64,000 bases of DNA, from the NCBI GenBank assembly GCA_038325875.1, contig JBBQJL010000007.1, positions 50 to 64,049 on the forward strand. Reading direction: 5' to 3'. The stretch is from Candidatus Limnocylindrales bacterium (lineage in GTDB: Bacteria > Chloroflexota > Limnocylindria > Limnocylindrales > CSP1-4). The translations under genes and the position numbers were made by a program. Below, piece after piece: positions 1 through 64,000 of this stretch. The notes below the pieces were generated by a model that worked only from the letters and a program-made list of their open reading frames with translations, had not been told where the DNA came from and did no database searches. Within the stretch, counting starts at the first letter, position 1. The number at the start of each line of letters is the position of its first letter.

Positions 1-1
1 G

Positions 2-66
2 CGCCGCGCCGGGGCCTCGGGCCGCGCGCCGGGGTCGGGGCCGCGCGCCGGGGTCGGGGCCGCGCT
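2..66. repeat. GC-rich tandem repeat, ~19-nt period x ~3 (ccgcgcgccggggtcgggg)
   Basis: Read directly: ccgcgcgcc at 22-30 and 41-49, with degenerate copies at 4-10 and 60-65. Lies immediately 3' of the dtd stop. Confidence 0.7.
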
Positions 67-83
67 CGACGGCGCGCGCCGGA

Positions 84-527
84 TCAGCCGGCCGTGTCGA
101 GCCAGATCGTGAACGGGCCGTCGTTGACCAGCTCGACGGCCATCTCGGCGCCGAAGCGGCCGCGGGCGACGGTCACGCCAAGGTCCTGGAGCGCACCCAC
201 GAACCGCTCGTAGAGGCGTTCGGCCAGCTCCGGCGGCGCCGCGCCGGTGAACCCGGGACGCCTGCCGCGTGACGTGTCGGCGAACAGAGTGAACTGGCTG
301 ACGACGAGGATCGCGCCACCGGCATCGGCCAGGGACAGGTTCGTCCGCCCGTCCTCGTCGCGGAAGATGCGCAGCTCGGTGACCCGCCGGGCCAGCGCAT
401 CGCAGACCGCCTCGTCGTCGTCCGGCCCGACTCCCAGCAGGATCAGCAGACCGAGGCCGATCGCGCCGACCGGTTCGTCCTCGACCCGGACCTCCGCCCG
501 ACTGACCCGCTGAAGCAGCGCTCGCAC
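84..527 (-). CDS. dtd: D-aminoacyl-tRNA deacylase
   Basis: Translation VRALLQRVSRAEVRV...LVVSQFTLFADTSRGRRPGF...NDGPFTIWLD matches Dtd hallmarks (SQFTL, NDGP). GTG at 527 is in frame. The longer ORF-track N-terminus is Arg-rich and not coding-like. Confidence 0.9.
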   Translation of the reverse strand: MRALLQRVSRAEVRVEDEPVGAIGLGLLILLGVGPDDDEAVCDALARRVTELRIFRDEDGRTNLSLADAGGAILVVSQFTLFADTSRGRRPGFTGAAPPELAERLYERFVGALQDLGVTVARGRFGAEMAVELVNDGPFTIWLDTAG

Positions 528-544
528 GACCGACCCCTCCGACC

Positions 545-1756
545 CTACCGGCTGAGCAGGCCGGCGGCGCTCCGCCACAGCCCGCCGAGGATGGCCAGCC
601 AGGGCAGCAGATAGAGCGCCGTCGACGCACCGCCGAGCCCGCCGGTCGTGTTCATCCAGTAGGCGAGGGTGCCTCCGAGCCCGGCCACGACCAGCCCCTG
701 GACGACGATCGTCCAGCGGATCCGCCGCCCGAGCCGGGCCAGCGCCCTGCGATCCCCGGCCTCGACCGCCGCTACGCCCGCTTCGAGCTCCTCGTCGGCC
801 GCGTCGTCGACCGCCCGGCGGAACCAGGCCGGCGCATGGATGACCGCCCAGTAGGCGGCCGACGCGTAGAGCAGCCCGCCGAGGATGTCGACGACGTAGT
901 GGTCGGCCAGGTAGACGATCGAGAACCAGACACATACCGAGTACGCCAGGAGGACCCAGCCGACCCGTCCGAACGCTCGACGGGCGAACAGGAACCCCAG
1001 GAACGGGAAGCCGGCATGGAGCGACGGGAACGCCGCCACCTGGTTCGGGTTGATGTCGTAGATCGTGTAGCTGTAGATGTAGCGACCCTCGAACCCGAAC
1101 ACGCTGGCCAGCTGATCGAAGCCCTGCGCCTTGAGGTAGACGATCGCCGGCCGGCCGTCAGGCCCGGGCATGAAGCCGTGCTCGGCCGCGAACCACGGCG
1201 GGGCGACTGGGAGCAGGACGTAGGTCACGAAGCCAGCCATGGCCAGCAGGATCAGCGCCGCCACGAAGTCGTAGTAGACCCGCCGGCGACGCAGCCACAG
1301 GAAGAACCCGACCGCGATCGGCAGCGGGAAGTGCAGGAAGTAGAAGATCGTCCCGACCGACGCCAGGATGTCGGTTCCGGTCGCAGGATGGAGCGCGTCC
1401 TGGAGGACCTCGGTCGGGACATGCCCGAAGAACAGCGCCCGCTCGAGGGCCAGGATGTCGGTCACGTGGACCGCCAGGCCGATGTTGTCGGCGTAGCCGC
1501 GCATCAGCTCGTAGGCGAAGAACAGGCCGATGAACGGGATCCAGTCGCGCAGGAACAGGCGGCCCCGACCGAGCAGCACGGCGGCCAGCCCGAATGCGAC
1601 GAGCAGGACGTCGGGCGTGATCGACACACCGCGGATCAGCATGAGCGCCGACAAGATCACGATGTAGGCCCCGACCGCCCACATCAGGATCCGCTCGTTG
1701 CGTTGCCCCAGGCGGGCTGTCTCGGGTATGTCCGTCGGGTCGAGCGACTCGCTCAC
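545..1756 (-). CDS. PAP2-superfamily integral membrane protein (AUR1/PAP2_C-like), multi-TM
   Basis: The C-terminal part of ORF 545..2818 is hydrophobic, with PSLHAGFPF and DHYVVDILGG motifs typical of PAP2 phosphatases/phosphotransferases. GTG at 1756 overlaps the rpe stop (GTGA); ATG at 1786 is an alternative start. Confidence 0.75.
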   Translation of the reverse strand: MSESLDPTDIPETARLGQRNERILMWAVGAYIVILSALMLIRGVSITPDVLLVAFGLAAVLLGRGRLFLRDWIPFIGLFFAYELMRGYADNIGLAVHVTDILALERALFFGHVPTEVLQDALHPATGTDILASVGTIFYFLHFPLPIAVGFFLWLRRRRVYYDFVAALILLAMAGFVTYVLLPVAPPWFAAEHGFMPGPDGRPAIVYLKAQGFDQLASVFGFEGRYIYSYTIYDINPNQVAAFPSLHAGFPFLGFLFARRAFGRVGWVLLAYSVCVWFSIVYLADHYVVDILGGLLYASAAYWAVIHAPAWFRRAVDDAADEELEAGVAAVEAGDRRALARLGRRIRWTIVVQGLVVAGLGGTLAYWMNTTGGLGGASTALYLLPWLAILGGLWRSAAGLLSR

Positions 1757-2721
1757 GGCGGCGCAGGCACGTAGGCCGTCCGCCATGCATCGGCCTCGGC
1801 GTACGCCGCGGCGCGTTCGGTCGCGTAGCGCTCGAGGGTCAGGGTCTCGACCTGGCGGGGCACCATCAGCTCGTAGTCGCGGACGCCGTCGGGGTTCATC
1901 CGACCGTCGGCCCGGAGCATGATCACCGGGATCCCACCGTCCTCGATGCTCGTGCGCAGCTTCGTCCCGACGTGGAGCGGCAGGCTGGCGATGCTCCGCC
2001 ATTCGTCGCGCGGGATGGGTGGCTTGCCGTGGTTGAGCTCGAAGGCATAGCCCTCGTCGGCCAGGGCCCGGACCAGGCGGACCTCGCGCCCCATGTCGTG
2101 GCCCTTGTGGAACAGGGCCGATCCGACGACCAGGATGTCCACCCCCAGCCCGCCGACGTACTCGGCCGTCTCGCGGTTGATCCCCCCGTCGACGTGAACC
2201 TCGCCGCCGAGCGGCAGGTAGCTCAGGATGTCCCGGGCGCCGACGATCTTGCGCGCCGCGTCGCGCATGAACGACTGACCGCCGAAGCCCGGCTCCACGG
2301 TCATCACCAGGACGATGTCGATGAGCTCGCGGTAGGGCGCCAGCGCCCGGACCGGCGTGCTCGGCTTGAGGGCCAGGCCGGCCGCCCGGCCCGCCTCGCG
2401 GATCTTGCCCAGGGTCGGCGCGATCGGCTCGTCGATCTCGACATGGAGAGTGATCGAGTCGCTGCCGGCCTCGATGAACCGGTCGACGTAGCGACTCGGT
2501 TCGCTGATCATCAGGTGGACGTCGAACGGCAGCTCGGTCCGCGGCCGGAGGTGCTTGACCGTCTTCGGCCCGAAGGTGATGTTCGGCACGAAGTGCCCGT
2601 CCATGATGTCGAGGTGGACACGATCCGCCCCGGCCTTCTCGACCCTCCGGATGGCATGGCCGAGGTTGGACAGGTCGCTGTCGAGGATGCTCGCGGCGAC
2701 GCGAGCTCGTCCGCCGGACAC
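1753..2721 (-). CDS. rpe: Ribulose-phosphate 3-epimerase with ~95-aa C-terminal extension
   Basis: ASILDSDLSNLG...HLDIMDGHFVPNITFG...DVHLM...MTVEPGFGGQSF...HVDGGIN are Rpe signature blocks. The protein is 322 aa, whereas I recall Rpe at about 220 aa. Confidence 0.92.
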   Translation of the reverse strand: MSGGRARVAASILDSDLSNLGHAIRRVEKAGADRVHLDIMDGHFVPNITFGPKTVKHLRPRTELPFDVHLMISEPSRYVDRFIEAGSDSITLHVEIDEPIAPTLGKIREAGRAAGLALKPSTPVRALAPYRELIDIVLVMTVEPGFGGQSFMRDAARKIVGARDILSYLPLGGEVHVDGGINRETAEYVGGLGVDILVVGSALFHKGHDMGREVRLVRALADEGYAFELNHGKPPIPRDEWRSIASLPLHVGTKLRTSIEDGGIPVIMLRADGRMNPDGVRDYELMVPRQVETLTLERYATERAAAYAEADAWRTAYVPAPP

Positions 2722-2726
2722 GCCGA

Positions 2727-3950
2727 TCAGCCGCCGACCGCTCGGAGCGCCGCCGCGCTGTCGCGGACGAGCAGCTCACGGCGACGAGCCACGGCGGGTG
2801 CGGCCGGCTCGCCGGCACGTTCGGCGGCCAGCTGACCGCAGGCAGCCCCGATCTCCTGGCCGCGGTTGCGCCGGATCGTGACCGCGATCCGGTCCGCGCG
2901 CAGCCTCGCCGCGAAACGCTCGATCTGGTCCATCGGGCTGGCCCGCCACGGCGTGTGCGCGACCGGGTTCATCGGGATGAGGTTGACGTGGCACAGGTCG
3001 CCGCAGAGGAGCTCGGCCATGGCGTCCGCGTCGGCCGTGGTGTCGTTGACGCCCTCGATCAGGGTCACCTCGTAGGAGATCCGCCGGCCGGTCGTCTCGG
3101 CGTGGTCCCGGGCGGCTGCCACGACCTCCGCGACCGGCCAGCGCCGGTTGAGCGGCACGAGGACGTCGCGCAGCGGATCACGCGCCGCGTGGAGGCTGAC
3201 CGCCAGGGTGAACTGCGGCCCGAGCTCGGTCAGGCGACGGATCCCCGGGACGACGCCGCTCGTGCTCACGGTGATGTGCCGGGCTCCCAGGCCGAACCGG
3301 CGAGGGTCGGACAGGGCGGTCACCGCGTCGAGCACCCGGTCGAGGTTGAGCAACGGCTCGCCCATGCCCATGAACACGACGTTGGTGAGGTGACGGCCCG
3401 CCACGGTCAGCCGGCGAGCCGCTGCGCGGACCTGGTCGACGATCTCGGCGGTGTCGAGATCGCGGGTGAAGCCGAGCTCGCCGGTCGCACAGAACGGACA
3501 GCCGACCGCACAGCCCGCCTGGCTCGAGATGCATACCGTGTTGCGCTCGCGGTTGGCGCCCCGCGCGGGGTAGTGCATCAGGACGGACTCGACGAGCGCG
3601 TCGTCGGACAGGCGATGGAGCGCCTTCTCCGTCTGGCCGCCGTCGCCCGGCTGGACCTCGGTCTCGGTCAGGGTATCGAAGCGGAACGCCGCATCGAGCT
3701 CGGCGCGCAGCCCAGCCGGCAGCGTGAGGACGTCGGCCGCGGATCGGGCGCCGCCGGCTCCTCCGGCCCAGACCGCGTCGGCGACCTGGCGTGCCCGGTA
3801 CGCCGGCTGGGATCGCGCCGCGAACCAGCCCGACAGCGCGTCAGGATGGAGGCCGGACAGTCCCGGGCGTGGGTCGCGAGCAGCTCCCTCGAGCGGTGGC
3901 TGCGGGCCGGCCGGGGCGTCTGGCGTCTGGACGTCGGTCACGCCCGGCAT
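2727..3950 (-). CDS. rlmN: 23S rRNA/tRNA (adenine-C2)-methyltransferase, radical SAM
   Basis: CISSQAGCAVGCPFCATG radical-SAM cluster motif and GMGEPLLN block. ATG at 3950 lies just downstream of the fmt stop; the longer start at 4043 is possible. Confidence 0.9.
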   Translation of the reverse strand: MPGVTDVQTPDAPAGPQPPLEGAARDPRPGLSGLHPDALSGWFAARSQPAYRARQVADAVWAGGAGGARSAADVLTLPAGLRAELDAAFRFDTLTETEVQPGDGGQTEKALHRLSDDALVESVLMHYPARGANRERNTVCISSQAGCAVGCPFCATGELGFTRDLDTAEIVDQVRAAARRLTVAGRHLTNVVFMGMGEPLLNLDRVLDAVTALSDPRRFGLGARHITVSTSGVVPGIRRLTELGPQFTLAVSLHAARDPLRDVLVPLNRRWPVAEVVAAARDHAETTGRRISYEVTLIEGVNDTTADADAMAELLCGDLCHVNLIPMNPVAHTPWRASPMDQIERFAARLRADRIAVTIRRNRGQEIGAACGQLAAERAGEPAAPAVARRRELLVRDSAAALRAVGG

Positions 3951-3981
3951 TGTCGCACGAGGCCGGGGCCGATCCGGCCGG

Positions 3982-4956
3982 TCACCCGCTGGGACCCCGG
4001 CCGATCGTCGGTCCGCGGCCCGACCCAACGAGCCGTCGGCCACGGCCGCGCAGGAACTCCTCGCCGGTCATCCGCCGCCCACTGGCGGGCTGGACCTCCT
4101 CGAGCAGCAGCCGACCGTCGACCGTGGTCAGGGCCGGCAGCCGGTCATGTTCGGCGAACCGCCCGGGTTCGTCCGATGGCTCGCCCGCCACGGGCGTCGC
4201 CCGCCAGACCGTCAGGCGACCGACATCGGTGTCGATGAAGCTTCCCGGCCAGGGCTGATAGGCCCGGACCTGCCGCGCGAGCTCGATCGCCGGTCGGTGC
4301 GGGTCGAGCAGCCCGTCGTCCTTGCGGAGCGGCCGGGTCAGCGTGGTGGCCGCATCGTCCTGCGACCGCACCGCGAGCGACCCATCGAGCCAGCTCGCCA
4401 GGATCCGCTCGAGGAGGCGCGCACCGGCCTCGGCCGCCCGGGCCTCGATCTCCGGGGCCGCCTCGGTCCCGTCGAGCGGCCAGCCGTCGCTGGCCACGAT
4501 CGGCCCGGTGTCGAGCCCGGCGTCCATCCGGATGACGGTCACCCCGGTCGTCGGGTCGCCGGCCAGGATGGCCCCGGGGATCGGCGTCGCCCCGCGGTGG
4601 CGCGGCAGGAGCGACGGATGAACGTTGAGGATGCCCCGCAGCGGCAGATCGAGGATCGCCTGGGGCACGATCCGCCCGTAGTCGGCCAGGACGCCGAGCG
4701 TTGGCGCCAGCAAGGCGATCTCGGCGATCGCCGCCTCGTCCCGGATGCGGCTTGGCTGAAGCAGGGGCAGGCCCAGCCCCGCGGCCCGAGCCGCGACCGG
4801 CGTGGGCGTCGACCGGTGCTGCCGCCCGACCGGCCGATCGGGAGCCGACACGACCCCAACGAGGGCGACCTCGGGCGCCGCGACCAGGGCGTCCAGGATC
4901 GGGACGGCGAACGCGCCGCTCCCGAAGAAGACGGTCCGCGCCGGGCCGCCGCTCAC
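3982..4956 (-). CDS. fmt: Methionyl-tRNA formyltransferase
   Basis: TVFFGSGAFAVPILDAL...LNVHPSLLPRHRGATPI...GVTVIRMDAGLDTGPI are Fmt motifs. GTG at 4956 chosen; the upstream track residues are Arg/Thr-rich. Confidence 0.9.
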   Translation of the reverse strand: MSGGPARTVFFGSGAFAVPILDALVAAPEVALVGVVSAPDRPVGRQHRSTPTPVAARAAGLGLPLLQPSRIRDEAAIAEIALLAPTLGVLADYGRIVPQAILDLPLRGILNVHPSLLPRHRGATPIPGAILAGDPTTGVTVIRMDAGLDTGPIVASDGWPLDGTEAAPEIEARAAEAGARLLERILASWLDGSLAVRSQDDAATTLTRPLRKDDGLLDPHRPAIELARQVRAYQPWPGSFIDTDVGRLTVWRATPVAGEPSDEPGRFAEHDRLPALTTVDGRLLLEEVQPASGRRMTGEEFLRGRGRRLVGSGRGPTIGRGPSG

Positions 4957-4981
4957 GGTCGGTCGCCGACCATCGCCGGCC

Positions 4982-5518
4982 TCAGGCGAGCGCGCCCTGG
5001 GCCTCGCGGATGGCCTCGGCGTCGTACTCGCCGTCCTCGTCGTCCTCGTCCGGGCCACCCACCGAGATCAGCTCGTCCATCGACTCGAGGTAGTCGATGT
5101 AGAGCTTGCCGTCGAGGTGGTCGAGCTCGTGCTGAAGGGCGCGCCCGAGCAACCCGGAGCCGGCCACCTTGTACTTCTTGCCGTGGCGATCCTGGGCGAC
5201 GACCCAGACCCGCTCATGGCGGGTGACATAGGCGACGTAGCCCGGGATCGACAGGCAGCCCTCGAGGTCGCGGTCGTCGCCGTCGGCCCGGACGATCTTC
5301 GGGTTGACCAGCTCGTACAGCCGGCTCTCGACCTCGACCACGCAGGCCTGCTTGGCCTCCCCCAGCTGCGGGGCGGCCAGACCGACACCGGGGGCATGGC
5401 GCATCGAGTCGGTCAGGTCGTCGAGCAGCTCGTGGAGGTACTTGCCGAAGCTGTCGACGGGTTCGCCCTTGAGGCGCAGGCGGGCGTCGCCCAGGAGGAC
5501 GATCGGTCTCACACTCAT
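4982..5518 (-). CDS. def: Peptide deformylase
   Basis: GVGLAAPQLG, EGCLSIPG and HELDHLDG are the three canonical Def motifs. ATG at 5518 (MSVRPIV...). Confidence 0.93.
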   Translation of the reverse strand: MSVRPIVLLGDARLRLKGEPVDSFGKYLHELLDDLTDSMRHAPGVGLAAPQLGEAKQACVVEVESRLYELVNPKIVRADGDDRDLEGCLSIPGYVAYVTRHERVWVVAQDRHGKKYKVAGSGLLGRALQHELDHLDGKLYIDYLESMDELISVGGPDEDDEDGEYDAEAIREAQGALA

Positions 5519-5553
5519 GGGCGCGAGTATACCGAGACCGAGGCCGGGCTCGA

Positions 5554-6171
5554 CTAGCGGCCCGAAACTCCGAACCGGCGGGCGCCCCGGCCGCTCGGCC
5601 GCACCGGCTCGTTGTCCATCCGCAGGCCTCGAGCCCGAAGGACCCGATCGATCTCGGCGCGGAGGCGACTGCCCTGGGGCTGCTTGTCCAACCATTCGAG
5701 GTAGCCGGGGTCGACCCGGCCGATCTCGCCGATCGACCAGCCGATGTGCCGCCCGAAATCGAGGACGGTCCCCGACGCGTTGCCGGGCGGTGGTCCGGCG
5801 CCACCTTCACCGTTCGGGCCGCGCCGCCAGGTCGGTCGGGACGGGTCCGTCGGTCGACTCGAGGCCGACGCCGGCGTGTGGCTGACCGATCCAGGCGTGA
5901 AGCCCATGGGACGGGATCCGGCTGCGGTCCGGGTGGTCGAGTCGAGGATGACCCCGGCCAGGTGGCTTCGATCGTAGGCGGCGCGCCGCTCGGGATCGCC
6001 CAGGGTCTCCCAGGCCGCGTTCAGCTGGGCCATCCGCGTCCCGGCCGAGGGATCGGTCGAGTGGTCCGGGTGGAGGCGCCGGGCGAGGGCGCGATAGGCG
6101 GCCTGGAGGACGTCCTGGCTGGCATCCTGATGGACCTGCAGGATCGCGTACGGGTCGAACTGGTCGGGCAT
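5554..6171 (-). CDS. J-domain protein with C-terminal DUF3820-like module
   Basis: The N-terminus DPYAILQVHQDASQDVLQAAYRALARRLHPD...AYD is a DnaJ J-domain with HPD. The C-terminus FGRHIGWSIGEIGRVDPGYLEWL resembles the DUF3820/ExoX-C-terminal-type motif, from memory. Confidence 0.8.
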   Translation of the reverse strand: MPDQFDPYAILQVHQDASQDVLQAAYRALARRLHPDHSTDPSAGTRMAQLNAAWETLGDPERRAAYDRSHLAGVILDSTTRTAAGSRPMGFTPGSVSHTPASASSRPTDPSRPTWRRGPNGEGGAGPPPGNASGTVLDFGRHIGWSIGEIGRVDPGYLEWLDKQPQGSRLRAEIDRVLRARGLRMDNEPVRPSGRGARRFGVSGR

Positions 6172-6230
6172 CCCCCGCCGTCTCCGATGTGCTCACCACG
6201 GTCCGGCGAGCCACGCGCGCCGGCGACCCG

Positions 6231-6259
6231 AACGTACGTGCTCACCTAGGGCATGTCAA
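6231..6259 (-). promoter_or_regulatory. Candidate sigma-70-type promoter for the J-domain gene
   Basis: The minus strand reads TTGACA-17 nt-TACGTT about 60 nt upstream of the ATG at 6171. Just upstream are two direct GGTGTGGTCC repeats. Confidence 0.35.
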
Positions 6260-6298
6260 CGGACCACACCACCCGGGACCACACCAGCAGGGATGGAT

Positions 6299-8899
6299 TC
6301 AGAGCAGCGATTCCGGATCGACATCGACCGACCACGGGGCATCCAGCCCGCCGTCCAGGAGGTCGGCCGGCGCTCGACCGCGAAGGACCACGTTCCAACG
6401 CCAACGCCCGGCCCGGCGCCGGATGAAGGCCGGGGCCGGGCCGATCACCGTGACGGCAGACCCGCGCTCGATCGCTCGCGCCCGCAGCAGCTCGGCCGTG
6501 GCGCCGGCCTCACGCTCGGCCGCTTCGGGGTCGGGCAGCCCCACGGTCAGCTTGATCAGGCGCCCGAATGGCGGTGAACCGAAGCGGCGGCGGGCGTCCA
6601 GCTCCGCATCGTAGAACGCGGCCGGATCCGCTCCGACCACGGCCTGGATCGCGGGATGGTCCGGCTGGTAGCTCTGGATGATCGCCCGGCCCGGGCGCTC
6701 GCCGCGACCCGCCCGGCCGAACGCCTGGGCGAGCAGCTGGTAGGTCCGTTCGGCGGCGCGCTCGTCGGGCAGGTTGAGGGCCACGTCGGCGCTGACGACG
6801 CCGACCAGGGTCACCTCCGGGATGTCGAGACCCTTGGCCACAAGGCTGGTCCCGACCAGGACGTCGAGCCGCCCGTCGGTGAAGGCGTCGACGACCCGCT
6901 CGGCGGCGCCCTTTCGCTCGACGACGTCACGATCGAGGCGCCCCACCCGGAGACCGGGGAACCGCTCGCGGACCTCGCGCTCGACCCGCTCGGTGCCGCC
7001 GCCGAGGTAGCGGATCCGGGGGGACGCACAGGCGGGACAGCGGCTTGCCATCGGCGCGGCCGTGCCGCAATGGTGACAGCGCAGGGACCCACCACTGGCG
7101 TGATAGACCAGCGGTCGTTCGCACTCGGGGCAGGCCTGGACGTGGCCGCAGTCTCGACACATCACGACCGAGGCGGTGCCCCGCCGGTTGATGACCAGGA
7201 TCGCCCGCTCGCCATCCGAGGGGTCGAGCGCGACGAGGGCGGAAGCCAGCTCCGCCGAGATCAGGCCACGGTTCCCGGCGGCCAGCTCGGCGCGCAGGTC
7301 GACCACCTCGACCCTGGGCGGGAGGCCGCTCGGACGCTCGGGCAGGACGACTCGCCGATAGGTCCCGTCACGAGCATGACCCATCGTGTCGACCGCCGGC
7401 GTGGCACTCCCAAGGACGACCGCGGCACCGGCCAGCCGACCCAGTTCGAGAGCCACGTCGCGGGCCTGGATCCGGGGTGTCCGGTCGCTCTTGTAGGTGG
7501 CTTCGTGTTCCTCGTCGACCACCACCAGCCCGACGTCGGCCAGCGGCGCCACGACCGACAGCCGCGTCCCGACGACGATGTCGACCTCGCCGGCCCGGAT
7601 CCGTCGCCATTCGTCGGTCCGCTCCCCTGCCCCGACGGCCGAGTGGACCAGCGCGACCCGGGCGTCGAGGTCCGCCCGGAGGCGATCCACGAGCGGCATC
7701 GCCAGGGCGATCTCCGGGACGAGGACGAGGGCGGGCCGTCCGGCGGCGAGACAGTCCCGGATCGCTTCCGCATAGACTGCCGTCTTGCCGCCCCCGGTCA
7801 CCCCGTCCAACAGAAGCGGCGTCGGGTCCCGCTCGGCGATCGCGGTCTGGATCAGGGCGACTGCGTTCGCCTGCGGCTCGGTCAGGGTCACCCCACTCGG
7901 GCGGCCGCCACGCGGTCCGGCCGGTCGCGCTCCGAGTGGACGGCGCGGTCGTTCGCGGATCTCGGTGACCAGCAGGCCGCGGCGGACCAGACCGGCCAGG
8001 GCCGACGTCCCGTGGCGGCCCGCCAGGATGGCCGCCGGCAGGCCGTCCGGCCCCGCGTCCAGCTCGTCGAGCAGGGCGACCTGACGGGGACCGAGGGGGC
8101 GACCGGTCAGACGTCCACCGGCCCGGAGCGTCGCCGCCGCGGCGTGCCCAGCATCGGTCGACCGCGCCCAGCGCTCGTAGCGCGGACCGCCGGTCGCCGC
8201 CAGGAGCGTCCAGTCGAGGTCCAGCCGACCTCCCGCGGCCAGCCCACGCAACCGGCGCAGGAGCCCGGCTCGGCCCTCGGGTGCTGCCAGGTCACGGACC
8301 GGGCGCGGCCCGTCGGCCAGCTGGTCGAGGATGGCGCGATCGGCCGGCCCGAGCTCCTCACCGTCCGGGCCGCCGGCGATGGTGACCGGCAGCACGTCCG
8401 GTCGCGATTCGGCGACGAGCTCGAGCCGCTCGAGGATCCCTGGCGGGAGCATCGACCGGATGACGGTCCCGGGCGGGACCAGGTAGGTCGCGGCGATCCG
8501 CTCGGCGAGGGCGAGCGTCAGCGGCGGCAGGAGCGGGCCGTCGGCCCGGATCCGGTCGACGATCGGTCGGATCGACGACGCCGCCGGTCCGCTGCCGGGA
8601 TCGGTGGCGGCCCCGAGGACGACCCCGAGCGCCTGGCGCTTGCCGAAGTCCACCAGCACCGCCTCGCCGGGCTCGAGATCGGCCAGCCGGGGTGGGACGG
8701 CGTAGGTGTACCGCCGCGCTCCCGCGCCCGGAGCGTCGACGGCGACCTCGACCAGGCGCGGACCGACCTCGGAGGCCGGGGCTCCGCCGGCCACGGTCAC
8801 GCCGCTGACCCCGGCCTCGGACTCTCCCGCCAGACCGAGGTCGAGCTCGACCGAACTGTCGCTCCCGTGTCGTCCGCCGGTCGTGGTCATGGCCGCCAT
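6299..8899 (-). CDS. priA: Primosomal protein N' (replication restart helicase PriA)
   Basis: LLLDGVTGGGKTAVY Walker A, VVVDEEHE box, and the Cys-rich zinc region CRDCGHVQACPECERPLVYH...CHHCG...CPACAS. ATG at 8899 (MAAMTTT). Confidence 0.92.
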   Translation of the reverse strand: MAAMTTTGGRHGSDSSVELDLGLAGESEAGVSGVTVAGGAPASEVGPRLVEVAVDAPGAGARRYTYAVPPRLADLEPGEAVLVDFGKRQALGVVLGAATDPGSGPAASSIRPIVDRIRADGPLLPPLTLALAERIAATYLVPPGTVIRSMLPPGILERLELVAESRPDVLPVTIAGGPDGEELGPADRAILDQLADGPRPVRDLAAPEGRAGLLRRLRGLAAGGRLDLDWTLLAATGGPRYERWARSTDAGHAAAATLRAGGRLTGRPLGPRQVALLDELDAGPDGLPAAILAGRHGTSALAGLVRRGLLVTEIRERPRRPLGARPAGPRGGRPSGVTLTEPQANAVALIQTAIAERDPTPLLLDGVTGGGKTAVYAEAIRDCLAAGRPALVLVPEIALAMPLVDRLRADLDARVALVHSAVGAGERTDEWRRIRAGEVDIVVGTRLSVVAPLADVGLVVVDEEHEATYKSDRTPRIQARDVALELGRLAGAAVVLGSATPAVDTMGHARDGTYRRVVLPERPSGLPPRVEVVDLRAELAAGNRGLISAELASALVALDPSDGERAILVINRRGTASVVMCRDCGHVQACPECERPLVYHASGGSLRCHHCGTAAPMASRCPACASPRIRYLGGGTERVEREVRERFPGLRVGRLDRDVVERKGAAERVVDAFTDGRLDVLVGTSLVAKGLDIPEVTLVGVVSADVALNLPDERAAERTYQLLAQAFGRAGRGERPGRAIIQSYQPDHPAIQAVVGADPAAFYDAELDARRRFGSPPFGRLIKLTVGLPDPEAAEREAGATAELLRARAIERGSAVTVIGPAPAFIRRRAGRWRWNVVLRGRAPADLLDGGLDAPWSVDVDPESLL

Positions 8900-8969
8900 T
8901 CTCGCAGGCGAGTGTGCCTCCTCGGCCGGCAGCGGTCCCGGGCCGGCCCGTGAGCCGTCCGCCCGTCCA

Positions 8970-9605
8970 TCACACGCGGACGCGTCGCTCCGGGTCCAGC
9001 GCGCGCTCCGCCGCCAGGATCTGGTCGATCCGCTCGGCGGTGGCCTCGACCTGACCGTCGCCGTTCTCGACGATGTAGTCGTAGTCGTCCTGGCGGGCGA
9101 GCTCGATGGCGGCGTTGCGCGACCGGATCTCGAGCTCGTCGGCCGTCTCGGTGGCACGCGACTTGAGCCGCCGGAAGAGGCTTTCGAGCGACGGCGGCAC
9201 GATGAAGATGAGGATCGCGTCGGGCACGTTCTCCTTGACCACCTGGGCGCCCTGGACGTCGATCTTCAGGATGACGTCGTGGCCCTGGAGGAGCGCCTCG
9301 CGGACCTGGGTCCGCGGAGTCCCGTACCAGTTGCCGTGGACCTCGTTCGCCTCCAGCAGCTCCCCGGCATCGCGCAGCGCGATGAACCGGTCGCGGTCGA
9401 GGAAGTGATAGCTCACGCCGTCGATCTCGCCCGGCCGGCGCGCCCTGGTGGTGCAGGTGACCACGTAGTGATAGTCGGGCCGGCGGCCACGGCGGCGGAG
9501 CGCGTCGATGACGGCGTCCTTGCCCACCCCCGACGGCCCGGAGATGATCACCAGCATCGCCCCGGGCGCTCCCGGCACGCCGATGCCCAACATCGGATCG
9601 GTCAC
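8970..9605 (-). CDS. gmk: Guanylate kinase
   Basis: VIISGPSGVGKD P-loop, TTRARRPGEIDGVSYHF, and the overall Gmk layout. The GTG start at 9605 overlaps the rluD stop; internal ATGs at 9593/9557 are possible starts. Confidence 0.9.
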   Translation of the reverse strand: MTDPMLGIGVPGAPGAMLVIISGPSGVGKDAVIDALRRRGRRPDYHYVVTCTTRARRPGEIDGVSYHFLDRDRFIALRDAGELLEANEVHGNWYGTPRTQVREALLQGHDVILKIDVQGAQVVKENVPDAILIFIVPPSLESLFRRLKSRATETADELEIRSRNAAIELARQDDYDYIVENGDGQVEATAERIDQILAAERALDPERRVRV

Positions 9606-10585
9606 CGGCCGACACCCGTGGCGACCGGCAGGCGGTGCGGCCGATCGCCCGCGCGGAGGCGTTCGAGGACCGCCTCGAGCTCGACGGGCAGCGGCGCGGT
9701 CGCCCGGATGAGGTGGCCGTCGGTCGGCGATGCGAGCTCCAGGCGCCAGGCGTGCAGGAACAGCCGGTCGAGGGTCTCAGGGCCGCGCCGCGAGGTCCCG
9801 CTGCCGTAGACCGGGTCGCCCGCGATCGGGTGCCCGATGGCCTCGAGGTGGACCCGGATCTGATGCGTCCGACCGGTCACCAGGTCGAGCTCGAGCAGGG
9901 TCCAGTCCCCCAGCCGCTCGCGGACCCGGTAGCCGGTCACCGACGGACGTCCATCGGGGACCACCGCCATCCGGGTGCGGTGCTTGGGGTCGCGCCCGAT
10001 CGGCGCCTCGATCCGACCGACGTTCGCTGCGACACTCCCCTGCACCAGCGCGAGATAGGTCTTCTTGACCCGGCGCGCCTTGAGCTGCGCCATCAGGCTC
10101 GCCTGGGCCGCGTCGTCCTTGGCGACCATCAGCAGGCCGCTCGTGTCCCGATCGAGCCGATGGACGATGCCCGGTCGCGACACGCCCGCGATGCCGCCGT
10201 ATTCGGCGCCGCCGGCCCGCCCCAGGAGCGCGTTGACGAGCGTCCCGCTGGCATGTCCCGGCGACGGGTGGACGACCAGTCCGGCCGGCTTGTCGACGAT
10301 CAGCAGGTCGTCGTCCTCGTAGACCACGTCCAGCGGGATCGCCTCAGCGGCGACGTCGAGCGGGACGATCGCCGGCACCTCGAGCTCGAGCCGATCCCCG
10401 GGCCCGATCACCGCGTTGGCCTTGATCGGCACGCCGGCCAGGGTGAGCCGGCCGTCCGAGATCAGCTTCTGCACGAAGCTCCGCGACAGGCCGGAGACAT
10501 CGGCCACGAACCGGTCGACCCGGCGCCGCTCACCGTCGTCGGGAACGACGAAGACGCGGGTCGTCGATGCCGGCTCGTCAGCCAT
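9602..10585 (-). CDS. rluD: 23S rRNA pseudouridine synthase, RluA/RluD family (S4 domain + catalytic HRLDRDTSG)
   Basis: RVDRFVADVSGLSRSFVQKLI (S4-like), HRLDRDTSGLLMVAKD and GRTHQIRVH motifs. ATG at 10585. Confidence 0.9.
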   Translation of the reverse strand: MADEPASTTRVFVVPDDGERRRVDRFVADVSGLSRSFVQKLISDGRLTLAGVPIKANAVIGPGDRLELEVPAIVPLDVAAEAIPLDVVYEDDDLLIVDKPAGLVVHPSPGHASGTLVNALLGRAGGAEYGGIAGVSRPGIVHRLDRDTSGLLMVAKDDAAQASLMAQLKARRVKKTYLALVQGSVAANVGRIEAPIGRDPKHRTRMAVVPDGRPSVTGYRVRERLGDWTLLELDLVTGRTHQIRVHLEAIGHPIAGDPVYGSGTSRRGPETLDRLFLHAWRLELASPTDGHLIRATAPLPVELEAVLERLRAGDRPHRLPVATGVGR

Positions 10586-11174
10586 CCGACAGCCCGTCCC
10601 CGAGTGCAGGTGCCGCGCCCGCCAGCCCCGGCACGAACGCCAGCAGGAGGAGCAGCAGGATCGCCGCGCTGATCGCGGCGTCACCGAGGTTGAACGTCCA
10701 GAAGCGCACGCTGCCGAGGCCCGCATCGACCCAGTCGACGACGTAGCCCAGCCGGATCCGGTCGATCAGGTTGCCGCTGGCGCCGCCGAGGAGCAGGCCG
10801 AGGGCGATCGACAGCAACGGGCTCCGCCCCGAACGGGCGTGGTAGCCGACGATCAGGGCCAGGACGCCGATGCTGGCGATGGCCAGGACCGGCGCCGCCG
10901 TCCCGAACAGGCCGAACAGGGCCCCGTCGTTCTTCGAGTGGATCAGCCGGACGAGGTCGCCCAGCAGGGCGACCGCCGTCCCGGGCACGATGTTGGCCAC
11001 CACCCACACCTTCGACAGTTGGTCGACGACGAGGACCGCGGCGGCCACCCCGAAGAACAGCAACCAGGCCGGGCGACCGGAAGCGGTCGGAGCCGCACCG
11101 CTGACAGGCGGCGCGACGGGCGCGTCGGTCTGGTCCAGGTCGCTGCCTCCGTCGAGTCGAGTGGGTCCGGTCAC
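10578..11174 (-). CDS. lspA: Lipoprotein signal peptidase (signal peptidase II)
   Basis: Four-TM profile with NDGALFG, GGASGNLIDR and FNLGDAAI motifs. GTG at 11174 follows the ileS stop. Confidence 0.88.
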   Translation of the reverse strand: MTGPTRLDGGSDLDQTDAPVAPPVSGAAPTASGRPAWLLFFGVAAAVLVVDQLSKVWVVANIVPGTAVALLGDLVRLIHSKNDGALFGLFGTAAPVLAIASIGVLALIVGYHARSGRSPLLSIALGLLLGGASGNLIDRIRLGYVVDWVDAGLGSVRFWTFNLGDAAISAAILLLLLLAFVPGLAGAAPALGDGLSDG

Positions 11175-11178
11175 AAGC

Positions 11179-14100
11179 CTAGCCGTCGACGCGCCGAAGG
11201 GCGAGCCGGACCGTGCCGGCCTCCAGCTCGACCGACGCAGCCGCCCCGCCGCTCGGTCCCGGCCCAGCGCCGATCGAGCCGGCCAGGGTCTCGGCGGCGA
11301 CCGCGTCGAGGTAGGGCACGATGGGCTGCGGGAGTGGTTCGACCCAGACCTGGATCCGGTCGTCGAGGGCCAGCTCGGCCTCGCGGCGGAGGTCCTGGAT
11401 GGCGCGCTGGAGCTCGCGCGCATCGCCCTCCGCACGGAGCTCTGGCGTCAGCGAGGTGTCGATGACGACGACCAGGCCGTCATCGTGGGCGACCGCGGTG
11501 CCCGGCCGGGGCGACGCCAGGATCTCGACCTCGTCCGCGGCCAGGGTCACTCCGCCGAGGGTGACCGACCCGTCGGAGTGGATCTCGAACTCGCCGGCCC
11601 GCGCCGCCGCCATCACCGCCGGGACAGACCCGCCGAGCTTCTTGCCGATCTTGGGCAGGAGCGGCTTGATCCGCCGCTCGACCAGCTCGGACTCATCGCC
11701 GATGAGCTCGACCGACTTGACGTTGACCTCGGCGGCGAGGAGCGCCAGCAGAGCATCCCGCTCCGCGAGCTGGCCGCCGGGCAGCGCCAGCCACAGGCGC
11801 GCCAGCGGCTGGCGGACCTTCAGCCCGGCCTGACCGCGCAGCGTCCGGACGAGCTCGACGGCGCGGCGCGTGGTGGCCACCGCCGCCTCGAGCGGCAGGT
11901 CGCGCTGGGCCGCCGACTCGGCCGTCGGCCAGGCCGTCAGGTGGACGCTGTCCGGGGCCGTCGGGTCGTTCGCCCCGACCAGGTTGTCGTAGATCCCCTC
12001 GGTCATGAACGGCAGGATCGGGGCCAGCACCCTGGCCAGGGTGACCAGCGCAAGGTGGAGCGTGGCGAATGCCGCGTCGCGGTCGGCGGCATCGTCGGAT
12101 CGGGAGAAGCGCCGGCGGGAACGACGCAGATACCAGGTCGACAGGTCGTCGATCGCCTCGTCGATCGCCCGGGTGGCCCCCTCCGCGTCGTAGTCCCGCA
12201 GTCGATCCTCGGCCCTGGCCGCGACGCCGGCCATCCGCGACAGGATCCAGCGATCGAGCACCGGCCGATCCGACACTGCGGCAGCCCGGGACGTGTGCGC
12301 GTCCCAGCCGGCCAGTCGGGCGTAGGTCACGAAGAAGGCGTACACGTTCCACAGGATCAGCAAGCCGCGCCGCGCCTCGTCGGCGGCGTGCCAGCCGAAC
12401 AGGATGTTGTCGTCCGGGCGGGCGCTGGCGTACATCCAGCGCATGACGTCGACACCCATCCGGTCGGCCGCCTCGTCGAACTCGATCGAGTTGCCGGCGC
12501 TCTTGTGCATCGGCCGGCCGTCCTCGCCGAGCAGAGTCGCGAAGCCGAAGATCGTCCTGAACGGCGGCTCGCGCCGGAGGACCGTGCTCATCGCCAGCAT
12601 CGCGTAGAACCAGTTCCGGAACTTGCCCGGGCAGCTCTCGGTGATGAAGTCGGCCGGGAACCAGCGGGCCCAGAAGTCGGGATCCTCGCGATAGTGGATG
12701 GTCGAGAACGGAACGATCCCGGCATCGAGCCAGACGTTGCCGACATCGGGGATCCGCGAGATCGGCTGGCCGCACCCGGAGCAGGCGATCCGGACCGCAT
12801 CGATGTGCGGTCGATGGGGCGTGTGGCCGTCGAACGCGTCCCACCCGTCGACGGCCCGCTCGCGAAGCTCCTCGCGTCCGCCGATGACGGTCACCGCGCC
12901 GCACTCGCCACAGTCGTAGATCGGCAGGGCCAGGCCCCAGTAGCGCTTCTTGCTGATCATCCAGTCGTGCATGTCGTGGAGCCAGCGGATCTCCTGGTCG
13001 TAGCCGAACCCGGGTAGCCAGCGGATGTCGTCGACGACCTGCATGATCTGGTAGCGCAGGCTCCGCTCGACCTCGTCGGCGGTCAGCTCCTGGCGCGGTC
13101 GGTCGTAGACCTCGCCCATGCTGATGAACCACTCGTCGACCAGCCGGAAGATGAGCGGCGTACCGCACCGCCAGCAGTGCGGGTAGCGGTGGGTGATCGT
13201 CTCGAGCCGGTAGAACCGGTCGTGGTGGCGGAGGTGCTCGACGATCGGGTCGGCCACGTCGCGCACGTCGCGCCCGGTGTACGGCCCGAACCCGTCGAGG
13301 TAGATGCCCGATTCGTCGAGCGGGGCGATGACCGGCAGGCCGAGCAGCTTGCCCAGCGCGAAGTCCTCGGCGCCGCAGCCCGGAGCGATGTGGACGATCC
13401 CCGTGCCCTCCTCCTCGCCGACTTCGGTCCAGGACACGATCCGATGGCGGTAGGGCGTACCGGGTTCGTCGCGCGTACCGGCCGCGAACGCCGTCCGGAC
13501 GGCATGCAGGTCGTCGAACGGTCCGTCGTAGACCCAGCCGATGAGGTCGCTGCCGGGGCGCTCGTCGAGGACCTCGAACGGACCGACGAGCGCGCTCTTG
13601 AGCGTCCCACGGGCGACCCACAGGCGGTCGTCGCCCTGGCCGACGAGGACGTAGCGGAGATCCGGTCCGACCGCGGCGGCGACGTTCGAGGTGAGCGTCC
13701 ACGGTGTCGTCGTCCAGACCAGCAGCGCCTCACCGGGTCGATCGACCAGCGGGAAGCGCACGGTCAGGCCGGGGTCCTCGCGGTCGCGGTAGCCCTCGGT
13801 CATCTCGTGCTGACTCATGCCCGTCCCGCAGCGGGCGCACCAGGGCATCGTGTCGTGGCCCTTGTACAGCCAGCCGCGCCGATGGCATTCGGCCAGGAAC
13901 CCCCAGATCAGGTCGTTGTTCTCGTTGCTGAAGGTGAAGTAGCTCCCCCCGAGGTCCGGCATCCCGAGCCGCCCAATGAGCATCTCGACCGAGTCGGTGA
14001 CCGGCCCATCGGGGCCGTCGATGGTGGTGACCTGGGCCGGGTCGTCGGCCAGCAGGTCGCGCAGCCGGCGCAGCTCCTGCGGGTCGTTCCAGTCCATCCA

Positions 14101-14520
14101 CATCCCGAGCCGGACTGACTGCTCGGTCTGGCGCGCGGCGAAGGTCAGGACCCGCTGCTTGCACAGGCTGACGAACTCGGCGATCCCGTACGCCTCGATG
14201 TCGCGCTTGTTGGCCAGCCCGAGGTCGCGCTCGACGTTGACCTCGACCCACAGCCCCTGGCAGTCGAACCCGTTCTGGAAGCGCTGGTCGTGGCCGAGCA
14301 TCGCCCGGAAGCGCTGATACAGGTCCTTGTAGGTCCGACCCCAGGCGTGGTGGACGCCCATCGGGTTGTTGGCCGTGATCGGGCCGTCCAGGAAGCTCCA
14401 GCGCTCGTTGCCGGCGTTCTGGGCGCGCAGGCGGGCGAACGTCCGGCGCTCGGCCCAGCGGGCCAGGACCTCGTGCTCGAGGGCCACGAGGTCGGGCTTG
14501 GGGCTGACGGGTCGGAACAT
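11179..14520 (-). CDS. ileS: Isoleucine--tRNA ligase
   Basis: About 1110 aa with class-I HIGH-type (NNPMGVHHAWG) and KMSKS-type (MHKSAGN) motifs, an editing domain and zinc-binding Cys pairs. ATG at 14520 (MFRPVSPKPD...). Confidence 0.95.
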   Translation of the reverse strand: MFRPVSPKPDLVALEHEVLARWAERRTFARLRAQNAGNERWSFLDGPITANNPMGVHHAWGRTYKDLYQRFRAMLGHDQRFQNGFDCQGLWVEVNVERDLGLANKRDIEAYGIAEFVSLCKQRVLTFAARQTEQSVRLGMWMDWNDPQELRRLRDLLADDPAQVTTIDGPDGPVTDSVEMLIGRLGMPDLGGSYFTFSNENNDLIWGFLAECHRRGWLYKGHDTMPWCARCGTGMSQHEMTEGYRDREDPGLTVRFPLVDRPGEALLVWTTTPWTLTSNVAAAVGPDLRYVLVGQGDDRLWVARGTLKSALVGPFEVLDERPGSDLIGWVYDGPFDDLHAVRTAFAAGTRDEPGTPYRHRIVSWTEVGEEEGTGIVHIAPGCGAEDFALGKLLGLPVIAPLDESGIYLDGFGPYTGRDVRDVADPIVEHLRHHDRFYRLETITHRYPHCWRCGTPLIFRLVDEWFISMGEVYDRPRQELTADEVERSLRYQIMQVVDDIRWLPGFGYDQEIRWLHDMHDWMISKKRYWGLALPIYDCGECGAVTVIGGREELRERAVDGWDAFDGHTPHRPHIDAVRIACSGCGQPISRIPDVGNVWLDAGIVPFSTIHYREDPDFWARWFPADFITESCPGKFRNWFYAMLAMSTVLRREPPFRTIFGFATLLGEDGRPMHKSAGNSIEFDEAADRMGVDVMRWMYASARPDDNILFGWHAADEARRGLLILWNVYAFFVTYARLAGWDAHTSRAAAVSDRPVLDRWILSRMAGVAARAEDRLRDYDAEGATRAIDEAIDDLSTWYLRRSRRRFSRSDDAADRDAAFATLHLALVTLARVLAPILPFMTEGIYDNLVGANDPTAPDSVHLTAWPTAESAAQRDLPLEAAVATTRRAVELVRTLRGQAGLKVRQPLARLWLALPGGQLAERDALLALLAAEVNVKSVELIGDESELVERRIKPLLPKIGKKLGGSVPAVMAAARAGEFEIHSDGSVTLGGVTLAADEVEILASPRPGTAVAHDDGLVVVIDTSLTPELRAEGDARELQRAIQDLRREAELALDDRIQVWVEPLPQPIVPYLDAVAAETLAGSIGAGPGPSGGAAASVELEAGTVRLALRRVDG

Positions 14521-14636
14521 CGGACCTCGAGTGGGAAGGGGCCGGCTGTGACGGTGCGTCGGCGTCACACGCCGACGGGTCGAGCCGTCGGAACCCCTCG
14601 GCACGCCACCACGAGGTTCCAAGTATCCTACCCGCG
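14521..14636 (-). promoter_or_regulatory. Structured ileS 5' leader (possible T-box-like/SD-sequestering element)
   Basis: Two strong hairpins lie on the minus strand (14590-14620 and 14557-14577). A UGGU lies in the first loop, an AUC is near the 5' end, and CCUCG could pair with the CGAGG Shine-Dalgarno. The T-box consensus is not clearly present. Confidence 0.25.
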
Positions 14637-16454
14637 ATGCAGCAGCCGCCGCAGGAAGCCAGACCCCGACACCGATCCGCCTTTGCGGCTGCGTTCCTGT
14701 CCCTGATCTTCCCGGGCCTCGGCCACGCCTATGCGGGGGCCTGGAACCGGGCCCTCGGATTCGCCGCGCTGCCGATCCTGCTGATCGCCCTGACCGGGGG
14801 GGTCGCCCTCAGCTCGGGGATCCAGGTCTTCGGCGGCGAGATCATCGCCAACCTGCCGCTCATCCTCATCGGCAACGTCCTGTTCCTGGCCTATCGGGTC
14901 GTGGCCGCGATCGACGCCTATCGCGTGGCCGCCTACCTGAACGCGGTCGACGCGTCCGGCGGCGGACGCTTCGGCCGTCCGTCGCTCCGGCTCGACCCGC
15001 TGTCGGTCGCCGGCCTGCTGGCGGTCTGCCTGGTCATCGCCGGCGGCCACGGTGTGGTCGCCTACTACGGGGTCACCGCCCAGGACACGCTGGCCTGCGT
15101 GTTCGATCCGACCTACTCGTGCTCGTACGACAACACCGGTCCGGATCCGAGCGCGGACGCCGGCAGCGTCGTGCCGGGAAGCGTCGAACCCGGTGACACG
15201 CCGACCCCTGTGGCCACCACCGCACCCCCGCTCGGGACGGCCCTGCCGACCGGCGCACTCCAGGAATGGAACGGGACGGACAAGCTCAACATCCTGCTCA
15301 TCGGGGCGGACCAGCGGCCCAAGGAAGGCACCTTCAACACCGACACCCTGATCGTCGTGTCGATCGACCCGAAGACGAAGCAGGTCGCCATGTACAGCCT
15401 GCCGCGCGACACGGTCGACGTTCCGATCCCGGCCGGACCGGCCCGCTCGGTCTTCGGCTCGACCTACCAGGGCAAGATCAACAGCCTCTGGCTCAACTCA
15501 CGTTACCGCTCGGATGCGTTCCCGGGCAACGACAAGTCGCGCGGCTTCAACGCCCTCAAAGCCACCCTTGGTGAGCTCTACGGGCTCGACATCCAGTACT
15601 ACCTGATGGTCAACTTCGAGGGCTTCACGAACATCGTCGACACCCTCGGCGGAGTGACCATCAACGTCCAGAACCCGGTCCTCGACGACCACTATCCGGG
15701 CGGTCCCAGTGGCGCCAGCATCCGGGTCTACATCCCCGCCGGCGTCCAGCACATGACCGGTGCACAGGCCCTGATCTACGCTCGCTCGCGCCATACCTCG
15801 AGCGACTTCGACCGGGCCCAGCGCCAGCAGCGGGTGATCCTGTCGCTCCGCCAGCAGGCCAACCCACAGACGATCATGAGCAACCTGACCCAGCTGCTCA
15901 AGGACCTCAAGACGTCGTTCAAGACGGATATCCCCCAGGGCAAGCTGCCCCAGCTGATCGGGCTGTCCAGCCAGATCGACTCGACCAAGATCCGCTCGTT
16001 CGTGTTCGCCCCGCCGCGCTACGCCATCAACGCGACCGACCAGCGCGGCTCGATCGTCGAACCCAACGTCAGCCGGATCCGGCAGGCCGTCGCGACCGCG
16101 TTCAAGCTCGACCCCAAGATCGAACAGCAGCGCGAGGCGGTCGCCGGCGAGGACGGGGTCATCTGGGTCGTCAACGGGACCGGCCGGGCGGGCCAGGCGA
16201 CGTCGGTGGCGGGCTACCTCGAGTACCTCGGCCTGACGGCCAGCGCCCCGACCAAGCGCGCCGATGGGACGACCATCCAGACCAAGATCCGGGTCTACAA
16301 CGGGCGCGAGGGGGACCTGCCGGCCACCATCGCCCTGCTCGAAAACGTGTTCAACGTGAAGGCGACCTACGTCGACGATCCGTCGGTCACGGTCGACGTC
16401 ATCGTCACGACCGGGACGAAGACCCCTGTCCTGGCCGCGCCCGCGGGGCCCTGA
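14637..16454 (+). CDS. LytR-CpsA-Psr (LCP) family cell-envelope phosphotransferase, membrane anchored, with LytR_C-like C-terminal domain
   Basis: N-terminal TM helices, then LNILLIGADQRP...NTDTLIVVSIDP...SLPRDT...ARSRH, typical of the LCP catalytic domain. Confidence 0.88.
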   Translation: MQQPPQEARPRHRSAFAAAFLSLIFPGLGHAYAGAWNRALGFAALPILLIALTGGVALSSGIQVFGGEIIANLPLILIGNVLFLAYRVVAAIDAYRVAAYLNAVDASGGGRFGRPSLRLDPLSVAGLLAVCLVIAGGHGVVAYYGVTAQDTLACVFDPTYSCSYDNTGPDPSADAGSVVPGSVEPGDTPTPVATTAPPLGTALPTGALQEWNGTDKLNILLIGADQRPKEGTFNTDTLIVVSIDPKTKQVAMYSLPRDTVDVPIPAGPARSVFGSTYQGKINSLWLNSRYRSDAFPGNDKSRGFNALKATLGELYGLDIQYYLMVNFEGFTNIVDTLGGVTINVQNPVLDDHYPGGPSGASIRVYIPAGVQHMTGAQALIYARSRHTSSDFDRAQRQQRVILSLRQQANPQTIMSNLTQLLKDLKTSFKTDIPQGKLPQLIGLSSQIDSTKIRSFVFAPPRYAINATDQRGSIVEPNVSRIRQAVATAFKLDPKIEQQREAVAGEDGVIWVVNGTGRAGQATSVAGYLEYLGLTASAPTKRADGTTIQTKIRVYNGREGDLPATIALLENVFNVKATYVDDPSVTVDVIVTTGTKTPVLAAPAGP

Positions 16455-16463
16455 TCGAGCGCT

Positions 16464-18266
16464 TCAGGCCTTCTCGGTGACCCGATACTCCAGGTACTTC
16501 CCGGCCATCATCCGGGTCTGCGCGTCGAGCGCCGGCAGGGTGCTGAAGATGAGCCCGACGAAGGGCAGGGCCAGCCACTGCAGGTAGGACGTCGCCCGCT
16601 GGATCCAGCCCCATCCGGCCGGCCGGGGCGGCGCGATCTGCTCCTCGACGAAGACCAGGATCAGCAGGCAGCAGAACGCGCCGGTCAGCAGCCACGCGGC
16701 ATACAGCGGCAGGTTCTGGCCGAGCGTGGTCTGGGCAAAGGCCGGGTTGAGCAGGAGCGGCAGGTTTGACCCGAAGATGATGATGAACGGGGCGATCGCC
16801 CAGTTGATGTGGTCCAGCCAGAGGTCCATCAGCCGGCGGACTCGGAGGGCGCGCGGGATCTCCGAGTGGGCGAACGCGTTCCGGATGTAGTACGGGATAT
16901 CGGTGACCCCCCACGCCCAGCGCCGGATCTGGGTGTACTGCTCGACCAGCGACCGGGGATATGACCGGGCGCGGACCGCATCGCCATACATCGGGATGAA
17001 CAGGGGGACCGCCCGGAACTCGCCGCTGAACCGGAAGAAGCTCTTCCAGTAGAACCGGCTGTCCTCCGGGATCGCGTCGGTCGCCCAATAGTCGACCTCG
17101 TGGACCGTCCGCAGGCTGACCGCGTAGGACGAGAACGAGATGAGCTTGCGCGGGGTCAACGACCGCCACATCTGGACGTGGGTCGCTCCGACCGCGACCA
17201 GCCGGACCGCCAGGGGCGTGTCCCACAGGTTGTTGTGGAACATCGGGATCGGCTGGTACAGCCGGCGGTAGCGATCCGGGTCGGTCAGGAAGGTGTAGGT
17301 CAGGTAGCCGAAGTACTGCGGGTGGACGCGGTAGTCGGAGTCAAGGTCGGTCACCACGACGGTCGCCGGGTCGAACCCCAGCTCGGCCAGCTCGCGGTAC
17401 AGCCAGCGCCCGCCGTAGGCCATCGCCGAGCTCTTGCCGACGACGATCCCCGGCTCGAGCGGATCGAGGATGTGGAAGAAATGGAGGAACCGGTCGCCGA
17501 ACAGCTCGCGCAGGCGAGCCACGTTCTGGCGGCCGCCGATGTCGGTCTCGCGGGTGATGATCGCGACCATCAGCTGGTCCCGCGGGAAGTCGGCCTCGGC
17601 CAGGGCGCGGACCGTCTCGAACAGCTTCTCGAACGGCTCGGTGTAGGTCGGCACGAGCGCGACGTGGAACAGGCGACGCGGTTCGGCCGTCAGCTCCGGC
17701 CGGGCAGCCATCAGCCGGGCCAGGGCCCGGCGCTCGGTGTCGAGTCGGACCAGCTCGCGCCGCCCACCGGTCGCCGCCAGGGCCGAGCCGCGTCGCTCGA
17801 GGTCGTCGATCCGATCCTGGACGAAGGGTGCCAGGCGGTCGATCTCGGCCAGCCGCGCGGCCGGATCGGCCAGGGCGAGCGCCCGTGCCCGCCAATCGGT
17901 AGCCATCGTCCGGCGCATCCGGCCGAACGTGACGCACACGCTGCTGGTCAGGACGACCGCCTTGTACAGCCAGTAGAAGTCGAACGTCAGGACGAACACG
18001 GCGACGATCGCCGGGAACCGGAACGACAGGATCAGCGGGCTGAGGATGAGCAGCCAGCTGATCAGCCCGGGCACGATCTCGAGCGTGCGCTGGATCAGGC
18101 GCGCGCGGGTCGGGTCACCGGCGTCGGTGATCGGACCGGCGGCAGACGCGGACGAGTCCGGCGGCACCGTGCTCGGGATGAGCGCCTCTTCGACGAGGCC
18201 CGGATAGCTGGGCGCCGTGGGCGCCGGCAGACCCGCGGTCAGGGTCGACGCCCGATCGTCAGCCAC
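16464..18266 (-). CDS. Membrane-embedded family-2 glycosyltransferase (processive, QxxRW-type)
   Basis: TM helices flank a cytoplasmic GT-A-like region (VVTDLDSDY, IPEDSRFYW) with QIRRWAWG (QxxRW). GTG start at 18266. Confidence 0.75.
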   Translation of the reverse strand: MADDRASTLTAGLPAPTAPSYPGLVEEALIPSTVPPDSSASAAGPITDAGDPTRARLIQRTLEIVPGLISWLLILSPLILSFRFPAIVAVFVLTFDFYWLYKAVVLTSSVCVTFGRMRRTMATDWRARALALADPAARLAEIDRLAPFVQDRIDDLERRGSALAATGGRRELVRLDTERRALARLMAARPELTAEPRRLFHVALVPTYTEPFEKLFETVRALAEADFPRDQLMVAIITRETDIGGRQNVARLRELFGDRFLHFFHILDPLEPGIVVGKSSAMAYGGRWLYRELAELGFDPATVVVTDLDSDYRVHPQYFGYLTYTFLTDPDRYRRLYQPIPMFHNNLWDTPLAVRLVAVGATHVQMWRSLTPRKLISFSSYAVSLRTVHEVDYWATDAIPEDSRFYWKSFFRFSGEFRAVPLFIPMYGDAVRARSYPRSLVEQYTQIRRWAWGVTDIPYYIRNAFAHSEIPRALRVRRLMDLWLDHINWAIAPFIIIFGSNLPLLLNPAFAQTTLGQNLPLYAAWLLTGAFCCLLILVFVEEQIAPPRPAGWGWIQRATSYLQWLALPFVGLIFSTLPALDAQTRMMAGKYLEYRVTEKA

Positions 18267-19251
18267 CCTCGCCGATCGGGGTCAGCCAGTGACGGTACTC
18301 CGGGAGTCGCCCACGGACCGCTTCGAAGTAGCGATCGCGGATGAGCCGTGCCGTCGGGCCGACCTCGCCCGACCCGACGGACCGATGGTCGATCTCGATG
18401 ACCGGCGAGACCTGGACCCCGGTCCCGACCAGGAACATCTCGTCGGCGATGTACAGCTCGGAGCGGTCGATCGAGCGGACCTCGACCGGGATCCCCTCGT
18501 TGGTGGCGATCTCGACGATCGCCTTGCGGGTCACGCCCTCGAGGATGTCGTCGGTCACCGGCGGCGTCAGCAGGACACCGTCCCGGACGACGAACAGGTT
18601 GGCCGCCGAGCCTTCGGACGCGTGGCCGTCGGCCGTCATCACCAGGGCCTCATCGAACCCGTTGAGCTCCGCCTCGGACTTCTGGAAGGCCATGTTGACG
18701 TAGCCGCCGACGATCTTGCCCCGGGCCGGAATGGCCTCGTCCATGTTCCGCCGCCAGGACGACGACATCACCCGCACGCCGGCCTCGGTGTCGATGTAGT
18801 TCCCGAACGGCAGGGTGATGATGTACAACTCGTGCTCCAGGTGGTGGAGCCGGACGCCGATCTGGCGCGACGACTTGTAGAACGACGGGCGGATGTAGAC
18901 GTCCTCGCTGAACCCGTTCCGACGGACCGTCTCCAGCACCAACTCGGTCAGCTCATCGACCGACGGCAGGCCGTCCATCAGGAGCATCCCGGCGTTCTGG
19001 CGGAGCCGCGCGACGTGCTCGCGGACCTTCAGGCCGTAGAGCGTGTGCTGCTCGGCGTTCCAGTAGGCGCGCACACCCTCGAACACGGCGGTGCCATACA
19101 TGAAGGCGTGGGTCATGATGCTGACCTTGGCGTCCCGCATCGGGACGAACGCGCCCTCGAAGTAGCAGATCAGGTCATCGACCGGGACCGCGGGCTTGGC
19201 CCCCGCGGTCGTCGGACTGAGACGGTCTGCCGGGGTCTTCTCGGTCAACAT
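18259..19251 (-). CDS. ilvE: Branched-chain amino acid aminotransferase
   Basis: FEGVRAY, class-IV aminotransferase blocks (EGSAANLF, LTPP...ILEGVTR, DEMFLVGTG). ATG at 19251. Confidence 0.9.
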   Translation of the reverse strand: MLTEKTPADRLSPTTAGAKPAVPVDDLICYFEGAFVPMRDAKVSIMTHAFMYGTAVFEGVRAYWNAEQHTLYGLKVREHVARLRQNAGMLLMDGLPSVDELTELVLETVRRNGFSEDVYIRPSFYKSSRQIGVRLHHLEHELYIITLPFGNYIDTEAGVRVMSSSWRRNMDEAIPARGKIVGGYVNMAFQKSEAELNGFDEALVMTADGHASEGSAANLFVVRDGVLLTPPVTDDILEGVTRKAIVEIATNEGIPVEVRSIDRSELYIADEMFLVGTGVQVSPVIEIDHRSVGSGEVGPTARLIRDRYFEAVRGRLPEYRHWLTPIGEGG

Positions 19252-19303
19252 GGTGTCGGCGGCTCCGGTTCGGGCTGACCCCGCGAACGGGCGGGCGGGT
19301 CGC

Positions 19304-19331
19304 GTCGAGCGTCGAGCGTCGAGCGTCGAGC
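19304..19331. repeat. Heptanucleotide tandem repeat (GTCGAGC)x4 in the ilvE upstream leader
   Basis: Read directly. On the minus strand it lies just downstream of a TATACT -10-like hexamer (19333-19338). Confidence 0.8.
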
Positions 19332-19372
19332 GAGTATACCAGCGGACCTCGGCCGCTCCGACGGCACCCGGC

Positions 19373-20425
19373 TCAGGCGAACCAGCCGCCCAGCTTGCCG
19401 AGCACGAGCCCGACGTAGAGCAGGTAGAGCGGCCCACCGATGAGCAGCGTCCGCGCCCGGAGCTGACGCCCGCGCAGGAGCGGCAGGAAGATGATCGCCG
19501 TCGACAGGAAGGCGATCCCCGCCGATGCGAAAGCGAGCAGCGAGTCGCTCGTCACCGCCCAGCTCTCCGAGGCGAAGACGAGGGCGACCGAGGTGGGGAT
19601 GACGCTCTGGAAGACCATCGCCCCGGTGATGTTGCCCATGGCCAGGGTGTCCTTGCCCTGGCGGACCCAGATCACGCTGTTGAACTTCTCGGGCAGCTCG
19701 GTCGCGATCGGGGCGATGATCAGGGCCAGCAGGATCTCGTCGAGGCCGAGGTTCCTCGACAGGCCCGTCACGGCGCCCACGAACAGGTACGCCCCGCCGA
19801 CGATGCAGAGCAGGGCGAGGATCACCTGGAAGCTGACGATGCGCAGGCGCGGCGGCTCGGGATGGGCGGGCCCGCGGACGTCGAGGCGATGCAGCCGGAG
19901 CGGCGCGAGATCCGGATCGCCGCCGCCGGCCTCTGCCTGGAAGTGCTCGCGCACGTAGTAGGCGTAGATCACCACGAGCACGACCGCTACGCCGATCCGC
20001 GGCCAGGTCAGGTCGGCCGGCAGGAACGCCACGGCGATGGCGAGGGCGTAGGCGACGACGAAGAACTTCATGTCGTGGACCAGGACCGTGCTGCTGACAT
20101 CGAGCGTCGCGCCCGTCTTCCGCCGCCGGACCGACAGCAGGATCGCCGTCCCGGTCACGAACATGGCCAGCGTCGCGAGCATGAACGGCGCACCCAGGAT
20201 CGCCCCGATGCCCACCTCGTCCGAGGCCGCGCTGCTCCCGGCCAGGATGGCGATGAGCGGGATCATCGTCTCCGGGAGGGCCGTCCCGACGGCCGCCAGG
20301 ACCGACCCGACGGCACCCTCGGCCAGTCCGAGCTTGTGCCCGAACCACTCGATCCCGTTGGTGAACAGCTCGGCGCCGAGGAGGATGACCAGGAATGCCA
20401 CGAGGAGGATGGGCAGGTCCGTCAT
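19373..20425 (-). CDS. Ca2+/cation antiporter (CaCA/YrbG-like sodium-calcium exchanger family)
   Basis: About 10 TM helices with two alpha-repeat motifs (GTALPETMIP and IATELPEKFNS). Confidence 0.85.
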   Translation of the reverse strand: MTDLPILLVAFLVILLGAELFTNGIEWFGHKLGLAEGAVGSVLAAVGTALPETMIPLIAILAGSSAASDEVGIGAILGAPFMLATLAMFVTGTAILLSVRRRKTGATLDVSSTVLVHDMKFFVVAYALAIAVAFLPADLTWPRIGVAVVLVVIYAYYVREHFQAEAGGGDPDLAPLRLHRLDVRGPAHPEPPRLRIVSFQVILALLCIVGGAYLFVGAVTGLSRNLGLDEILLALIIAPIATELPEKFNSVIWVRQGKDTLAMGNITGAMVFQSVIPTSVALVFASESWAVTSDSLLAFASAGIAFLSTAIIFLPLLRGRQLRARTLLIGGPLYLLYVGLVLGKLGGWFA

Positions 20426-20826
20426 CAGTGCTCCACCGCAACGCCCACGACCACCCCGACGGCGATGACCGCCAGGATCGCGACCGCGATGAGCGCCATC
20501 CGACGCTCACCGCCGGCGGCGAACCCGATCCCCGACGCCGCCACCCGGGCGAGCGGAGTCGCCAGGATGACCAGCAGCCCAAGCCACAGGAATCCCGCCG
20601 GCTGGAGGGCGACGATGTCGGCCGGGATCCGGGCCGGATCGAACGACTGGGCGTCGTCCAGGGGCGAGCTCCCGTTGGCCAGCATCAGGACGACTCCGAC
20701 GGCCATCAGACCGATACTCAGGTACGTCCCGCCGGTCAGCAGGCGGGCGATCGACCGCTCGAGGTCGCGCCCGGCCCGGCCCGGCCCGGCGGTGTTCGGG
20801 ACGCTGGTGATCGGACTGCTCGTCAT
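20425..20826 (-). CDS. DUF1634-like small membrane protein (partner of TauE/SafE)
   Basis: 133 aa, with LERSIARLLTGGTYLSIGLMAVGVVLML and three TM helices. Start and stop overlap both neighbours. This pairing with DUF81 genes is common, from memory. Confidence 0.7.
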   Translation of the reverse strand: MTSSPITSVPNTAGPGRAGRDLERSIARLLTGGTYLSIGLMAVGVVLMLANGSSPLDDAQSFDPARIPADIVALQPAGFLWLGLLVILATPLARVAASGIGFAAGGERRMALIAVAILAVIAVGVVVGVAVEH

Positions 20827-21656
20827 CGGAGCGCTCGCCCGGCCATCTGCCAGGCCGTGAACAGGAGCACCGCCAGGAACATGAAGCGGAGCACTCGGAC
20901 GTCGATCCGGTGCGCAGTCCGCGAGCCGAGCGAGGCGCCCAGGAACACGCCGACGGCCGTCGGGCCCACGATGTACGGGTCGATGCTCCCGCGCAGCAGG
21001 TAGATGATCGCGCTCGCCGCGGCGGTGATCCCGATCATCAGGTTGCTCGTCGCTGTCGCCACCCGGAGCGGCACGCCCATGGCCAGGTTCATCAGCGGCA
21101 CCTTGACGATCCCACCGCCGATCCCGAGCAGGGCCGACACGACCCCCGCGAACAGGCTCCCGACGATCCCGACGCCGAGGTGGTGGACCGCGTACGGAGG
21201 GATCTCCGGCGCGCGCGGCGATAGGACCGCCGACCCACCCGGCTGTGCCGGAAGGTCCGCCGCCGGTGGCACGTCGACCGGGGCCGGCTCGCGGTGGCGA
21301 GCCATGGTCAGGGCGATGTACACCAGGAGGACGGTGAACAGGCCGGCGAGGACCTGCTCGGACAACAGGAAGGCGACCGTCCCCCCGATGAGCGCGCCGG
21401 TCGCCGTGAACAGCTCGAGGCTCATCCCGAGGCGCAGGTTGGCCACGTGCCGTTCGAGATAGACGCTGGCCGACGCCGAGCTGGTCACGATCACCGCGAC
21501 CAGGCTCACCCCGACGGCCTCGCGAAGCGGCAGCCCGAATCCGAGGGTCAGCAGCGGCACGATCAGGATCCCGCCACCCAGGCCGAGGAGCGACCCGAAC
21601 AGGCCGGTCGCCGCTCCACCGGCGATCATCAGCAGCACGAGCCCCGCATCCGGCAT
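20823..21656 (-). CDS. Sulfite exporter TauE/SafE (DUF81) family permease
   Basis: Gly-rich TM repeats (GLGGGILIVPLL ... GIGGGIVKVPLM). ATG at 21656. Confidence 0.85.
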   Translation of the reverse strand: MPDAGLVLLMIAGGAATGLFGSLLGLGGGILIVPLLTLGFGLPLREAVGVSLVAVIVTSSASASVYLERHVANLRLGMSLELFTATGALIGGTVAFLLSEQVLAGLFTVLLVYIALTMARHREPAPVDVPPAADLPAQPGGSAVLSPRAPEIPPYAVHHLGVGIVGSLFAGVVSALLGIGGGIVKVPLMNLAMGVPLRVATATSNLMIGITAAASAIIYLLRGSIDPYIVGPTAVGVFLGASLGSRTAHRIDVRVLRFMFLAVLLFTAWQMAGRALR

Positions 21657-21687
21657 CGGCGATCCGCGCTGACGTGCCGGAACGCCG

Positions 21688-21957
21688 CTATGGACGCAGG
21701 TGCTGTGGTGCGTACGGCAGGAGCGCGACGTGCCGGGCACGCTTCAGAGCGACCGCCAGCTCGCGCTGGTGACCGGCGCACGTGCCCGTCTTGCGGCGCG
21801 GCTCGATCTTGGCCCGCTCGGACAGGTAGCGGCGGAGGCGGTTGACCTCCTTGTAGTCGATCTGGACGGTCTTGTCCGCGCAGAACGCGCAGACCTTGCG
21901 CCGTCGTCGATCGCGGTAGTAGTCGTCGCGCTTCTTGGCTCGAATGACTGGTGGCAT
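21688..21957 (-). CDS. rpsR: 30S ribosomal protein S18
   Basis: [55 protein letters not shown] is a typical S18. Confidence 0.95.
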
Positions 21958-22018
21958 CTTCGTTCAGCTCTCCGTGCTGCTCGGTCGGGTCGGTCAGGGT
22001 GTCAGAAGGGCGGGGTCG

Positions 22019-22501
22019 TCAGAACGGCAGGTCGTCGAAATTGCCGCTGTCGAGGTTGTCGCCGGCTGGAGCCCCACCGTCGCCAGCGGGTGCCGGTACG
22101 GGGGCGGATGCGGATGCGGGTCGGCTCGGCCGAGAGGCCCCCGACGGGGCGCCCTCGTCGGACTCGTCACGGTTGCGCCGCTCGAGGTTCGTCACCTGGT
22201 TGGCCACGAGCTCGGTCGTATAGCGCTTGGCGCCGGTCTGGTCCTCCCACTGGCGCGTCTGGAGTCGGCCTTCGATGTAGACCTTGTTGCCCTTGCGCAG
22301 GTACTCGGCCGCGCGCTCGGCCTGCTGGCCCCAGACCACGACCCGGAACCATTCGGTCTCTTCCTGCCACTCACCGTTCTGGCCCTTGTAGTTCCGGTTC
22401 ACGGCGACCGTGAATTGGGTGACCGCCTGGCCGCTCGGGGTGTAGCGCATCTCGGGATCGCGCCCAAGATTGCCGATGATCATCGCCTTGTTCAGCGACA
22501 T
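22019..22501 (-). CDS. ssb: Single-stranded DNA-binding protein
   Basis: MSLNKAMIIGNLGRDPEMRYT...WFRVVVWGQQAE OB-fold, a Gly/Pro-rich tail, and a C-terminal DDLPF acidic tip. Confidence 0.95.
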   Translation of the reverse strand: MSLNKAMIIGNLGRDPEMRYTPSGQAVTQFTVAVNRNYKGQNGEWQEETEWFRVVVWGQQAERAAEYLRKGNKVYIEGRLQTRQWEDQTGAKRYTTELVANQVTNLERRNRDESDEGAPSGASRPSRPASASAPVPAPAGDGGAPAGDNLDSGNFDDLPF

Positions 22502-22531
22502 GGCCTCGCCTCCGGATCGTGTGGCTGGCGG

Positions 22532-22969
22532 TCAGTCGATCGCGGCCGGAGCGGCTTCGCTCTCGGACTCGTCGATCTGCTCGTCGGGCTGTTCGTCCTC
22601 CTCGTCGATGGACGACGGCAGGTCGCCCTCGTCGAGCTCGACGTCCACATCATCCTCGCCGTCACGGCGAGCCGACCTGGACGGTCGCTCGACTCTGGTG
22701 ACGAGGTGGCGCAGGAGCTCTTCGGTGATGAGCAGGCTGCGCTCGAGCTCGAGGATGGCCTCGGCGGGCGCCTCGAAGATGATGATGTGGTACGAGCCTT
22801 CACGATGTCGATCGATCGGGTAGGCCAGTCGCCGGCGGCCCCATGGGGCGACCTTGACGATCTGACCGCCGGACGAGGCGATCTGCCGGGTGGTCCGCTC
22901 GACGATCGCCTGGCTGCGATCGTCGGCGATGTCCGGCCTGAGGACGACCATGAGTTCGTAGCGGCGCAT
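22532..22969 (-). CDS. rpsF: 30S ribosomal protein S6 (with acidic C-terminal tail)
   Basis: MRRYELMVVLRPD...WGRRRLAYPI...GSYHIIIFEA. A strong SD (AGGAAGGAG) lies upstream. Confidence 0.95.
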   Translation of the reverse strand: MRRYELMVVLRPDIADDRSQAIVERTTRQIASSGGQIVKVAPWGRRRLAYPIDRHREGSYHIIIFEAPAEAILELERSLLITEELLRHLVTRVERPSRSARRDGEDDVDVELDEGDLPSSIDEEDEQPDEQIDESESEAAPAAID

Positions 22970-23123
22970 CCGCGCTCACTCCTTCCTATGGGTACGCCCC
23001 GCTGAACGATCGATCGGAGCGCGAAGCGCTCGCCCGAGCCGATGCGGAGCCGAAAGGAAACAGCGCCCAGTCTACCACGGGCTCGGGTCCGGCCCGGATC
23101 AGGGGGTTGTCGCGGCCCGTTCT

Positions 23124-23285
23124 GCCGCGCGGCTTGCCGTTCGGGCTCGGAGCCGCGGCTTGCCGTTCGGGCTCGGAACCGAGCCGCGGCTTGTCGCTCC
23201 TGGCGCCGCTCTGCCGCTCAGCCGCGGACTGCCGCTGCCTGCCGCTCAGCCGCGGCCTGCCGCTCAGCCGCGGCCTGCCGCCTCC
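23124..23285. repeat. Composite GC-rich tandem repeat array (unit A ~28 nt gccgcggcttgccgttcgggctcgga x2-3; unit B 18 nt gccgctcagccgcggcct x3)
   Basis: Read directly. The units abut each other without spacers. Lies in the rpsF/cpaE-like divergent intergenic region. Confidence 0.8.
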
Positions 23286-23607
23286 ACCGTGAGTGGTCGG
23301 AATTGGCGTCCGCAAGAGTGAGAGGGTGCTCGAAACGTGCTCTCGGAGCCTCGACCGAGCGTGCTCGACACCGTTCCCACCACTCCCGGTGGCGCGGTGC
23401 CGGCTCGTGAGAGTGCGCGCCGCGTCATACGGCCGGGGGCGGTGCTCTGGGCCGTCAGCCTCTCCGGCGGGCCATTGGCGGCCGGAGAGCACGCCCAGCA
23501 GCCCTGCCACCGGCGCGAATCCGGTGGATCTGGCAGGCCGGATGGTGATCCGGACCGCCGGGGGCGGCAGGGAGCGAGGCGAGGCTCGGCGGACTCCGGC
23601 GTCGATC

Positions 23608-23671
23608 GCAGGCGCGGATCGCGGCGGGGGTCCGGATCGCGGCGCAGGCGCGGATCGCGGCGGGGGTCCGG
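23608..23671. repeat. 36-nt period direct repeat (gcaggcgcggatcgcggcgggggtccgg x2)
   Basis: Identical 28-mers at 23608 and 23644, about 70 nt upstream of the cpaE-like start. Confidence 0.8.
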
Positions 23672-23739
23672 CCCCGGGTCGTGGCGGGCCCGATGTATCC
23701 TCACCTGCGACCGACATCCGCCGCCCACCCGGAGACGAC

Positions 23740-24963
23740 GTGCCCGCCAGTTCAATCCTGCTTCTCGATACCGATGCCCTGGCCGGCGAGGCCATTCGGA
23801 CCGTGCTGACCGGGGTCGGCTATGCGGTCGACACCGTGACCGGCGTCGCAGAGGCGATCCAGGTCGCCGCCGATCACAGCTTGGTCATCATCGACGTGAC
23901 CGGCCCGACCACGACGCCGGCCGACGTCTGCCGCGAGATCCGGGGAACGCCGAGCCTGGCGGCCGTCCCGGTCCTGTGCATGTCCGAGGCGGACGACGTC
24001 GAGGAGCGGATCCGCTTCCTGGAGGCCGGGGCGGATGACGTCGTGGCCAAGCCATTCGACCGACGCGAGCTCGAGGCCCGGGTCGAGGCCCTCCTCGTCC
24101 GCTTCCAGCGCTCGCGCGGTGCCGTTTCGGCCATCGGCGGCAGCCTGTTCGAGCAGCCCCGTCGGATGGTCGCGGTGTACAGCCCCAAGGGCGGCGTCGG
24201 GACCACCACCATCGCGGTCAACGTCGCGGTGGCCCACGCCGTCTCGCGCCCCGGACGCGTCCTCATCGTCGATCTCGACCTGCAGTTCGGCCAGGTCGCC
24301 ACCCACCTCAACATCTTCCCTCGCCAAACGGTGGCGGACCTGGCCCGTGACGAGCAGTCCCAGCGCGAGCCCGAGCTGCTCCGGACCTATACCAGCCGCC
24401 ACGAGGCGTCCGGGCTGGACGTCCTTGCCGCGCCGGGTTCGCCGGAGCTGGCCGAACTGGTCACCGCCGCCCACGTCGAGCGGATCCTCGAGACGGCCCT
24501 GCTGGCGTACGAGGCGGTCGTTGTCGATGCCGGTTCGACCCTCGACGAGCGGTCGCTCGCGGCCCTCGAGGGAGCCGAGGTGGTCCTCCTGCCGGTCTAC
24601 CCCGAGATCTCCGCGCTCAAGGCCGTCCACTCGTTCCTTGACTTCGTGAACGAGGCCGGCTCGATCGCGTCGAAGACCACGTTCGTGCTCAACAGCATGT
24701 TCGCCAAAGAGCTCCTGAAGATGCGCGATGTCGAAAGCGGGCTCGGTGCCAAAGTCTCGCTGACCCTGCCCTACGACCCGCTCCTGTACCTGAAGGCTGT
24801 CAACGAGGGCAACCCGGTGGTCATCGGAGCGGCCCGGACGCCGGTCGCCGCCGCCATGACGAGGCTGGCCACGGCCGCCTTCGGCAGCGCGGCTGCACAG
24901 GCGAAGACTCCCGCCGACGAGAAGAAGTCACGCGGCCTGGGCGGCCTGCTCAAGCGCACCTGA
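23740..24963 (+). CDS. Response-regulator receiver domain fused to TadZ/CpaE-like ParA/MinD-family ATPase
   Basis: REC: ILLLDTD...LVIIDV...CMSEADD...VVAKPF. ATPase: VAVYSPKGGVGTTTIAVN (deviant Walker A without the second Lys) and VVVDAG. GTG at 23740 is preceded by GGAGA; the track N-terminal 149 aa are not coding-like. Confidence 0.85.
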   Translation: MPASSILLLDTDALAGEAIRTVLTGVGYAVDTVTGVAEAIQVAADHSLVIIDVTGPTTTPADVCREIRGTPSLAAVPVLCMSEADDVEERIRFLEAGADDVVAKPFDRRELEARVEALLVRFQRSRGAVSAIGGSLFEQPRRMVAVYSPKGGVGTTTIAVNVAVAHAVSRPGRVLIVDLDLQFGQVATHLNIFPRQTVADLARDEQSQREPELLRTYTSRHEASGLDVLAAPGSPELAELVTAAHVERILETALLAYEAVVVDAGSTLDERSLAALEGAEVVLLPVYPEISALKAVHSFLDFVNEAGSIASKTTFVLNSMFAKELLKMRDVESGLGAKVSLTLPYDPLLYLKAVNEGNPVVIGAARTPVAAAMTRLATAAFGSAAAQAKTPADEKKSRGLGGLLKRT

Positions 24964-25111
24964 GCGGCGGCTCGAGTGCGCCGCATGCACGCGCAACGGT
25001 CCACGGCGAAGGTACGGCTTGACGCCGGGGGCATGCCCGACCAAGGTGAGGCACTCGGGCCCCGCAGCTGACTCCGAAGGCAACGACGCTCGACCGGCAC
25101 CGGTGACCATC

Positions 25112-25915
25112 ATGCGTCGTTCCCTCGTCATCCTGCTCGCAGGCGGGCTGCTGCTCCTGGCCTCACTCTCGCTCGCCAGCGTGGCCACCGCGGCGACGAT
25201 CGCCCCGACCACGACCTGCAGCAACGGTGTCGGCAACACGGGTGGCCTCGGTCGGATCTGCCGGGTCACCATCGTCAACACGATCACGGCCAGCGGCGGA
25301 TCAGCCAGGGTCACCGTGCGCGAGTGTCACGGCGCCGCGGGCAACCCACAGGCGGCCTGCACGACCAGGACGATGATCCTGGGAAAGCCGGTCAGCGTGG
25401 TCAATCAGTGCAACGACTCGATCAACAGCGGCGGCGGCACCCTCCGCTGCAGCGTCAAGGTCACCAACCTGTTCATCGGCCTCAGTCCGGGCTCGACGGC
25501 CGCCACGGTCAACCAGTGCGTCGGTTCCGGCGGCGGGATCACCACCGGCTGTGATCCCTTCCCGGCAACCACGACCGGGGCGGCGATCACGCAGTGCAAT
25601 GGCTCGGCCAACGGCGGGACCCTGGTCGGTCTCACCTGCACGGCGACCGGCAAGAAGTCTTCGGCACACGGCGTCCGGATCAACCAATGCAACGGTTCGG
25701 CCAACGGTGGCGGGGCGCTGGTCATCTGCTCCGCCAGCATCACCAACAGAACGGTGTCTTCCACGACGCCCACGATCCCGCCGACGTCCACGCTGGCGGC
25801 GGCCGACGTCCCCCGATCCGGACCGTCCCCATTGGTCTTCGTCGCGATCTTCCTCATCGCCTTTGTCGTCTTCGTCGCCGGCGGCCGAACGAGGCGGGCG
25901 ACCCGCGCCCGCTGA
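25112..25915 (+). CDS. Secreted Cys-rich repeat protein with C-terminal TM anchor / sorting-like signal
   Basis: Signal peptide MRRSLVILLAGGLLLLASLSLASVATA. Twelve Cys in six pairs form repeats such as NQCNGSANGGGALVICSASITN. The C-terminus is PPTST..PRSG..hydrophobic helix..RTRRATRAR. GC3 is high. Confidence 0.8.
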   Translation: MRRSLVILLAGGLLLLASLSLASVATAATIAPTTTCSNGVGNTGGLGRICRVTIVNTITASGGSARVTVRECHGAAGNPQAACTTRTMILGKPVSVVNQCNDSINSGGGTLRCSVKVTNLFIGLSPGSTAATVNQCVGSGGGITTGCDPFPATTTGAAITQCNGSANGGTLVGLTCTATGKKSSAHGVRINQCNGSANGGGALVICSASITNRTVSSTTPTIPPTSTLAAADVPRSGPSPLVFVAIFLIAFVVFVAGGRTRRATRAR

Positions 25916-25931
25916 ACCCGTCCTCTCCGCC

Positions 25932-26020
25932 GCGGGTCCGTGGTGCCGAAGGTGGGGTTCGAACCCACACGACCCTTGCGAGTCAGCGGAGTTTAAGTCC
26001 GCCGCGTCTGCCGGTTCCGC
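25932..26020 (-). tRNA. tRNA-Leu(UAA), copy A (A37)
   Basis: Manual cloverleaf gives a 7-bp acceptor gccgaag/cttcggc, anticodon arm gcgga-CUUAAAC-tccgc, a long variable arm, a GGTTCGAA T-loop, and an encoded CCA. Confidence 0.8.
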
Positions 26021-26051
26021 CACTTCGGCCGACGCAAGGGTAGCGCCTGGC

Positions 26052-26249
26052 TCAGACCGACTTGCCGACCGTGCGTACTCGGCGAGGCCTGGGTCGCCGA
26101 CGCGACAGCTCCCCGAATGCGAAGAACGCGACGACGCCGGCCAGGAGCGGCAGGACCGGGATCGGGGCATCTGCCCGACCGGATCGGCCGACGCTGTCGG
26201 TGCTCGTCGGCGGCATCGTCGTGATCTCGATCGAGCTCAGGACGAACAT
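26052..26249 (-). pseudogene. Chimeric small ORF: C-terminal fragment of the Cys-rich-repeat family fused to an out-of-frame flp remnant
   Basis: It encodes ...IEITTMPPTSTDSVGRSGRADAPIPVLPLLAGVVAFFAFGELSRRRPRPRRVRTVGKSV. The last 38 nt plus 26073-26089 match the flp 3' end and the GLAEYA codons, with a 79-nt deletion relative to flp at 26661-26846. Confidence 0.5.
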
Positions 26250-26491
26250 CCGCCGGCACTTGGTGATCGCCTGCCGGGTCGGGACCGGTCCACCGGCGGC
26301 CGCAATTCTGGTGGGAGTCGCGAGTCTGCGAGGCCTGTCAGCCATGATGCGGATGATCGCATGAGGGTGGCGGGGTTCAATCTGGTCCGGGTTCAAGTCA
26401 GCCGAGTCGCCGCGAGACGCACGATCAACTCGGGCGCCTGCTCGTGCCCGCTCCCCCGTCCTCGGGCGTCTTGCCGGCTACGACACAGGAA

Positions 26492-26520
26492 GGCTCCCTC
26501 GGGCCTGGCCCGCGGGAGCC
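26492..26520 (-). terminator. Candidate hairpin downstream of tRNA-Leu copy B
   Basis: A 7-bp stem GGCTCCC/GGGAGCC with a 15-nt loop. The U-tract is weak (ttcctgtgt). Confidence 0.25.
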
Positions 26521-26549
26521 TCTGAACTTAGTGTCGATGCGCCGTCTCG

Positions 26550-26638
26550 TGGTGCCGAAGGTGGGGTTCGAACCCACACGGCCCTTACGGGTCAGCGGAG
26601 CTTAAGTCCGCCGCGTCGGCCGATTCCGCCACTTCGGC
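26550..26638 (-). tRNA. tRNA-Leu(UAA), copy B (G37)
   Basis: Same cloverleaf as copy A, with anticodon loop CUUAAGC and about 10 substitutions relative to copy A. CCA is encoded. Confidence 0.85.
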
Positions 26639-26660
26639 CGACGCGAGGGTAGCGCCTGGC

Positions 26661-26846
26661 TCAGACGGACTTGCCGACCGTGCTCAGGATCTTGCTGACC
26701 TGGCCACCCAGGAACAGCAGGGCGATGATGGCGACGATCGCGATGAGCGCGAGGATGAGCGCGTACTCGGCGAGACCTTGACCGTCCTGATCGTCCCGAT
26801 CCAGGGCGATCTGGCTGCGTACGTATAGTCCGAGAAGGACCGACAT
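26661..26846 (-). CDS. flp: Flp/Fap family type IVb (Tad) pilin precursor
   Basis: 61 aa: a polar leader, then the G-QGLAEY Flp motif and the hydrophobic stretch ALILALIAIVAIIALLFLGG. A GGAG SD lies 8-11 nt upstream of the ATG. Confidence 0.85.
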   Translation of the reverse strand: MSVLLGLYVRSQIALDRDDQDGQGLAEYALILALIAIVAIIALLFLGGQVSKILSTVGKSV

Positions 26847-27074
26847 GCCGTTCTCCGTTCGTCTTGCCCGCCGATACGGCGGATGATGATGGCGTTCGCC
26901 GTGACCGGGATCGCGACGGACGACGCGGGCGGATACCCACCCTCGACGCAGGATCAGGATGGCAGCCCGGCGAGCCGCTCACGAGAGACCCGATGGTATG
27001 AGGGCGCCTACTGCAAACGTACTAGCAGACGCACCAGCTGCCGCCGCCCTTCGAGCGAGGACCAGCGGGGAGTG

Positions 27075-27150
27075 TGGAGGCGACGAGCGGATTCGAACCG
27101 CTGAATAGAGGTTTTGCAGACCTCCCCCTTAACCACTTGGGTACGTCGCC
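27075..27150 (-). tRNA. tRNA-Cys(GCA)
   Basis: Acceptor ggcgacg/cgtcgcc, anticodon loop CUGCAAA, U73 discriminator, encoded CCA. Confidence 0.9.
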
Positions 27151-27207
27151 CCGAGAACGGCCGTCGAAAAGGGGTACGGCCGGCCATTCGGTCAGTTTAC
27201 GTGGTCG

Positions 27208-27278
27208 TTGCCCCTCGAGGATTCGAACCTCGGTTCGCGGATTCAAAGTCCGCTGTCCTACCACTGGACGAAGGGGCA
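27208..27278 (-). tRNA. tRNA-Gln(UUG)
   Basis: 71 nt, with a U1-A72 pair, anticodon arm gcgga-CUUUGAA-tccgc and T-loop TTCGAAT. CCA is not encoded. Confidence 0.85.
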
Positions 27279-27333
27279 GCGGACGAGTCGCCGGCGGTCG
27301 TCGGCCGGCCCGACCGGGCGCCGAACCAGATCT

Positions 27334-27409
27334 TGGAGCGGGAGACGGGGTTCGAACCCGCGACCTCAACCTTGGCAAGGTTGCGCTCTGCCAACTGAGC
27401 TACTCCCGC
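27334..27409 (-). tRNA. tRNA-Gly(GCC)
   Basis: gcgggag acceptor, anticodon loop UUGCCAA, encoded CCA. Confidence 0.9.
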
Positions 27410-27426
27410 CGGATGCACCACCGATG

Positions 27427-27502
27427 TGGTGCCGAGAGCCAGATTCGAACTGGCGACACCGCGATTTTCAGTCGCGTGCTCTACCAACTGAGCTATCTCG
27501 GC
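27427..27502 (-). tRNA. tRNA-Phe(GAA)
   Basis: gccgaga acceptor, GCTCAGTTGGTAGAGC D-arm, anticodon loop CUGAAAA, encoded CCA. Confidence 0.92.
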
Positions 27503-27542
27503 CCGAAGGCCTGACCAGGCTGGCCGCCCGTCGGCGTGGCGG

Positions 27543-27572
27543 AGGATACCACGGGCCTCGAACGGCCTTCAA
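27543..27572 (-). promoter_or_regulatory. Candidate promoter for the Phe-Gly-Gln-Cys tRNA cluster
   Basis: The minus strand reads TTGAAG-18 nt-TATCCT about 40 nt upstream of tRNA-Phe. It overlaps an 8-bp hairpin (GGGCCTCG/CGAGGCCC) that could terminate htpX. Confidence 0.35.
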
Positions 27573-27604
27573 CCGAGGCCCGGCGCGAGCCCGGTCCGGT
27601 CGCC

Positions 27605-28594
27605 TCAGCGCGGGGCTGCGAGTTCTTCCGCGGCGGAGCTGACCGCCGGCAGGCCTCGCAGCGAACGCAGCCGGTTGATCCGGTCGAGCAGCGGTGGGTG
27701 GGTCGAGAACCAGGCGCTCGGCTCCCCACTGGTGGCGCTGTCGTCGTGAGCCTTCATGATCGGGTTGGTGAAGTACAGATGCTGGGTCGCCCGGTTCGCC
27801 ACCTCGAGCACCTCGACATCGCCGGAGATCGTGGCCAGAGCGCGCTCAAGGCCGACCGGATTGCGGGTCAGCTCGACCGCCGAGGCGTCGGCCAAGTACT
27901 CACGCTGGCGGCTGACCGCCAGCTGGACCAGGCGGGCGAAGATCGGCGCGAGGATCGCCAGGACGATGGCCACCGCGTAGATCACGACCTGAAGTCCTCC
28001 CCCACCCTTGTCGTCGCTGCTGGACCGACCGCGACCGCCCCAGAACGTGAAGCGCAGGAAGAAGTCGGCCAGCAGGGCGATGCTGCCGACCATCACCCCG
28101 ACCAGCAGTGTGAACCGGATGTCGAAGTTGCGGACGTGCGACAGCTCGTGGGCGATGACCCCCTGGACCTCCTCGCGATCCATCCGGGTGAGCAGACCGG
28201 TGGTGATGGCGATCGAGGAGTGGTCCGGATCCCGGCCGGTCGCGAAGGCGTTCATCGAGGTGTCGTCGATGACGTACACCTTGGGTGGCGGGATGGCTGC
28301 CGCGATGGTCAGCTCGCGGATGACGTTGAACAGCTGGGGTGCCTCGGCCTCGTTGATCTCACGCGCGCCCGACGCGGCCAGGACGATCGCGTCGCCCTTG
28401 TAGTACGACACGACGGAGGCGAGCAAGCCCAGGACGACGGCCCCGACCGTCGTGCTGACCGCGCCGGCCGACGAGCCGGTCAGCGCATAGCCGATCGTCA
28501 TCCCGAGCAAGCCCAGGATCGCGACGATCGCAAGCCCGAGCAGGAACGAGTTCCGCTTGTTGGCGGAGATCTGGCTGTAGAAAGTCGATGCCAC
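27605..28594 (-). CDS. htpX: Zinc metalloprotease HtpX (M48 family)
   Basis: HELSHVRNFD (HExxH) motif, four TM helices, and a conserved STHPPLLDRI C-terminus. The GTG start has a GGAGG SD. Confidence 0.92.
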   Translation of the reverse strand: MASTFYSQISANKRNSFLLGLAIVAILGLLGMTIGYALTGSSAGAVSTTVGAVVLGLLASVVSYYKGDAIVLAASGAREINEAEAPQLFNVIRELTIAAAIPPPKVYVIDDTSMNAFATGRDPDHSSIAITTGLLTRMDREEVQGVIAHELSHVRNFDIRFTLLVGVMVGSIALLADFFLRFTFWGGRGRSSSDDKGGGGLQVVIYAVAIVLAILAPIFARLVQLAVSRQREYLADASAVELTRNPVGLERALATISGDVEVLEVANRATQHLYFTNPIMKAHDDSATSGEPSAWFSTHPPLLDRINRLRSLRGLPAVSSAAEELAAPR

Positions 28595-28628
28595 GGATCC
28601 TCCGGCCGACGTCGACCGGGCGAGCGGT

Positions 28629-29192
28629 CTAGCGGAGTTGGACGTTCGGGACCTGGTCCGCCTCGGGCTCGGCGTCGAAGAAGTCGCGCTTGACGAAGCC
28701 CATCATCCCGGCGATGAGCATGGCCGGGAAGGTCTGGATCGCCGTGTTGTAGTCGAGCACGGTCGCGTTGTAGTGCTGCCGTGAGAACCCGATCTGGTTC
28801 TCGGTGGTGGTCAGCTGCTCCTGGAGCGACAGGACGTTCTCGTTCGCCTTGAGCGTCGGGTAGTTCTCGACGACCGCGAACAGCGAGCGCAGGGCGCCGG
28901 TCAGGACGTTCTCGGCTTGGGCCTGCTCAGCGGTCCCTTTGGCACCGGCGGCGATGGCTCCGGCGCGGGCCTCGGTGACCTTGGTCAGGACGTCCTGCTC
29001 GAAGTCCATGTAGCCCTTGACCGCGTTGACCAGGTTCGGGATGAGGTCGTGGCGGCGCTTGAGCTGGACCTCGATCTGGGCGAGGGCCTCGTCGACCCGG
29101 AGCCGCTTCTGGACCAGCCCGTTGTACAGGACGATCAGGAAGCCGACGATCGCGACGACGATGATGATCAGGATGATCAGCGGCAGTGTCAT
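28629..29192 (-). CDS. lemA: LemA family protein
   Basis: An N-terminal TM followed by YNGLVQKRLRVDEALAQIEVQLKRRHDLIPNLV...YNTAIQTFP, typical of LemA. Confidence 0.9.
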   Translation of the reverse strand: MTLPLIILIIIVVAIVGFLIVLYNGLVQKRLRVDEALAQIEVQLKRRHDLIPNLVNAVKGYMDFEQDVLTKVTEARAGAIAAGAKGTAEQAQAENVLTGALRSLFAVVENYPTLKANENVLSLQEQLTTTENQIGFSRQHYNATVLDYNTAIQTFPAMLIAGMMGFVKRDFFDAEPEADQVPNVQLR

Positions 29193-29497
29193 GGTCCTCC
29201 TCCGGACGCTCGCTCAGTGGTGCGACTCCATGAGTCTAGCAGTCGCGTCGCGAGCTCCGCGCGATGGGCTCGTCGGCCGGAGGCCGATGGGGCGCCGGGT
29301 CTGGGAGCTGACCGACGCGAACACACCGTGTTCAAACGCGCCGCTGCCACGGTCCTTCGAGCTCGGTCCGCTCGCCCCGTGATCAGATTCGTGGCTCGAG
29401 CTCACGCAATACGCGGCTCGGACCGCCGGGTGTTCACGGGACAGCCCCCCGGATCCTCGATGCGCCCATTCGTCGCTCGTTTGAACTCCCGGGGTGC

Positions 29498-29582
29498 GAT
29501 GGCCAGAGGCGGGTTCGATGGCCAGAGGCGGGTTCGATGGCCCGAGGCGGGTGCGACGGCCAGAGGCGGGTTCGACGGCCCG
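29498..29582. repeat. 19-nt tandem repeat x ~4.4 (gatggccagaggcgggttc)
   Basis: Read directly. The period is not a multiple of 3. Lies in the 417-nt intergenic region between the cupin gene and lemA. Confidence 0.85.
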
Positions 29583-29609
29583 CTCGCCGACCAGCCCACC
29601 CATCCGAGC

Positions 29610-29948
29610 TCACGCCCCGGATGGGCTCTCCCGCGGCAGCAGATAGAGGGCCATCACGAGCGGGGTGCGAGCCACCAGGCTGTGGCGCGCGTCAGGCGGC
29701 ATTCGCAGCCATGTCCCGGGACCAGCGCGGTGCGCGTCACCGGCGACGGTGAGGTCACCCTCGCCTGACAGGACATGGATGATCGCCGGACGGGCCGACG
29801 TGTGCTCGGACAGTTGCTCGCCCGCGGCGAACGCGAACAGGACGAGCTCGATCCCTGCCTCGTTCGAGAGGGTTTGGCTGAGGATCCCTCGTGCCGGGAC
29901 GGGCGCCTCGGCCGCGAGATCCTGGAAGAACGTGTGCGTCTCGGTCAA
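29610..29948 (-). CDS. Cupin domain protein
   Basis: LVLFAFAAGEQLSEHTSARPAIIHVLSGEGDLTVAGD...PPDARHSL is a cupin barrel pattern. The start is uncertain (TTG at 29948 or GTG at 30005). Confidence 0.7.
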   Translation of the reverse strand: MTETHTFFQDLAAEAPVPARGILSQTLSNEAGIELVLFAFAAGEQLSEHTSARPAIIHVLSGEGDLTVAGDAHRAGPGTWLRMPPDARHSLVARTPLVMALYLLPRESPSGA

Positions 29949-29956
29949 CGGTCGTC

Positions 29957-30349
29957 CTAGGCGAAGAGCTCGTCCGCGGCGGCCTGGTCCGTCGCGACGA
30001 TCCACGACTCGGCCAGCTTGCCGTCCCGGAAGTGGACCACGTGGACCTGGGTGTAGGAGATGCTCTTCCCAGCCCGGTTCCCACTGACGTTGATCAACGC
30101 CACGCCGTGGGCGTCGTTGGCCAGGATGTCGTGGATGTCGGACCGGAAGGTGCCGCCAGTCAGCTCGACGGTGCGACCGAACAACCCGAGCACCGCCGGG
30201 ATGCCCGTGTAGTCACCGGTCAGGGCATTGTGTCCGGAGGAATGCCAGACCACGTCGTCGGCAAGGAGTGCCCCGACGGCGGCCATGTCGCCTCGCCCGA
30301 ACGCGGCGTAGCCAGCACGGAACAGCGCGACATTCGGATGCTCGTCCAT
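29957..30349 (-). CDS. SnoaL-like / NTF2-fold (ketosteroid isomerase-like) protein
   Basis: 130 aa; NVALFRAGYAAFGRGDMAAVGALLADDVVWH... is a typical SnoaL_2 N-terminus. ATG at 30349. Confidence 0.75.
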   Translation of the reverse strand: MDEHPNVALFRAGYAAFGRGDMAAVGALLADDVVWHSSGHNALTGDYTGIPAVLGLFGRTVELTGGTFRSDIHDILANDAHGVALINVSGNRAGKSISYTQVHVVHFRDGKLAESWIVATDQAAADELFA

Positions 30350-30434
30350 CGGACACCTCGGATCGGTGTGTCGCGGTCGAGCTCTTCTCGGCCCACCGCC
30401 ACGGTACACCCGCTTCGGGCGGTCGGGGGCTCGG

Positions 30435-31079
30435 TCACGTCGGCGGCCCGAGCTCGTCCTCGGACAGGTCGTCGTCGGTGACGACCCGGACGACGTCGGC
30501 CAGCAGGCGGTTGACGATGATCGTTCCGGTCGCCTGCTCCGTTCCGTGCCCGCTCGACCAGTATTCGATCCAGGCATCGGTCAGCGGGACCATCGCCGGG
30601 CGAGTGTCGAGATCCTCGAGCGGGGCCACCCCCGGAGTGGCATGGAGATGCCCACCGATCCGGTAGTTACCGGACTGCAGGGCGACCGCGTGGGTCCGGG
30701 TCCGCCGGCGCAGCGCCTCGACCCCACGGGGCCAGCTGGCGTGGACCGCGATGAGCTCCTTGACGCGGATCAGCATCTCGTCGACGGACCGGGTCGCACG
30801 GTCTTCGAGGTTCTCCAGCTGGGCGTCCGTGAGATGCAGCTCCTCGTGCGCGTTCAGGAGGTCGGTCAGGCGATCCTCGCGGAGGCGGACCCAGCCGAAC
30901 ACGCGCTCCTGCCGGGTGTAGGCCACGAAGCGGACGAGCGGCGCGTCGGCCACGGCGTCGGGCTCGAAGACCTCCTCGTACGTCGGCTGGAGGATGAGGT
31001 GCATCCGGTCGGGCGGCGCGGCGGGCGGCGCGGCGGGCGGCGCGGCGGGCGGCGCATCGAGAGGTGCATCGGGAGCCAT
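30435..31079 (-). CDS. Hypothetical protein with N-terminal (PPAA)n repeat
   Basis: High GC3 and no family recognised. A 12-nt in-frame tandem repeat lies at 31010-31055. ATG at 31004 is an alternative start. Confidence 0.6.
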   Translation of the reverse strand: MAPDAPLDAPPAAPPAAPPAAPPDRMHLILQPTYEEVFEPDAVADAPLVRFVAYTRQERVFGWVRLREDRLTDLLNAHEELHLTDAQLENLEDRATRSVDEMLIRVKELIAVHASWPRGVEALRRRTRTHAVALQSGNYRIGGHLHATPGVAPLEDLDTRPAMVPLTDAWIEYWSSGHGTEQATGTIIVNRLLADVVRVVTDDDLSEDELGPPT

Positions 31080-31192
31080 CGCCTACCACGGTAGGGCCCG
31101 GCACGACCTGCGCAAGTCGCCCGAACGTACCAGTGTCCGATGCTGAGGCGGCGCGCCTCGCGCGAGCCGTCCACGACGTACGATGAACGGCG

Positions 31193-32980
31193 ATGCGACC
31201 TCTGCGACCGCCGCTCGACGCGGCCATGGCCGGCCGACCGGCCCCGATCCACCGCTATGGATCGGCACTCCTGAGCAGCCGCCTCCTGACCAAGGATCTC
31301 GCCTTCCCGCTCAACGAGCGTGAGGCGTTCCACCTGCAGGGCCTGCTCCCGGCCCGGGTCCTGACCATCGAGCAGCAAGTCGAGCTCGAGGTGGAGCACC
31401 TCCGCCGGAAAGTCGACGACCTCGAGCAATACATCGGCCTCGCGGCGCTCCAGGACCGCAACGCGACCCTGTTCTACCGCGTCCTGGCCGAGCACCTCGA
31501 GGAGTTCCTCCCGATCGTCTACACGCCGACCGTCGGTCGGGCGTGCCAGGAGTTCAGCCACATCATCCGGCGGACTCGCGGGACCTGGATCACCCCCGAC
31601 GATCGTGATCGGATCCCCGAGCTCCTGCGCAACGGGCCGTTCGAGGACGTCCGGCTCATCGTAGTCACCGACAACGAGCGGATCCTAGGCCTCGGCGACC
31701 TCGGCGCCGGCGGGATGGCGATCCCGGTCGGCAAGCTCGCCCTGTACACCGCGGGGTCGGGCATCCACCCGTCGCTGACCCTGCCCGTATCACTCGACGT
31801 GGGGACCGACAACGCGGCGCTGCTGGCCGATCCGCTCTACCTCGGCTATCGCGCGCCGCGGCTCCGAGGTGACGCCTACGACTCGCTCGTCGAGGCGTTC
31901 GTCCTGGCGGTGGAGGAGGTTTGGCCGGGCTGCGTCATCCAGTGGGAGGATCTCAAGCAGCACAACGCTCTGCGGATCCTCGACCGCTATCGCGATCGCG
32001 TGTGCACCTTCAACGACGACATCCAGGGCACCTCGGCCGTGGTCGTGGCCGGCGTCGAGGCCGCTCTGGGCGGCCCCGCTGGACTGCGCGCGGCGCGCTT
32101 CGTGCTGGCCGGCGCGGGCGCCGCGGGGATCGGGATCGCTCGCCTCCTCAGGCTCGCCATCGGCGAGGCCGGAGGCACTCCCGACCACATCTCCAGGGCT
32201 ATCGTCCTGGTCGACTCGCATGGCCTCGTCCACGCCGGCCGACCCGACCTCGACCCGGCCAAGCGGGAGTTCGCCCTGCCCGTCGACCTGGCCATCGCGG
32301 CCGGGTTCCGACTCGAGGCCGGGTTCCGACTCGAGGCCGATGCCCGACTCGCGGCCGGGTTCCGACCCGCGGCCGAGTCCCCGCCGGACCTCCTCGCGAC
32401 CGTCGAGCAGATCCGCCCGACCGTCCTCGTTGGGACCACCGGCACGCCCGGGACCTTCACCGAGGTGGTCATCCGGACGATGGCCGCCGGCTGCGAGCGA
32501 CCGGTCATCCTGCCGCTCTCGAACCCGACGACGAATACCGAGGCGACCCCGGCCGACATCCTGGCCTGGACGGGCGGGCGGGCGATCGTCGCGACGGGCA
32601 GCCCCTTCGCGCCCGTGGAGGTCGACGGGGTTCCACGGCCCATCGGCCAGGCCAACAACGTGTTCATCTTCCCCGGCCTCGGTCTTGGAGCCATCGTCGC
32701 CGAGGCTCGGACGGTCACCGATCGAATGGTCCTAGCCGCAGCGAAGGTCCTGGCGGCGGCCGTGACGCCCGAGCGCCGGGCCAGTGGCGCGATCTTCCCG
32801 CCCGTCGACGAGCTCCGAGCGGTCTCGCGCGCCGTCGCGATCGCCGTCGTCCGTGAGGCCATCGGCGCAGGAGTGGCGCGGATCCCGGCCGGGACCGACG
32901 TGGAGGCTGAGGTCGACGGGGCGATGTGGTGGCCGGATTACGTCCCGTACGTAGTCGCCGCACCTGGTCTCGAGGCCTGA
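31193..32980 (+). CDS. NAD(P)-dependent malic enzyme (oxaloacetate-decarboxylating malate dehydrogenase)
   Basis: LLPARVLTIEQQ..., VYTPTVG, VVTDNERILGLGDLG, FNDDIQGTSAVV and GAGAAGIGIA are the malic enzyme N-terminal and NAD-binding blocks. ATG at 31226 is an alternative start. Confidence 0.92.
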   Translation: MRPLRPPLDAAMAGRPAPIHRYGSALLSSRLLTKDLAFPLNEREAFHLQGLLPARVLTIEQQVELEVEHLRRKVDDLEQYIGLAALQDRNATLFYRVLAEHLEEFLPIVYTPTVGRACQEFSHIIRRTRGTWITPDDRDRIPELLRNGPFEDVRLIVVTDNERILGLGDLGAGGMAIPVGKLALYTAGSGIHPSLTLPVSLDVGTDNAALLADPLYLGYRAPRLRGDAYDSLVEAFVLAVEEVWPGCVIQWEDLKQHNALRILDRYRDRVCTFNDDIQGTSAVVVAGVEAALGGPAGLRAARFVLAGAGAAGIGIARLLRLAIGEAGGTPDHISRAIVLVDSHGLVHAGRPDLDPAKREFALPVDLAIAAGFRLEAGFRLEADARLAAGFRPAAESPPDLLATVEQIRPTVLVGTTGTPGTFTEVVIRTMAAGCERPVILPLSNPTTNTEATPADILAWTGGRAIVATGSPFAPVEVDGVPRPIGQANNVFIFPGLGLGAIVAEARTVTDRMVLAAAKVLAAAVTPERRASGAIFPPVDELRAVSRAVAIAVVREAIGAGVARIPAGTDVEAEVDGAMWWPDYVPYVVAAPGLEA

Positions 32981-32996
32981 CCGACCCTCGGTTCAG

Positions 32997-33024
32997 CCTT
33001 CGCCCGGAGATCTTCGGGCGAAGG
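32997..33024 (+). terminator. Hairpin downstream of the malic enzyme gene
   Basis: A perfect 10-bp stem CCTTCGCCCG/CGGGCGAAGG with an 8-nt loop, 17 nt after the stop. No clear U-tract. Confidence 0.45.
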
Positions 33025-33085
33025 TGCTCGAATGGTGGCCCTCGCGGGAATCCCCGTCCGGACGAGGACATCGACGCTCAGATCG

Positions 33086-33162
33086 TGGTGGGCGGTGAGG
33101 GACTCGAACCCCCGACATCCTCGGTGTAAGCGAGGCGCTCTGACCGACTGAGCTAACCGCCC
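33086..33162 (-). tRNA. tRNA-Val(UAC)
   Basis: gggcggt acceptor, anticodon arm cctcg-CUUACAC-cgagg, encoded CCA. Confidence 0.9.
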
Positions 33163-33244
33163 GGGCGCGAGCAGGATACCGCCCGCGGTCCATCTGAATC
33201 GGAACGGCGGTCCAGGTGGACCGCCGTCGGGATCAGTGCGGGAG

Positions 33245-33329
33245 TGGTGCCCAGGCCGGGACTTGAACCCGGATGAGTTGCCTCATACGCCCCTCAAACG
33301 TACGCGTATACCAATTCCGCCACCTGGGC
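33245..33329 (-). tRNA. tRNA-Leu(GAG)
   Basis: gcccagg acceptor, anticodon loop UUGAGGG, long variable arm, encoded CCA. Confidence 0.88.
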
Positions 33330-33361
33330 ATCGCACGCTGTTCTGAGGCTCGGTCGAGGGG

Positions 33362-33448
33362 TGGTACCGAGGAAGGGATTTGAACCCATACGCCCTTGCG
33401 GACACTAGCTCCTGAAGCTAGCGCGTCTACCGATTCCGCCACCTCGGC
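33362..33448 (-). tRNA. tRNA-Leu(CAG)
   Basis: gccgagg acceptor, anticodon arm ctagc-UUCAGGA-gctag, long variable arm, encoded CCA. Confidence 0.88.
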
Positions 33449-33476
33449 GAGAGTCCCAGGCGACGGATGAGCGTGC

Positions 33477-35414
33477 TCAGCCGCCGCCAGCGAGGCGCCA
33501 TGATAGCACGTCCCAGAATCGGTCACTGGGATCGCCGAGCTCCCGAACGAGCGGTCCCTGGACCCGATCCGAGAGGACCACCAGCTCGTCGCGGAAGGCC
33601 AGCGGCAGGATGTAATCCTTGGCCACGAGCCGCGCCTGGAGCGTGGCGTAGGCCGCCTTCCGGGCCGCGTCGGTGCCCGGAGCGCGGGCGCGGATGAGGT
33701 CGCGATCGAGCCCGACGTCCTGGATCCCCGTGACGTTCGAGCCGCCCTTGCCGACCTGGGTCGAGCCCAGCAGCGGGTACAGGTCGGGGTCGAGCCCGAT
33801 ATTGACGTCGATCGCCGCCGACTGGAACTTGCCCGCCCGGAGACGCTCCTGGACGAACTCCATCGGGGGTAGCCCGGTGACCGTCGTCTGGAGTCCGAAC
33901 CTGCGCCAGCCGGCGGCCACCGCCTCGGCCGCCGCCATCGCCGTCGGGTTGGTCTCCCGGTCGGGCGAGATGAGCTCCATCTGGTACGGCTTCTTCGAGC
34001 CCGGGGGAGCCCAGCCGCCGACGAGACGCTTCCAGCCGGCCGCCTTGAAGTCCGCCGTCGCCCGCTTCAGATCGAACCGGACCGGACGACTCGTCTTGGC
34101 GCTGAACGCCCACGACGTCGGCGGGATGAGCGAGTCCGCCCGGGTCGCGGCACCACCGAACACGTCGTCGATGAGCTTGGTTCGATCGATCGCCGCGAGC
34201 AGGCCATGACGCATGAGCGGCGACCGAAGCTCGCCGTTCCCGGGACGCAGGTTCAGGGCGATCGCGGTGAGGGTCGTCCGGGGATAGCTCAGGAGACGGT
34301 TGCCCGGCAGCGCGGCCAGCTGGGCGGCGACGTCCGGCGGCAGCCCGGAAGCGGCGTCGAGGCCCCCCGCTCGATAGGCATCGGCCAACGCTGTCGCGTC
34401 CGGGAAGAACGACATCTCGATGCCCGGCAGCAGCGGGTCGGGGTGGGTTGTCGGGGCCGGAGTCGGCGTCGGCGCGGCGCTCGGCTCGACCGACGACGTC
34501 GGCGATGGTTTCGCCGACCCGCCCGGCTTCGCCGAGCCGGCTGGCTTCGCCGACCCGCCTGGCTTAGCCGACGCCTTGGCCGAGGTCGCCTGCGTGGGTG
34601 TCGGGCTCGGCGTCGGGCTCGGGGCTGCCGTCGGCGTCGGGACCGGCGTCAGACTCGGCTCGGACGGCGTCCCGGGCGGGCTGCTCGGGTCGACCGCCGG
34701 GATGTCGGCGGCGCTGGCCGGCACGAGGCTGGCGGACTCGGTATTCCACGACACAAGGACGAACGGACCCGAACCAACCGGCTGGACGCTGAACGGATCG
34801 TCGGCCAGGGTCTCGATCGGCGCCTGGTCCAGGAGGTGAGCCGGCAGCAGCCCGACCGTGGCCGCCTGGAGGAAGCCACTGATCGGCGTCGTCAGCTCGA
34901 GGGTCACCGTCTTGTCGTCGACCGCGGTCGCGGTCACGTCGCGCCACGACGCGCCGAGCGGGCCGGTGTAGGCGTCGCTCTGGAGCACCCCGACGGTGAA
35001 CGCCACGTCGGCCGCGGTGACCGGCACTCCGTCGTGCCAGCGGGCTTCGTCACGGATGGTGAAGGTCCAGGTCTTGCCCTTGTCGTCGACGGTCCAGCCG
35101 GATGCGAGGTCGGGCCGGTAGGTGCCGTCCGGGCCGAGCGCGACGAGACCGCTGAAGATGAGCGCGGCGAGATCCCGATCCGCCTGCGTCCGGGCGGTCA
35201 GCGGGTTGATCGAGCTCGGTCGCCCGATCGTCCCCTCGCGGTAGACGATGCCGGTTCCCGGCAGCGAGTCGGGCGACGGCGGCGCGGCGCTCGGATCCGA
35301 CGTCGCTGGAGTCTGGGCCACGCCACTCGACGAGCCGGGCAGCGCGACCGCGATCGACAGGGCGATGAGCAGGACGCCCAGGACAGCGACGATCCCGCGG
35401 TCGCGATTGGTCAA
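33477..35414 (-). CDS. ABC transporter substrate-binding protein, family 5 (peptide/nickel type), TM-anchored, with Pro/Thr/Ala/Lys-rich insertion
   Basis: SBP_bac_5-like blocks (LVALGPDGTYRPDLASGWTVDDKGKTWTFTIRDEARWHDG, VGSGPFVLVSW). The TTG start has a GGAGG SD. No permease or ATPase genes are adjacent. Confidence 0.8.
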   Translation of the reverse strand: MTNRDRGIVAVLGVLLIALSIAVALPGSSSGVAQTPATSDPSAAPPSPDSLPGTGIVYREGTIGRPSSINPLTARTQADRDLAALIFSGLVALGPDGTYRPDLASGWTVDDKGKTWTFTIRDEARWHDGVPVTAADVAFTVGVLQSDAYTGPLGASWRDVTATAVDDKTVTLELTTPISGFLQAATVGLLPAHLLDQAPIETLADDPFSVQPVGSGPFVLVSWNTESASLVPASAADIPAVDPSSPPGTPSEPSLTPVPTPTAAPSPTPSPTPTQATSAKASAKPGGSAKPAGSAKPGGSAKPSPTSSVEPSAAPTPTPAPTTHPDPLLPGIEMSFFPDATALADAYRAGGLDAASGLPPDVAAQLAALPGNRLLSYPRTTLTAIALNLRPGNGELRSPLMRHGLLAAIDRTKLIDDVFGGAATRADSLIPPTSWAFSAKTSRPVRFDLKRATADFKAAGWKRLVGGWAPPGSKKPYQMELISPDRETNPTAMAAAEAVAAGWRRFGLQTTVTGLPPMEFVQERLRAGKFQSAAIDVNIGLDPDLYPLLGSTQVGKGGSNVTGIQDVGLDRDLIRARAPGTDAARKAAYATLQARLVAKDYILPLAFRDELVVLSDRVQGPLVRELGDPSDRFWDVLSWRLAGGG

Positions 35415-35484
35415 TGTGTTGGCCTCCGACGGGCGCTCACGCCGCGTCGCCTGACGATACGCCCATCAGCGGGCGAGGGGGACG

Positions 35485-35718
35485 TCAGGCGGATGTGGTC
35501 GTGTACAGCGCGTATGAGGCCAGCGAGAACATGACGAACATGATCATCAGGATGATGGTGAACTGCCACAGCCGTCGCTCGACGCCGCGTCGACTCCGGT
35601 ACACGGCATTGTCGCCGCCGAAGGCGCCGGACAGGCCGGTACCACGAGCCTGGAGCAGGATCGAGACCATCAGGGCGATGCCGATGATGATCTGACCGAT
35701 GGCGAAGAGCGGGTTCAC
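35485..35718 (-). CDS. secG: Preprotein translocase subunit SecG
   Basis: 77 aa; IIIGIALMVSILLQARGTGLSGAFGG is the SecG signature. The GTG start overlaps the gpmI stop (GTGA). Confidence 0.88.
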   Translation of the reverse strand: MNPLFAIGQIIIGIALMVSILLQARGTGLSGAFGGDNAVYRSRRGVERRLWQFTIILMIMFVMFSLASYALYTTTSA

Positions 35719-37343
35719 GGACGAGCGGACCTCAGTCTTGCAGGGCCGTCGGATGGTAGCACAGGGTCCAGCACGGAGTGACCGGCCACCCCCGGCCATG
35801 CGGGCAGGCCGGCCAGCTCGAGGATCGTCGGGGTGACGTCGGCGAGGACGCCGTCGTGGAGCTGCCGACCGGCCACGGCCCGGCCGACGGCCAGGATCGG
35901 GACCGGGTTCAGCGAGTGAGCGGTGAGCGGCGCTCCGCTCGGGTCGCGCATCGCGTCGGCATTGCCGTGGTCGGCGGTCACCAGCAGGATCCCGCCCGCC
36001 GCGTCCGGATCGTCGCGATCGACCGCCGTCAGCGCATCGACGACCCGGCCGAGGCACAGGTCGACGGTCGCCAGGGCCCGCAGGGTGGCATCCCAGTCCC
36101 CGGTGTGCCCGACCATGTCCGGATTGGCGTAGTTGGCCACGATCAGGTCGTAGGTCCCCGACCCGATCGCGCTGACGAGGGCGTCGGTCACGCCGGGCGC
36201 GCTCATCTCGGGCTGAAGGTCGTAGGTGGCGACCTTCGGACTCGGGACGAGGAGCCGATCCTCGCCCGGCCAGGGCGCCTCCCGGCCGCCGTTGAAGAAG
36301 TACGTGACGTGGGCGTACTTCTCCGTCTCGGCCACGTGGAACTGACGCCAGCCGGCGGCCGAGACGGCCCCGGCCAGGGACGGCGCTTCCTCCGTCGGGA
36401 AGGCGACCGCGACCGGCAGGCCGCCTTCGTACTCGGTCATCGTCACGATCAGCAGGTCCCGCGGCGGCGGGCTTCCGTCCGGCCCGGTCCGGTCGAACTG
36501 GGCGAACTCGGCATCGGCCAGGGCGTGGGTCAGCTGTCGAGCGCGATCCGCCCGGAAGTTGGCGTGGACGATCGGGTCCCCATCACGGACGCGGCCGTCG
36601 ACCCCGTCGATCACGGTCGGTCGGACGAACTCGTCGGTCTCGCCTCGGGCAGCGGCGGCCTCGATCGCGGCGGCCGCGCTGGGGGCGCGCTCCCCCACTC
36701 CGTGGACGATGGCCGCGTAGCCGAGCGCGACCCGTTCCCAGCGCTTGTCGCGATCCATGGCGTAGTAGCGCCCACCGATCGTCGCGATCCCGGCGTCGGG
36801 ATGCGCCGCGGCCAGGCGTCGTTCCAGGTCGTCGACGAAGCCGCCGGCCGAGCTCGGCGGCGTGTCCCGCCCGTCGAGCAGCGCGTGGATCCGCACCTCG
36901 GGCACAGCGCGCCGGGCGGCCAGCTCGACCAGGGCGACCAGGTGGCGATCGTTGGCGTGGACGCCGCCCGGCCCGATCAGGCTGATGATGTGGAGTCGCC
37001 CGCCCGGCCGGGCAGCCCGGTCGCACCCGGCGACGAGCGCCGGGCGCTCGAAGAACGACCCGTCGGCCAGGGCGGCATCGATCCGGGGCAGGTCCTGGAG
37101 GACCGGCTGGCCGGTCCCCAGGTTGAGGTGACCGACCTCCGAGTTGCCCATCTGGCCCGGCGGCAGGCCGACGGCATCCTCGGAGGCGCGCAGGACGGCA
37201 TGCGGCCAGTGCGCCAGCAGGCCGCGCCAGGTCGGCATCGGCGCGGCGGCGATGGCGTCCGCGGACGGGTCGTGACCGATCCCGAACCCGTCGAGGACGA
37301 CGAGGACGATCGGGCGAGGCCGCTCGAGTCGGTCGCCGGTCAC
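35715..37343 (-). CDS. gpmI: 2,3-bisphosphoglycerate-independent phosphoglycerate mutase
   Basis: VVLDGFGIG, MGNSEVGHLNLG and TADHGNA are the iPGM metal and phosphoserine motifs. Confidence 0.93.
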   Translation of the reverse strand: MTGDRLERPRPIVLVVLDGFGIGHDPSADAIAAAPMPTWRGLLAHWPHAVLRASEDAVGLPPGQMGNSEVGHLNLGTGQPVLQDLPRIDAALADGSFFERPALVAGCDRAARPGGRLHIISLIGPGGVHANDRHLVALVELAARRAVPEVRIHALLDGRDTPPSSAGGFVDDLERRLAAAHPDAGIATIGGRYYAMDRDKRWERVALGYAAIVHGVGERAPSAAAAIEAAAARGETDEFVRPTVIDGVDGRVRDGDPIVHANFRADRARQLTHALADAEFAQFDRTGPDGSPPPRDLLIVTMTEYEGGLPVAVAFPTEEAPSLAGAVSAAGWRQFHVAETEKYAHVTYFFNGGREAPWPGEDRLLVPSPKVATYDLQPEMSAPGVTDALVSAIGSGTYDLIVANYANPDMVGHTGDWDATLRALATVDLCLGRVVDALTAVDRDDPDAAGGILLVTADHGNADAMRDPSGAPLTAHSLNPVPILAVGRAVAGRQLHDGVLADVTPTILELAGLPAWPGVAGHSVLDPVLPSDGPARLRSARP

Positions 37344-38155
37344 CCCTGTCCGCCGGCCCGGGCCGCCGAGGTCAGCCCCGCCCGGGCGACGATGCCGGCC
37401 ATCTCGTCCGGCTTGAGCGAGGCGCCGCCGACGAGCGCGCCGTCGATCGCGGGCTCGGCCAGGAACTCACCGATGTTCGCCGCGCTGACACTCCCGCCGT
37501 AGAGGACCGGGATCGTGTCGGCGGCGGCCGCGCCGAGACCGGCCTCGGCCAGTGCGCGCCGGATCGTGTCGGCCATCGCGGCGGCATCCGCGCCGGTGGC
37601 GTTGCGGCCCGTGCCGATCGCCCAGACGGGCTCGTAGGCGATGACGGCGCCACTCGCGGCGAAGTCGTCGGCGACATCGCCGCCCTCGGTCTCACGGAGC
37701 GCGGCCACGATCCCGCGGATCTGGGCGCCGACCACGGCATCGGCCCGGCCGGCCTCACGGTCGGCCAGCAGCTCGCCCACGCACACGATCGGGCGCAGTC
37801 CGGCGGAGATCGCCCGGCGCAGCTTGCGGCCGACCAACTCATCGGTCTCGCCGGCGTCGCGCCGTCGTTCCGAGTGGCCGAGGATGACCCAGCTGGCCAG
37901 GCCGGCCAGCATCGGGGCGCTCGTCTCGCCGGTGAATGCCCCACTCAACTCGTGGTGGATGGTCTGGGCCCCGACCGCGACCCCGGACCCGGCGAGGGCG
38001 TCCCCGACGGCGGCCAGGCACATGAACGGCGGGCAGATCACCCGCTCGACCGGGCCCTCGACCCGGGTCCGCGCAGCGATCGTGGCGGCCAGCTCGCCGG
38101 CATCGGCCGGGGTGGTGTGCATCTTCCAGTTGGCAGCGATGACGACAGGTCTCAT
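37340..38155 (-). CDS. tpiA: Triosephosphate isomerase
   Basis: IAANWKMH, ILGHSERR, AYEPVWAIGTG and YGGSV motifs. ATG at 38155. Confidence 0.95.
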   Translation of the reverse strand: MRPVVIAANWKMHTTPADAGELAATIAARTRVEGPVERVICPPFMCLAAVGDALAGSGVAVGAQTIHHELSGAFTGETSAPMLAGLASWVILGHSERRRDAGETDELVGRKLRRAISAGLRPIVCVGELLADREAGRADAVVGAQIRGIVAALRETEGGDVADDFAASGAVIAYEPVWAIGTGRNATGADAAAMADTIRRALAEAGLGAAAADTIPVLYGGSVSAANIGEFLAEPAIDGALVGGASLKPDEMAGIVARAGLTSAARAGGQG

Positions 38156-38162
38156 GGCTGAA

Positions 38163-39002
38163 TCATGCCAGAGCGCGGGTCGTGTCTCGATGCCCCGCCA
38201 ACCGCTCGATCCGCTCGAGGGCGCGTTGGACCGTCGACCGGTGCAACTCGAGCCGCGCGGCCAGCTCGCCGAAGGTCGCCTCCGGGGTCTCGCGCCGTGC
38301 GCTGGCGACGATCCGGACGACAAACGGCTGCTCCGCCAGCCGGCCGTCCGTCTCGAGGAGGTCGATCGCGCGAAGCTGGCGCGACGAGGCGATCACCGCC
38401 CGCTGGAGGTTGGCCGACTCGGCGTTGATGACCCGGTTGATGTCGCCCCGGAGCGCTCGCGCGACCTGCCGGCTCTCCAGCTCGAGGATCGCCGAGCCCG
38501 CGCCGATCCGACGCAGGAAGGTGCCGATCGTATCGGCGCTCTTCCAGGTCACGACCCCGCGGCCACGGCGAAGTCGCCACGACGCCGGCATGCCCAGCGC
38601 GTCGAGTCGCTCGGCGAGCAGCGGCGCCTCATCGGGCTTGACCACGAACTCGAGATGGGCTCGGCCGGAGGCCAGGCTGAGCGAGCCACGGGCGAGGAAC
38701 CGGCCGCGCAGCCAGGCCAGGCGACAGTGGTCGGCGGCCCGATCCCAGTCGAACGGCGGGGCGTCGGCCGCCCCCTCCTCGACCCGGACATGCTTCGTCC
38801 GGCGGGGCGTGGCGAGCAACCGTCCGGCTTCCATCGGCTCGCGGCCGAGACGGACGGCGAGCCTGGCCACGGCGGCCTCGCGCGTCGCCAGGGCGGTGCC
38901 CAGGCCGGCCGATTCCGCGGCCCGGTCGCACGCCCGCTGCGGGACGATCGAGGCCAGCTCGGTCCGGATGGCCGTGACCAGGTCGCGGTCGGTGCCGCTC
39001 AA
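38163..39002 (-). CDS. whiA: Sporulation/cell-division transcription regulator WhiA
   Basis: LVTAIRTELASIVPQRACDR at the N-terminus, LAGLIDADG-like middle blocks (WLRGRFLARGS), and a C-terminal HTH (ATFGELAARLELHRSTVQRALERI). The start is uncertain (TTG at 39002 or GTG at 39053). Confidence 0.85.
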   Translation of the reverse strand: MSGTDRDLVTAIRTELASIVPQRACDRAAESAGLGTALATREAAVARLAVRLGREPMEAGRLLATPRRTKHVRVEEGAADAPPFDWDRAADHCRLAWLRGRFLARGSLSLASGRAHLEFVVKPDEAPLLAERLDALGMPASWRLRRGRGVVTWKSADTIGTFLRRIGAGSAILELESRQVARALRGDINRVINAESANLQRAVIASSRQLRAIDLLETDGRLAEQPFVVRIVASARRETPEATFGELAARLELHRSTVQRALERIERLAGHRDTTRALA

Positions 39003-39033
39003 GGCAGCTGGTCGCGTGGGCGGCGGTCGAGCG

Positions 39034-40404
39034 TCACGCGGTCCGGGCGACACTCCCGCCACGGCGGCGGGCGGCACCGTCCCGTTCGGCGATCCGGATG
39101 ATCGCCGCGGCAAGGCGGACGGGATCATGGTGACGCGGATCGGCCGGGTCGACCAGGTCGTCCAGGACGAGGCGCGGCGGTCGCTCGACGTTGGGCGGCC
39201 AGCGCAGTCGGATCGCATCGCCGTCGTGGACCACGGGAGCCGCCTGGACGCCGCTCTGCGACTCGGTCCGGTTGTTGGCCAGGACGATGTCGACGATCCC
39301 GCTCGACACGTGCCGCTCGAGCGCCTCGACGTGGTCGGCCAGGTCGAAATCGCTCGTCTCGCCCGGCTGCGTCGCGACGTTGCAGACATAGACCCGGGGA
39401 GCCGCTGAGGCGAGGACCGCGGCCCGGATCTCGGGCAGCAGCAACGCCGGCAGGACGCTGGTGAACAGGCTGCCCGGACCGATCACCAGGACGTCCGCCT
39501 CGGCGATCGCGGCGATCGCATCGGCCGAGGCCTCGACCCGATCGGGCATCAGCCAGACCCGCTCGATCCCGCTGGTCGCCGCGATCAGCGACTGGCCGAC
39601 GACCTCGGTCCCGTCGCTCAGCTCGGCGTGCAGCACGAGCGGCGTCGCCGATGCCGGGACGACCTGGCCGCGCACCGCCAGGACTCGGTTCATCTGGCGG
39701 ACGCCTTCCTCGAAGTCGCCGTCCTGGACCGCCGTCATCGCCGCGATCAGGAGGTTGCCGACGGCATGTCCGCCGAGGCTCTCCGGGACCTCGTCATCTG
39801 GGAAGCGGTACTGGAGCAGGCGGCCCATCAGCGGCTCGGCATCGGCCAGGGCGACGATGCAGTTGCGGATGTCACCGACCGGCGGGACCCCGAGCTGTTC
39901 GCGCAGCTTGCCCGACGAGCCGCCGTCATCGGCCACGGTGACCACGGCGGTCAGGTTGCTGGTGTGCTCCTTGAGCCCGCGCAGGAGGGTCGACAGCCCG
40001 GTCCCGCCGCCCAGCGCGACGATCTTCGGCCCCCGGGCCAGGAAGCGCTTCTGGTAGATGACCTCGACCAGCGGCCGATCCTCGTCGTCGGATCGGTACG
40101 GGCCGGTCAGGACCCTGGCCACCTTCCAGGCGGCGAAGGCGAAGATCGCCACTCCGACCGAGGCGAGGATGACGGCGCGCAGCCAGTACGGCAGGAACTG
40201 GAGGGTGACGGCCGACACGATCGGCTGGACCGGCTCGACCAGCTCGACGTCCCGGTAGACCTGGCGCAGGACGAAGGCCAGGCCGAACGCCAGGCCGAGC
40301 TCGCCCAGGAAGACCACGACCAGCCAGCGCTTGATCCCGATCCCGGGCGTCAGCCAGCGACGGAGGCCCATGGCGACCGTCCAGCGACCACGCGGCTCGC
40401 TCAT
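39034..40404 (-). CDS. yvcK: YvcK/CofD-like gluconeogenesis/cell-shape factor (UPF0052) with N-terminal TM extension
   Basis: IVALGGGTGLSTLLRGLK...LTAVVTVADDGGSSGKLR...GDIRNC is the family signature. Confidence 0.9.
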   Translation of the reverse strand: MSEPRGRWTVAMGLRRWLTPGIGIKRWLVVVFLGELGLAFGLAFVLRQVYRDVELVEPVQPIVSAVTLQFLPYWLRAVILASVGVAIFAFAAWKVARVLTGPYRSDDEDRPLVEVIYQKRFLARGPKIVALGGGTGLSTLLRGLKEHTSNLTAVVTVADDGGSSGKLREQLGVPPVGDIRNCIVALADAEPLMGRLLQYRFPDDEVPESLGGHAVGNLLIAAMTAVQDGDFEEGVRQMNRVLAVRGQVVPASATPLVLHAELSDGTEVVGQSLIAATSGIERVWLMPDRVEASADAIAAIAEADVLVIGPGSLFTSVLPALLLPEIRAAVLASAAPRVYVCNVATQPGETSDFDLADHVEALERHVSSGIVDIVLANNRTESQSGVQAAPVVHDGDAIRLRWPPNVERPPRLVLDDLVDPADPRHHDPVRLAAAIIRIAERDGAARRRGGSVARTA

Positions 40405-40408
40405 CGGC

Positions 40409-41332
40409 TCAACCGCGCTCGAGCTCGCGATGGAAGACAGCCACCGTGCCGAAGTCCTGCTGGCGCAGCCAGGCGGCGATCTCCTCGGCGATGGCGATCG
40501 ATCGATGGAAGCCGCCGGTGCAGCCGATCCCGATGGTCAGGCGGGTCTTGCCCTCGCCGACGTAGGCCGGCATGACGAAGGTCAGGAAGTCGCGCAGGTA
40601 GGCCAGGAAGCGGATCGTCGTCGGCTGGTCGAGCACGAACGTGCGGACCTCGTCGGTCAGGCCGGACGACGTCCGGAGCTCGTCGATGTAATACGGGTTC
40701 TGCATGAACCGAACGTCGAACACGAGGTCCGCCTCGAGCGGCAGACCGTACTTGAAGCCGAAGCTGATCAGCTGGATCGCCAGCTTGTCCGGGTCGGGCG
40801 AGTCGGCCAGGTGGGTGAACACCCGCTCGCGCAGCTCACGCAAGGCCAGGTCGCTCGTGTCGAGCACGACATCGGCCTCGTCCCGGATCGGCTCGAGTCG
40901 ACGGCGCTCCTCCGCGATCGAGGCGGCGATCCCGCGCTGGCCGGCCAGCGGATGCCGATGACGGGTCTCGGAGAAGCGCCGGATGAGGACGTCGTCGCGG
41001 GCCTCGAGGAAGAAGATCTGCGGCTTGATCCCGCGGCCCTCGAGCGCGCCGCGCATCGCCGCCAGGGCGAGGACCGCGTCGCCGGCCCGGACATCGAGCA
41101 CGATGGCGGTCTTGTCGAACCGCTCACGGTCGTCCGAGACGAGCTCGGCCAGCTCGGGCAGGAGCTCGCCGGGCAGGTTGTCGACGCAGGTGTAGCCGAG
41201 GTCCTCGAACAGCTTGGTCGCGGCGGTCTTGCCCGCCCCGGACAGGCCGCTGAGGATGACCACGTGAGGGTTCCCCGCGCGCTGTGAGGCCGCCGCAGGA
41301 TCGGACGAGTCGAGGGGACCGGGGCCGCTCAT
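40409..41332 (-). CDS. rapZ: RNase adapter / nucleotide-binding protein RapZ (YvcJ)
   Basis: VVILSGLSGAGKTAATKLFEDLGYTCVDNLP at the N-terminus and GCTGGFHRS in the C-terminal domain. Confidence 0.92.
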   Translation of the reverse strand: MSGPGPLDSSDPAAASQRAGNPHVVILSGLSGAGKTAATKLFEDLGYTCVDNLPGELLPELAELVSDDRERFDKTAIVLDVRAGDAVLALAAMRGALEGRGIKPQIFFLEARDDVLIRRFSETRHRHPLAGQRGIAASIAEERRRLEPIRDEADVVLDTSDLALRELRERVFTHLADSPDPDKLAIQLISFGFKYGLPLEADLVFDVRFMQNPYYIDELRTSSGLTDEVRTFVLDQPTTIRFLAYLRDFLTFVMPAYVGEGKTRLTIGIGCTGGFHRSIAIAEEIAAWLRQQDFGTVAVFHRELERG

Positions 41333-41356
41333 CGGGCCAAGTCTACGCTGCGACGC

Positions 41357-42163
41357 TCAGCGACCGCCCCGGGCGATGAACCAGGTGGTTACTTCGTACA
41401 GGACGTACATCGTCACGCCCAGCACGAATGGGCTGACCAGGTCGCCGCCCGGCGTGACCACCGTGGCGAAGATGGTGATCCCAAGGATGACGTAGCGCCG
41501 TGAATGGCGCAGCCGCTCAGAACTGAGGATGTTCACCCGGGACAGGGCGTACAAGATGATCGGGAACTCCATGACCAGGCCGAAGGCCAGGAACAGGGTG
41601 GTCACGAAATCGAAGTACGGCCCGGCCGCCAGCGAGGCGATCAGGGTCGTCCCGTTGGTGAAGCCGAGCAGGAACCCGACCGCGTAGGGCAGGATGACGT
41701 AGGCGATGCCGACCCCGAGCGCGAAGAACACGATGGCCATCGGCAGCCACGGCCGGATCGTCTTGCGCTCCTGCGCGGTCAGCCCGGGGCCCACGAACGC
41801 CCACAGTTGGTAGAGGATCACCGGCATCGCCAGGATGATCCCGATGACGATCGAGATCTTCATCACGATGAAGAACGCATCGCCCGGCCCGAGCACGATC
41901 AGCCCTTTCTGAAGGTCCCCCAGCGGTGCCTCGAGCAGGACGATGACCCGATCGCTCAGCAGGTAGCCGACGACCGATCCGACCGCCACTGCCGCGATCA
42001 TCTTGAACAGGCGGTCGCGCAGCTCACCAAGGTGGTCGACGAGGCTCATCGTCGACAGATCCATGGGCGGGGACGCGGCCGGCGGTGATGACTCCGGGCT
42101 GACGATCACGACTGCGCTCGGGTTTGCCGGAGCGGCCTCACCCGAGGTCTGATCGTCGGTCAT
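41357..42163 (-). CDS. tatC: Twin-arginine translocase subunit TatC
   Basis: MSLVDHLGELRDRL, six TM helices, and LWAFVGPGLTAQERK. An internal ATG (MDLSTMSL) is an alternative start. Confidence 0.92.
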   Translation of the reverse strand: MTDDQTSGEAAPANPSAVVIVSPESSPPAASPPMDLSTMSLVDHLGELRDRLFKMIAAVAVGSVVGYLLSDRVIVLLEAPLGDLQKGLIVLGPGDAFFIVMKISIVIGIILAMPVILYQLWAFVGPGLTAQERKTIRPWLPMAIVFFALGVGIAYVILPYAVGFLLGFTNGTTLIASLAAGPYFDFVTTLFLAFGLVMEFPIILYALSRVNILSSERLRHSRRYVILGITIFATVVTPGGDLVSPFVLGVTMYVLYEVTTWFIARGGR

Positions 42164-42196
42164 GGCGATCCCCGGGTCCGGCCCCGCGAGTGCGGG

Positions 42197-42676
42197 TTAG
42201 GACGCGTTCTCGGAACCGGGCTGCTCCGGCGAGGCAACGCTCGGCGGGAGCGTCGCGACCTCGGCGGGCGGGGCGGCGGTCGGTGCCGGTTCGAGCGCGG
42301 CCGCGGCCATCAGCGGCGCCGTCGGCTCGGGTGGAAGGGCGAACGTCTCGACCGGGGCGGCAGGCTCGACGGCCGGCGGAGCCGCGACCGGTGCCGCAGG
42401 CTCGACGGCCGGCGGAGCCGCGACCGGCGCCGCGGCGACGACCGGTGCCACGGCGGCGGCTGCGATCGGCGCGGCCGAGGCAGCAGGCGCTGCCGCGGCC
42501 GGGGGCAGCGGCGCGGTATCGACTGAGACCGAATCCTGGATGTCGGATGAGGCCTTGCGGAACTCGCGGATGCCCTTGCCAAGTGCGGAACCGACGTCCG
42601 GCAGACGGCCGGGGCCAAGGATGAGCAGCGCGATCACGAGGATGATGACGAGCTCAAGCGGTCCGGGCACGGGCAT
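42197..42676 (-). CDS. tatA: Twin-arginine translocase subunit TatA/E with long Ala/Pro-rich tail
   Basis: ELVIILVIALLILGPGRLPDVGSALGKGIREFRKA is the TatA TM plus amphipathic helix. The tail contains the AAPVAAPPAVEP repeat. Confidence 0.9.
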   Translation of the reverse strand: MPVPGPLELVIILVIALLILGPGRLPDVGSALGKGIREFRKASSDIQDSVSVDTAPLPPAAAAPAASAAPIAAAAVAPVVAAAPVAAPPAVEPAAPVAAPPAVEPAAPVETFALPPEPTAPLMAAAALEPAPTAAPPAEVATLPPSVASPEQPGSENAS

Positions 42677-42723
42677 CGGTGTGCGCTGCTCCTTGCGTTC
42701 AGATCACGCCCATCGGCGGGCGG

Positions 42724-43596
42724 CTACCTTAGCATAGGAAGGCGTTCCGCCCACGCTCGGGCGGCCATCGCCAGGGCGTCGCCGAGGTCGCGCCCGGACC
42801 GTGCCCCGGCCCCGTCCGTGGCGGCTCGCGCGATCCCCCGTGAGACGTTCACCAGGAGTCCGCCGCCTCGCCCGCCGCCGGCTGGCAGGACGGTCGCCGG
42901 CCCATGCTCGAGGACGGGTGCGACCTCGCCGCCCTGGGCGCCCACCCCGGGGACCAGGAAGGCCAGGCCCGGGGCCGTGCTCCGGATCCGGGCCATCTCC
43001 TCGGGCGCGGTCGCCCCGACGACGAGACCGACGGTCCCACCCGGTCCCCAACCGGCGACCCGTCGCGCTACGCGTTCATACAGCCGTTCCGCCGGCGCCC
43101 CGTCGGCGGCCTCGACCAGCAGGTCTTGCAGCTCGCCGGCGCCCGGGTTCGACGTGCGGCAGAGGACATAGGCGAACCGGTCCGCCCGCTCGAGGAGCGG
43201 CTCGACCGCCTCCCCGCCGAGGTACGGATTGACCGTGATCGCGTCGGCCCCGAGTCGATCGAACAGGGCGGTCGCCTGGCGTGCCGCAGTGGATCCGATG
43301 TCGCCCCGCTTGACGTCGGCGATGAACGGCACGTCGGATGGGACGAGCGCCCGGAGGCGCTCCAGCGCGGCCAGCCCGTCCGGCCCGAACGCCTCGAAGA
43401 AGGCCAGGTTCGGCTTGACCGCCGCCGCCGACGGGAGGCACGCCTCGATGAGCAGGGCGCAGAACGCCTCGACGCCGGCGATGTCCGCCGAGAACCCGTT
43501 CGGGAGCGCCTCCGGATCGGGATCGAGCCCGAGGCACAGGACCGTCCCCGTCCGGGCGGTCCGGGCGGCGAGCCGCTCGAGGTAACCCAGGGTCAC
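42724..43596 (-). CDS. pyrF: Orotidine 5'-phosphate decarboxylase (type 2)
   Basis: LCLGLDPDP, KPNLAFFEA, FIADVKRGDIGSTA and VNPYLG motifs. The GTG start overlaps the upstream stop (GTGA). Confidence 0.9.
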   Translation of the reverse strand: MTLGYLERLAARTARTGTVLCLGLDPDPEALPNGFSADIAGVEAFCALLIEACLPSAAAVKPNLAFFEAFGPDGLAALERLRALVPSDVPFIADVKRGDIGSTAARQATALFDRLGADAITVNPYLGGEAVEPLLERADRFAYVLCRTSNPGAGELQDLLVEAADGAPAERLYERVARRVAGWGPGGTVGLVVGATAPEEMARIRSTAPGLAFLVPGVGAQGGEVAPVLEHGPATVLPAGGGRGGGLLVNVSRGIARAATDGAGARSGRDLGDALAMAARAWAERLPMLR

Positions 43597-44870
43597 GGGA
43601 CCTTCGAGCCGCTCGGGCTGGCGGCAGGGGCGGAGCCGGCCGGTGTGGCCGGCGGCGGGGGAAGCTGATCGGCGGGGATGTACCAGCTCGCGCCGGAGCC
43701 ACCGTCGAGCCCGCTGTACTGGGTGACGTCCGGCATCTGGGACGCCGTCCAGGTCGGTCCGGCGCCGGTCAACCCGATCATCTTCAGATCGACGATCAGG
43801 CCGTCGATGTTCATGTACACGATCGAGTCCCCCTTCGGCGACCAGACCGGCGCCCATGACCGGTCGTCGTGGGTCAGGCGGAGCACCTCGGATCCGCTCC
43901 TGGCGTCGAGGATCGCGATGTCGGTCCCGATCGAGCTCGTCTTGGTGACAGCGATCCAGCGGCCGTCCGGCGACCAGGACGGCTGCATGTAGCCCGGCGC
44001 GCCGAGCGGGCTGGTCTTCTTGGTGGCCGGATCGTAGCGATAGATCGTCGCCGCCCCCGCGGTCCCGTTCCGCCCGTTCTTGACGTACAGCAGCTGCTTC
44101 CCGTCGGGACGCCAGGCGGGGTCCTGGTGCCCCAGCGGAGGGGTCTCGCCGACCGGGACGCGCTTCATCGAGTCGCCCTTGACGTTGTAGGTCTGGAGGA
44201 CGACGTCACTCTTCGTCGGATCCGGCCCATCGGACACCAGGGCGACCGTGTTGCCGTCCGGCGAGACGCGCGGCTGGCGCATCCAGTAGAACCAGGTGTA
44301 GCGACCCTGGCGGTAGCGCCCGCTCTGGAGCTTCTCGGCCCCGCTGCCGTCGGCGTGGATCCGGGTCAGGACCGGATAGTCCATCGAATAGCGGTTCGCG
44401 ACGTCCCCGCCCCCGGGGAAGAAGCCCTGGTCGTGGACGCTCTCGATGTAGTAGATCCACGTCCCGTCGGGCGACCAGCTCGGCATCGAACCCGTGCCGC
44501 TGGTGGTGATCTGGGTCGCCCGGTTCCCGGTCTGGGTCCACAGGTTGCCCTGCTTGACGAAGACGAGCGTGCCCGGGATGTTCGTCCGCGGATCGACCAC
44601 GACGACGTTCGACGGCGCCGGCGTGCGGACCGGCCCCAGGACTCCGCCTCCGCCGCCGCCGTTGCCACCGCCTCCCCCGCCGCCGGAGCCCCCGCCGCCC
44701 GGGAGCGGGATGGAGCCGGTGAACAGGCCGATGGTCAGGAGCGCGATGACGACCAGGCCCACGGCCGCCATGGCCGGGGCGACGAGCGAGCCCGCCGGAC
44801 CGATCCCGTACGGATCGCCGGCCGGCCGACCGGCCTTCGGCGCGCCGACGCGACCCGCTCGACGGGTCAT
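43593..44870 (-). CDS. TolB-like beta-propeller (PD40/WD40-like repeat) protein, N-terminally TM-anchored with poly-Gly linker
   Basis: Repeated P.WSPDG blocks (PSWSPDGTWIYY, RVSPDGNTVALV, PAWRPDGKQLLY, PSWSPDGRWIAV, PVWSPKGDSIVY). Confidence 0.82.
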   Translation of the reverse strand: MTRRAGRVGAPKAGRPAGDPYGIGPAGSLVAPAMAAVGLVVIALLTIGLFTGSIPLPGGGGSGGGGGGGNGGGGGGVLGPVRTPAPSNVVVVDPRTNIPGTLVFVKQGNLWTQTGNRATQITTSGTGSMPSWSPDGTWIYYIESVHDQGFFPGGGDVANRYSMDYPVLTRIHADGSGAEKLQSGRYRQGRYTWFYWMRQPRVSPDGNTVALVSDGPDPTKSDVVLQTYNVKGDSMKRVPVGETPPLGHQDPAWRPDGKQLLYVKNGRNGTAGAATIYRYDPATKKTSPLGAPGYMQPSWSPDGRWIAVTKTSSIGTDIAILDARSGSEVLRLTHDDRSWAPVWSPKGDSIVYMNIDGLIVDLKMIGLTGAGPTWTASQMPDVTQYSGLDGGSGASWYIPADQLPPPPATPAGSAPAASPSGSKVP

Positions 44871-46669
44871 CCGGCGGCACCGGCTGCGAGTGAGCGAGCC
44901 GCTTCCCCGGCGGCAGCGAGCTCGACGGCCGACCGCGCGCCAGCCAGCTCGGCGGCGTGGCCGGCCGGCGCGACGTCGCGGATCTCGAGCTGGATCGACT
45001 CGTAGCCGCCGAACGTGCGGGTGACGATCCGGGCGACCACGTCCAGCCGGTCGCCTTCGCGGATGTCGGTCGCCAGGTCCCCCCGACCGAAGGCGATCGC
45101 ATCGACGACGTCGAGTCGCTTGCGCAGGGTCAGCTGGGCGTGGCCGCCATTGGCGGCGCGGACACGGGTCACGGTCAGGCCCTCGACGGCGACGAGCGGA
45201 TCGGGGTTTCCGGGGCCGGTCGGATCGAGCCGACGCAACTCACGAAGGAACGGGTAGTCGACCTCCGAGCCGGGCACGACTAGGTCCACCTTGAGCTCGG
45301 GGCGCGGATCCGACGGAGGCGGCGCCGCATTCGTGACGATGACCAGGAACCGAGTCCGGAACGCATCCCAATGCTCGGACGCGAGCTCGAACCCGGCCGC
45401 GCCCGGGTGGCCACCGTGACGGATGAACAGATCGGCGCATTGCTCGAGGGCCGCGCCGAGGTCGACGCCGCCGGCGCTCCGGCACGACGCCCGGATGACA
45501 CCGTCGATGTCCGTCCCGACGACCGCCGGACGGCCGCGCTCCTCGGCCAGCCGGCCGGCCACCAGCCCGATGACGCCGACCGGCCAGTCGCCCCGGACCA
45601 CCGTCGCGGCGGGATCTCCGGGGTCGGCGGCGAGGACGGCCTGCGCCTCGGCCATGGCCGACTTGGTCAGGTCACGACGGACCAGGTTGGCTGCCTGGAG
45701 TCGGCCGGCCAGCTCGGTCGCCTCGGCCGGATCGTCGGTCAGCAGCAGGCGCGCCGCCTCGAGCGCATCGCCCACCCGGCCGGCCGCGTTGATCCGGGGT
45801 GCGATCACGAAGGCCACCGTCTCCAGGTCGACCGTTGCGGCGCCCGTGTTCGCCGCAGCCAGCAGCGCCGCGATCCCCGGCAGCGGGGCGCTCCGGAGCC
45901 GGTCGAGGCCGATCTTGGCGATCGCCCGGTTCTCGCCGACGATCGGGGCGACGTCGGCGACGGTGCCGATCGTCGCCAGCGCGGCCAGGTCGTCCAGGAA
46001 CGACGGCTCGACCGGCACCGGCAGGTCGGCCAGGATGAGCTGGGCGACCTTGAACGCAACGCCGCTGCCCGCCAGGCGCGGGTCCGGATAGCGCGAATCA
46101 GCCCGGTGCGCGTTGACCAGGGCGACGGTCGCGGGCAGCTCGGGCAGCAGCCGGTGATGGTCGGTCACGATGACGTCGATCCCCCGCCGGCCGGCCTCGG
46201 CGATCTCGGCGACGCTGGTCGAGCCCGTGTCGACCGTGATGATCAGGGTCCGTCCGGCCGACTCGGCCGTGTCGACCGCGCGCAGGCTGAGGCCGTGGCC
46301 CTCGTCGAGACGGCTCGGCACGTACGGCTCGACGTCCAGGCCGAAGGCGCGCAGCGCGCGGACCATGATCGCCAGCCCGGTCAGTCCGTCGGCATCGAAG
46401 TCGCCGAAGGCGAGGACCCGCTCACCGGCCGAGCGCGCTCGCTCCAGCCGCGCGACGAGGAGCTCGGCATCGGGCAGCAGGCGCGGGTCGTGGAGGCCCT
46501 CGCCGGTCGGGGCAAGGAACGCCGCCAGGTCCGTCCGGCCGAGCACCCCGCGCGTCTCCAGGAGCGCGATCAACCGCGCCGACAGCCATGCCTCGAGGGT
46601 CGCCGCGATCGACTCGTCGGTCGGTCGAGCCGGCTGCGGGAGGTTCCAACGGAAGCGGGGCTCGATCAC
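44867..46669 (-). CDS. recJ: Single-stranded-DNA-specific exonuclease RecJ
   Basis: DHH motifs (GDFDADG, VTDHH) and DHHA1 (GGHPGAAG). GTG start at 46669. Confidence 0.92.
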   Translation of the reverse strand: MIEPRFRWNLPQPARPTDESIAATLEAWLSARLIALLETRGVLGRTDLAAFLAPTGEGLHDPRLLPDAELLVARLERARSAGERVLAFGDFDADGLTGLAIMVRALRAFGLDVEPYVPSRLDEGHGLSLRAVDTAESAGRTLIITVDTGSTSVAEIAEAGRRGIDVIVTDHHRLLPELPATVALVNAHRADSRYPDPRLAGSGVAFKVAQLILADLPVPVEPSFLDDLAALATIGTVADVAPIVGENRAIAKIGLDRLRSAPLPGIAALLAAANTGAATVDLETVAFVIAPRINAAGRVGDALEAARLLLTDDPAEATELAGRLQAANLVRRDLTKSAMAEAQAVLAADPGDPAATVVRGDWPVGVIGLVAGRLAEERGRPAVVGTDIDGVIRASCRSAGGVDLGAALEQCADLFIRHGGHPGAAGFELASEHWDAFRTRFLVIVTNAAPPPSDPRPELKVDLVVPGSEVDYPFLRELRRLDPTGPGNPDPLVAVEGLTVTRVRAANGGHAQLTLRKRLDVVDAIAFGRGDLATDIREGDRLDVVARIVTRTFGGYESIQLEIRDVAPAGHAAELAGARSAVELAAAGEAARSLAAGAAG

Positions 46670-46720
46670 GACGTCAGGATGCCACGGCCCGCTGCACCGA
46701 GCCTTACCCGCACGCCGAGG

Positions 46721-48001
46721 TCAGGACGCGGAGCGGCGCGCCGGTCGGCCGGTCGCGGCGACGCGCCCCCGCCGCCGGTCGTCCCAGTTGTGCCAGACGA
46801 CGAGGAGCGGCGACGCATTGAAGATCGACGAGTACGTCCCGGACACGATCCCGATCAGCAGGGCCAGCACGAAGTAGGACGTCGCGGCGCCGCCGAACAG
46901 GAGCAATGCGGTCAGGGTGATGACGACCGTCAGGCTGGTGTTGATCGAGCGTCCGAAGGTCTGCAGGACCGAGTGGTTGACGATCCGGTCGAACGGCTCG
47001 CCGATGTGCCGTGCCCGGTTCTCCCGAACGCGGTCGAACACCACGATCGTGTCGTGAACGCTGAAGCCGATCACGGTCAGGACCGCGGTCACGAACAGGG
47101 CGTCGATCTGGACCCGGAAGAACGTGCCCAGGATGGCGAACGTGCCGACCAGCACGAGCACGTCGTGGACGAGCGCGACCAGGGCGGTCGCCCCGAACCG
47201 GAAGTCGCGGAACCGGATCGTCATCCAGATCAGGATGCCGATCGAGCCGAGGACGATGAGCAGGGCGGCCTGCTGGGTCAGCTCCGCGCTGATGACCGGA
47301 CCGACGGTCGACAGGGTCCGCTGCGCGGCGATCGGTCCAAGCTCCTTCTGCAGACCGGTGGCGATCTCGCCGAACTTGCCGGTCGTCGGCAGCTGCGGCC
47401 CGCTCGTACCGCCAGTGCCGATCGCCGGCGAGGCCGACGGTCCGGCCGAGGCGGACGGCGCAGGGCTGCCGGCAGCCGACGGGGCCGGGCTAGCCGATGC
47501 GCTCGGCGCCGCGGACGCGCTGGCCCCGGGCGAGGAGCTCGGGCCCGGTGAGGCGCTGAGACCGCCGGGGATCTTCGCGCCGGGCGAGGCACTCGCGCCG
47601 GGCGAGGCACTCGCGCCAGCCGACGCACTGGCACCGGCCGAGGCCGAGGCACTCGCGCCGGGCGATGCCGCAGCGCTGGGAGCGATCGACGGGGACGGGC
47701 TCGCGGCGGGCGGCGGCAAGGCCACCTGGCGGGAGCGGATCTCGTAGAAGCCGCCGCTCGTGGCGATGACCGTCGCGTCGGTCACCCCCTGGTTCGCCAG
47801 CGCGGTCTTGATCCGGTCGCCATCGACCGTCGCATCCTCGAACCGGATCTCCCAGTTCGTCCCGCCGGTGTAGTCGATCGAGAACTGGAGGCCCGCCGCA
47901 CCGTTGGTGATCGGTCCGAGGAGGATGAAGATGAGGCCTGGGATCGTGGCGATCGCCGAGATCAGGAAGAACCAGCGGCGCTTGCCGATGACGTCAAACA
48001 C
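46721..48001 (-). CDS. secF: Protein translocase subunit SecF (with ~110-aa Ala/Ser/Pro-rich insertion)
   Basis: The SecF N-terminus is FDVIGKRRWFFLISAI...IDYTGGT, and the C-terminal six-TM bundle has TIVVFDRVREN. The insertion spans aa 94-203. Confidence 0.9.
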   Translation of the reverse strand: MFDVIGKRRWFFLISAIATIPGLIFILLGPITNGAAGLQFSIDYTGGTNWEIRFEDATVDGDRIKTALANQGVTDATVIATSGGFYEIRSRQVALPPPAASPSPSIAPSAAASPGASASASAGASASAGASASPGASASPGAKIPGGLSASPGPSSSPGASASAAPSASASPAPSAAGSPAPSASAGPSASPAIGTGGTSGPQLPTTGKFGEIATGLQKELGPIAAQRTLSTVGPVISAELTQQAALLIVLGSIGILIWMTIRFRDFRFGATALVALVHDVLVLVGTFAILGTFFRVQIDALFVTAVLTVIGFSVHDTIVVFDRVRENRARHIGEPFDRIVNHSVLQTFGRSINTSLTVVITLTALLLFGGAATSYFVLALLIGIVSGTYSSIFNASPLLVVWHNWDDRRRGRVAATGRPARRSAS

Positions 48002-49385
48002 GGGCGCTCACCGGTCGCGGTCCACGGCCCGGCGTCTTGGCCAGGAAGTCGTCGTCACTGACGCCCCACAGGCTGGCCTTGCGCGCGAACTCCCGCCGGA
48101 CGACGACCCGCAGGATCGTCCGGGTCACGGTCACCGCGGTGAACATCGAGGTGAGCACACCGATGATCAGGACCAGGGCGAAGCCCTTGATCGTGGGCGA
48201 GCCGAAGGCGTACAGGATGCTGGCCGTGATCAGGCTCGACACGTTCGAGTCGAGGATCGAGTTCCAGGCCCGGGAGAAGCCGGCCTCGACCGCCGAGTTC
48301 AGGGTCTTGCCCAGCCGGAGCTCTTCCTTGGTCCGCTCGAAGATGAGGATGTTGGCGTCGACCGCCATGCCGACCGACAGGACGAAGCCGGCGATGCCGG
48401 CCAGGGTCACCGTGACCGGGATCAGCCGGAAGATGGCCAGCACCACCAGCGCGTAGTAGATCAGGGCCAGGTCGGCCACCAGGCCGGGCAGCCGGTAGTA
48501 GACGAGCATGAACAGGAACACCAGGCCGATCCCGATCCCACCGGCGATCAGGCTCGCGCGCAGGAACTCTGCGCCGAGGGTCGCGCTGATCTGGGAGTCC
48601 TGGACCGCGGCGATGGGGAACGGCAGCGAACCGTACTTCAGGACGGTGACCAGGCTGTTCATCTGGACGACGGCATCCTTGCCCGTCCCCATCGTGATCT
48701 GACCGGATCCCTGGGTGATCGGTTCGCGGATGCTCGGCGCCGAGATGACCTTGTTGTCGAGCACGATCGCGAAGAACTCGCCGACGTGCGCCTTGGTGTA
48801 CTCGGCGAACAGCTTGGAGGCGTAATCGTCCAAGCTGAACTGGACGACCGGCCCGCCGGACGTCTGGTCCGTCCCGGGGGCCGCCTGGGTCAAGTGCTCG
48901 CCCGTGAACAGCGGCACGAGGTTGGGATCCGCCGGCAACTCCTGCCCGTCGACGACGCCGTTCGGTCCGCCCGTCGACGAGGTGCCGTACCGGTCGCCCG
49001 GCAGCGGCACGAACGTCAGCTGCCCGGTCTGGCCGACCAGCCGTTCGATCGCCTCCCGGTCGGTGGCGCCGGGCAGCTCGACCACGACCCGGTCGGTGCC
49101 CTGGACGACGACGATCGGCTCGGACACCCCGGTCGAGTTCACCCGCCGCTCGATGATGTCGCGGATCGTGGCCATGGCGCCGGCATCCGGAGTCTTGTCA
49201 CCGACAGGTTTGGCCTGGTATTCGACCCGCAGACCGCCCTGCAGGTCGAGCCCGAGCTTGGTCTCGACGAGACGGGAACCGCCGGACAGATCGCCGAGAG
49301 GCGGCAGCTTGAGGCCGGGCCAGAAGTTGATGATGAGCGCGAGCAGGCCGATGACGATGATCAGGAGGGGGACGAAGCGACGCAT
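47994..49385 (-). CDS. secD: Protein translocase subunit SecD
   Basis: LGLDLQGG, the periplasmic P1 head, and the C-terminal TM bundle (AGIAGFVLSVGMAVDANILIFER). Confidence 0.93.
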   Translation of the reverse strand: MRRFVPLLIIVIGLLALIINFWPGLKLPPLGDLSGGSRLVETKLGLDLQGGLRVEYQAKPVGDKTPDAGAMATIRDIIERRVNSTGVSEPIVVVQGTDRVVVELPGATDREAIERLVGQTGQLTFVPLPGDRYGTSSTGGPNGVVDGQELPADPNLVPLFTGEHLTQAAPGTDQTSGGPVVQFSLDDYASKLFAEYTKAHVGEFFAIVLDNKVISAPSIREPITQGSGQITMGTGKDAVVQMNSLVTVLKYGSLPFPIAAVQDSQISATLGAEFLRASLIAGGIGIGLVFLFMLVYYRLPGLVADLALIYYALVVLAIFRLIPVTVTLAGIAGFVLSVGMAVDANILIFERTKEELRLGKTLNSAVEAGFSRAWNSILDSNVSSLITASILYAFGSPTIKGFALVLIIGVLTSMFTAVTVTRTILRVVVRREFARKASLWGVSDDDFLAKTPGRGPRPVSARV

Positions 49386-49444
49386 CGCGGCGGACTATAC
49401 CAGCGTCGAGGCGGGCGGGCCCGAAGGGGACCCTTACGGCCCGA

Positions 49445-51301
49445 TCAGGCCTCCATCGTCGCCTTGATCCGGGCCGCCAGGGCCGGTCCGATGCCGGGTA
49501 CGGCGGCGATCTGTTCGACCGGCGCCTCGCGCACGCGCTTGGCCGAGCCGAACACCCGGAGGAGCGCCCGCCGGCGCTTCGGGCCGACCCCCGGCAGGTC
49601 GTCGAAGGCCGACCGGACGGACGCCTTGGCCCGCAGGTCGCGGTGGTAGGTGATGGCGAAGCGGTGCGCCTCGTCGCGCAGGCGCTGGACGAGGTAGAGC
49701 GCCTGCGATGTCGTCGGCAGCAGGATCGGCTCCGTCCGGCCGGGCAGGAACAGCTCCTCGCGCTCCTTGGCCAGTCCGGCCAGCGGCAGGTCGTCGAGGC
49801 CCATCTCGGCCAGGACCTCGGCCGCGGCGCTGACCTGGCCCTTGCCCCCGTCGACGATGACCAGGTCGGGCAGCCGCCAGCGGAGCTCTTCCTCGGCGCC
49901 CTCGTCACCGGCCTTGGCCCGTCGGAACCGACGGCGGAGGACCTCCTGGTGGCTGGCGAAGTCGTTGGAGCCCTGGACGCCCTTGATCCGGAAGCGTCGG
50001 TAGTCGCCGGTCCGCGGCTTGCCGTCCTCGAACACGACCATGCTGGCCACCGACTGGTCGCCCTGGAAGTTGCTGATGTCGTAGCCCTCGATGCGGAGCG
50101 GCGGATCGGCCAGTCCGAGGGCGTCGGCCAGCTCGCGCAGCGCCCCGAGGGTCTTGCCTTGGTCGGCCAGCCAGCGGGCCTGCTCGCGGGCCAGCGCCTC
50201 GGTCGCGTTGCGCACGGCCAGGGTCATCAGGGCGCGCTTCTCCCCGCGCTGCGGGACGCGCAGGTGGACGGGACCGCTGCGTCTCTCGGCGAGGAACGCC
50301 TCGAGCACCTCCGTGTCGTCGCGGCCGGGCAGGCTCGGGACCAGGACGAGGACCGGGATCGACGTCGCCCGGCTGTAGTACTGCTCGAGGAAGCCGCCGA
50401 GGACCTCGTCATCGGGCGCCTCGTGGGCGGCATCGAGCATGAACACGTCCCGCCCGATCATCTTGCCGTCGCGGATGACGAACAGCTGGACGGCCGCCTG
50501 GTTGTCCTGGCGGGCCAGCCCGATGAGGTCCAGCTCGGTCCGGGCGAAGGCGGCCATCTTCTGGCTCTCCATCGTCCGCTCGATCGCCCGGATCTTGTCG
50601 CGCAGGACGCCCGCCCGCTCGTACTCGGTCCGCTCGGCGGCGACGGCCATCTCCCCCTCGAGCGCCTTGACCAGCGTCTCCTGGCGACCTTCGAGGAACA
50701 GCTCGACCTGCTCGATGTCGGCGCGGTAGGCGTCCTTCGAGATCGCCTCGATGCACGGACCCTGGCAGCGCTTGATGTGATAGAGCAGGCAGGGTCGCTG
50801 GAGTGCCCGCTTGCCGTCCTTGATGTCGATCGTGCAGGTCCGGAACGGGAACAGCCGGCGGATCAGGTTCATCGACTCATCGACGCTGGTCGCCGAGGCA
50901 TACGGGCCGAAGTAGCGGCTGCCGTCGTTGGGCAGCTTGCGGGTCCGCTCGATCCGCGGGAAGTCGTCGCCCAGGGTGATCTTGATGAACGGGTAGCTCT
51001 TGTCGTCCTTGAGCCGGATGTTGAAGCGCGGCGCGTAGCGCTTGATCAGGTTGGCCTCGAGCAGGAGCGCCTCGGAGACCGAGTCGGTCATCGTGTACTC
51101 GAGGTCGACGACCTTGTCGATGACGCTCCGGATCCGATGGACCTCGCCGCCGACGGCCTGCTTCTGCCAGTAGCTCCGGACCCGGCTGCGCAGGCTCTGG
51201 GCCTTGCCGACGTAGACGACCACGCCCCGGGCGTCCTTCATCAGGTACACGCCGGGTCGGTCGGGCAGCTTCTTGAGGGTCGCGGCGAGCTCGGGGGTCA
51301 C
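49445..51301 (-). CDS. uvrC: Excinuclease ABC subunit C
   Basis: GIY-YIG N-terminus (GVYLMKDARGVVVYVGKA), UVR domain, endonuclease V-like domain and a C-terminal (HhH)2. Confidence 0.95.
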   Translation of the reverse strand: MTPELAATLKKLPDRPGVYLMKDARGVVVYVGKAQSLRSRVRSYWQKQAVGGEVHRIRSVIDKVVDLEYTMTDSVSEALLLEANLIKRYAPRFNIRLKDDKSYPFIKITLGDDFPRIERTRKLPNDGSRYFGPYASATSVDESMNLIRRLFPFRTCTIDIKDGKRALQRPCLLYHIKRCQGPCIEAISKDAYRADIEQVELFLEGRQETLVKALEGEMAVAAERTEYERAGVLRDKIRAIERTMESQKMAAFARTELDLIGLARQDNQAAVQLFVIRDGKMIGRDVFMLDAAHEAPDDEVLGGFLEQYYSRATSIPVLVLVPSLPGRDDTEVLEAFLAERRSGPVHLRVPQRGEKRALMTLAVRNATEALAREQARWLADQGKTLGALRELADALGLADPPLRIEGYDISNFQGDQSVASMVVFEDGKPRTGDYRRFRIKGVQGSNDFASHQEVLRRRFRRAKAGDEGAEEELRWRLPDLVIVDGGKGQVSAAAEVLAEMGLDDLPLAGLAKEREELFLPGRTEPILLPTTSQALYLVQRLRDEAHRFAITYHRDLRAKASVRSAFDDLPGVGPKRRRALLRVFGSAKRVREAPVEQIAAVPGIGPALAARIKATMEA

Positions 51302-51320
51302 GCGGCGATGCTACCGCGGG

Positions 51321-52115
51321 TCAGGGCGAAGGCGATGCCGAGGGGGTCACACGTTCGAGCTGGAACGGCAGCGAGCCGTACTTGAGGATGTCCACGAGCT
51401 CGTTCATCCGGGCGACCGCGTCAGGGTCGCCGCCCATCGCGATCTGGCCGGACCCTCCGTTGATCACCTCCCGGATGCTCGGCGTCGCGATGACCTTGTC
51501 GTCGACGACGATGGCAAAGTAGTCGCCGACGTGATCGCGGGTGTACTCGGCGAACAGCCTGGCCGCGGAGTCGTCGAGGGTGAAGGCCACCACCGGCCCG
51601 GAGGTCGTCTGATCGCTCCCCGGGTTGGCGCTGATCAGGTGATCGCCGGTGAACAGGGGCTTGAGCGCGGGGTCCTTCGGCAGCGGTTGGCCATCGACCA
51701 CGCCCGTCGGGCCGCCGTGCGTCGCGTCGCCGTACGTCGCCGCCGGGAGCGGTACGAACGCCAGGATGCCGCGGCGGAGGATCAGCGGTTCGACCATCGT
51801 CGGATCGATGCCGGCCGGGAGATCGACCACGATCCGGTCCACGCCATCGACACCGACGATCGGATCGACGATCCCGGTGGCATTCAGGCGCTGCTGGAGG
51901 ATGCCCCGGACCATGTCCATGCCGGCGACATCGGGGGCGGTCGATCCCGATGGCAGGACCTTGAACGTCGTCCGAACCAGCGAAACGACCGTCGGCGCCG
52001 GGTTCCCGACGGGCGACAGGATCGGCGAGACGGCCGAGCAGGCTGCGGCGAGCGTGACGAGGGCGGCCAACGCCCCGACCAGCCGGGCTCGTCCCGCGAT
52101 ACGCGCGCTCGACAT
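51321..52115 (-). CDS. Lipoprotein consisting of a stand-alone SecD-P1 (periplasmic head)-like domain
   Basis: Lipobox LAAAC. Residues about 120-255 align by eye at roughly 60% identity with SecD from this window (e.g. GPVVAFTLDDSAARLFAEYTRDHVGDYFAIVVDDKVIATPSIRE vs GPVVQFSLDDYASKLFAEYTKAHVGEFFAIVLDNKVISAPSIRE). No TM bundle. Confidence 0.8.
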   Translation of the reverse strand: MSSARIAGRARLVGALAALVTLAAACSAVSPILSPVGNPAPTVVSLVRTTFKVLPSGSTAPDVAGMDMVRGILQQRLNATGIVDPIVGVDGVDRIVVDLPAGIDPTMVEPLILRRGILAFVPLPAATYGDATHGGPTGVVDGQPLPKDPALKPLFTGDHLISANPGSDQTTSGPVVAFTLDDSAARLFAEYTRDHVGDYFAIVVDDKVIATPSIREVINGGSGQIAMGGDPDAVARMNELVDILKYGSLPFQLERVTPSASPSP

Positions 52116-52193
52116 GGCAGAAGCCTAGCAGCGACGAGGCGCGGCCACGGCCGATGATCGGCGGCGAAGAGCCGCCGGCCACCATCGCGCTCG

Positions 52194-53873
52194 ATGGATC
52201 TCCACCCCGACGTCCAGGCTCGACTGGACCGCCTCACGCCCGATCAGCGCGCAGCGGCGACCGCGCCACCCGGTCCCGTCCTGTGCCTGGCGCCCGCCGG
52301 AAGCGGCAAGACGACGACGCTGGTGGCCCGGATCGCCTGGCTGGTCGCGACCGGGACCCCGGCCGAACGGATCGCCGCGATCGCCTTCAACAAGCGGGCC
52401 GCGGACGAGCTGGACGAGCGGGTCGGTGCGGCGCTGCTGACCCTGGGCGTTCCGGCCGGGGCGGTCCGTGTCCGCACGTTCCACGCGTTCGGGCGGGAGA
52501 TCCTGCGAGCCGCCGGGCACTCGGTCGAGCCTCTGGTCGAGCGGGACGCCGTCATCCGCTCCGTCCTGCCCGACGCGGACCCGGCCGAGCGGCGCCGGCT
52601 CGACACGGCCTTCTCCACGCTCAAGCTTGAGCATCGGGCCGACCCCGCTGCCATCGACGCCGACCCGGAGGCCGGCCCGCGCGCGCGAGCGTTCGTGGCC
52701 TATGAAGCGGCCGTCCAGGCCACCGGCGGACTCGACTTCGACGACCTGGTGGCGCGCGCCCTGACCCTCCTCGAGACCGACCCCTCCCTGCTTGCCGGCT
52801 GGCGGAGCGCCTGCACGGAACTCCTCGTCGACGAGGTCCAGGACGTCGACCGGTCGCAACTCGAGCTGGCCCTGCTCATCGCCGCACCGACGAACCGGAT
52901 CTTCCTGGTCGGCGACGACGACCAGTCCATCTACGGCTGGCGACTGGCCGACGTACGGCGAGTGCTCGCCCTGGCGACCCAGCTGCCGGGACTGAGCCGC
53001 CACGACCTGATCACCAACTTCCGCTGCCCGGCTCCGGTCGTCGAGCGCGCCGTCCGCCTGATCGAGCACAACACGGAACGGTTCGCCAAGACCATCGTCG
53101 CCCGAACGGGAGCGACGGGTCGGCTCATCCTGGCGCCAGACGCCTCCGACGATGACGAGCGCATTCGGCACGTGATCGCCAGCTGGGCCGCCGTCGGCGC
53201 GGACGCGGATGACTCGACCCGGGCGATCTTGGCCAGGACGAACCGGGAGCTCCTCCCGGCCGCTGCCGTCGCGCTCGAGCTCGAGATCCCGTTCCGGGCC
53301 GAGCGACTGACCCTGCCACTGGAGGACCCGCGCCTCGACGGGATCCTGGCGCATGTGTCAGCCGGCGATCCAGCCACGCCCCTGCTGGTCCGGCTCGGGT
53401 CGCTGCGGGACCGCCCCGCGCCAGCCGAGCCGAGACCAGCCCAGCCGACGCCGGCCGAGCCGGCCGCCACGGACGATCCCCTCCCCTTCGACGAGCTGGT
53501 CGGCACGGTCCTCGCCTGGGCCGCCCCATACCGCGACCCACGCACGTTCGTGGACGCCGTTCGTGACCGGCAGGCCGCACTTCGGCGCCTCCGCTCCGAG
53601 GACGCGACCCTCACCCTGGCCACCGCCCACTCGACCAAGGGCCTCGAGTTCGACCACGTCGCGGTCGTCGACATGGACGACGGTCGATTCCCCAGCCAGC
53701 GCACGCTCGACGAAGCAGACGACCCGCTCCGCGCGCTCGAGGAGGAGCGCCGCCTCGCCTACGTCGCCTGGACCCGGGCCCGCCGCTCGCTCACGCTCGT
53801 CTACGACCCGGCCGCACCGTCGCGGTTCCTGCTCGAGGCATTCGATCCCGAGGAAGTGTCCTGGTCGACCTGA
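52194..53873 (+). CDS. UvrD/REP-family (superfamily 1) DNA helicase, short form
   Basis: LAPAGSGKTTT (Walker A), AFNKRAADEL, LLVDEVQDVD, VGDDDQSIYGWR, and a C-terminal TAHSTKGLEFDHV...AYVAWTRAR. Confidence 0.88.
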   Translation: MDLHPDVQARLDRLTPDQRAAATAPPGPVLCLAPAGSGKTTTLVARIAWLVATGTPAERIAAIAFNKRAADELDERVGAALLTLGVPAGAVRVRTFHAFGREILRAAGHSVEPLVERDAVIRSVLPDADPAERRRLDTAFSTLKLEHRADPAAIDADPEAGPRARAFVAYEAAVQATGGLDFDDLVARALTLLETDPSLLAGWRSACTELLVDEVQDVDRSQLELALLIAAPTNRIFLVGDDDQSIYGWRLADVRRVLALATQLPGLSRHDLITNFRCPAPVVERAVRLIEHNTERFAKTIVARTGATGRLILAPDASDDDERIRHVIASWAAVGADADDSTRAILARTNRELLPAAAVALELEIPFRAERLTLPLEDPRLDGILAHVSAGDPATPLLVRLGSLRDRPAPAEPRPAQPTPAEPAATDDPLPFDELVGTVLAWAAPYRDPRTFVDAVRDRQAALRRLRSEDATLTLATAHSTKGLEFDHVAVVDMDDGRFPSQRTLDEADDPLRALEEERRLAYVAWTRARRSLTLVYDPAAPSRFLLEAFDPEEVSWST

Positions 53874-53902
53874 TCGCGACGCCGCGCCAGGCGAGCGCGG
53901 TA

Positions 53903-53931
53903 TTGACAAATTGGGCCTATTCTCCATAGTG
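53903..53931 (+). promoter_or_regulatory. Candidate sigma-70-type promoter of the HTH gene
   Basis: TTGACA (53903-53908), a 16-17 nt spacer, then CATAGT/ATAGTG, in a locally AT-richer stretch 50 nt upstream of the ATG at 53983. Confidence 0.4.
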
Positions 53932-53982
53932 CGCGATACGCATCAGCACCAAGTTGCATGGCACCCAGACGAGACAAGACAG

Positions 53983-54240
53983 ATGGCACTCGCAGACACA
54001 CCCTCAGCTGAGCTACTCGAGCTTCTGCCCAAACCGTTCTACTCTCCGAGCGAAGTCGCCGCGCTCGCGTCCTTGTCGAATTCGACGATCCTCAACTACA
54101 TCCACGAAGGCCGCATTGCGGCAGTGCGACTCTCGGAGAGAACGTATCGAATCCCACGAAAGGCAGTCATCCGACTCCTCGGTCTTCCGGCTGCCGCGCC
54201 GGAAGTGATCGAAGAGCCGTCTCGAATCGTCGAGTTCTAG
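53983..54240 (+). CDS. Excisionase-family / MerR-like helix-turn-helix DNA-binding protein
   Basis: 85 aa; YSPSEVAALASLSNSTILNYIHEGRIAAVRLSERTYRIPRKAVIRLLG fits the HTH_17 (excisionase-type) pattern. Codon usage is atypical and GC is lower than the surroundings. Confidence 0.7.
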   Translation: MALADTPSAELLELLPKPFYSPSEVAALASLSNSTILNYIHEGRIAAVRLSERTYRIPRKAVIRLLGLPAAAPEVIEEPSRIVEF

Positions 54241-54265
54241 GCTCCTCGCGGCTATCGGCAGCGAG

Positions 54266-54763
54266 ATGGAGGGGGCCGGGGGCTTTGCCGCGCTGACGAG
54301 CGGCGAGATCCGAACCCGACGCGACGGTCTGAGTGACTTCCTCGACGCCTGGGGCGATCTCAGGGTCAGCGACCTCGGTGGACTAGGGACACGTAGATCT
54401 CTCGAGTTCGCTCTCGAAGCGCCCGGTCAAGGTCTGCCAACGGACGTCAAGGTCAGATACAGCGAGTACTACCGCCGCACGAGCGGTGATTGGGATATCA
54501 CCAAGTACCACTACGAGTACTTCGATATCGGCCGCGGCAAACGCCTTGCCTACCACCTGCATGACATCGGACCGCGCAGGATGGTGCCACACGCCCATTG
54601 CGAGGACTCCACGGAGCTGGCCAGTCAGGAGGACGCTCATCACCTTCGAGCCGTCGAGCTCGACTTGCGGGAGGCCCACCAACAGTTCATGAAGTTGTAC
54701 GCCTCCGACAGTGCGCCAGACTGTGCTGAGTTCCTTCCATTGGAGATTTCGCGGATCGGGTAG
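54266..54763 (+). CDS. Hypothetical protein, possibly TumE/DUF6516-like toxin-family
   Basis: 165 aa. KYHYEYFDIGRGKRLAYHLHDIGPRRMVPHAHCED resembles my recollection of the DUF6516 Y-H-[YW]...H...PH.H core. Uses rare codons (cta, aga, agg, ttg). Confidence 0.55.
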   Translation: MEGAGGFAALTSGEIRTRRDGLSDFLDAWGDLRVSDLGGLGTRRSLEFALEAPGQGLPTDVKVRYSEYYRRTSGDWDITKYHYEYFDIGRGKRLAYHLHDIGPRRMVPHAHCEDSTELASQEDAHHLRAVELDLREAHQQFMKLYASDSAPDCAEFLPLEISRIG

Positions 54764-54804
54764 CGTCCAAGGTTCCGACGAAGGTGTTCACCGAGGGCAC
54801 TTCC

Positions 54805-54846
54805 GCCTGGGCCGCCCCGTACCGCGACTCACGCTCGTTCGCGGAC
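54805..54846 (+). repeat. Displaced copy (38/42 nt) of helicase gene segment 53514-53555
   Basis: gcctgggccgccccGtaccgcgacTcacgcTcgttcgCggac vs gcctgggccgccccAtaccgcgacCcacgcAcgttcgTggac. Both encode AWAAPYRD.R.F.D. Confidence 0.75.
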
Positions 54847-54855
54847 TTGAGGCAT

Positions 54856-55197
54856 TCAGCACGAACGAGCTCCGGACGAGTACGCTCTAGGGCCCCGGCT
54901 CCGCGTCCGGACCGCGATCCCTCGGTGAGGAGGCCAGCCGAGCCGGAGCGACCGGGGGGCTTCCCCCGGGTCGACCCGATCGCGGGGACGCGCCATGCGA
55001 GCGACCAGCCACAGACCCACGGCTGCCCCAAGCGCATCGATCCCGACGTCGAGCACAGCCGGATGGCGGGTCGGGCTGAACGCCTGGTGGATCTCGTCTG
55101 ACCCCGCGTACGCCACGGCGATCGCGAACGCGGCGGACTCGACGAGGTGCTCATCGCGCCCGGGCGCCGAGAGTACAGGCCGAGGATCGCCTCCAGC
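54856..55197 (-). pseudogene. VanZ-like C-terminal fragment (last two TM helices), probably a remnant
   Basis: ESAAFAIAVAYAGSDEIHQAFSPTRHPAVLDVGIDALGAAVGLWLVA fits the VanZ E..Q.f.p.R....D...d..Ga..G motif. It is open only from the TGA at 55198-55200 and lacks the N-terminal half. Confidence 0.4.
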
Positions 55198-56940
55198 TCA
55201 GCGCTTCGGGATGAGCGGCGGGGTGACGGCGATGACCGGGGCCGGCGCGGCGGCCGGCGTCGCGGTCGCCAGGGCAGTCGTGCCACGGACGGTGCTCACC
55301 GGCAGCCAGCGGTCGAGCGAACCGGACGCGTACGCTCCGTAGAGCGCGATGCCAGCCGCCACCAGGACCAGCACCACTAGGAATAGCAGGACGCGCCCTC
55401 GGCCGCGGCGCTTCTTGGCGGGAGATCTCGAGGCCTCCCCGGTTACGGTCTGGTTCGTGGTGTCGTCCGGCCACCGGCTGAGTCGGACGACCGTCGGCGG
55501 CGCGGCTAGGGGTGCCGTTGCCGGCAGCCGAGCCCGGGTGGCGGCGACCGGCGTTGCCCCGCCGAACGCCATGGCGGGCACGAGCTGGGGTTCCGGCTCG
55601 GGTTCCGCCACCGCGGCTGGGGAGTCCGCAACCGGTTCCGCCTCTGGGGCCTGGACCTGCGCCTCGGGTGCGTTGTCGGCCACGGCGATCTGGGCCTGAG
55701 CCTGCGCCTCGGGTGCGTTGTCGGCCACGGCGATCTGGGCCTGAGCCCGCGCCTCGGGCGCGCTGTCGGCCACGGCGATCTGGGCCTGGGCCGTTGGTTC
55801 GATATCGGTTGGTGGGATGGTCGCCATGACCGCCGCGGCGAGCGCCGGCTTGACCGGGCTCGGCGTGGCCGATGGGTCCATCGGCGGGAGGATCGACATC
55901 ATCACCGAGACTGCCGTGGCCTTCCTCCAAGCCGTCGACGGTGGAGGCGTCGCCTCGAATTCCTTCGGCGGCACCTTGGCGAACAGCTCGTTGTCGAGGA
56001 GTTCCCTCGAGACCGGATCGGATCCGTTTGCCGCGCTCGCGGATGATGCCGAAACGGTCGTGGGGACGGTTGATGGGAACACGCCGACCAGATCGCGCAT
56101 CGGCCTGGTGACCTCCGGCGCGGATTCGACGGTCGGCGGCGCGAGCTCCTCCTGGGCAACGACGGGCTCAGGCGGATCGGCTGCCCGGGGCTGCTCGTCC
56201 TGTTCAGTGGCGGGCTGGGCCTCGGCCTGGGTGGGCTTGGGCTCGTACGCCGAGGCGACGATCGGCGCGGGCTCGGGCTCGTACGGTGAGCTTGCGGTCG
56301 GCGTGGACTCGGGCTCGTAGGCGAAGCCGGCGGCGTAGGCGAACTCCCGCGCGGGCCTGGTCGGTGGCGGCTGGCTGACGCCATCGGCCTCGGCGCTTGC
56401 CTCGGCCTCAGCGGCCTGGGCAGTGTTGACACTCAGCCTGGGACGGTCGCGACCGTTCGTTGCTGCCTTCGGCGTGCGGTAGCGGCTGCACGTCGGGTAC
56501 TCGCTCGACAGGCAATAGGTGCGCTGGTGAGCCGGCTCGATCGTCGCCGGCTTCAACCCCGCGTGGCAGCGATGCGCCTGGGCGGGGAAGCTGAACCGCG
56601 TCCTCGCGTCATCAGGGAGCCCGAGGTACGGACAGCCCGCGGCTTCTGCGGAGGCTGCGAGGGGCTCGGACTCGGCTGCGATGGGCTCGGACTCGGGCTC
56701 GACCGCGATGGGCTCGGGTCCGTTCGCTTCTGCGATCGACGCGTGGTAGCGGTCGCACGTCGGGTACTCGCTCGAGAGGCAATACTGGCCCTGGAAGGAC
56801 AGGTCGATCGTCCTCACCTCGGACCCGGCGCGGCATCGATGCGCCTCGGCGGGAGAGAGGTAGCGTGTCCGCTCTTCGTCGACCGTTCCGAGGAACGGAC
56901 AGGCAACCGGGCGCGCGGTGATCGGATCGATCTGGCTCAT
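55198..56940 (-). CDS. Single-pass membrane protein with two N-terminal four-Cys modules (CP[FY]LG...HRC...YCLSSEYPTC), long acidic/Pro-rich repeat linker and C-terminal TM
   Basis: The two modules are at aa ~14-66 and ~103-155 counted from the ATG at 56940. 45-nt tandem repeats x3 (AQAQIAVADNAPEAQ) lie at ~55651-55786. KKRRGRGR is followed by the TM helix VLLFLVVLVLVAAGIALYGAYA near the C-terminus. Confidence 0.75.
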   Translation of the reverse strand: MSQIDPITARPVACPFLGTVDEERTRYLSPAEAHRCRAGSEVRTIDLSFQGQYCLSSEYPTCDRYHASIAEANGPEPIAVEPESEPIAAESEPLAASAEAAGCPYLGLPDDARTRFSFPAQAHRCHAGLKPATIEPAHQRTYCLSSEYPTCSRYRTPKAATNGRDRPRLSVNTAQAAEAEASAEADGVSQPPPTRPAREFAYAAGFAYEPESTPTASSPYEPEPAPIVASAYEPKPTQAEAQPATEQDEQPRAADPPEPVVAQEELAPPTVESAPEVTRPMRDLVGVFPSTVPTTVSASSASAANGSDPVSRELLDNELFAKVPPKEFEATPPPSTAWRKATAVSVMMSILPPMDPSATPSPVKPALAAAVMATIPPTDIEPTAQAQIAVADSAPEARAQAQIAVADNAPEAQAQAQIAVADNAPEAQVQAPEAEPVADSPAAVAEPEPEPQLVPAMAFGGATPVAATRARLPATAPLAAPPTVVRLSRWPDDTTNQTVTGEASRSPAKKRRGRGRVLLFLVVLVLVAAGIALYGAYASGSLDRWLPVSTVRGTTALATATPAAAPAPVIAVTPPLIPKR

Positions 56941-57036
56941 ATGTTCAGATAGTACGCGCTGGGGGAAGCCCGGCACCAGCACGATCCGGTCGTCCAGGCT
57001 CAGGGCACAGCCGCCGCCCTCCGCGCCGGGACCGAA

Positions 57037-57381
57037 TCAGCGGGACCGTTCGTACCTGGCCAGCTCGCGAAGAAGCCGATCGATCGCCTCGAGGAACGGC
57101 TCGGTGACCTCGGCCGGGAGGGCATCGCGGATGGAGTCCTTCGGGCCGTAGGCCGACCGGGATCGAACGGCGGCCCGTCGAACGTCGATGAGATCGCCGT
57201 CGCGGAGGACATCCGGGACCCCGCCCAGCTCCCTGGCCCAGCGCGCCGCTCCCCGATCCGCCACCCGCTCCGCGGCGACCTCGAGCAGCCGATCACCCGC
57301 CCGGGCCGCGGCCAGGGCGCGTTCATCGATGAGTGGGATCTCATGCCGTGCGGGGCCACGGGCACGGGTGGCGTCGGCCAT
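57037..57381 (-). CDS. Hypothetical protein (114 aa) immediately downstream of uvrA
   Basis: High GC3. The ATG lies 2 nt after the uvrA stop. No family recognised. Confidence 0.6.
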   Translation of the reverse strand: MADATRARGPARHEIPLIDERALAAARAGDRLLEVAAERVADRGAARWARELGGVPDVLRDGDLIDVRRAAVRSRSAYGPKDSIRDALPAEVTEPFLEAIDRLLRELARYERSR

Positions 57382-57383
57382 CG

Positions 57384-60446
<3,063 letters not shown>

Positions 60447-60478
60447 GTCACGCTCAGTGTAGCCGAACCGGATGAAAC

Positions 60479-60492
60479 AGAACAGGCGTTCA
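60479..60492. promoter_or_regulatory. LexA-type SOS box (aGAACaggcGTTCa)
   Basis: A perfect GAAC-N4-GTTC palindrome lies 33-46 nt upstream of the uvrA ATG (60446) and 38-51 nt upstream of the divergent ATG at 60530. Confidence 0.6.
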
Positions 60493-60529
60493 GGTAGTCC
60501 CGTCGGGCGCGGCGAGGCGGCGGCACCGT

Positions 60530-60994
60530 ATGCTTTCCGGCGTGAGTATCGATGCGCTGATCGACGAGGTCCAGCGGCGGCGCTCGCCCAAGGAGCCGCT
60601 CCACGTCACCGCGATCACGGTCCTCGCGGACGCGGACCTGGAACGCGCCGGTCCCGATCAGCTGGCCCTCGCCCACGCCGGCTGGTCGGCCGTCCGGGCG
60701 GAAGGTGCGACCGACCGGTTCCCGTCGCTGTCCCACCCCTCGCTCGAGCTGGTCCGCTCCGGGATCGACATGTCCGACGAGGTCTTCCTCGCGCTGCCCG
60801 AGGACGACCAGGTCCATCTCGTCCTGATGGGCTTCCTCAGCCTGGTCGGGGAACGCGTCCTCGCCGAGAAGCCGCCGCGGAAGCCGGCCAAGACGCGCCA
60901 GCCGGCCAAGCCGCCGAAGCCGAGCAAGGCGCGGAAGCCGGCCCAGCCGCGCAAGCCAGCCAAGCCGCGCCCGAAGGCGGGTCCCAGCGCCTGA
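60530..60994 (+). CDS. Hypothetical protein with Lys/Pro-rich (PAKP-repeat) basic C-terminal tail
   Basis: 154 aa, high GC3. The tail is [38 protein letters not shown]. The competing track ORF 60472..62838 is in another frame here. Confidence 0.65.
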
Positions 60995-61113
60995 GCTCGT
61001 TCGTGCCGGCAGAGCCGGAAGTCACGCTGCCGCGCGGTCTCGGGCGTGGCACGTCCGCGGATGGCGGCGGTCTATCCTCAACGGCGATCGTCGATCCGCT
61101 GTCGGGAGGGTGC

Positions 61114-62838
61114 ATGGAGCGAGCACGGCCGCCCTGGAGCGTGCTGACGATCGTGATCCTCGCGCTGTCGGTCGGCGTCCTGGTCGTGTTCCTCGCGGTC
61201 CGGGCGACCACGCCGGCCGAGCAGGCCTACGTCTCGATCGATCATTGGGACTGGTCGCCGACCGGGACGACCGTCCAGTCGGTCGCCACCGAGACGAGCC
61301 CGGCCGACCGCCACCTGGCCGACGACGACGCAGTCCTGGCCATCGATGGGGTGTCGCTCGAGGACTGGGCGAGCGCCGCGGTCGACCCCAGCCGCGCCGC
61401 CCCGTTCACGCCCCGACCGGGCGCCCCGCTCCGGTTCGCGGTCATCCGTGGCGGGGCCCCGACGACCGTGGTGGTCGCCCCGGCGCCGTTCCCGATCGTG
61501 GCCGTCTTCGTGGCCGGCTGGCCGCTCGTCCTGTTCAGCGGTCTGCTCGTGCTCGTGTCGGGGTTCATCGCGCTGCGCCGCCCGGACCTCCCCGTCGCGC
61601 GGGTCCTCATCGTCGGCTCGGTCGGCAACCTCGCCAGTGCGCTCCCGTGGCAGCTCGGGCTCGAGCCGACCGATCTCGTCCGCGGCGGGCCGGGGCTCGT
61701 GTCGTTCGCGTTGACCGGACCGATCAACCTCCTGTTCTGGGCAGCCGCCCTCCACATCATCGTGGTCTTCCAGGCGCAGGCGGACCAGCAGCGACGACGC
61801 TGGGCCGTCTGGGCCATCTGGTTCGTCCCGCCGATCGCCCTGGTCGTGGGCGTGCTGGCGACCCGCGTCTCCAGCTCATCGATCCTGGCCTGGATCGACA
61901 CCTGGACGACGGTCCAGTCCGCGGTCGTCGGCGTGCTCCTCGTTCTCGGCCTGGTCGGGACCGTGATGGCCTACCGGCGGGCCCATCCGGCCCTGCGCCA
62001 CGACGTGCGCTGGATCGCCCTGGCGTTCGCCGTGGCGGCCGCGGCGACCCTGGGCTTCGTCATCGTGCCGATCCTGCTCACCGGGAAGCCGCTCATCACG
62101 CGGCCGGCGCTGGCCCTGCTGGCCCTGCCGATCCCCGTCGCGCTGGCCGTCGCAGTCGTGCGCGACCGGCTGTTCGAGATCGACGTCCTGCGCCAGTCGC
62201 GCGAAACCCTGGTGGTCGCCCGGGAGGATGAGCGCCGTCGGCTGCGACGGGACCTGCACGACGGGCTGGGACCGTCGCTCGCCGCCATGACCGTCAAGCT
62301 CGGTGTGGCCCGGCTCCAGGTCCGAGCCGATCCGGCCGCGACGGAGGCGCTCCTCGACGAGATCACCGGCGAGACCCAGGCAGCCATCGCCGAGGTCCGC
62401 CGGCTGGCCAGCGCCCTTCGACCGCCGGCCCTCGATGAGGTCGGTCTGGTCGAGGCGATCCGACGCCGGGCCGACAGCTTCGTGGTCGAGCCCGGCCTGA
62501 CCGGGGCGTCGCCGCGGATCGACGTGGTCGGACCGGCCGAGCTGCCGAGCCTGAGCGCGGCTGCCGAGGTCGCCGCCTATCGGATCGCGGTCGAGGCGAT
62601 GACCAATGTCGTTCGCCACGCGGCGGCGCAGACCTGCCGAGTCACGATCGGGGTCGGCGAGACGCTCGACCTGGAGATCGTCGACGATGGCGCGGGGTTG
62701 CCGCCCGGCTGGCGGATGGGCATCGGCACGGCAGCCATGCGGGAGCGGGCGGCGGAGCTGGGCGGACGCTGCACGATCGAACGCCGGCCGGGCGGTGGGA
62801 CGAGAGTCGACGCCAGCCTGCCGTTGAGCGCAGGATGA
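61114..62838 (+). CDS. Sensor histidine kinase, NarL/LiaS-type (HisKA_3 + HATPase_c), multi-TM with PDZ-like extracytoplasmic segment
   Basis: EDERRRLRRDLHDGLGPSL (H-box) and the N/G boxes (EAMTNVVRHA, DDGAGL, GIGTAAMRERA). ATG at 61114 is preceded by GGGAGGG. Confidence 0.88.
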   Translation: MERARPPWSVLTIVILALSVGVLVVFLAVRATTPAEQAYVSIDHWDWSPTGTTVQSVATETSPADRHLADDDAVLAIDGVSLEDWASAAVDPSRAAPFTPRPGAPLRFAVIRGGAPTTVVVAPAPFPIVAVFVAGWPLVLFSGLLVLVSGFIALRRPDLPVARVLIVGSVGNLASALPWQLGLEPTDLVRGGPGLVSFALTGPINLLFWAAALHIIVVFQAQADQQRRRWAVWAIWFVPPIALVVGVLATRVSSSSILAWIDTWTTVQSAVVGVLLVLGLVGTVMAYRRAHPALRHDVRWIALAFAVAAAATLGFVIVPILLTGKPLITRPALALLALPIPVALAVAVVRDRLFEIDVLRQSRETLVVAREDERRRLRRDLHDGLGPSLAAMTVKLGVARLQVRADPAATEALLDEITGETQAAIAEVRRLASALRPPALDEVGLVEAIRRRADSFVVEPGLTGASPRIDVVGPAELPSLSAAAEVAAYRIAVEAMTNVVRHAAAQTCRVTIGVGETLDLEIVDDGAGLPPGWRMGIGTAAMRERAAELGGRCTIERRPGGGTRVDASLPLSAG

Positions 62839-62842
62839 GCCG

Positions 62843-63511
62843 ATGACCGCGATCCGGGTCCTGATCGTCGACGACCATCCGCTTTTCCGGGACGGGATCC
62901 GGGCGCTGCTCGAGGCGCTGCCCGACGCGGAGCCGGTCGGCGAGGCCGGCGACGGGCGGATGGCGGTCGAGCTTGCGGCGACCCTCCAGCCGGACGTCGT
63001 CCTGATGGACCTCCACCTGCCGGTCATCAACGGGATCGAGGCGACCCGGCGGATCGTGGCCGCCGACTCGCGGGTCGCGGTCCTGGTCCTGTCGATGTCG
63101 GACGACGACGAATCGGTCTTCGCCGCGATGCGCGCCGGCGCGCGCGGCTACGTCCTCAAGGGCGCCGACCACGAGGAGATCCACCGGGCGATCGTGGCTG
63201 CCGCGGCCGGTGAGGCGATCTTCGGCCCGGAGGTGGCCCGCCGACTGATGGCCCTGTTCGCCGCGCCTCGGATGCGGGCGGCCGGTGCGGACGCCTTTCC
63301 CGAGCTGACCGAACGGGAGCTGGAGATCCTCGAGCTGATCGCCCGCGGGATCGCCAATCCGGCCATCGCCGAGCGCCTCGGATTGAGCCTCAAGACCGTC
63401 CGGAACCACGTCTCGTCGATCCTGAACAAGCTCCAGGTGGTCGACCGGGCGAGTGCCATCGTGCGAGCCCGCGAGGCCGGCCTCGGCCTGGACGAATCCG
63501 TACCAGGCTGA
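62843..63511 (+). CDS. Response regulator, NarL/LuxR family
   Basis: VLIVDDHPLFRDG...VVLMDLHLP... forms the REC domain. The C-terminal LuxR HTH is LTERELEILELIARGIANPAIAERLGLSLKTVRNHVSSIL. Confidence 0.93.
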   Translation: MTAIRVLIVDDHPLFRDGIRALLEALPDAEPVGEAGDGRMAVELAATLQPDVVLMDLHLPVINGIEATRRIVAADSRVAVLVLSMSDDDESVFAAMRAGARGYVLKGADHEEIHRAIVAAAAGEAIFGPEVARRLMALFAAPRMRAAGADAFPELTERELEILELIARGIANPAIAERLGLSLKTVRNHVSSILNKLQVVDRASAIVRAREAGLGLDESVPG

Positions 63512-63709
63512 GCCGCTCCGAGGTGGGGCTGACCCGCTTCCAGCACCGGGCTGGCCGCCGACCAGGCCCGCCGCCCAGGCCCGCCGACCAGGGCCCGCCG
63601 AGTTCCCGGTCCGGTTCCCGGCCGACCGGGACGCCTGCCTCATGACTCGGGATATCAGCCGACCCCATACCTCCCCTATCGGCCGTGTGGCCGGCACCGG
63701 GAGGTTTCG

Positions 63710-64000
63710 ATGGACAGGACGTCCGACGGGGACGCGATCGTTGTGGCCTATCTCGCAGAGCACGGCCCGGCCCTGGAACGCGCGCTGACCACGTTCACTC
63801 GCGATCCCGACGAAGCCGCCGACCTGGTCCAGGAGGTCGCCCTCCGACTGCTCCTCGAGGCGCGTGCCGGACGCGTGCCGGATCGACCGGCCGCCTGGGC
63901 GATGACCGTCGGCCGCAACCTCGCGATCAGCCGGGCCCGGCGACGCCAGACGGCGGAGCGCTCGGCCGATCGCCTGACCCCACCCACGGCGATGCCGTCA
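63710..64000 (+). CDS. ECF-type RNA polymerase sigma factor (5' part, runs off the window)
   Basis: An open frame from the ATG at 63710 (GGGAGG SD) to the window end. DEAADLVQEVALRLL...AWAMTVGRNLAISRARRR resembles sigma-70 region 2. The ORF track does not list it because no stop is reached. Confidence 0.7.
   Translation, partial: MDRTSDGDAIVVAYLAEHGPALERALTTFTRDPDEAADLVQEVALRLLLEARAGRVPDRPAAWAMTVGRNLAISRARRRQTAERSADRLTPPTAMPS

Follow-up and report, generated by a model that had tools for sequence, protein, structure and literature searches.

A conserved C-terminal tail of DUF8253 surface proteins in Candidatus Limnocylindria, most likely a variant of the LPXTG-type sorting signal

Surface proteins of the DUF8253 family (Pfam PF26781) in Candidatus Limnocylindria end in a conserved tail, most likely a version of the LPXTG cell-wall sorting signal that is peculiar to this lineage. 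The proposed signal would be tripartite, consisting of an LPXTG-like core (IPPTST in the protein studied here), a 13-residue spacer ending in P-x-S-G, and a hydrophobic helix followed by an Arg-rich stop-transfer tail. Limnocylindria are abundant, uncultured Chloroflexota of soil and fresh water, and we know of no established facts on the assembly of their cell surface. For this lineage the analysis identifies two surface-protein families with a common signal, and P-x-T-[DSA]-T with a transmembrane (TM) helix 19 residues further on provides a simple search pattern for Limnocylindria surface proteins, one that is missed by current annotation pipelines.

A Cys-rich secreted protein of the DUF8253 family

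The gene lies on the forward strand of the 64-kb stretch of DNA that was analysed (the window), from the ATG at 25112 to the stop at 25915 (GC3 0.88), and encodes a Cys-rich secreted surface protein of 267 amino acids. An identical protein (P0001) is present in a public collection, where precomputed annotation assigns it to PF26781 (DUF8253); the precomputed annotation likewise gives PF26781.1 in 120 of the 120 listed homologs. The Pfam copy used for our scan lacked the PF26781 model and so returned zero Pfam matches for the window protein, and neither the local Pfam nor the local NCBIfam scan matched a family to the 267-aa protein, to its C-terminal tail or to the small ORF described below. 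An earlier note on this DNA had taken the repeats for a family it did not recognise and proposed an hmmscan; the repeat domain is already catalogued as DUF8253, and although no characterised family was matched, the protein does belong to this catalogued one. A literature search on PF26781 and DUF8253 found nothing relevant, and no function has been described for the family. It has more than 1,700 homologs, nearly all in Candidatus Limnocylindria, and DUF8253 is encoded by about 140 species; this lineage restriction and the sorting tail are what the present analysis adds to the existing Pfam entry.

At the N terminus, residues 1–28 (MRRSLVILLAGGLLLLASLSLASVATAA, ending in SVATAA; 25112–25195) form a Sec-type signal peptide, the earlier note having claimed a signal peptide, and the family alignment is conserved there. 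The DUF8253 domain (25217–25747) follows, with six Cys pairs at residues 36/50, 72/83, 100/113, 136/147, 162/176 and 193/206, in repeat units of about 30 residues that read [IV]-N-Q-C-N-G-S-x-N-G-G-G-x-L-x-C-x-A-x-I-T-N. All 12 Cys are invariant in an alignment of 79 homologs, which bears out the repeated pairs of the earlier description, and DNA repeats (D2) at 25399, 25585 and 25678 mirror three of the units. The AF2 model of the 267-aa protein predicts helices at residues 2–21, in the signal peptide region, and 240–261, in the TM region; the domain between them is predicted, with moderate confidence (pLDDT 65), to be made of all-beta hairpins; the earlier note had suggested a structure prediction to look for disulfide-stapled hairpin repeats. 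Foldseek found no PDB fold match to the DUF8253 model with E<0.3.

The C-terminal part begins with a short Ser/Thr/Pro linker (residues 213–221; 25748–25774), which corresponds to an S/T/G/P insert of variable length in homologs. It continues with the IPPTST motif (residues 222–227; 25775–25792), whose P and T show 90% conservation or more across the family, and with a PRSG element (residues 234–237; 25811–25822) just ahead of the TM helix, which is mostly PGSG in homolog tails. A hydrophobic TM segment (residues 240–258; 25829–25885), coinciding with the second predicted helix, leads into the Arg-rich cytoplasmic tail RTRRATRAR (residues 259–267; 25886–25912), and the basic end is conserved in homologs.

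A conserved tail on two unrelated families

Motif, spacing, TM segment and basic end are all conserved across the DUF8253 family. The motif, with the consensus [LIVAT]-P-[PA]-T-[DSA]-T, was found in about 90 of 120 homologs. Its distance to the start of the TM segment is 19 residues in 63 of 93 tails and stays steady, while the Thr/Pro-rich linker ahead of the motif is free to vary in length. Position 1 is Leu in 42 of the 93, that is, in under half of them, and position 5 is D, S or A and never G; both observations were counted against a sortase signal. The second element, P-[GRAE]-S-[GD], is less well conserved than the P-x-T core: 62 of the 120 homolog tails have GSG, 15 RSD, 14 ASG and 11 RSG, and APG also occurs. 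PGSG, its commonest form, lies 2–4 residues ahead of the hydrophobic segment. The 'RSG' singled out in the earlier note is thus present in the window protein but is a minority form family-wide.

A tail-only profile, run against 1.84 billion representative proteins, matched solely DUF8253 and Ice_binding-like proteins, some of the matched proteins having a Big_3_5 domain ahead of the tail. Among the nearest Ice_binding homologs, 83 of 120 carry the tail, with the 19-residue spacing in 50 of 81. Because these Ice_binding-like (PF11999/DUF3494) proteins are unrelated to DUF8253, their passenger domain resembling it neither in sequence nor in predicted fold, we regard the tail on sequence grounds as a modular signal. 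The earlier proposal of a sorting-signal-like C terminus therefore describes a conserved module and not the chance similarity that the note had allowed for, the motif being kept both family-wide and in a second family. Within 1.27 Mb of DNA around DUF8253 genes, HMM and regex searches found no further tail-bearing families beyond frameshifted DUF8253 copies.

More distant Ice_binding homologs have classical LP[SGA]T[AST]T or [LV]PN[AT]A tails, and short-tailed relatives drop PGSG and keep LPxTAT. At three loci, two of them near-identical, a gene with an LPSTAT[D/N] tail is directly followed by a PF04203 sortase gene and then by YggT, with Transgly_assoc next in two of the three. Limnocylindria Ice_binding-like proteins with the same tail as DUF8253 are likewise encoded directly upstream of YggT and/or Transgly_assoc, and in at least six loci DUF8253 itself occupies this position, which elsewhere belongs to the ice-binding/sortase pair. 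In locus L017 the DUF8253 gene has a sortase homolog 1.7 kb away. The LPSTAT[D/N] cargo beside a sortase gene was counted in favour of a sortase signal.

Likeness to LPXTG-type signals

As the earlier note had anticipated, none of the curated sorting-domain models in NCBIfam and Pfam recognises the tail. TIGR01167 (LPXTG_anchor, cut-off 15.9 bits) gave no match at E<=10 to the window protein or its tail, which was counted against a sortase signal; on tails of relatives it scored 13.4–13.7 bits, just below the cut-off, which was counted in favour. The L-P-x-T-G pentapeptide is absent from the window protein, which has I-P-P-T-S instead, and the hydrophobic segment and positively charged C terminus of LPXTG-type proteins are present (residues 240–258 and 259–267). 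The PEP-, PGF-, GlyGly- and MYXO-CTERM models and the other NCBIfam CTERM models gave no match to the full protein at E<=1 or to the tail at E<=10. NF058595, the 'invert_tail' anchoring domain, scored 14.0 bits on the window tail and 15.7 bits on the small ORF, against a cut-off of 37 bits. Two further observations counted against a sortase signal are a spacer longer than the classical one and the position of PGSG by the TM segment; motifs of the exosortase and archaeosortase type are placed right beside the TM.

The earlier note had considered the motif to be none of the known types, and here we differ: its P-x-T-[D/S/A] core is LPXTG-like, of the LPxT[A/S] kind associated with class D sortases. 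Experiments support LPDTS, LPDTA and LPNTA as class D signals, found as LPDTS in YhcR and LPDTA in YfkN of B. subtilis, with SrtD/YhcS, and as LPNTA in B. anthracis (PMC3222306); these signals were counted in favour. NCBIfam also holds an 'LPxTATN-specific class D sortase' (NF058671). With class D LPXTG-type signals the DUF8253 tail has in common the tripartite layout of motif, helix and basic tail, a P-x-T core with D, S or A after the Thr, secreted surface cargo, and a sister lineage whose LPSTATN cargo has an adjacent sortase-domain gene. It differs in that position 1 is often non-Leu, in its 13-residue spacer with P-x-S-G, in scores below the TIGR01167 cut-off and in candidate enzymes that have Ser for the catalytic Cys.

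Sortase homologs with Ser in place of Cys

Sortase homologs are abundant in the same lineage (4,735 matches, some named Limnocylindria), which was counted in favour of a sortase signal. Among 120 sequences examined, all 118 located motifs read L-Q-T-S in place of T-L-x-T-C, and the Ser aligns on the TLxTC Cys of solved sortases (4d70, 5go5). The His and the L-Q-T-S-x-G are invariant, and the proteins have an N-terminal membrane or lipid anchor. Type A is TM-anchored and mostly carries Lys where the Arg would be; type B retains the Arg, includes some proteins without any Cys, and is encoded beside the LPSTAT-tailed ice-binding-like gene. In P0341, an example of type A, the putative catalytic domain covers residues 80–234, with the His at 131 and the Ser at 197; P0304 is an example of type B. 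The AF2 model of type A has pLDDT >90 in the domain, and Foldseek matches this predicted fold to class A/E sortases (probability 1.0, TMt 0.6–0.75); for type B, the match to PF04203 has E=2.5e-19. These homologs thus resemble classes A–F of PF04203 in predicted fold, His and N-terminal anchor and, for type B, in the Arg and a substrate-like neighbour. They differ in L-Q-T-S, in the mostly Lys-bearing type A, in the sometimes Cys-free type B and in scores far below all NCBIfam class cut-offs, the best being 47 bits against 160 for class E. The predicted sortase fold and the His were counted in favour of a sortase signal, the lack of the catalytic Cys against it.

No sortase gene was found in the 64-kb window, which was also counted against a sortase signal. 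Only one sortase homolog was present in the 1.27 Mb around DUF8253 genes, and a regex for canonical TLxTC sortases, blind to the local Ser-bearing forms, found none there. No tail-bearing gene adjoins type A homologs in 80 metagenomic loci (432 kb). The single homolog per 1.27 Mb of DUF8253 DNA and the 80 type A loci were counted on the same side. Literature searches on Limnocylindria sortases, natural Ser-for-Cys sortases and 'lipo-invert' found nothing relevant. Candidate substrate peptides are LPPTDTLATTDVPGSG and LPSTATNDD.

In textbooks, sortases are cysteine transpeptidases, and every described sortase known to us has Cys as its catalytic residue. We suggest tentatively, and with rather more doubt than conviction, that the tail could be the signal for a new class of sortase-fold transpeptidases with a Ser nucleophile (His/Ser with Arg or Lys), widespread in Limnocylindria as a housekeeping type A and a cargo-linked type B. 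The Ser-bearing candidates may also be inactive or do something else. Sortase-fold proteins that invariably have Ser at the Cys position number in the thousands. If they are active, the 'cysteine transpeptidase' rule for sortases changes, and they might serve as ligation enzymes that oxidation does not affect and whose specificity is new. Should they be inactive, the anchoring of the tail proteins would become a testable question in its own right.

Proposed function of the tail and alternatives

We infer that the DUF8253 protein depends on a sortase, and propose that after export its helix and basic tail would keep it in the membrane, where a membrane-bound sortase-fold enzyme would recognise the P-x-T core, cut after the Thr and move the protein onto the cell wall or another envelope acceptor. 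The likely enzymes would be the Ser-bearing sortase homologs, type A in a housekeeping role and type B linked to its cargo, and the Ice_binding-like proteins would be a second cargo of the same signal. Taken as a whole, the account of a Sec-exported, disulfide-stapled, all-beta surface protein with a sorting signal for Ser-bearing sortase homologs, a second cargo in Ice_binding and a small ORF that is a decayed tail copy seems to us somewhat more probable than not.

The distance from motif to TM, constant at 19 residues in both unrelated families, in which linker length is free, speaks against an uncleaved type I membrane anchor, in which P-P-T-D-T...P-G-S-G would be a juxtamembrane stalk (O-glycosylated or wall-spanning, for example) that spread between the two families by domain shuffling. 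We think such an anchor unlikely, with enough in its favour to be taken seriously: a hydrophobic helix and a basic end suffice for stop-transfer, no processing enzyme is consistently adjacent, and the local sortase homologs are without the catalytic Cys. The Thr/Pro-rich linkers fit a stalk as well, and the tail weakly resembles the Thr-rich C terminus of haloarchaeal S-layer glycoproteins (E=0.029), in which, as in DUF8253, a Thr-rich linker stands ahead of a C-terminal signal. Set against these points, the P-x-T core fits sortase signals, and homologous cargo in sister lineages carries unmistakable LPSTATN signals with a sortase-domain gene alongside.

The alternative that a non-sortase sorting enzyme (an exosortase or archaeosortase, a rhombosortase or a CPBP-type intramembrane protease) reads P-G-S-G by the TM helix strikes us as quite improbable. 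In PEP-CTERM, PGF-CTERM and GlyGly-CTERM signals the motif abuts the TM helix, and PGSG, as the commonest second element and 2–4 residues before the hydrophobic segment, would suit such an enzyme, as would the order of motif, TM and basic cluster that these systems have in common. The likeness to PGF-CTERM/archaeosortase A and PEP-CTERM/exosortase, which extends to a Pro-Gly element by the TM, ends there: no CTERM model matches at E<=10, the best-conserved element of DUF8253 lies 13 residues off the TM, and PGSG varies more than the P-x-T core (RSG, RSD, ASG and APG) and is what short-tailed relatives drop while keeping LPxTAT. No exosortase-family gene was seen nearby, and the genes called around the cargo include no candidate from the enzyme families named above, which is a weak test.

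Gene neighbourhood

The earlier note associated the protein with a pilus because its gene lies between a CpaE/TadZ-like gene upstream (23710–24963, forward strand; receiver and AAA_31/ParA ATPase domains, Pfam Response_reg and AAA_31) and flp (26661–26846, reverse strand; a 61-aa Flp/Fap pilin with a GLAEYA motif, PF04964 at 24.2 bits against a cut-off of 32.2). Apart from this position in the window nothing favours a Tad/Flp-pilus component, which we consider highly improbable and, from the lack of conserved synteny, largely refuted: two tRNA-Leu genes and a convergent orientation part the DUF8253 gene from flp, the homologs lie in contexts unrelated to one another, of about 84 DUF8253 loci a single one has flp within 10 kb, and CpaE matches at other loci are to the receiver domain only. 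As far as genome comparison goes, both genes are neighbours only, with no functional tie to the DUF8253 gene.

A small ORF with a related tail

A 65-aa ORF on the reverse strand (26052–26249, extendable to a TTG at 26396) reads MPPTST (26199–26216) ... GRSG (26178–26189) ... IPVLPLLAGVVAFFAFG ... SRRRPRPRR, with a TM segment at 26112–26162 and a basic stretch at 26073–26105, so that the order of PPTST, RSG, helix and Arg cluster described for it earlier is all in the sequence. Its tail has a raw Smith–Waterman score of 55 against the neighbouring DUF8253 tail; none of 16,116 control ORF tails, drawn from the window and from related loci, scores as high (99.9th percentile 43), nor does any of the 852 tails with a hydrophobic run and basic end. 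This score suggests the paralogy implied when the ORF was called a truncated paralog, whereas the family tail HMM gives it only 5.8 bits, with a bias of 13 bits, and BLASTP with composition adjustment only E=0.13. Its frame is coding-like (GC3 0.8–1.0). The ORF has no signal peptide and no domain, its protein was not found in the protein collection from the starts at 26249 or 26345, and no counterpart is present in related loci.

The ORF ends in an flp remnant (26052–26090, reverse strand) that, as repeats D1 and D4, alignment and blastn of flp against the ORF indicate, was made by a tRNA-Leu/flp duplication; the ORF is therefore probably what is left of a tail-coding 3′ end, rather than a complete gene. 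The remnant consists of the 3′-terminal 24 nt of flp, read in frame (TVGKSV-stop), and an 18-nt 'GLAEYA' piece in another frame, about 79 nt of flp between them being deleted, and the last about 40 nt of the ORF derive from it, the stop codon and some of the Arg cluster included. A decayed copy of the tail would have been joined to the flp remnant during the duplication. ARAGORN places the two tRNA-Leu(taa) copies at 25941–26029 and 26550–26638, both on the reverse strand, inside a 136-nt direct repeat (D1; 25939–26074 and 26548–26683) of 94% identity. A simple tandem duplication was rejected, colinearity not extending beyond these 136 nt and the displaced 18-nt piece. Two other origins of the ORF were also rejected, the 3′ end of an Ice_binding gene ('QAITKC' compared with 'DTITKSTC') and the upstream repeats of DUF8253, with HMM scores of at most about 4 bits in all frames of 26030–26549. 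The nucleotide strings that the earlier note saw in both genes are present, as inverted repeat I2.

The DUF8253 gene and its protein

The DUF8253 gene (25112–25915, + strand; window G+C 70.8%) encodes a 267-aa protein, and an identical protein is present in a public protein collection. A Sec signal peptide (residues 1–28) precedes a Cys domain (residues 36–212) with Cys pairs 36/50, 72/83, 100/113, 136/147, 162/176 and 193/206, a short S/T/P linker (residues 213–221) and a tail consisting of IPPTST (residues 222–227), PRSG (residues 234–237), a hydrophobic helix (residues 240–258) and the basic end RTRRATRAR (residues 259–267). All 12 domain Cys are invariant in an alignment of 79 homologs. 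Because these parts were seen at the residues given, DNA repeats still reveal three of the approximately 30-aa Cys units, and the GC3 of 0.88 is typical for real genes in the window, the earlier note described the ORF, signal peptide, Cys pairs and tail parts accurately.

The repeat family, which that note did not recognize, proved to be already catalogued. Pfam and NCBIfam scans of the window protein gave no match, but a homolog search returned 1,709 scored relatives at 60–80% identity, and those listed were all pre-annotated as PF26781, a family that the contig index gives as DUF8253. Scanning one genome per species located relatives in 137 stretches, nearly all of them in MAGs that bear the label Candidatus Limnocylindria/Limnocylindrales or Chloroflexota, with never more than one copy per fetched locus. 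In the structural check suggested earlier, the AF2 model consists of beta-hairpins throughout, at moderate confidence (pLDDT 65), and a PDB fold search with it found no match. A literature search for PF26781/DUF8253 found no paper mentioning the family. In one related locus (L088:14914–15445, − strand), DUF8253-like coding fragments with 53–76% identity, where no gene is called, lie approximately 4 kb from an [LV]PNAA-tailed ice-binding gene and may be a pseudogene.

Two cargo families share the tail

Across DUF8253 homologs the linker ahead of the tail varies in length and composition, whereas the tail segment is constant. Its motif has the consensus [LIVAT]-P-[PA]-T-[DSA]-T, with P and T at least 90% conserved, and in 63 of 93 tails it starts 19 residues ahead of the hydrophobic run. 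Next comes a P-[GRAE]-S-[GD] element, most commonly PGSG (the RSG of the window protein is a minority form), and a basic cluster closes the segment. Of 1.84 billion representative proteins searched with a tail-only profile of 47 positions, 25 matched at E ≤ 1e-3. With DUF8253 fragments and two false positives of repetitive sequence set aside, the matches are Ice_binding-like (PF11999) proteins, or have the tail after an Ig-like Big_3_5 domain. For one Ice_binding-like protein, 83 of the 120 nearest homologs had the tail, which scored up to 81 bits with an HMM built from DUF8253 tails and kept the 19-residue spacing between motif and TM helix in 50 of 81 cases. Because two unrelated passenger domains carry the same tail with fixed geometry, it has the hallmark of a module for sorting or anchoring. 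No third tail-bearing cargo family was seen in 1.27 Mb flanking DUF8253 genes, and the cargo repertoire therefore looks small. The two proteins rejected as tail carriers (P0132 and P0142) are long and repetitive (units like 'MPTGPTGGPTLIRLVTIGLVALILHAYRSYRW'), matched the short profile via several repeats and look like unrelated repeat proteins.

The tail as a putative sortase signal

On the window protein and its tail, none of the NCBIfam CTERM or LPXTG models reached threshold, as implied by the earlier claim of an unrecognized motif; related tails came closest to TIGR01167 (13.4–13.7 bits versus a cut-off of 15.9). More distant Ice_binding homologs were the informative ones: in 14, LP[SGA]T[AST]T and a short spacer lead into a TM helix that RRRR follows, and 10 carry [LV]PN[AT]A. 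Both forms are LPXTG-like signals of a type with experimental support for class D sortases, namely LPDTS and LPDTA in B. subtilis and LPNTA in B. anthracis (PMC3222306). NCBIfam includes a model for an 'LPxTATN-specific' class D sortase.

In three loci (L086, L089 and L090, the last two near-identical), a PF04203 sortase gene lies 60–120 nt after the LPSTAT[D/N]-tailed gene and is followed by YggT, with Transgly_assoc also present after YggT in L089 and L090. YggT and/or Transgly_assoc lie directly downstream of DUF8253 in at least six loci, and in L017 DUF8253 and a sortase homolog are 1.7 kb apart. The envelope cluster Ice_binding–sortase–YggT–Transgly_assoc is recurrent and other genomes have the order DUF8253–YggT–Transgly_assoc, which places the two tail-bearing cargo families in equivalent positions (loci L086:10001–12038, L089:629–3066, L069:10001–11778 and L077:10001–11782).

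Given the LPXTG-like tails of the distant homologs, their class D likeness and the adjacent sortase genes, we read the window tail as a putative lineage-specific elaboration of the LPxT[D/S/A] sortase signal. The earlier proposal of a sorting-like signal that escapes current models was in essence right, but the signal is best placed as a new form within the LPXTG/sortase type rather than in a category of its own. No sortase gene occurs within the 64-kb window. We lean towards sortase dependence of the DUF8253 tail, and its main rival, in which a TM anchor with a conserved stalk stays uncleaved, seems rather improbable. The window tail (25745–25912, + strand) and a small ORF downstream (26055–26249, − strand) also match, at a sub-threshold 14–15.7 bits (cut-off 37), the recent NCBIfam model NF058595, a 'lipo-invert putative C-terminal anchoring domain', on which a literature search found nothing.

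Sortase homologs with Ser at the catalytic Cys position

Sortases are described as cysteine transpeptidases, and a literature search for natural Ser variants found no report. The most interesting outcome of the analysis is a large Ser-for-Cys family of sortase-fold proteins located outside the window (L086:11070–11603; L017:6868–7614; L089:1731–2222; proteins P0266–P0385). A search seeded with two of these homologs returned 4,735 relatives, some labelled Limnocylindria. Among the 120 listed, the canonical TLxTC reads L-Q-T-S in all 118 in which the motif was located, and His (A-H-A-R) and L-Q-T-S-x-G are invariant; Ser is likewise found in 62 of 62 metagenomic matches with a readable motif. 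By phmmer, the Ser aligns onto the catalytic Cys of the solved sortases 4d70 and 5go5, and type B, one of two subtypes, keeps the Arg.

Type A proteins (approximately 240 aa) have an N-terminal TM anchor, the motif ELWLQTSEGP, mostly Lys at the Arg position and two Cys, both outside the catalytic motif; their genes adjoin nuo, redoxin, trehalose-phosphatase and CorA genes. AF2 models the type A domain confidently, with pLDDT >90 throughout, and Foldseek matches the model to sortases of classes A and E at a probability of 1.0. Type B proteins (approximately 165–205 aa) have the motif RLTLQTSTGP, a lipobox in some and no Cys at all in some, and are encoded in the ice-binding operon, which also encodes an ice-binding-like protein with an LPSTATN tail. 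Function is favoured by the invariant His/Ser pair and by the presence of a substrate-like gene in that operon, and the family may process DUF8253/Ice_binding tails. The picture is not a simple one, for in 80 loci no tail-bearing gene adjoins a type A homolog; a housekeeping sortase whose substrates are dispersed would still be compatible with this, but that role gains no positive support from it.

Genomic neighbourhood and the small ORF

A pilus-associated role, suggested earlier from the flanking genes, is not supported. The DUF8253 gene does have a CpaE/TadZ-like gene (receiver plus AAA_31) and flp as neighbours, but it is convergent with flp, with tRNA genes in between, homologs elsewhere have unrelated contexts, and flp occurs within 10 kb of DUF8253 in only one other locus. 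The CpaE/TadZ-like protein fuses a receiver domain to a ParA/AAA_31 ATPase; its ORF (23293–24963) has approximately 140 codons upstream of the domain-matching region, from GTG 23293, and the receiver domain begins near residue 155, leaving the true start uncertain.

The small ORF (26052–26249, − strand) encodes MPPTST, 18 residues ahead of the hydrophobic run, then GRSG, a TM-like segment and SRRRPRPRR, with a GC3 of 0.8–1.0 in its frame. It had been taken for a truncated paralog. Against paralogy, BLASTP gives E = 0.13 and family HMMs score it at only 4–6 bits; for it, the raw Smith–Waterman score with the neighbouring DUF8253 tail is 55, higher than for any of 16,116 control ORF tails and any of the 852 that have both a hydrophobic run and a basic end, and DUF8253 tails are its best partners. 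It has neither signal peptide nor passenger domain, its product was absent from the protein collection with either of two starts, and related loci have no counterpart. The ORF is probably what is left of a 3′ end that coded for such a tail and was caught up in a local rearrangement, rather than a functional paralog.

A 136-nt direct repeat with 94% identity (25939–26074 and 26548–26683) duplicates tRNA-Leu(taa) and the last 24 nt of flp. Just upstream of the flp-end remnant in the small ORF lies a displaced 18-nt 'GLAEYA' piece of flp in another frame (26073–26090), so the small ORF takes its stop codon and some of its 'Arg cluster' from flp. The 473 nt separating the repeat copies have no counterpart in related loci, and the region may be a scar of rearrangement or of integration at a tRNA. 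The window has nine tRNA genes, the duplicated tRNA-Leu included, among them the clusters Cys-Gln-Gly-Phe (27075–27502, − strand) and Val-Leu-Leu (33086–33448, − strand).

Follow-up and report, generated by a model that had tools for sequence, protein, structure and literature searches.

The stretch of DNA under analysis (64 kb in length; hereafter, the window) contains a real local duplication that comprises: (i) the 3' part of a pilin gene (flp); (ii) a 22-nt spacer with a putative -10 box; and (iii) a tRNA-Leu(UAA) gene. The locus is a scar of recombination, of an ordinary kind, at a tRNA that is a hot spot for insertions, and it involves no new mechanism or element. Regarding its origin, the explanation that we favour, with a probability of about 0.5, is a homology-anchored, one-sided recombination that would have merged two flp-tRNA units, followed by deletional decay and by drift of one of the tRNAs. 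The window belongs to contig C7 (65.6 kb) of a 2.99-Mb metagenome-assembled genome (MAG) made up of 89 contigs (86.6% completeness; 4.9% contamination; GC content of 70.8%). The names carried by homologues, one of which comes from the same-genus genome G001, point to the Chloroflexota and the Limnocylindria.

A repeat search of the window returned a 136-nt direct repeat, the two copies of which (A and B) have a start-to-start spacing of 609 nt and contain the 3' end of flp, the spacer and the complete 89-nt tRNA. The elements of both copies are the following:

25939..26074, reverse strand: repeat copy A (tRNA plus 2 nt, 22-nt spacer, last 23 nt of flp).
25941..26029, reverse strand: tRNA-Leu(UAA) copy A, canonical allele (ARAGORN; Rfam, 56.7 bits).
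26052..26090, reverse strand: flp relic of copy A, in which a 79-nt deletion with GC microhomology has brought the 18 nt coding for G-LAEYA (26073-26090) against TVGKSV plus stop (26052-26074).
26548..26683, reverse strand: repeat copy B (136 nt, 94% identical to copy A; repeat search).
26550..26638, reverse strand: tRNA-Leu(UAA) copy B, apparently drifted allele (ARAGORN; Rfam, 56.3 bits).
26661..26846, reverse strand: intact flp(B) of 61 aa, with a leader of the 'dn' type, the processing motif G/LAEYA and a hydrophobic core.
26684..26762, reverse strand: the 79 nt of flp(B) absent from copy A (hydrophobic core), their position being ambiguous by the 2-nt GC.
26847..27074, reverse strand: native upstream region of flp(B), up to tRNA-Cys, with the hairpin CTAGTACGTTTGCAGTAG at 27008-27025.

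The initial annotation had proposed a direct duplication of a block formed by tRNA-Leu(UAA) and the 3' end of flp, and this proposal is borne out by the 136-nt repeat and by ARAGORN, which calls both copies as 89-nt tRNA-Leu(taa). Three of its measurements had to be amended: homology starts at 25939 (not at 25930), the copies lie 609 nt apart from start to start (not 618), and the spacer between the flp stop codon and the tRNA measures 22 nt in both copies (not 31). The similarity extends beyond the tRNA into the spacer and flp, and on the tRNA side it reaches its limit 2 nt past the CCA; no similarity was found past either end of the repeat, where local alignments of the flanks scored within those of shuffled sequences. 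The longest exact run common to A and B (33 nt) is located at the tRNA 3' end. Both copies have the same orientation, and the arrangement has a single novel junction; the GLAEYA codons of copy A meet the interval between the copies (hereafter, X) at 26090/26091.

A second match, 18 nt long and with 17/18 identical positions (26073-26090 versus 26761-26778), corresponds to the GLAEYA-coding sequence. Its spacing of 688 nt equals 609 + 79, and it is collinear with the match at the 3' end with an offset of 79 nt. Elsewhere in the window, this 18-mer is not matched even when two mismatches are allowed, nor would chance be expected to produce a match. The GLAEYA codons of copy A pass straight into the last 23 nt of flp, and the 79 nt that should lie between them are missing; this length (26 x 3 + 1) implies a frameshift, and the two nucleotides GC, as read from the sequence, can be attributed to either side of the junction. 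Thus, the description of copy A as a frameshifted flp relic deprived of 79 nt of the hydrophobic core, with GC microhomology at the joint, stands; the relic also lacks a leader. In the metagenome and genome collections, no match was found for the 28-nt deletion junction, and the collections searched hold no other record of the arrangement.

The flp gene of copy B resembles the Flp/Fap pilins of Tad pili in its G/xxxxEY motif, its hydrophobic core and its size, and it differs from them in that its match to the Pfam family Flp_Fap (PF04964; E-value of 3e-5) reaches 24.2 bits, below the gathering cut-off of 32.2 bits; the relic of copy A, in turn, is non-functional. Two types of flp genes can be distinguished in the gap between tRNA-Cys and tRNA-Leu: (i) the 'up' type, whose leader reads MLFRVHVF...RGQ followed by GLAEYAL; and (ii) the 'dn' type, whose leader reads M...LDRDDQDGQ followed by GLAEYAL and which abuts the tRNA. 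The presence of flp in this gap is restricted to one clade, formed by the window and its relatives G005, G016, G015, G011, G006, L069, L071 and L072. Both types are intact in G006 and L071. In the G005 group and L072, the 'up' gene has been kept, the 'dn' gene has been reduced to a 3' relic of approximately 40 nt, and a deletion of approximately 330 nt has moved a conserved hairpin (CTAGTRCGTYTGCACTAG) beside that relic. In G011, the 'dn' relic is longer and has small internal deletions, and in L069 the leader region of the tRNA-adjacent flp is gone. These deletions are independent of each other (G005 group with L072; G011; L069), which shows that this locus is commonly eroded by deletion.

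In the left flank of copy B, the hairpin, the upstream region and the 'dn' leader are collinear with G006 and L071, positions 26547-27024 of the window align collinearly with G006 at 80% identity, and the hairpin CTAGTACGTTTGCAGTAG has been kept both in G006 and in the G005 group. Over its full length, flp(B) is 80% identical to the tRNA-adjacent flp of G006 and L071. For the mature part, identity amounts to 89-91% with the 'up' genes versus 81% with the tRNA-adjacent flp of G006, and this greater closeness to the 'up' genes suggests that gene conversion may have taken place among flp paralogues. There are four further flp matches elsewhere in the genome, and public assemblies hold no record of the exact flp(B) sequence.

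The locus was compared with 22 related loci, which belong to 19 related genomes and three metagenome contigs. The tRNA-Leu(UAA) gene is single in all of them (22/22) and lies downstream of a tRNA-Phe-Gly-Gln-Cys cluster in 21, the exception being G014, for which the fetched stretch does not include the cluster. The distance between tRNA-Cys and tRNA-Leu varies from 69 to 3,373 nt among the relatives. According to their flanking genes, the window, G006 and the G005 group are about equidistant (85-87% identity). A search with HtpX did not reveal any closer relative (the best homologue outside the genome is 87% identical), and the three extra loci reached through this search have a single tRNA as well.

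The 3' end of tRNA-Leu(UAA) is an insertion hot spot in the genus, and the sequence located directly 3' of it differs in every genome compared. In G005, a perfect repeat of 47 nt from the tRNA 3' end delimits an islet of 3.2 kb; this islet encodes WapI-like and Imm1 immunity ORFs and no integrase, and G016 represents its empty site. In G011, a degenerate 30-nt repeat of the tRNA 3' end is found 2.9 kb downstream. These two repeats, along with the variable flank, identify the 3' end of tRNA-Leu(UAA) as a genuine att site in the genus. In any case, several single-copy relatives also keep the 'CG' that follows the CCA, and conservation between genomes ends at the same boundary; therefore, the fact that the repeat of the window stops at the tRNA 3' end is not diagnostic.

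The initial annotation had regarded the locus as the scar of a recombination or integration event at a tRNA gene. Of this, the analysis upholds a recombination scar, located at a tRNA hot spot, and it does not support an origin of the integrase type. When integration duplicates an att site, only the 3' part of the tRNA is repeated, which leaves an intact tRNA and a partial one. In the window, each copy has a full-length tRNA, and the repeated sequence takes in the spacer and reaches flp (at least 47 nt beyond the tRNA on its upstream side); hence, the locus is not an att scar of the G005 type. It was also correctly pointed out that approximately 0.5 kb lies between the copies and that no integrase is present: the interval measures 457 nt, and no match to tyrosine or serine recombinases (PF00589, PF00239) was found on contig C7. 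A matching att core beside an integrase elsewhere in the genome was looked for and none was found; the rest of the genome does not contain a partial copy of tRNA-Leu either.

Upstream of each tRNA, the spacer contains a short box that might act as its promoter element:

26037..26042, reverse strand: TACCCT box of tRNA(A), -10-like, 7 nt upstream of the tRNA (putative promoter role).
26646-26651, reverse strand: equivalent box of copy B, counterpart of the TACCCT box of copy A.

In 23 of the 24 tRNA-Leu(UAA) copies compared, both copies of the window included, a TANNNT box (mostly TA[CG][CG]CT) precedes the 5' end of the tRNA by 13-16 nt. This box is probably the -10 element of the tRNA, in which case each copy in the window would be a promoter-bearing gene. 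Relics of the flp 3' end, derived from independent deletions, are common beside the tRNA-Leu(UAA) of the relatives, and in every eroded case the last 40 nt or so of the tRNA-adjacent flp persist. The flp tail and the spacer probably persist next to the tRNA because the putative -10 box lies in the spacer.

Both tRNAs show a UAA anticodon and a cloverleaf with a long variable arm, and their Rfam scores exceed the tRNA gathering score of 29 bits (minimum-free-energy folds of the two tRNAs lacked the cloverleaf and were left out of the evidence). The tRNA of copy A is identical (89/89) to those of G005, G015, G016 and L072, and it keeps C16, A20a and A37, which are invariant in the family. The tRNA of copy B presents U16, C20a and G37, states that occur in none of the loci of the 22 relatives, two of them being located in the D-loop. 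Regarding the repeat as a whole, A and B differ at eight sites; copy A has no private state and copy B has four once L071 is added to the comparison, three of them in the tRNA. All the polarisable changes between A and B fall on copy B. Outside the tRNA, copy B has two changes, namely a synonymous one (TCG>TCC) in flp and a T>C change in the spacer. To judge by these sequences, copy A has kept the canonical tRNA found in the relatives, and the tRNA that has drifted is that of copy B, probably a redundant gene that continues to drift. Other sites link the copies to different relatives: U49 of tRNA(A), a derived state, is common to the G005 group; C49 and C58 of tRNA(B) are common to G006 and L069; and the variable-arm states of tRNA(B) are also found in G006, L069 or L071. 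The variable-arm sites are homoplastic among the relatives.

Two further regions, namely the interval between the copies and the gene located on the other side of copy A, are described by the following features:

26091..26547, reverse strand: orphan interval X, 457 nt between the copies (GC3 profile; fold).
About 26487-26521, reverse strand: strong hairpin in X, approximately 25 nt after tRNA(B).
About 26310-26091, reverse strand: 3' gene fragment of approximately 220 nt in X (high-GC3 coding signal) that encodes PPTST, a TM helix and an Arg-rich tail and runs into the flp relic.
25019..25915, forward strand: gene of a Cys-rich repeat surface protein (ORF), between the 3' end of tRNA-Leu(A) and a cpaE/tadZ-like gene.

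The middle of X (approximately 240 nt) has no coding signal. No relatives of X were found in the genome, metagenome, phage and plasmid collections or in its own genome, and the comparison with 151 genomes of the family yielded weak matches to the tail only and no relative. A candidate relative on contig C4 of the same MAG was discarded, since this best own-genome match turned out to be an out-of-frame spurious ORF. The initial annotation had assigned the fragment upstream of the relic to the Cys-rich family, and of this assignment only the architectural resemblance remains: BLASTP gave no alignment with the Cys-rich gene, the DNA alignment scored within shuffled sequences, and a profile of the C-terminal 130 aa of the family gave the fragment 4.2 bits (E-value of 0.002 for one sequence) over the PPTST-TM-Arg tail alone. 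Therefore, the link between the fragment and the Cys-rich family is one of architecture only.

The Cys-rich gene itself is accessory cargo in a variable segment. Its protein has no Pfam or NCBIfam match. The gene occurs in 26 of the 151 family genomes, with up to 72-75% identity in other genera; among the five genomes of the same genus that were sampled, it was found in G001 only (46% identity). The idea that it travels with the tRNA was rejected, as none of 11 homologues lies near a tRNA and no linkage with cpaE was seen.

According to the favoured explanation, an incoming second allele would have consisted of an intact tRNA-adjacent flp, its tRNA and the donor's own tRNA-downstream DNA, that is, X. 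The side of the tRNA cluster would have been joined through homology, and the other end would have been joined illegitimately within the resident flp, at the start of the codons for the mature pilin. A recombination of this type would produce the observed structure, a tandem of two tRNA units separated by X, in a single step. What remained of the resident flp (copy A) would then have lost a further 79 nt at the GC microhomology, later or possibly at the same time, and its relic would survive only as the carrier of the promoter region of tRNA(A). One of the tRNAs would have become redundant, because two promoter-bearing genes serve a very rare codon; A would have kept the canonical sequence and B would have gathered C16U, A20aC and A37G. 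A point against this explanation is that changes at invariant positions would be odd in a single-copy donor, so that those of copy B must be taken to postdate the merger. The orphan nature of X everywhere it was searched fits DNA derived from the hypervariable flank downstream of the tRNA. Whatever the model, the 5' truncation of the X gene fragment and the 79-nt deletion each call for an event of their own. The order of events and the allele that came in are what we infer from this arrangement, as are the direction of the recombination and its having been a single event, since the searches brought up neither a donor allele nor a closer relative.

The close similarity of the copies leaves some room for other histories. 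In the flp 3' end plus spacer, A and B differ at 2/45 positions, and each differs from G006 at 5-7/45, which also fits a recent in-situ duplication or gene conversion. A simple tandem segmental duplication would leave the interstitial X present twice, head to tail, and it is present once. A more elaborate in-situ tandem duplication would start from a crossing-over, unequal or illegitimate, in which the GLAEYA region of flp recombined with the 3' end of a gene downstream of the tRNA, followed by the loss of a second X, the 79-nt deletion and relaxed selection on one tRNA. This history, which we regard as rather unlikely, agrees with the head-to-tail direct repeats and with the low number of differences just mentioned, and the homoplasy of the variable arm means that the states of B common to G006 need not be foreign. 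Nevertheless, it predicts a second X after tRNA(A), where no X-like sequence was found (local alignment within shuffled sequences), so that extra events are required, among them one or more additional deletions or replacements placed precisely at the 3' end of the tRNA; moreover, every polarisable change must fall on B and none on the neutral relic of A. A duplication that predates the split of the window lineage, G006 and the G005 group, with one unit later lost elsewhere by recombination between the repeats, would account for the distribution of U49 and of C49/C58 and suits three lineages that are about equidistant. But it needs at least three independent losses, no trace of X is seen in any relative, and the neutral divergence between A and B (approximately 4-6%) is far below that between lineages for the same stretch (11-16%) unless gene conversion intervened, which makes this old origin highly improbable.

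Another possible source of the second unit is a tRNA-targeting integrative element that had captured the flp relic, the spacer and the tRNA by aberrant excision from a previous host and was then integrated at the resident tRNA-Leu by its integrase or by Campbell-type homologous recombination, its interior, with the integrase, being later lost and X left behind. In its favour, other members of the genus have an att site at the 3' end of this tRNA (G005, with its empty site in G016, and G011), the 33-nt run is placed there, and the repeat stops 2 nt past the CCA. However, the whole tRNA plus at least 47 nt upstream is repeated in the window versus the 3' repeats of 30-47 nt in the relatives, the contig carries no recombinase, X has no similarity to phages, plasmids or other elements, and the boundary, as indicated above, loses its value with the 'CG' of single-copy relatives; we consider this course of events decidedly unlikely. 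Finally, an assembly artefact could have joined two strain variants of the locus in tandem, a suspicion that arises from a MAG with 89 contigs and 4.9% contamination and from an arrangement seen in no other record searched. Against it, the longest shared run (33 nt) is shorter than the final k-mers of the usual metagenome assemblers, X is unique and must be linked to both units by real reads, and the locus is internal to the 65.6-kb contig, with conserved synteny on both sides, so that there is very little chance of an error of this type.

The one-sided recombination that we favour has a counterpart in homology-facilitated illegitimate recombination (additive integration), which has been established by transformation studies in Acinetobacter and Streptococcus. 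As in that process, the window has one collinear homologous side and one non-homologous junction inside a resident gene, with foreign DNA added and the resident gene truncated; unlike in that process, the event would be deduced from a single genome, with no donor found. The term itself is discussed in PMC6382021. The integration of genomic islands and prophages at tRNA 3' ends (attL/attR direct repeats), and the tandem accretion and deletional decay of islands, are the subject of works cited in PMC5812530 (e.g., Pavlovic et al., 2004, and NBU1 at a Leu-tRNA). The window is comparable to those cases in the kind of locus, in that the orthologous tRNA of G005 and G011 has 47- and 30-nt repeats that bound islets of approximately 3 kb, and in a repeat that also stops at the tRNA 3' end; it differs from them in that the repeat covers the whole tRNA, the spacer and part of flp, with 457 nt in between and no integrase.

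The locus documents how the flank of a tRNA hot spot evolves in an uncultured, high-GC lineage, in which the same tRNA-Leu(UAA) has served as a classical island att site in two relatives and has undergone whole-gene duplication in the window. In at least four lineages, independent deletions have worn down the pilin gene next to this tRNA, with its last 40 nt or so kept, probably because they carry the promoter region of the tRNA. The points of interest are, then, the flp tails kept as putative carriers of tRNA promoters and the drifted second tRNA for a rare codon.

The bldA gene of Streptomyces, a high-GC genome, is a single tRNA-Leu(UAA) gene whose product reads the very rare TTA codon. The tRNA of the window has the same anticodon, and TTA is very rare in its genome, with 68 codons in 1,565 long, high-GC3 ORFs (0.1% of the Leu codons); it differs from bldA in being duplicated and in belonging to a Chloroflexota MAG, the likeness being confined to the anticodon and the rarity of the codon. 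It is conceivable, with a very low probability, that copy B, with its G37 and altered D-loop, is a retained, specialised second tRNA-Leu(UAA) whose transcript comes from the intact pilin gene or is made jointly with it, so that the decoding of rare TTA codons would be coupled to the expression of flp in a bldA-like pair. In the same genome, the tRNA-Leu(CAA) genes, which read UUG, have A37, and G37 is found only in the readers of CUN codons. The two genes of the window, a canonical and an apparently drifted tRNA for a very rare codon, form a natural pair with which the importance of A37 and of the D-loop positions for the decoding of UUA could be examined.

The segment between the 3' end of tRNA-Leu(UAA) and the cpaE/tadZ-like gene is variable, and two related genomes carry partial copies of the tRNA within it. 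In G005, a perfect repeat of 47 nt from the tRNA 3' end encloses a 3.2-kb islet downstream of the orthologous tRNA-Leu(UAA) (islet stretch, locus L027 on G005:C3, 6626-9940; in sense-orientation coordinates, tRNA 8062-8150 and repeat 11333-11379). This islet contains orphan WapI-like and Imm1 immunity ORFs but lacks an integrase, and the corresponding empty site is visible in G016. In G011 (locus L030, G011:C10), a degenerate 30-nt copy of the tRNA 3' end (90% identity) follows tRNA-Leu(UAA) at a distance of about 2.9 kb and directly precedes the cpaE-like gene; this copy is probably an older att remnant.

In the window, the following features belong to this locus:

23293-24963, TadZ/CpaE-like ParA ATPase whose receiver domain is complete, adjoining the variable segment
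25019-25915, Cys-rich repeat protein gene
26037-26042 and 26646-26651, TANNNT box, at the equivalent position in relatives
27008-27025, conserved hairpin motif CTAGTRCGTYTGCACTAG, upstream of the tRNA-adjacent flp

Across the six clade genomes compared, the hot spot has the TadZ/CpaE-like gene as its conserved anchor on the right-hand side. The members of the Cys-rich family share a C-terminal layout: a PPT[SD]T motif, then a TM helix, then a basic tail. Their distribution is patchy (26 of 151 family genomes): identity reaches 72-75% in other genera, and among the five same-genus genomes sampled the protein occurs only in G001, at 46% identity. This pattern suggests horizontal transfer.

Regarding the flp genes, the leaders in the clade are of two unrelated types ("up" and "dn", the latter adjoining the tRNA), and the mature pilin is near-identical between them. 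Four further flp matches are present in the own genome:

C62:7533-7691
C62:8043-8171
C32:14208-14339
C10:21819-21953

The hairpin is also present in G006, the G005 group, G011 and two further related loci (L069 and L072), being retained even in loci from which the tRNA-adjacent flp has been deleted; it could be the terminator of the upstream flp or, alternatively, an operator.

As for codon demand, the whole genome contains 68 TTA codons across 1,565 long ORFs (66 ORFs with TTA). Since these codons are extremely rare, tRNA-Leu(UAA) resembles bldA in being a low-demand tRNA. Other leucine tRNA calls in this genome are:

C69:3653-3739 and C89:646-731, two non-identical tRNA-Leu(CAA) genes, each on a small contig of its own
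C38:4060-4152, 93-nt "tRNA-Leu(cag)" called by ARAGORN

The two tRNA-Leu(CAA) genes possibly reflect the 4.9% contamination of the MAG, and the C38 call looks like a false positive. Finally, 23 of 24 tRNA-Leu(UAA) copies across the family have the TANNNT box (TACCCT, TACGCT or TAGGCT) 13-16 nt upstream, within the spacer that follows the flp stop codon, where it is likely the -10 element of the tRNA.

Follow-up and report, generated by a model that had tools for sequence, protein, structure and literature searches.

What does a copy of the SecD P1 domain do when it is encoded apart from the rest of the protein? This question is raised by an open reading frame in a stretch of 64,000 nucleotides from Candidatus Limnocylindrales bacterium (contig JBBQJL010000007.1; hereafter the window), which lies on the same strand as secD-secF and only 2 kb from them. 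Among the core parts of bacterial protein export, SecDF is the least understood: the cavity of its P1 head contacts emerging precursors, the transmembrane (TM) bundle supplies energy, and recognition by the P1 head is debated. The original prediction, made from the letters of the DNA, described the product of this ORF as a 264-aa lipoprotein paralog of the P1 head that could act as a chaperone or as a modulator of SecDF. The ORF is present as described (Table 1), and both roles are plausible. The explanation that accounts best for all the data, and which we hold with slightly better than even confidence, is that the paralog is a probably lipid-anchored copy of SecD P1 that binds or senses unfolded exported polypeptides.

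Table 1. Coordinates of the paralog, its parts and its neighbours in the window
Feature	Position	Strand	Basis
Stand-alone SecD-P1 paralog, 264 aa (stop codon included in coordinates)	51321..52115	-	ORF list, BLASTP, Pfam, AF2
Signal peptide with lipobox, residues 1-26 (LAAAC, Cys26 at 52038-52040)	52038..52115	-	sequence
Pro/Ser/Val-rich linker, residues 27-45, low-confidence	51981..52037	-	AF2 pLDDT, alignment
Complete P1 domain (base + head), residues 46-255	51351..51980	-	AF2, Foldseek, phmmer
P1 head subdomain, residues 152-250	51366..51662	-	Pfam PF22599, E 2.3e-22
Divergent intergenic region, 78 bp	52116..52193		blastn vs L003, L004, L042
uvrC, conserved neighbour, 19 nt downstream of paralog ORF	49445..51301	-	ORF list, synteny
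Intact secD, 463 aa; paralog's donor lineage	47994..49385	-	Pfam, NCBIfam, trees
secF	46721..48001	-	ORF list, Pfam, NCBIfam
Divergent UvrD-like helicase, conserved neighbour on other side	52194..53873	+	Pfam, synteny

The similarity to the local SecD, estimated by eye as roughly 60% identity over about 135 aa, is real, but it is both longer and somewhat lower: BLASTP aligned residues 47–259 of the paralog with residues 52–264 of SecD without gaps, giving 118 identities in 213 positions (55%), 71% positives and E = 4e-82. This segment spans the entire P1. At the cut-off of 27 bits Pfam registered both SecD_1st (PF21760, residues 67–121, 34.9 bits) and SecDF_P1_head (PF22599, 79.5 bits), so that the copy includes the P1 base together with the head and not the head alone, as had been supposed. 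The absence of the whole TM bundle was predicted correctly. Pfam gave no match in the paralog to SecD_SecF_C (PF02355), the six-helix RND-type bundle that contains the proton pathway. The ORF is already complete at the point where TM2 of SecD would begin, and no TM-bundle remnant is present before uvrC. With the NCBIfam secD model (TIGR01129) the paralog scored 104 bits, below the cut-off of 244. Since there is no TM bundle, there can be no proton-driven movement, and the protein has the build of a stand-alone P1, i.e. P1 with an N-terminal anchor and no bundle after it.

The head subdomain contains FAIVVDD..IATPSI and LKYGSLPF, and the most conserved P1 motifs (FAIVLDG..ISAP.I and LRYGSLP) are common to SecD and the paralog. 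Seven head columns (F188, I202, D205, L244, G247, L249 and P250) were invariant in the alignment of 34 sequences. Structure comparison, proposed as a check together with the original prediction, agreed with this. In the AF2 model mean pLDDT is 85.8; it exceeds 90 throughout the P1 residues and falls below 50 at residues 24–35 in the linker region, while a helix is formed by residues 7–28. The best Foldseek match was 3AQO, the isolated P1 of T. thermophilus (probability 1.0, TM 0.72–0.74), with 5YHF, 5XAP and 3AQP among the further top matches, and phmmer against the PDB found 3aqo at E = 2.9e-18. The paralog is thus a homolog of SecD P1 with the same whole base and head fold as in SecDF of T. 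thermophilus (3AQP, 5YHF) and D. radiodurans (5XAN, 5XAP), and for both proteins the place of P1 is the outer face of the membrane. Unlike SecD, it has neither the TM bundle nor a SecF partner in cis, and instead of TM1 its anchor is a signal peptide with a lipobox.

The lipobox reported initially (LVTLAAAC) is in place. Cys26, the sole Cys of the protein, closes L-A-A-A-C after a charged n-region (R5, R9, R11) and a 14-residue hydrophobic stretch (LVGALAALVTLAAA), and LAAAC matches a regular expression modelled on PROSITE PS51257. The genome encodes LspA (PF01252, 110 bits, C7:10684-11097) and two Lgt proteins (PF01790, 198 and 77 bits). An alternative signal-peptidase-I-like site, AAA/C, lies within the same signal peptide. 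With its lipobox and with Lgt and LspA encoded in the genome, the protein is most likely lipid-anchored.

At the locus the P1 gene is divergent from the helicase gene and is followed by uvrC, secD and secF in this order; its linkage with secD-secF is tight and conserved in relatives. Only two P1 copies, the paralog and SecD, are present in the whole assembly, and according to the ORF list and Pfam no signalling gene adjoins the paralog in the window. A consensus scan around the paralog revealed neither a sigma-70-type promoter nor a terminator, and no Shine-Dalgarno sequence was found upstream of its ORF. A TAGGCT hexamer is located 6 nt 5' of the ATG; in our own reading of the sequence it would fit a leaderless transcript.

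A survey of distribution and synteny near uvrC, also suggested with the original prediction, gave a clade of 12 members, always located between the UvrD-like helicase gene and uvrC, and this one locus exists in two forms. In the long form (9 of the 12) P1 is preceded by a cytoplasmic N-terminus of ~55 aa and one TM helix. An ECF sigma gene stands directly before the P1 gene in all three long-form loci examined, those of L003, L004 and the same-genus genome G108, and in L003 and L004 the end of the sigma gene and the beginning of the P1 gene share 4 bp. Such an architecture is anti-sigma-like, which makes the long-form protein a putative anti-sigma factor. RsiW/SigW and RseA/SigE are known ECF sigma/single-pass anti-sigma pairs under regulated proteolysis; the long-form orthologs share with them the cytoplasmic N-terminus, the single TM helix, the extracytoplasmic domain and the gene position directly after the sigma gene, and in a distant relative a site-2 protease gene adjoins as well. 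The likeness has its limits: the ~55-aa segment gave no Pfam anti-sigma match and contains no zinc-binding motif, sigma binding by the orthologs is putative, and in the window both the sigma gene and the cytoplasmic segment are missing.

This short form is found in the window and in two other lineages, P0081 and P0083, whose proteins are 57% and 50% identical to the window paralog and whose genes also lie between those for the helicase and UvrC, with no sigma gene at the locus. Compared by blastn with L003, L004 and L042, the window is without ~750 bp of the sigma-bearing locus: where it has its 78-bp intergenic region, the sisters carry a promoter motif, the ECF sigma gene and the part coding for the cytoplasmic N-terminus of P1. 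The conserved motif of the sigma-bearing loci (GATCGAAC ... GGGTGTAGCGTC) is absent from this intergenic region; for an ECF-type promoter its spacing from GAAC to CGTC is too long. The window paralog starts at its hydrophobic segment, and its N-terminus can be aligned, though weakly, with the TM helix and linker of the sigma-coupled orthologs. A hidden upstream extension or a frameshift concealing an anti-sigma domain can be dismissed, because the helicase gene aligns to its relatives up to its start codon, which is 78 bp away, and no frame of 51900–52260 resembles either the sigma protein or the N-terminal segment. Neither has an ortholog elsewhere in the assembly, where the best sigma is 36–38% identical to that of the relatives; at 86.6% completeness of the assembly, relocation of the sigma gene is improbable rather than impossible.

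The anchor follows the form of the locus. Short forms carry LAAAC in the window, LAAAC within VTLAAACS in P0081 and IVASC in P0083 (Cys29 in the latter two), and the lipobox Cys is the only one in 3/3 short forms, as against 0/8 long forms, these being without any Cys. This distribution looks like gain of a lipobox and not like decay.

In the trees the 12-member clade (support 97/98) is nested among the SecDs of the same lineage, which is best explained if the paralog lineage arose from the P1 region of SecD of this genus-level soil Chloroflexota group (Limnocylindria-like). There is no sign that the local secD has recently converted the paralog gene, as the paralog is 55% identical to its own SecD and 59% to that of L003; older conversion events could contribute to the nesting of stand-alone clades with the SecD of their own genus. 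Divergence of the paralog is fast. Between the window and L003 identity is 94% for UvrC and 89% for SecD, but 64% for the paralog. Its dN is 0.30 versus 0.09 for SecD P1, i.e. it evolves 3–4 times faster. NG86 dN/dS was 0.38–0.56 in pairs with the window protein, 0.30 when P0081 and P0083 were compared with each other and 0.38–0.39 for the sigma-coupled pair L003–L004, while GC3 of the paralog is 0.89. The ratio for the SecD P1 region is lower (0.18) and dS is near saturation, so that constraint on the paralog is moderate and poorly measured; nevertheless, it is under purifying selection. A recent pseudogenised partial duplication, the counter-case considered at the outset, is rejected on these data: the copy differs from SecD by 45%, orthologs occur in 12 or more lineages, the ORFs are intact, dN/dS is below 1, and no TM remnants adjoin it.

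By rough classification, the stand-alone P1 build is seen in about 75 of the 150 best cluster representatives: a lipobox is present in 15 of these, an N-terminal TM helix in 24, and an N-extension plus TM helix in 36. Proteins of this kind are common in Chloroflexota metagenomes, and therefore the paralog is uncharacterised rather than unique. The literature searched contains no description of stand-alone P1 proteins or of SecD-like anti-sigma factors, which bears out the initial impression that no free-standing SecD head domain has been characterised. The independently derived stand-alone P1 genes are not beside secDF. In G008 the order is a site-2 protease (Peptidase_M50), an ECF sigma factor and then a TM-P1-DsbA/Thioredoxin_4 fusion, and two clear P1 lipoproteins, L043 and L044 (LVAGC and LLAGC), divergently adjoin a DUF4118-HisKA kinase and an OmpR-type regulator, this adjacency being limited to two genomes of one genus. 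Stand-alone P1 genes are often annotated, wrongly, as 'preprotein translocase subunit SecD'.

Taken together, these observations suggest the following scheme. A paralog lineage born from the SecD P1 region was kept at one locus. In the long form, P1 forms the external part of a membrane protein with a single TM helix, a putative anti-sigma factor. In the short form, where the sigma gene and the cytoplasmic segment are missing, the anchor helix would have turned into a lipoprotein signal peptide. The window protein would then be an extracytoplasmic, membrane-tethered, most likely lipid-anchored copy of complete P1, uncoupled from its former sigma factor. Since P1 without the TM bundle can bind but cannot pull, we infer an energy-independent binder (holdase or catcher) or a sensor that recognises unfolded exported polypeptides outside the cell at the membrane surface. 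Binding of polypeptides is transferred here from SecDF, where the P1-head cavity crosslinks to the precursor and the periplasmic region binds unfolded protein (PMC5974789; PMC7793623), with cavity residues that are poorly conserved (PMC5974789). The same mode of action, anchoring at the outer face near the translocon and energy-free binding of emerging chains, can be proposed by likeness to the lipoprotein PrsA of Firmicutes and to PpiD of E. coli, which contacts the P1 head of SecD (PMC7793623). Their fold is unrelated, the paralog having no parvulin or SurA-like domain, and they are chaperones, whereas for the paralog chaperone activity, like lipidation, polypeptide binding and a physiological role in general, is what we infer. 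What the data do establish is the homology, the fold, the history of the locus, the correlation of the lipobox with the short form, and purifying selection.

The same data may be read in other ways. The paralog might be a decaying relic, a P1 gene that lost its function once the sigma gene and the cytoplasmic domain had been deleted, and that has not yet been disrupted. Loss of the partner gene and its promoter motif from the window, the lack of orthologs for the sigma factor and the N-terminal segment in the rest of the assembly, accelerated evolution with a higher dN/dS than in SecD P1, and the want of a recognisable promoter or Shine-Dalgarno sequence are all in line with that. However, three lineages sharing 50–57% identity keep intact ORFs of 253–264 aa at the same place, each short form has a single-Cys lipobox that no long form possesses, dN/dS (0.30–0.56) remains below 1 and is no worse on the window branch than between L003 and L004, and the fold is predicted at pLDDT > 90, so that we regard decay as unlikely. 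The order of events could also have been the reverse, with the lipoprotein ancestral and the sigma gene and cytoplasmic segment added later, the function being the same as in the favoured explanation. Within the 12-member clade the AU test rejected neither the long forms as one clade (p 0.13) nor the short ones (p 0.22), and lipoprotein-type stand-alone P1s are frequent elsewhere; but the long-form G108 branches first in larger trees (96/98 and 94/90), and a small tree of flanking genes pairs the long-form genome L004 with the short-form genome L056 (97/96), thereby interleaving the two forms. Along with the weak alignment of the window N-terminus to the long-form TM-plus-linker, this makes the reverse history doubtful, although it is a good deal more probable than decay.

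Two further explanations accept a working protein with another target. As an accessory sensor in trans, the lipoprotein would report the state of exported proteins to a histidine kinase or to another anti-sigma factor. Lipoproteins assisting two-component systems do act in this way, the P1 lipoproteins L043 and L044 stand next to a kinase and a regulator, the stand-alone P1 family is repeatedly associated with signalling genes, and the window genome contains many pairs of an ECF sigma factor and a membrane partner. But no signalling gene adjoins the paralog in the window, no candidate partner was found and the kinase adjacency belongs to one genus, which renders this option slightly less probable than the relic. 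A modulator of the translocon would be a free P1 docking on SecF P4, SecD or SecYEG, where it competes with the P1 of the motor or regulates it. The conserved proximity to secD-secF on the same strand, descent from SecD of the same lineage and the presence of the P1 base, the pairing partner of SecF P4 within SecDF (PMC5974789), speak for it. The proximity is, however, due to origin by local duplication; other independent stand-alone P1 genes adjoin genes of sigma factors, site-2 proteases or two-component systems or are fused to DsbA, and fast divergence of the paralog against the background of conserved SecD and SecF would not be expected from a tightly docking partner. We consider this role the least probable of all. 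The repeated links with signalling genes fit a protein that binds or senses exported polypeptides better than a competitor of SecDF, and the paralog is discussed below as such a binder or sensor.

P1 domains that occur in nature in soluble or singly anchored form mean that the function of P1 is separable from the proton motor. Their partners, namely ECF sigma factors, a site-2 protease, DsbA and a histidine kinase, suggest that what P1 recognises is unfolded exported chains. Stand-alone P1 domains are also simple reagents for binding and structural studies. In a wider and quite tentative reading, SecD P1 may have been copied repeatedly in soil Chloroflexota to serve as a sensor module for unfolded exported protein outside the membrane, wired to ECF sigma/site-2 protease modules, two-component systems and DsbA in an undescribed route of secretion-stress signalling. 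Protein export has known monitors, SecM and VemP, and if the sigma-coupled relatives do sense secretion stress, they would represent a new feedback route comparable with these. The two natural states of the locus, sigma-coupled and sigma-less lipoprotein, offer a ready comparison for the signal sensed and for the sigma targets, which possibly include the downstream uvrC-secDF genes.

By BLASTP, the product of the stand-alone P1 gene and the SecD encoded nearby form a single ungapped alignment, in which residues 47-259 of the former are paired with residues 52-264 of the latter and 118 of 213 positions (55%) are identical (E 4e-82). Pfam registered SecD_1st (67-121) and SecDF_P1_head (152-250) in the ORF, both above gathering score, and did not find SecD_SecF_C, all three being present in the neighbouring SecD; with the NCBIfam secD equivalog the ORF scored 104 bits versus a cut-off of 244. 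Therefore, the ORF is a complete P1 domain, base and head, with no other part of SecD. Thus, the pairwise alignment proposed with the original prediction bore out homology to SecD P1, but not the restriction to the head (about 135 aa at about 60% identity), while the stated absence of the entire TM bundle was confirmed. The ORF stops where TM2 of SecD would begin, and since uvrC starts 19 nt further on, no remnant of the bundle follows. Only two P1 copies, this one and that of SecD, were found in the assembly (2.99 Mb, 89 contigs, 86.6% complete).

Coordinates of the features in the window and in related loci
Locus	Feature	Position	Strand	Remark
Window	stand-alone P1 paralog	51321..52115	-	ORF encoding 264 aa
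Window	C-terminal Pro/Ser tail	51321-51350		
Window	TAGGCT hexamer (TANNNT)	52116-52130		ends 6 nt before P1-gene ATG
Window	uvrC	51301..49445	-	
Window	secD	47994..49385	-	
Window	insertion in secF	47393-47722		~110-aa Ala/Ser/Pro/Gly low-complexity, periplasmic P4 region (translation)
Window	signal peptidase II (LspA)	10635-11048		only copy of genome; G000:C7:10684-11097
L003	motif upstream of sigma gene	7333-7452		
L004	motif upstream of sigma gene	7286-7431		
L042 (G108:C5)	sigma gene	about 10621-11165		frameshift
L042 (G108:C5)	secD	3492-4778		frameshift
L043 (G098)	P1-only lipoprotein locus	1185-4326		
L044 (G036)	P1-only lipoprotein locus	4887-7982		
L046 (G008:C10:62000-72000)	protease, sigma and P1-fusion genes	2415-5968		

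Modelling with AlphaFold2 from an alignment of 34 sequences gave a mean pLDDT of 85.8 (above 90 over residues 46-255), with an N-terminal helix at 7-28 followed by a disordered linker. The model's top Foldseek match in PDB is 3AQO, the isolated P1 domain of T. thermophilus (probability 1.0, TM 0.72-0.74), which shows that P1 is stable by itself; full-length SecDF structures 5YHF, 5XAP, 5XAN and 3AQP come next, and phmmer against PDB sequences agreed. At the N-terminus (MSSARIAGRARLVGALAALVTLAAAC-SAVS) a 14-residue hydrophobic core separates three arginines from L-A-A-A-C, in keeping with the lipobox rule; a site resembling that of signal peptidase I (AAA|C) is an alternative. Lipidation is plausible, because besides the lipobox the genome has genes scoring above the Pfam cut-offs for signal peptidase II (one, on this contig) and for Lgt (two homologues). 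Scanning of the upstream sequence revealed no recognisable promoter or Shine-Dalgarno sequence, and the TAGGCT hexamer without the latter would fit a leaderless mRNA. At the other end, the protein and all 11 full-length orthologs of its locus clade carry a short, conserved Pro/Ser tail ending in Ser-Pro or Ala-Pro (PSASPSP, VPSASP, VPSTSP, PSGSPSP, PSGSPAP, PPSTSP, PVVASP).

Stand-alone relatives on long contigs, first sought by word-indexed search, are 320-339 aa long and 43-62% identical, and start with an N-terminal segment of about 55 aa (MSTGEDFDRIVRDWLEVGPTQLSE...RTRQRR), after which one hydrophobic helix and a Pro/Ser linker lead up to P1. The survey of synteny beside uvrC, also proposed with the original prediction, found the P1 gene between helicase and uvrC, as in the window, in sister loci L003 (1.97-Mb contig) and L004 (713-kb contig), where the whole order UvrD-like helicase <-> [ ] -> uvrC -> secD -> secF -> recJ -> PD40 protein is the same. 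The bracketed position in both is additionally occupied by an ECF sigma gene (Sigma70_r2 + r4_2, 183-190 aa), whose stop overlaps the P1-gene start by 4 bp. The same pair is present in the same-genus GTDB representative G108 (locus L042), where the sigma gene and secD are frameshifted; since this 10-contig assembly stems from a long-read project, indel errors are the probable cause, rather than pseudogenisation. Judging by its layout, in which a short cytoplasmic segment that would bind sigma is linked by one TM helix to a domain on the outside, this long form has the build of a putative ECF sigma/anti-sigma pair; its cytoplasmic segment matched no Pfam family. A conserved motif upstream of the sigma gene in all three loci, GATCGAAC...(about 25 nt)...CCCCATC.GGGTGTAGCGTC, may act as promoter or operator for the sigma operon and is absent from the window and other short-form loci.

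The window represents the locus in its sigma-less and less informative state. In nucleotide alignment with relatives the helicase gene is collinear up to its start codon and the P1 gene from about codon 53 onward, the space between them being 236 bp in the window versus 987 bp in L003. Nothing resembling the sigma protein or long-form residues 1-48 was registered in any frame of 51900-52260, and the hydrophobic N-terminus with linker aligns weakly with the TM-plus-linker of long forms. Neither did the long-form N-terminal segment leave a trace elsewhere in the 86.6% complete assembly. The other 16 ECF-like sigma matches of the genome are at best 36-38% identical to the relatives' sigma, true orthologs of which share 66-79%. 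Exhaustive phmmer search added two short forms, P0081 (263 aa, 57% identical, lipobox IVTLAAACS, nearly the same as LVTLAAACS of the window) and P0083 (253 aa, 50%, TIVASCGS), whose contigs, shorter than 2 kb, read helicase <-> short P1 -> uvrC without a sigma gene. The lipobox cysteine (Cys26 in the window protein) is the only one in 3/3 short forms, and 8/8 long-form proteins have none. Since three short forms without a sigma gene share this feature, the short form appears to be a shared and adapted state rather than an accident of this assembly.

In P1-domain trees (IQ-TREE, LG+C20) the locus proteins group together in a single clade (support 96/98 with 9 rows and 97/98 with 12), which nests among SecDs of its own genus-level lineage (99/100), away from those of the family's other genera; such nesting points to origin of the paralog from SecD of its own lineage. 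Among the family's other stand-alone P1 genes, those of the lipoproteins L043 and L044, of a DsbA-fusion clade beside the SecD of G012 and of a PepSY-tailed clade likewise derive separately from the SecD of the lineage to which they belong. A similar picture could result from gene conversion in the distant past with the secD close by; of recent conversion there was no sign. The long form of G108 branches first within the locus clade in larger trees, and AU tests reject neither one clade of short forms (p 0.22) nor one of long forms (p 0.13). In the flank tree (helicase and uvrC segments, 672 nt) long-form L004 is paired with short-form L056 (97/96), so the two states appear interleaved among close relatives. 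That the locus lost the sigma gene and N-terminus is favoured over the reverse polarity, in which both would have been gained later.

On a rival and less likely reading, loss left the gene a decaying relic; the paralog diverges faster than its neighbours. Between the window and the L003 genome amino acid identity, dN and NG86 dN/dS are 94%, 0.03 and 0.08 for UvrC, 89%, 0.07 and 0.16 for whole SecD, 87%, 0.09 and 0.18 for its P1 region, and 64%, 0.30 and 0.38 for the paralog, the ratios being rough because dS is near saturation. The same ratio is 0.38-0.56 in pairs with the window, 0.30 between the two other short forms and 0.38-0.39 for the sigma-coupled pair L003-L004; GC3 of 0.89 versus GC2 of 0.50 is a coding pattern. 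Rough as they are, these ratios show moderate purifying selection without extra relaxation in the window lineage.

Among the best 150 cluster representatives at 50% identity, sorted by a rough classifier, only 14 are SecD-like and about 75 have an N-terminal anchor and P1 without the TM bundle (in 15 the anchor is a lipobox, in 24 an N-terminal TM helix and in 36 a TM preceded by a cytoplasmic extension); where a source organism is named, it is a soil MAG of uncultured Chloroflexia, Limnocylindrales or Chloroflexota. At L046 the genes for a Peptidase_M50 site-2 protease and an ECF sigma factor are followed, with a 4-bp overlap of the latter, by a gene for a 537-aa fusion of N-terminal cytoplasmic segment, TM, SecD-P1 and Thioredoxin_4/DsbA with CxxC, which looks like a regulated-proteolysis cassette with a sensor joining P1 to an oxidoreductase. 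A similar cassette is found at L047 (G012), and genomes G120 and G080 encode further sigma-adjacent P1 proteins. In L043 and L044, from two genomes of one genus, a P1-only lipoprotein with a textbook lipobox (LVAGC, LLAGC) is encoded divergently beside a DUF4118-HisKA-HATPase kinase and an OmpR-type response regulator. In metagenomic P0086 and P0087, SecD-P1 is joined through one TM helix to a double-CxxC zinc ribbon (RFCPSCGA...FCSNCGADL) at the N-terminus.

The periplasmic region of SecDF binds unfolded protein, substrate contact being made by the amphiphilic cavity in the head of P1, and movement is powered by protons passing through the TM bundle (PMC5974789; PMC7793623). P1 without the bundle could bind but not pull. 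Because P1 recurs in anti-sigma-like proteins, beside a site-2 protease and fused to DsbA, a role as recogniser of unfolded exported chains would fit. Having no cytoplasmic part and no sigma partner, the window protein is considered most likely to act either as a holdase or catcher tethered by lipid or as a sensor working in trans; rival readings make it a modulator of SecDF, from whose SecD it apparently descends, or an accessory sensor for another signalling protein, such as a histidine kinase. Full-text literature search turned up neither stand-alone P1 proteins nor any anti-sigma sensor of SecD type, in line with the earlier remark that a characterised free-standing SecD head domain is not known. 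The domain and the signalling architectures are of known kinds, and their combination and the lipoprotein form are uncharacterised variants.

Follow-up and report, generated by a model that had tools for sequence, protein, structure and literature searches.

Integrative elements and their integrase-less derivatives (CIMEs) occupy the 3′ ends of protein-coding genes, as ICESt1 and ICESt3 do at fda in Streptococcus thermophilus. Part of a gene can also become duplicated by Campbell-type single crossover, in which a circular molecule that bears part of a chromosomal gene integrates and the homologous segment ends up on both sides. Furthermore, replacement or additive flexible genomic islands are found at conserved loci, among them the polysaccharide clusters that are swapped between strains. 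In rhs, CDI and T6SS effector loci, orphaned 3′ ends have been attributed to the same kind of event as that considered in this work (PMC5361080; see therein Jackson, 2009; de Vries and Wackernagel, 2002; Prudhomme, 2002).

The locus described here belongs to a Limnocylindria-like Chloroflexota genus and lies in a 64-kb window, a term by which we refer to the whole stretch of DNA that was analysed (Table 1). A two-gene stretch has been inserted behind a helicase gene, which is intact, and has displaced the old end of that gene; the displaced end decays downstream, joined to the resident genes. A previous sequence-only reading of the window had proposed this arrangement and had interpreted it as the att-like scar of an integrating element. 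Its first part, the insertion with a displaced gene end, is upheld by the present analysis, and its second part, site-specific integration, is not. The locus fits best with an ordinary recombination hotspot, and not with the attachment site of a mobile element: in our judgement, the interval between the helicase and p114-uvrA is probably a hotspot of this genus at which 3′ ends are displaced, integrase-free, by one-sided homologous and illegitimate recombination. As in rhs, CDI and T6SS loci, incoming DNA anchored by homology in a conserved gene would add a new 3′ end together with extra genes, the old 3′ end is orphaned downstream, no integrase is found, and the event recurs at one locus. Unlike in those loci, the new end is here a like-for-like end of a housekeeping helicase and not a new toxin domain, the payload consists of unrelated genes, and the recombination route is inferred from comparative anatomy only.

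Table 1. Positions, within the 64-kb window, of the helicase gene, the inserted cassette, the two repeats and the resident genes to their right.
Feature	Position	Strand	Evidence
UvrD-like superfamily-1 helicase gene, 559 aa, intact; insertion target	52194..53873	+	Pfam UvrD-helicase E 5e-50, UvrD_C E 1.5e-22
Repeat copy 1, helicase codons about 441-454, within the working gene	53513..53555	+	Repeat family D5
Second repeat, copy 1: last helicase codons, stop and 24 nt beyond; right edge of the duplicated unit	53860..53897	+	Repeat family D8
Predicted cassette promoter (TTGACA, 16-nt spacer, CATAGT); probable operator	53903..53930	+	Predicted from sequence, conserved spacer
HTH_17 (excisionase/MerR-type) DNA-binding protein, 85 aa; putative antitoxin or autoregulator	53983..54240	+	Pfam HTH_17 E 4.4e-9
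165-aa protein (orf165), no described family; putative toxin/effector	54266..54763	+	Invariant H97, H99, H109, H111, C112 in alignment
Repeat copy 2, start of the displaced helicase 3′ remnant (AWAAPYRDSRSFAD)	54804..54846	+	Repeat family D5
Old helicase C-terminus remnant (LEAFSTNELRTSTL, stop)	54847..54890	+	Frame translations, relatives' C-termini
3′ fragment of a VanZ-like gene; resident context right of the helicase remnant	54856..55116	-	Pfam VanZ E 6.9e-7, profile positions 86-123 of 126 only
Second repeat, copy 2: former downstream flank of the helicase; remnant end	54966..55003	+	Repeat family D8
Resident downstream genes: four-Cys membrane protein (55198-56982) and 114-aa uvrA-linked gene, p114 (57037-57381)	55198..57381	-	Synteny

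Both the UvrD-helicase N-terminal domain and the UvrD_C domain are present in the helicase product. It scores far under the equivalog cut-offs for UvrD, PcrA and Rep, and is therefore a distinct short paralogue; the PcrA orthologue of this genome is encoded at another locus. Orthologues of the helicase with 70-79% identity are found genus-wide, in the conserved synteny uvrC ... helicase -> <- p114-uvrA, and the closest one is 78-79% identical, a 5.8-billion-protein collection having yielded none above 78%.

The 42-nt helicase repeat that had been noticed at 53514-53555 and 54805-54846 is genuine: 38 of 42 positions are identical on these coordinates, and 39 of 43 on ours, while the best 42-nt match had a mean of 26.8 identities and a maximum of 30 when the 3.1 kb downstream were resampled 200 times under a first-order Markov model. 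In the whole 2.99-Mb assembly the repeat sequence occurs at these two places only. The more weakly similar sequence reported after the second copy is real as well, and comprises the old C-terminus, in which LEAFSTNELRTSTL and the stop codon resemble the C-termini of helicases from relatives, together with the second copy of a further repeat (32/38; blastn E 2.7e-7). The second copy is accordingly a decayed helicase 3′ end that runs from 54804 to about 55003, the 43-nt repeat being its best-kept part. Around 280 nt of its interior are missing, a deletion after which the C-terminal remnant is out of frame with repeat copy 2; it includes no part of the helicase from further upstream, and only 43 + 44 + 38 nt of it are clearly alignable in this genome. 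To its right the remnant adjoins the resident flank, made up of the VanZ fragment, four-Cys gene, p114 and uvrA, and contiguity with the resident flank is likewise seen in G003, G012 and G017. An assembly artefact was considered and rejected, as an independent Logan contig of the source run spans 53737-55093 with zero differences.

Between the two copies, the AT-richer stretch that had been delimited at about 53880-54780 stands out in a sliding G+C plot, with values of 0.55-0.65 across about 53850-54800 vs. 0.70-0.77 on either side; the G+C content of 53898-54803 is 0.602, compared with 0.708 for the 64-kb window. Codon usage, which had been described as atypical in both of its genes, is so for the 165-aa gene in terms of GC3, with 0.74 compared with 0.89 in the helicase gene and 0.84 in the gene that follows the cassette. 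The promoter-like TTGACA box that had been pointed out lies at 53903 and is the sole promoter-like site in 1.6 kb (shuffled sequences give 0.1). Box and genes make up an intact cassette of about 0.86 kb, consisting of its own predicted promoter, the HTH_17 gene and the 165-aa gene.

Comparison with related genomes reveals both the empty site and its repeated occupation. In eight genomes of the genus (G001, G004, G005, G008, G010, G013, G015 and G016) the site is empty, and the helicase is followed within at most about 120 nt by p114, which directly abuts it. Remnants of the helicase 3′ end are present in eight of 19 genomes of the genus, and the seven besides this one carry 3′ duplications at different junctions and with different cargo. 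The duplicate of G012 (392 nt at 94%) lies around an HTH_31 gene, an unknown gene and a HepT-like RNase gene; those of G014 (370 nt at 90.5%) and G017 (358 nt at 95.5%) accompany a 28-kb glycosyltransferase/polysaccharide island; those of G002, G003 and G007 (232-271 nt at 84-85%) surround a short relative of the four-Cys protein, and G009 retains a decayed 149-nt copy. Between events, the left edge of the duplicated helicase segment shifts by up to about 150 nt, even where the sequence is well preserved, and there is no common core. Two features by which 3′-end displacement is recognised are seen at this one anchor gene, namely an old 3′ fragment downstream and contiguous with the resident flank, and variable junctions with unrelated cargo in independent events. 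Among the findings that the earlier reading had named as contrary to an insertion (relatives with the same arrangement and no empty site, a second copy belonging to a decayed second helicase paralogue that reaches well beyond 54846, or unremarkable G+C and codon statistics), none was encountered.

As in flexible genomic islands, one conserved interval holds different cargo in each species, including the island of G014 and G017; unlike in them, truncated copies of the flanking genes remain, which shows the events to be additive and not a clean double-crossover exchange. Flank-gene fragments are also found at the far ends of two inserts (a uvrA C-terminal 15-mer in G012, and a p114 3′ fragment of 37 aa with 81% identity in G002), as would be expected if the donors were the same locus of relatives; the right end of the insert in this genome has no such fragment.

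Direct repeats of a target-gene 3′ end that flank foreign DNA, with the gene still functional, are shared with ICESt1, ICESt3 and CIMEs, and the insertion might correspondingly be a CIME-like remnant of a site-specific integrative element, its integrase lost or supplied in trans, that targeted the helicase 3′ end, carried a replacement for it and encoded the HTH_17 protein as excisionase. The lower G+C of the flanked insert and the restored target gene agree with this origin, as do the matches of the HTH_17 protein to TIGR01764 (E 4.9e-9, passing the 'excisionase family' domain cut-off) and to PHROG excisionase families (E 1.6e-6), and tyrosine and serine recombinases encoded elsewhere in this genome could act in trans. 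We nonetheless regard such an element as decidedly unlikely. The absence of an integrase from the interval, already stated in the sequence-only reading, extends to all eight occupied helicase-uvrA intervals of the genus, in which tyrosine or serine recombinases (PF00589, PF00239; Phage_integrase, Resolvase) numbered zero. Unlike in ICESt1, ICESt3 and CIMEs, the junctions vary from one event to another, the cassette lacks conserved ends or terminal repeats across the eight unrelated contexts compared, and the repeats, imperfect in this genome, are long, diverged and of host-lineage origin. Identity between the two copies is 90-95% in G012, G014 and G017, where the duplicate clusters with the helicase of its own host lineage (the G012 remnant with the G012 helicase at a support of 0.99, the G014/G017 copies together at 0.94), which would not be so for a travelling att copy. 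Moreover, the assembly has no third att-like copy, the HTH_17 gene is paired with orf165, and no recombinase was called among the genes neighbouring this pair in annotated contexts. Excision or empty-site joints were absent from the Logan contigs of three runs, contigs being prone to drop rare variants; the candidate joints listed in public runs were rejected as conserved helicase motifs of other organisms.

The remnants in eight of the 19 genomes could also go back to one ancient event, a tandem duplication of this gene end in the genus ancestor, followed by cargo turnover, gene conversion and, in the 'empty' genomes, repeat-mediated deletion. An empty site would be cleanly regained by recombination between the repeats, and trees similar to those obtained would result if an old duplication had later undergone turnover of its cargo and gene conversion. 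At least one event is old, because the remnants of G002 and G003 are orthologues of one another, with 89.5% identity. We consider this history unlikely, since the left edges differ in well-preserved sequence, the cargo is unrelated between groups, the grouping of the G012 and G014/G017 copies with their own helicases requires repeated gene conversion, and at least eight independent precise losses are needed.

Under the favoured reading, displacement of the 3′ end by recombination, the DNA fragment, added without an integrase, would have combined a helicase 3′ part, derived from this lineage or a close one, with the 0.86-kb cassette. One of its ends would have undergone homologous recombination inside the helicase gene, and the other would have been linked, by an illegitimate joint, to about codon 441 of the resident helicase. 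The helicase would in this way have retained a complete 3′ end, and the resident one (54804 to about 55003) would have been pushed downstream, where it later lost about 280 nt and its reading frame. This route would correspond to homology-facilitated illegitimate recombination. The outcome would be no different if a circularised fragment had entered by a single crossover, and Campbell-type integration gives exactly the topology seen here, with the requirement of a hypothetical circular intermediate of about 1.3 kb. A recipient 5′ part and a donor 3′ part, which this route would predict within the helicase, could not be discerned in its sliding-window identity to 14 relatives, which is flat and without a breakpoint, the closest helicase being only 78-79% identical. 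Once in place, a toxin-antitoxin-like module would help the insertion persist.

With respect to the cargo, the HTH_17 gene immediately precedes an orf165 homologue in nearly every context read, with a gap of 20-25 nt or an overlap, and the single exception is a truncated orf165 copy without an HTH match. The two genes are small and co-oriented, have the DNA-binding partner upstream and are inherited as a unit, which is the arrangement by which type II toxin-antitoxin pairs are recognised. Conservation of the cassette among eight unrelated contexts begins exactly at the -35 box and ends at the stop codon of the 165-aa gene. TTGACAA is invariant in the eight independent contexts, as is much of the spacer and of the -10 region, and no conservation is found upstream of the -35 box in them. 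The pair is present in 7 of 61 related genomes and is patchy in Chloroflexota, where it frequently has toxin-antitoxin genes around it, and its neighbours in other contexts include PemK, VapBC, HicAB, Fic and IS21 genes. On the basis of gene order and neighbourhood, the pair is most likely a type II toxin-antitoxin-like module, in which the HTH protein would act both as repressor and as antitoxin, and the effector would be the 165-aa protein.

A further possible reason for the position of the cassette, behind the helicase, is that the pair acts together with genes for UvrD/PcrA-type helicases or is directed to them. In another Chloroflexota clade, comprising several species, the pair is placed stably and directly after pcrA and before ligA, with near-native G+C, and in total 2 lineages of roughly 14 contexts adjoin an SF1 helicase gene. 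The stable placement and near-native G+C of that clade are less typical of a selfish module; no convincing pcrA 3′-end remnant was found behind the cassette in this lineage. Most contexts, on the other hand, have no helicase nearby, the pcrA-ligA spacer of the present genome lacks the cassette, and the helicase site in the genus also takes quite different cargo, which makes this explanation for the position of the cassette highly improbable. A specific link to the 3′ ends of SF1 (UvrD/PcrA-type) helicase genes, be it of the pair itself or of the recombination by which it moves, is likewise very unlikely; if there were one, the pair would not be a generic toxin-antitoxin module that landed in a hotspot, and an undescribed His/Cys-motif effector family would have a functional or targeting tie to repair helicases.

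The 165-aa protein has 73 homologues, none of them named, and it has no match in Pfam, NCBIfam, PHROGs or PADLOC, nor in the PDB by sequence. Its AlphaFold2 model (pLDDT 89) is equally without a fold match in the PDB or BFVD. The closest described likeness is to the TumE-TumA superfamily (DUF6516, PF20126; PMC10584680), which is also bicistronic with the DNA-binding partner upstream; as in the published description of TumE (PMC10584680), an alpha+beta fold is predicted, with two helices on an antiparallel sheet and no PDB match, and a His-rich motif follows a YxY strand. This motif reads HxH, 9-12 residues and HxHC in the 165-aa protein, and D, 9-13 residues and HxH in TumE (invariant D84, H98 and H100); unlike in TumE-TumA, the partner here is an HTH_17 protein. 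A broad alignment of the 165-aa family (A5) compared by hhalign with 12 TumE sequences gave a full-length colinear match of 116 columns (E 0.0033) at a probability of only 9.7%, which fell to 0.7% with a narrower profile. The PF20126 model does not match any of 36 orf165-family members at E up to 10, and found nothing in a six-frame search of this genome; true TumE genes were found with it in 21 of 401 genomes of the phylum. The 165-aa protein may be a very distant relative of TumE, and the pair can reasonably be considered a candidate for a new family of toxin-antitoxin or defence systems.

The locus offers a clean natural example of how accessory DNA can be added repeatedly, and without an integrase, at an anchor provided by the 3′ end of a housekeeping gene, here in a Chloroflexota genus that is uncultured. 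The smallest of these additions is a 0.9-kb cassette and the largest a 28-kb polysaccharide island. The displaced 3′ end left by each event constitutes a datable scar, and a direct repeat of a gene end should be read with caution, as it is not always an att site. Besides, the cargo defines an uncharacterised protein family, well folded according to its AlphaFold2 model, with an invariant His4-Cys motif, a constant HTH_17 partner and a highly conserved predicted promoter.

The sequence-only reading had described a helicase repeat bracketing two genes of lower G+C, and this was borne out: 53513-53555 and 54804-54846 are identical at 39/43 positions, with 38 matches observed on 42 nt, whereas the downstream sequence, resampled 200 times, gave no 42-nt match better than 30; the whole assembly has no third copy. 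The weakly similar sequence noted past the second copy also proved to be helicase 3'-end sequence, located at 54847-54890 and 54966-55003. The former translates to LEAFSTNELRTSTL followed by a stop, resembling the helicase C-termini of relatives, and the latter matches 53860-53897 (the present helicase stop codon and the 24 nt after it), 32 of 38 positions being identical. Taken together, these alignments identify 54804 to about 55003 as a second, decayed version of the helicase gene's final 0.4 kb, out of frame and without ~280 nt of its interior. The G+C profile confirms the AT-richer stretch (0.55-0.65 versus 0.70-0.77 outside), the fall spanning exactly the end of the first unit to the start of the second (0.602 for 53898-54803 versus 0.708 for the window), and the proposed promoter-like box is present as TTGACA-16-CATAGT at 53903, the sole such site in 1.6 kb. 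An assembly artefact can be ruled out, since 53737-55093 recurs with zero differences on an independent contig from the source run. Downstream, a VanZ-like domain is represented by its last third alone, in the gap that separates the helicase remnant from the four-Cys gene's stop; the end of this fragment overlaps copy 2 of the second repeat (54966-55003). The source genome is a Chloroflexota MAG, and related records are named Limnocylindrales or Chloroflexota.

Gene layout of the helicase-uvrA site in the window
Feature	Position	Strand	Remark
UvrD-like helicase, 559 aa	52194-53873	+	as read in the window
85-aa gene (HTH_17)	53983-54240	+	
165-aa gene (orf165)	54266-54763	+	
VanZ-like 3' fragment	54856-55116	-	profile positions 86-123 of 126
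Four-Cys membrane protein (594 aa), then p114 (114-aa gene), then uvrA	right of VanZ fragment	-	

By its family matches, the 85-aa protein is a DNA-binding protein of the HTH_17 / "excisionase family" type. Its gene and orf165 are adjacent and co-oriented in nearly every context examined, the sole exception being an orf165 copy that is truncated and lacks an HTH match upstream. DNA conservation in eight unrelated contexts starts exactly at the -35 box and stops at the stop codon, and the many invariant positions of the promoter and spacer are consistent with an operator, probably that of the HTH protein itself. In the alignment of these contexts (window 53903-53945), TTGACAA, a spacer, a TATAGT-like box and then GATA carry many invariant positions, although the encoded proteins are just 50-71% identical. 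A 262-nt contig from a metagenome run of a different study was placed at 53909-54167 with 4 substitutions and 2 gaps; the helicase flanks of the window were not seen in that run, whose depth is too low to tell if the context differs.

The 165-aa protein has no match in Pfam, NCBIfam, PHROGs or PADLOC, and its 73 homologues at 50-71% identity are all unnamed; the same family of genomes also yields more diverged homologues. H97, H99, H109, H111 and C112 are invariant in close homologues; H97, H99, H109 and C112 also hold in a wider alignment, with H111 in at least 90% of sequences. Two tandem orf165 copies, 56% and 55% identical to that of the window, lie on one short contig (JACDAV010000256.1, 271-744 and 1198-1671). 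The AF2 model, a confident one (pLDDT 89), predicts a helix, six long antiparallel strands and a helix; fold searches of PDB and BFVD give nothing significant, and PDB has no sequence match either. This predicted architecture agrees with the published description of TumE (PMC10584680); unlike TumE, the protein fails the PF20126 model, which does detect true TumE genes in 21/401 genomes of the phylum, and the profile-profile alignment is full-length and colinear but weak (9.7% probability). Thus, kinship with TumE is possible but unproven.

The neighbours of the cassette in other contexts include PemK, two VapBC pairs, HicAB, Fic and an IS21 transposase, and its distribution is patchy (7/61 related genomes); because of these associations, it may constitute a toxin-antitoxin-like module. 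Several species of another Chloroflexota clade carry the pair stably between pcrA and ligA (L047-L049, L076-L079, L083; groEL ... pcrA - pair - ligA - gatCA), with a G+C near that of the host; the pcrA-ligA spacer of the window's own genome holds no cassette. An SF1 helicase gene thus adjoins the pair in two lineages, of about 14 contexts, which is more than we would expect by chance. Nonetheless, a specific link with SF1 helicase genes seems unlikely, since a helicase is absent from most contexts and the helicase site in this genus accepts any cargo.

The order helicase (+), then p114 and uvrA (-), is kept in 18 other genomes of the genus. The empty sites sought in relatives were found in eight (G001, G004, G005, G008, G010, G013, G015 and G016), where the helicase and p114 stops lie within about 120 nt or less. 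As in the window, seven other genomes carry a second partial helicase 3' copy downstream of inserted DNA: G012 (392 nt, 94%), with an HTH_31 gene, an unknown gene and a HepT-like RNase gene; G014 (370 nt, 90.5%) and G017 (358 nt, 95.5%), with a 28-kb glycosyltransferase/polysaccharide cluster plus a four-Cys protein; and G002, G003, G007 (232-271 nt, 84-85%) and G009 (149 nt, 74%), with a short protein related to the four-Cys one. From one cargo group to another, the duplicated segment starts on its left side at different points, spread over about 150 nt. In a tree of helicase ends and remnants (280 shared columns), the G012 remnant clusters with its own helicase (support 0.99), the copies from G014 and G017 all fall together (0.94), and the G002 and G003 remnants pair together, separate from their own helicases; by these groupings, several independent duplication events of different ages are recognized at the site. 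An ancient duplication of the helicase end, followed by cargo turnover and gene conversion, is a possible alternative, but would need many more steps than such repeated events.

The content of these intervals is diverse. The ~28-kb island (L013-L016, L043, L044; G014:C8 146-190 kb; G017:C5 126-170 kb) holds glycosyltransferases and heptose-pathway, flippase-like and chain-length-determinant-like genes; together with a four-Cys membrane protein gene, it has the helicase on one side and the 358-370-nt duplicate on the other, with no recombinase. The G012 insert (L017, G012:C34) contains a 15-aa perfect uvrA C-terminus fragment and the HepT-like toxin gene (5624-5668 and 5197-5613 of the oriented interval), with extra short helicase-end copies (38 nt, 100%). 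In G002 (L020, G002:C10, oriented interval 4040-4150), a 37-aa p114 3' fragment beside a four-Cys protein gene, ~2.4 kb from intact p114, adds a flank-gene scar of another kind at the same hotspot. In G003, the helicase, short gene and remnant occur on two contigs (G003:C11 1786-4578; G003:C14 7172-9945), both helicase readings with one in-frame TAG, pointing to strain heterogeneity or to a region duplicated in that assembly. Furthermore, G006, G011, G009, G007, G002 and G017 share a three-gene set within the helicase-p114 interval (a protein whose signal peptide is TasA/camelysin-like, an S26 signal peptidase and an RTX-repeat protein; e.g., L022 2233-4425).

The sequence-only reading had noted no integrase, and Phage_integrase and Resolvase models indeed find no recombinase in any helicase-uvrA interval of the eight genomes with occupied sites, which have many elsewhere. 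Its insertion with a displaced helicase 3' end stands; its att-like scar of an integrative element does not. Site-specific integration at an att core is disfavoured by the variable junctions, the duplicates of host-lineage sequence (90-95% identity in G012, G014 and G017), the lack of a third repeat copy and the opposite-flank fragments ending some inserts (uvrA in G012, p114 in G002), all of which fit an additive insertion whose DNA came from the corresponding locus in related strains. Such DNA would be added, not exchanged, by homologous recombination within the helicase gene at one end and illegitimate joining upstream of the resident gene's end at the other, so that the working 3' end would be the donor's and the resident one displaced; the same topology would also result if a circularised fragment had entered by a single crossover. 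The route corresponds to a scheme put forward for rhs and T6SS loci (PMC5361080), where it is called "C-terminal displacement" or homology-facilitated illegitimate recombination. The mosaic ancestry that it predicts for the helicase does not show in a sliding-window comparison, which is flat, no relative being closer than 78-79%. We lean, with some reserve, toward integrase-free additive recombination at a genus-wide hotspot, which would have imported a cassette that is probably toxin-antitoxin-like and belongs to an undescribed family.
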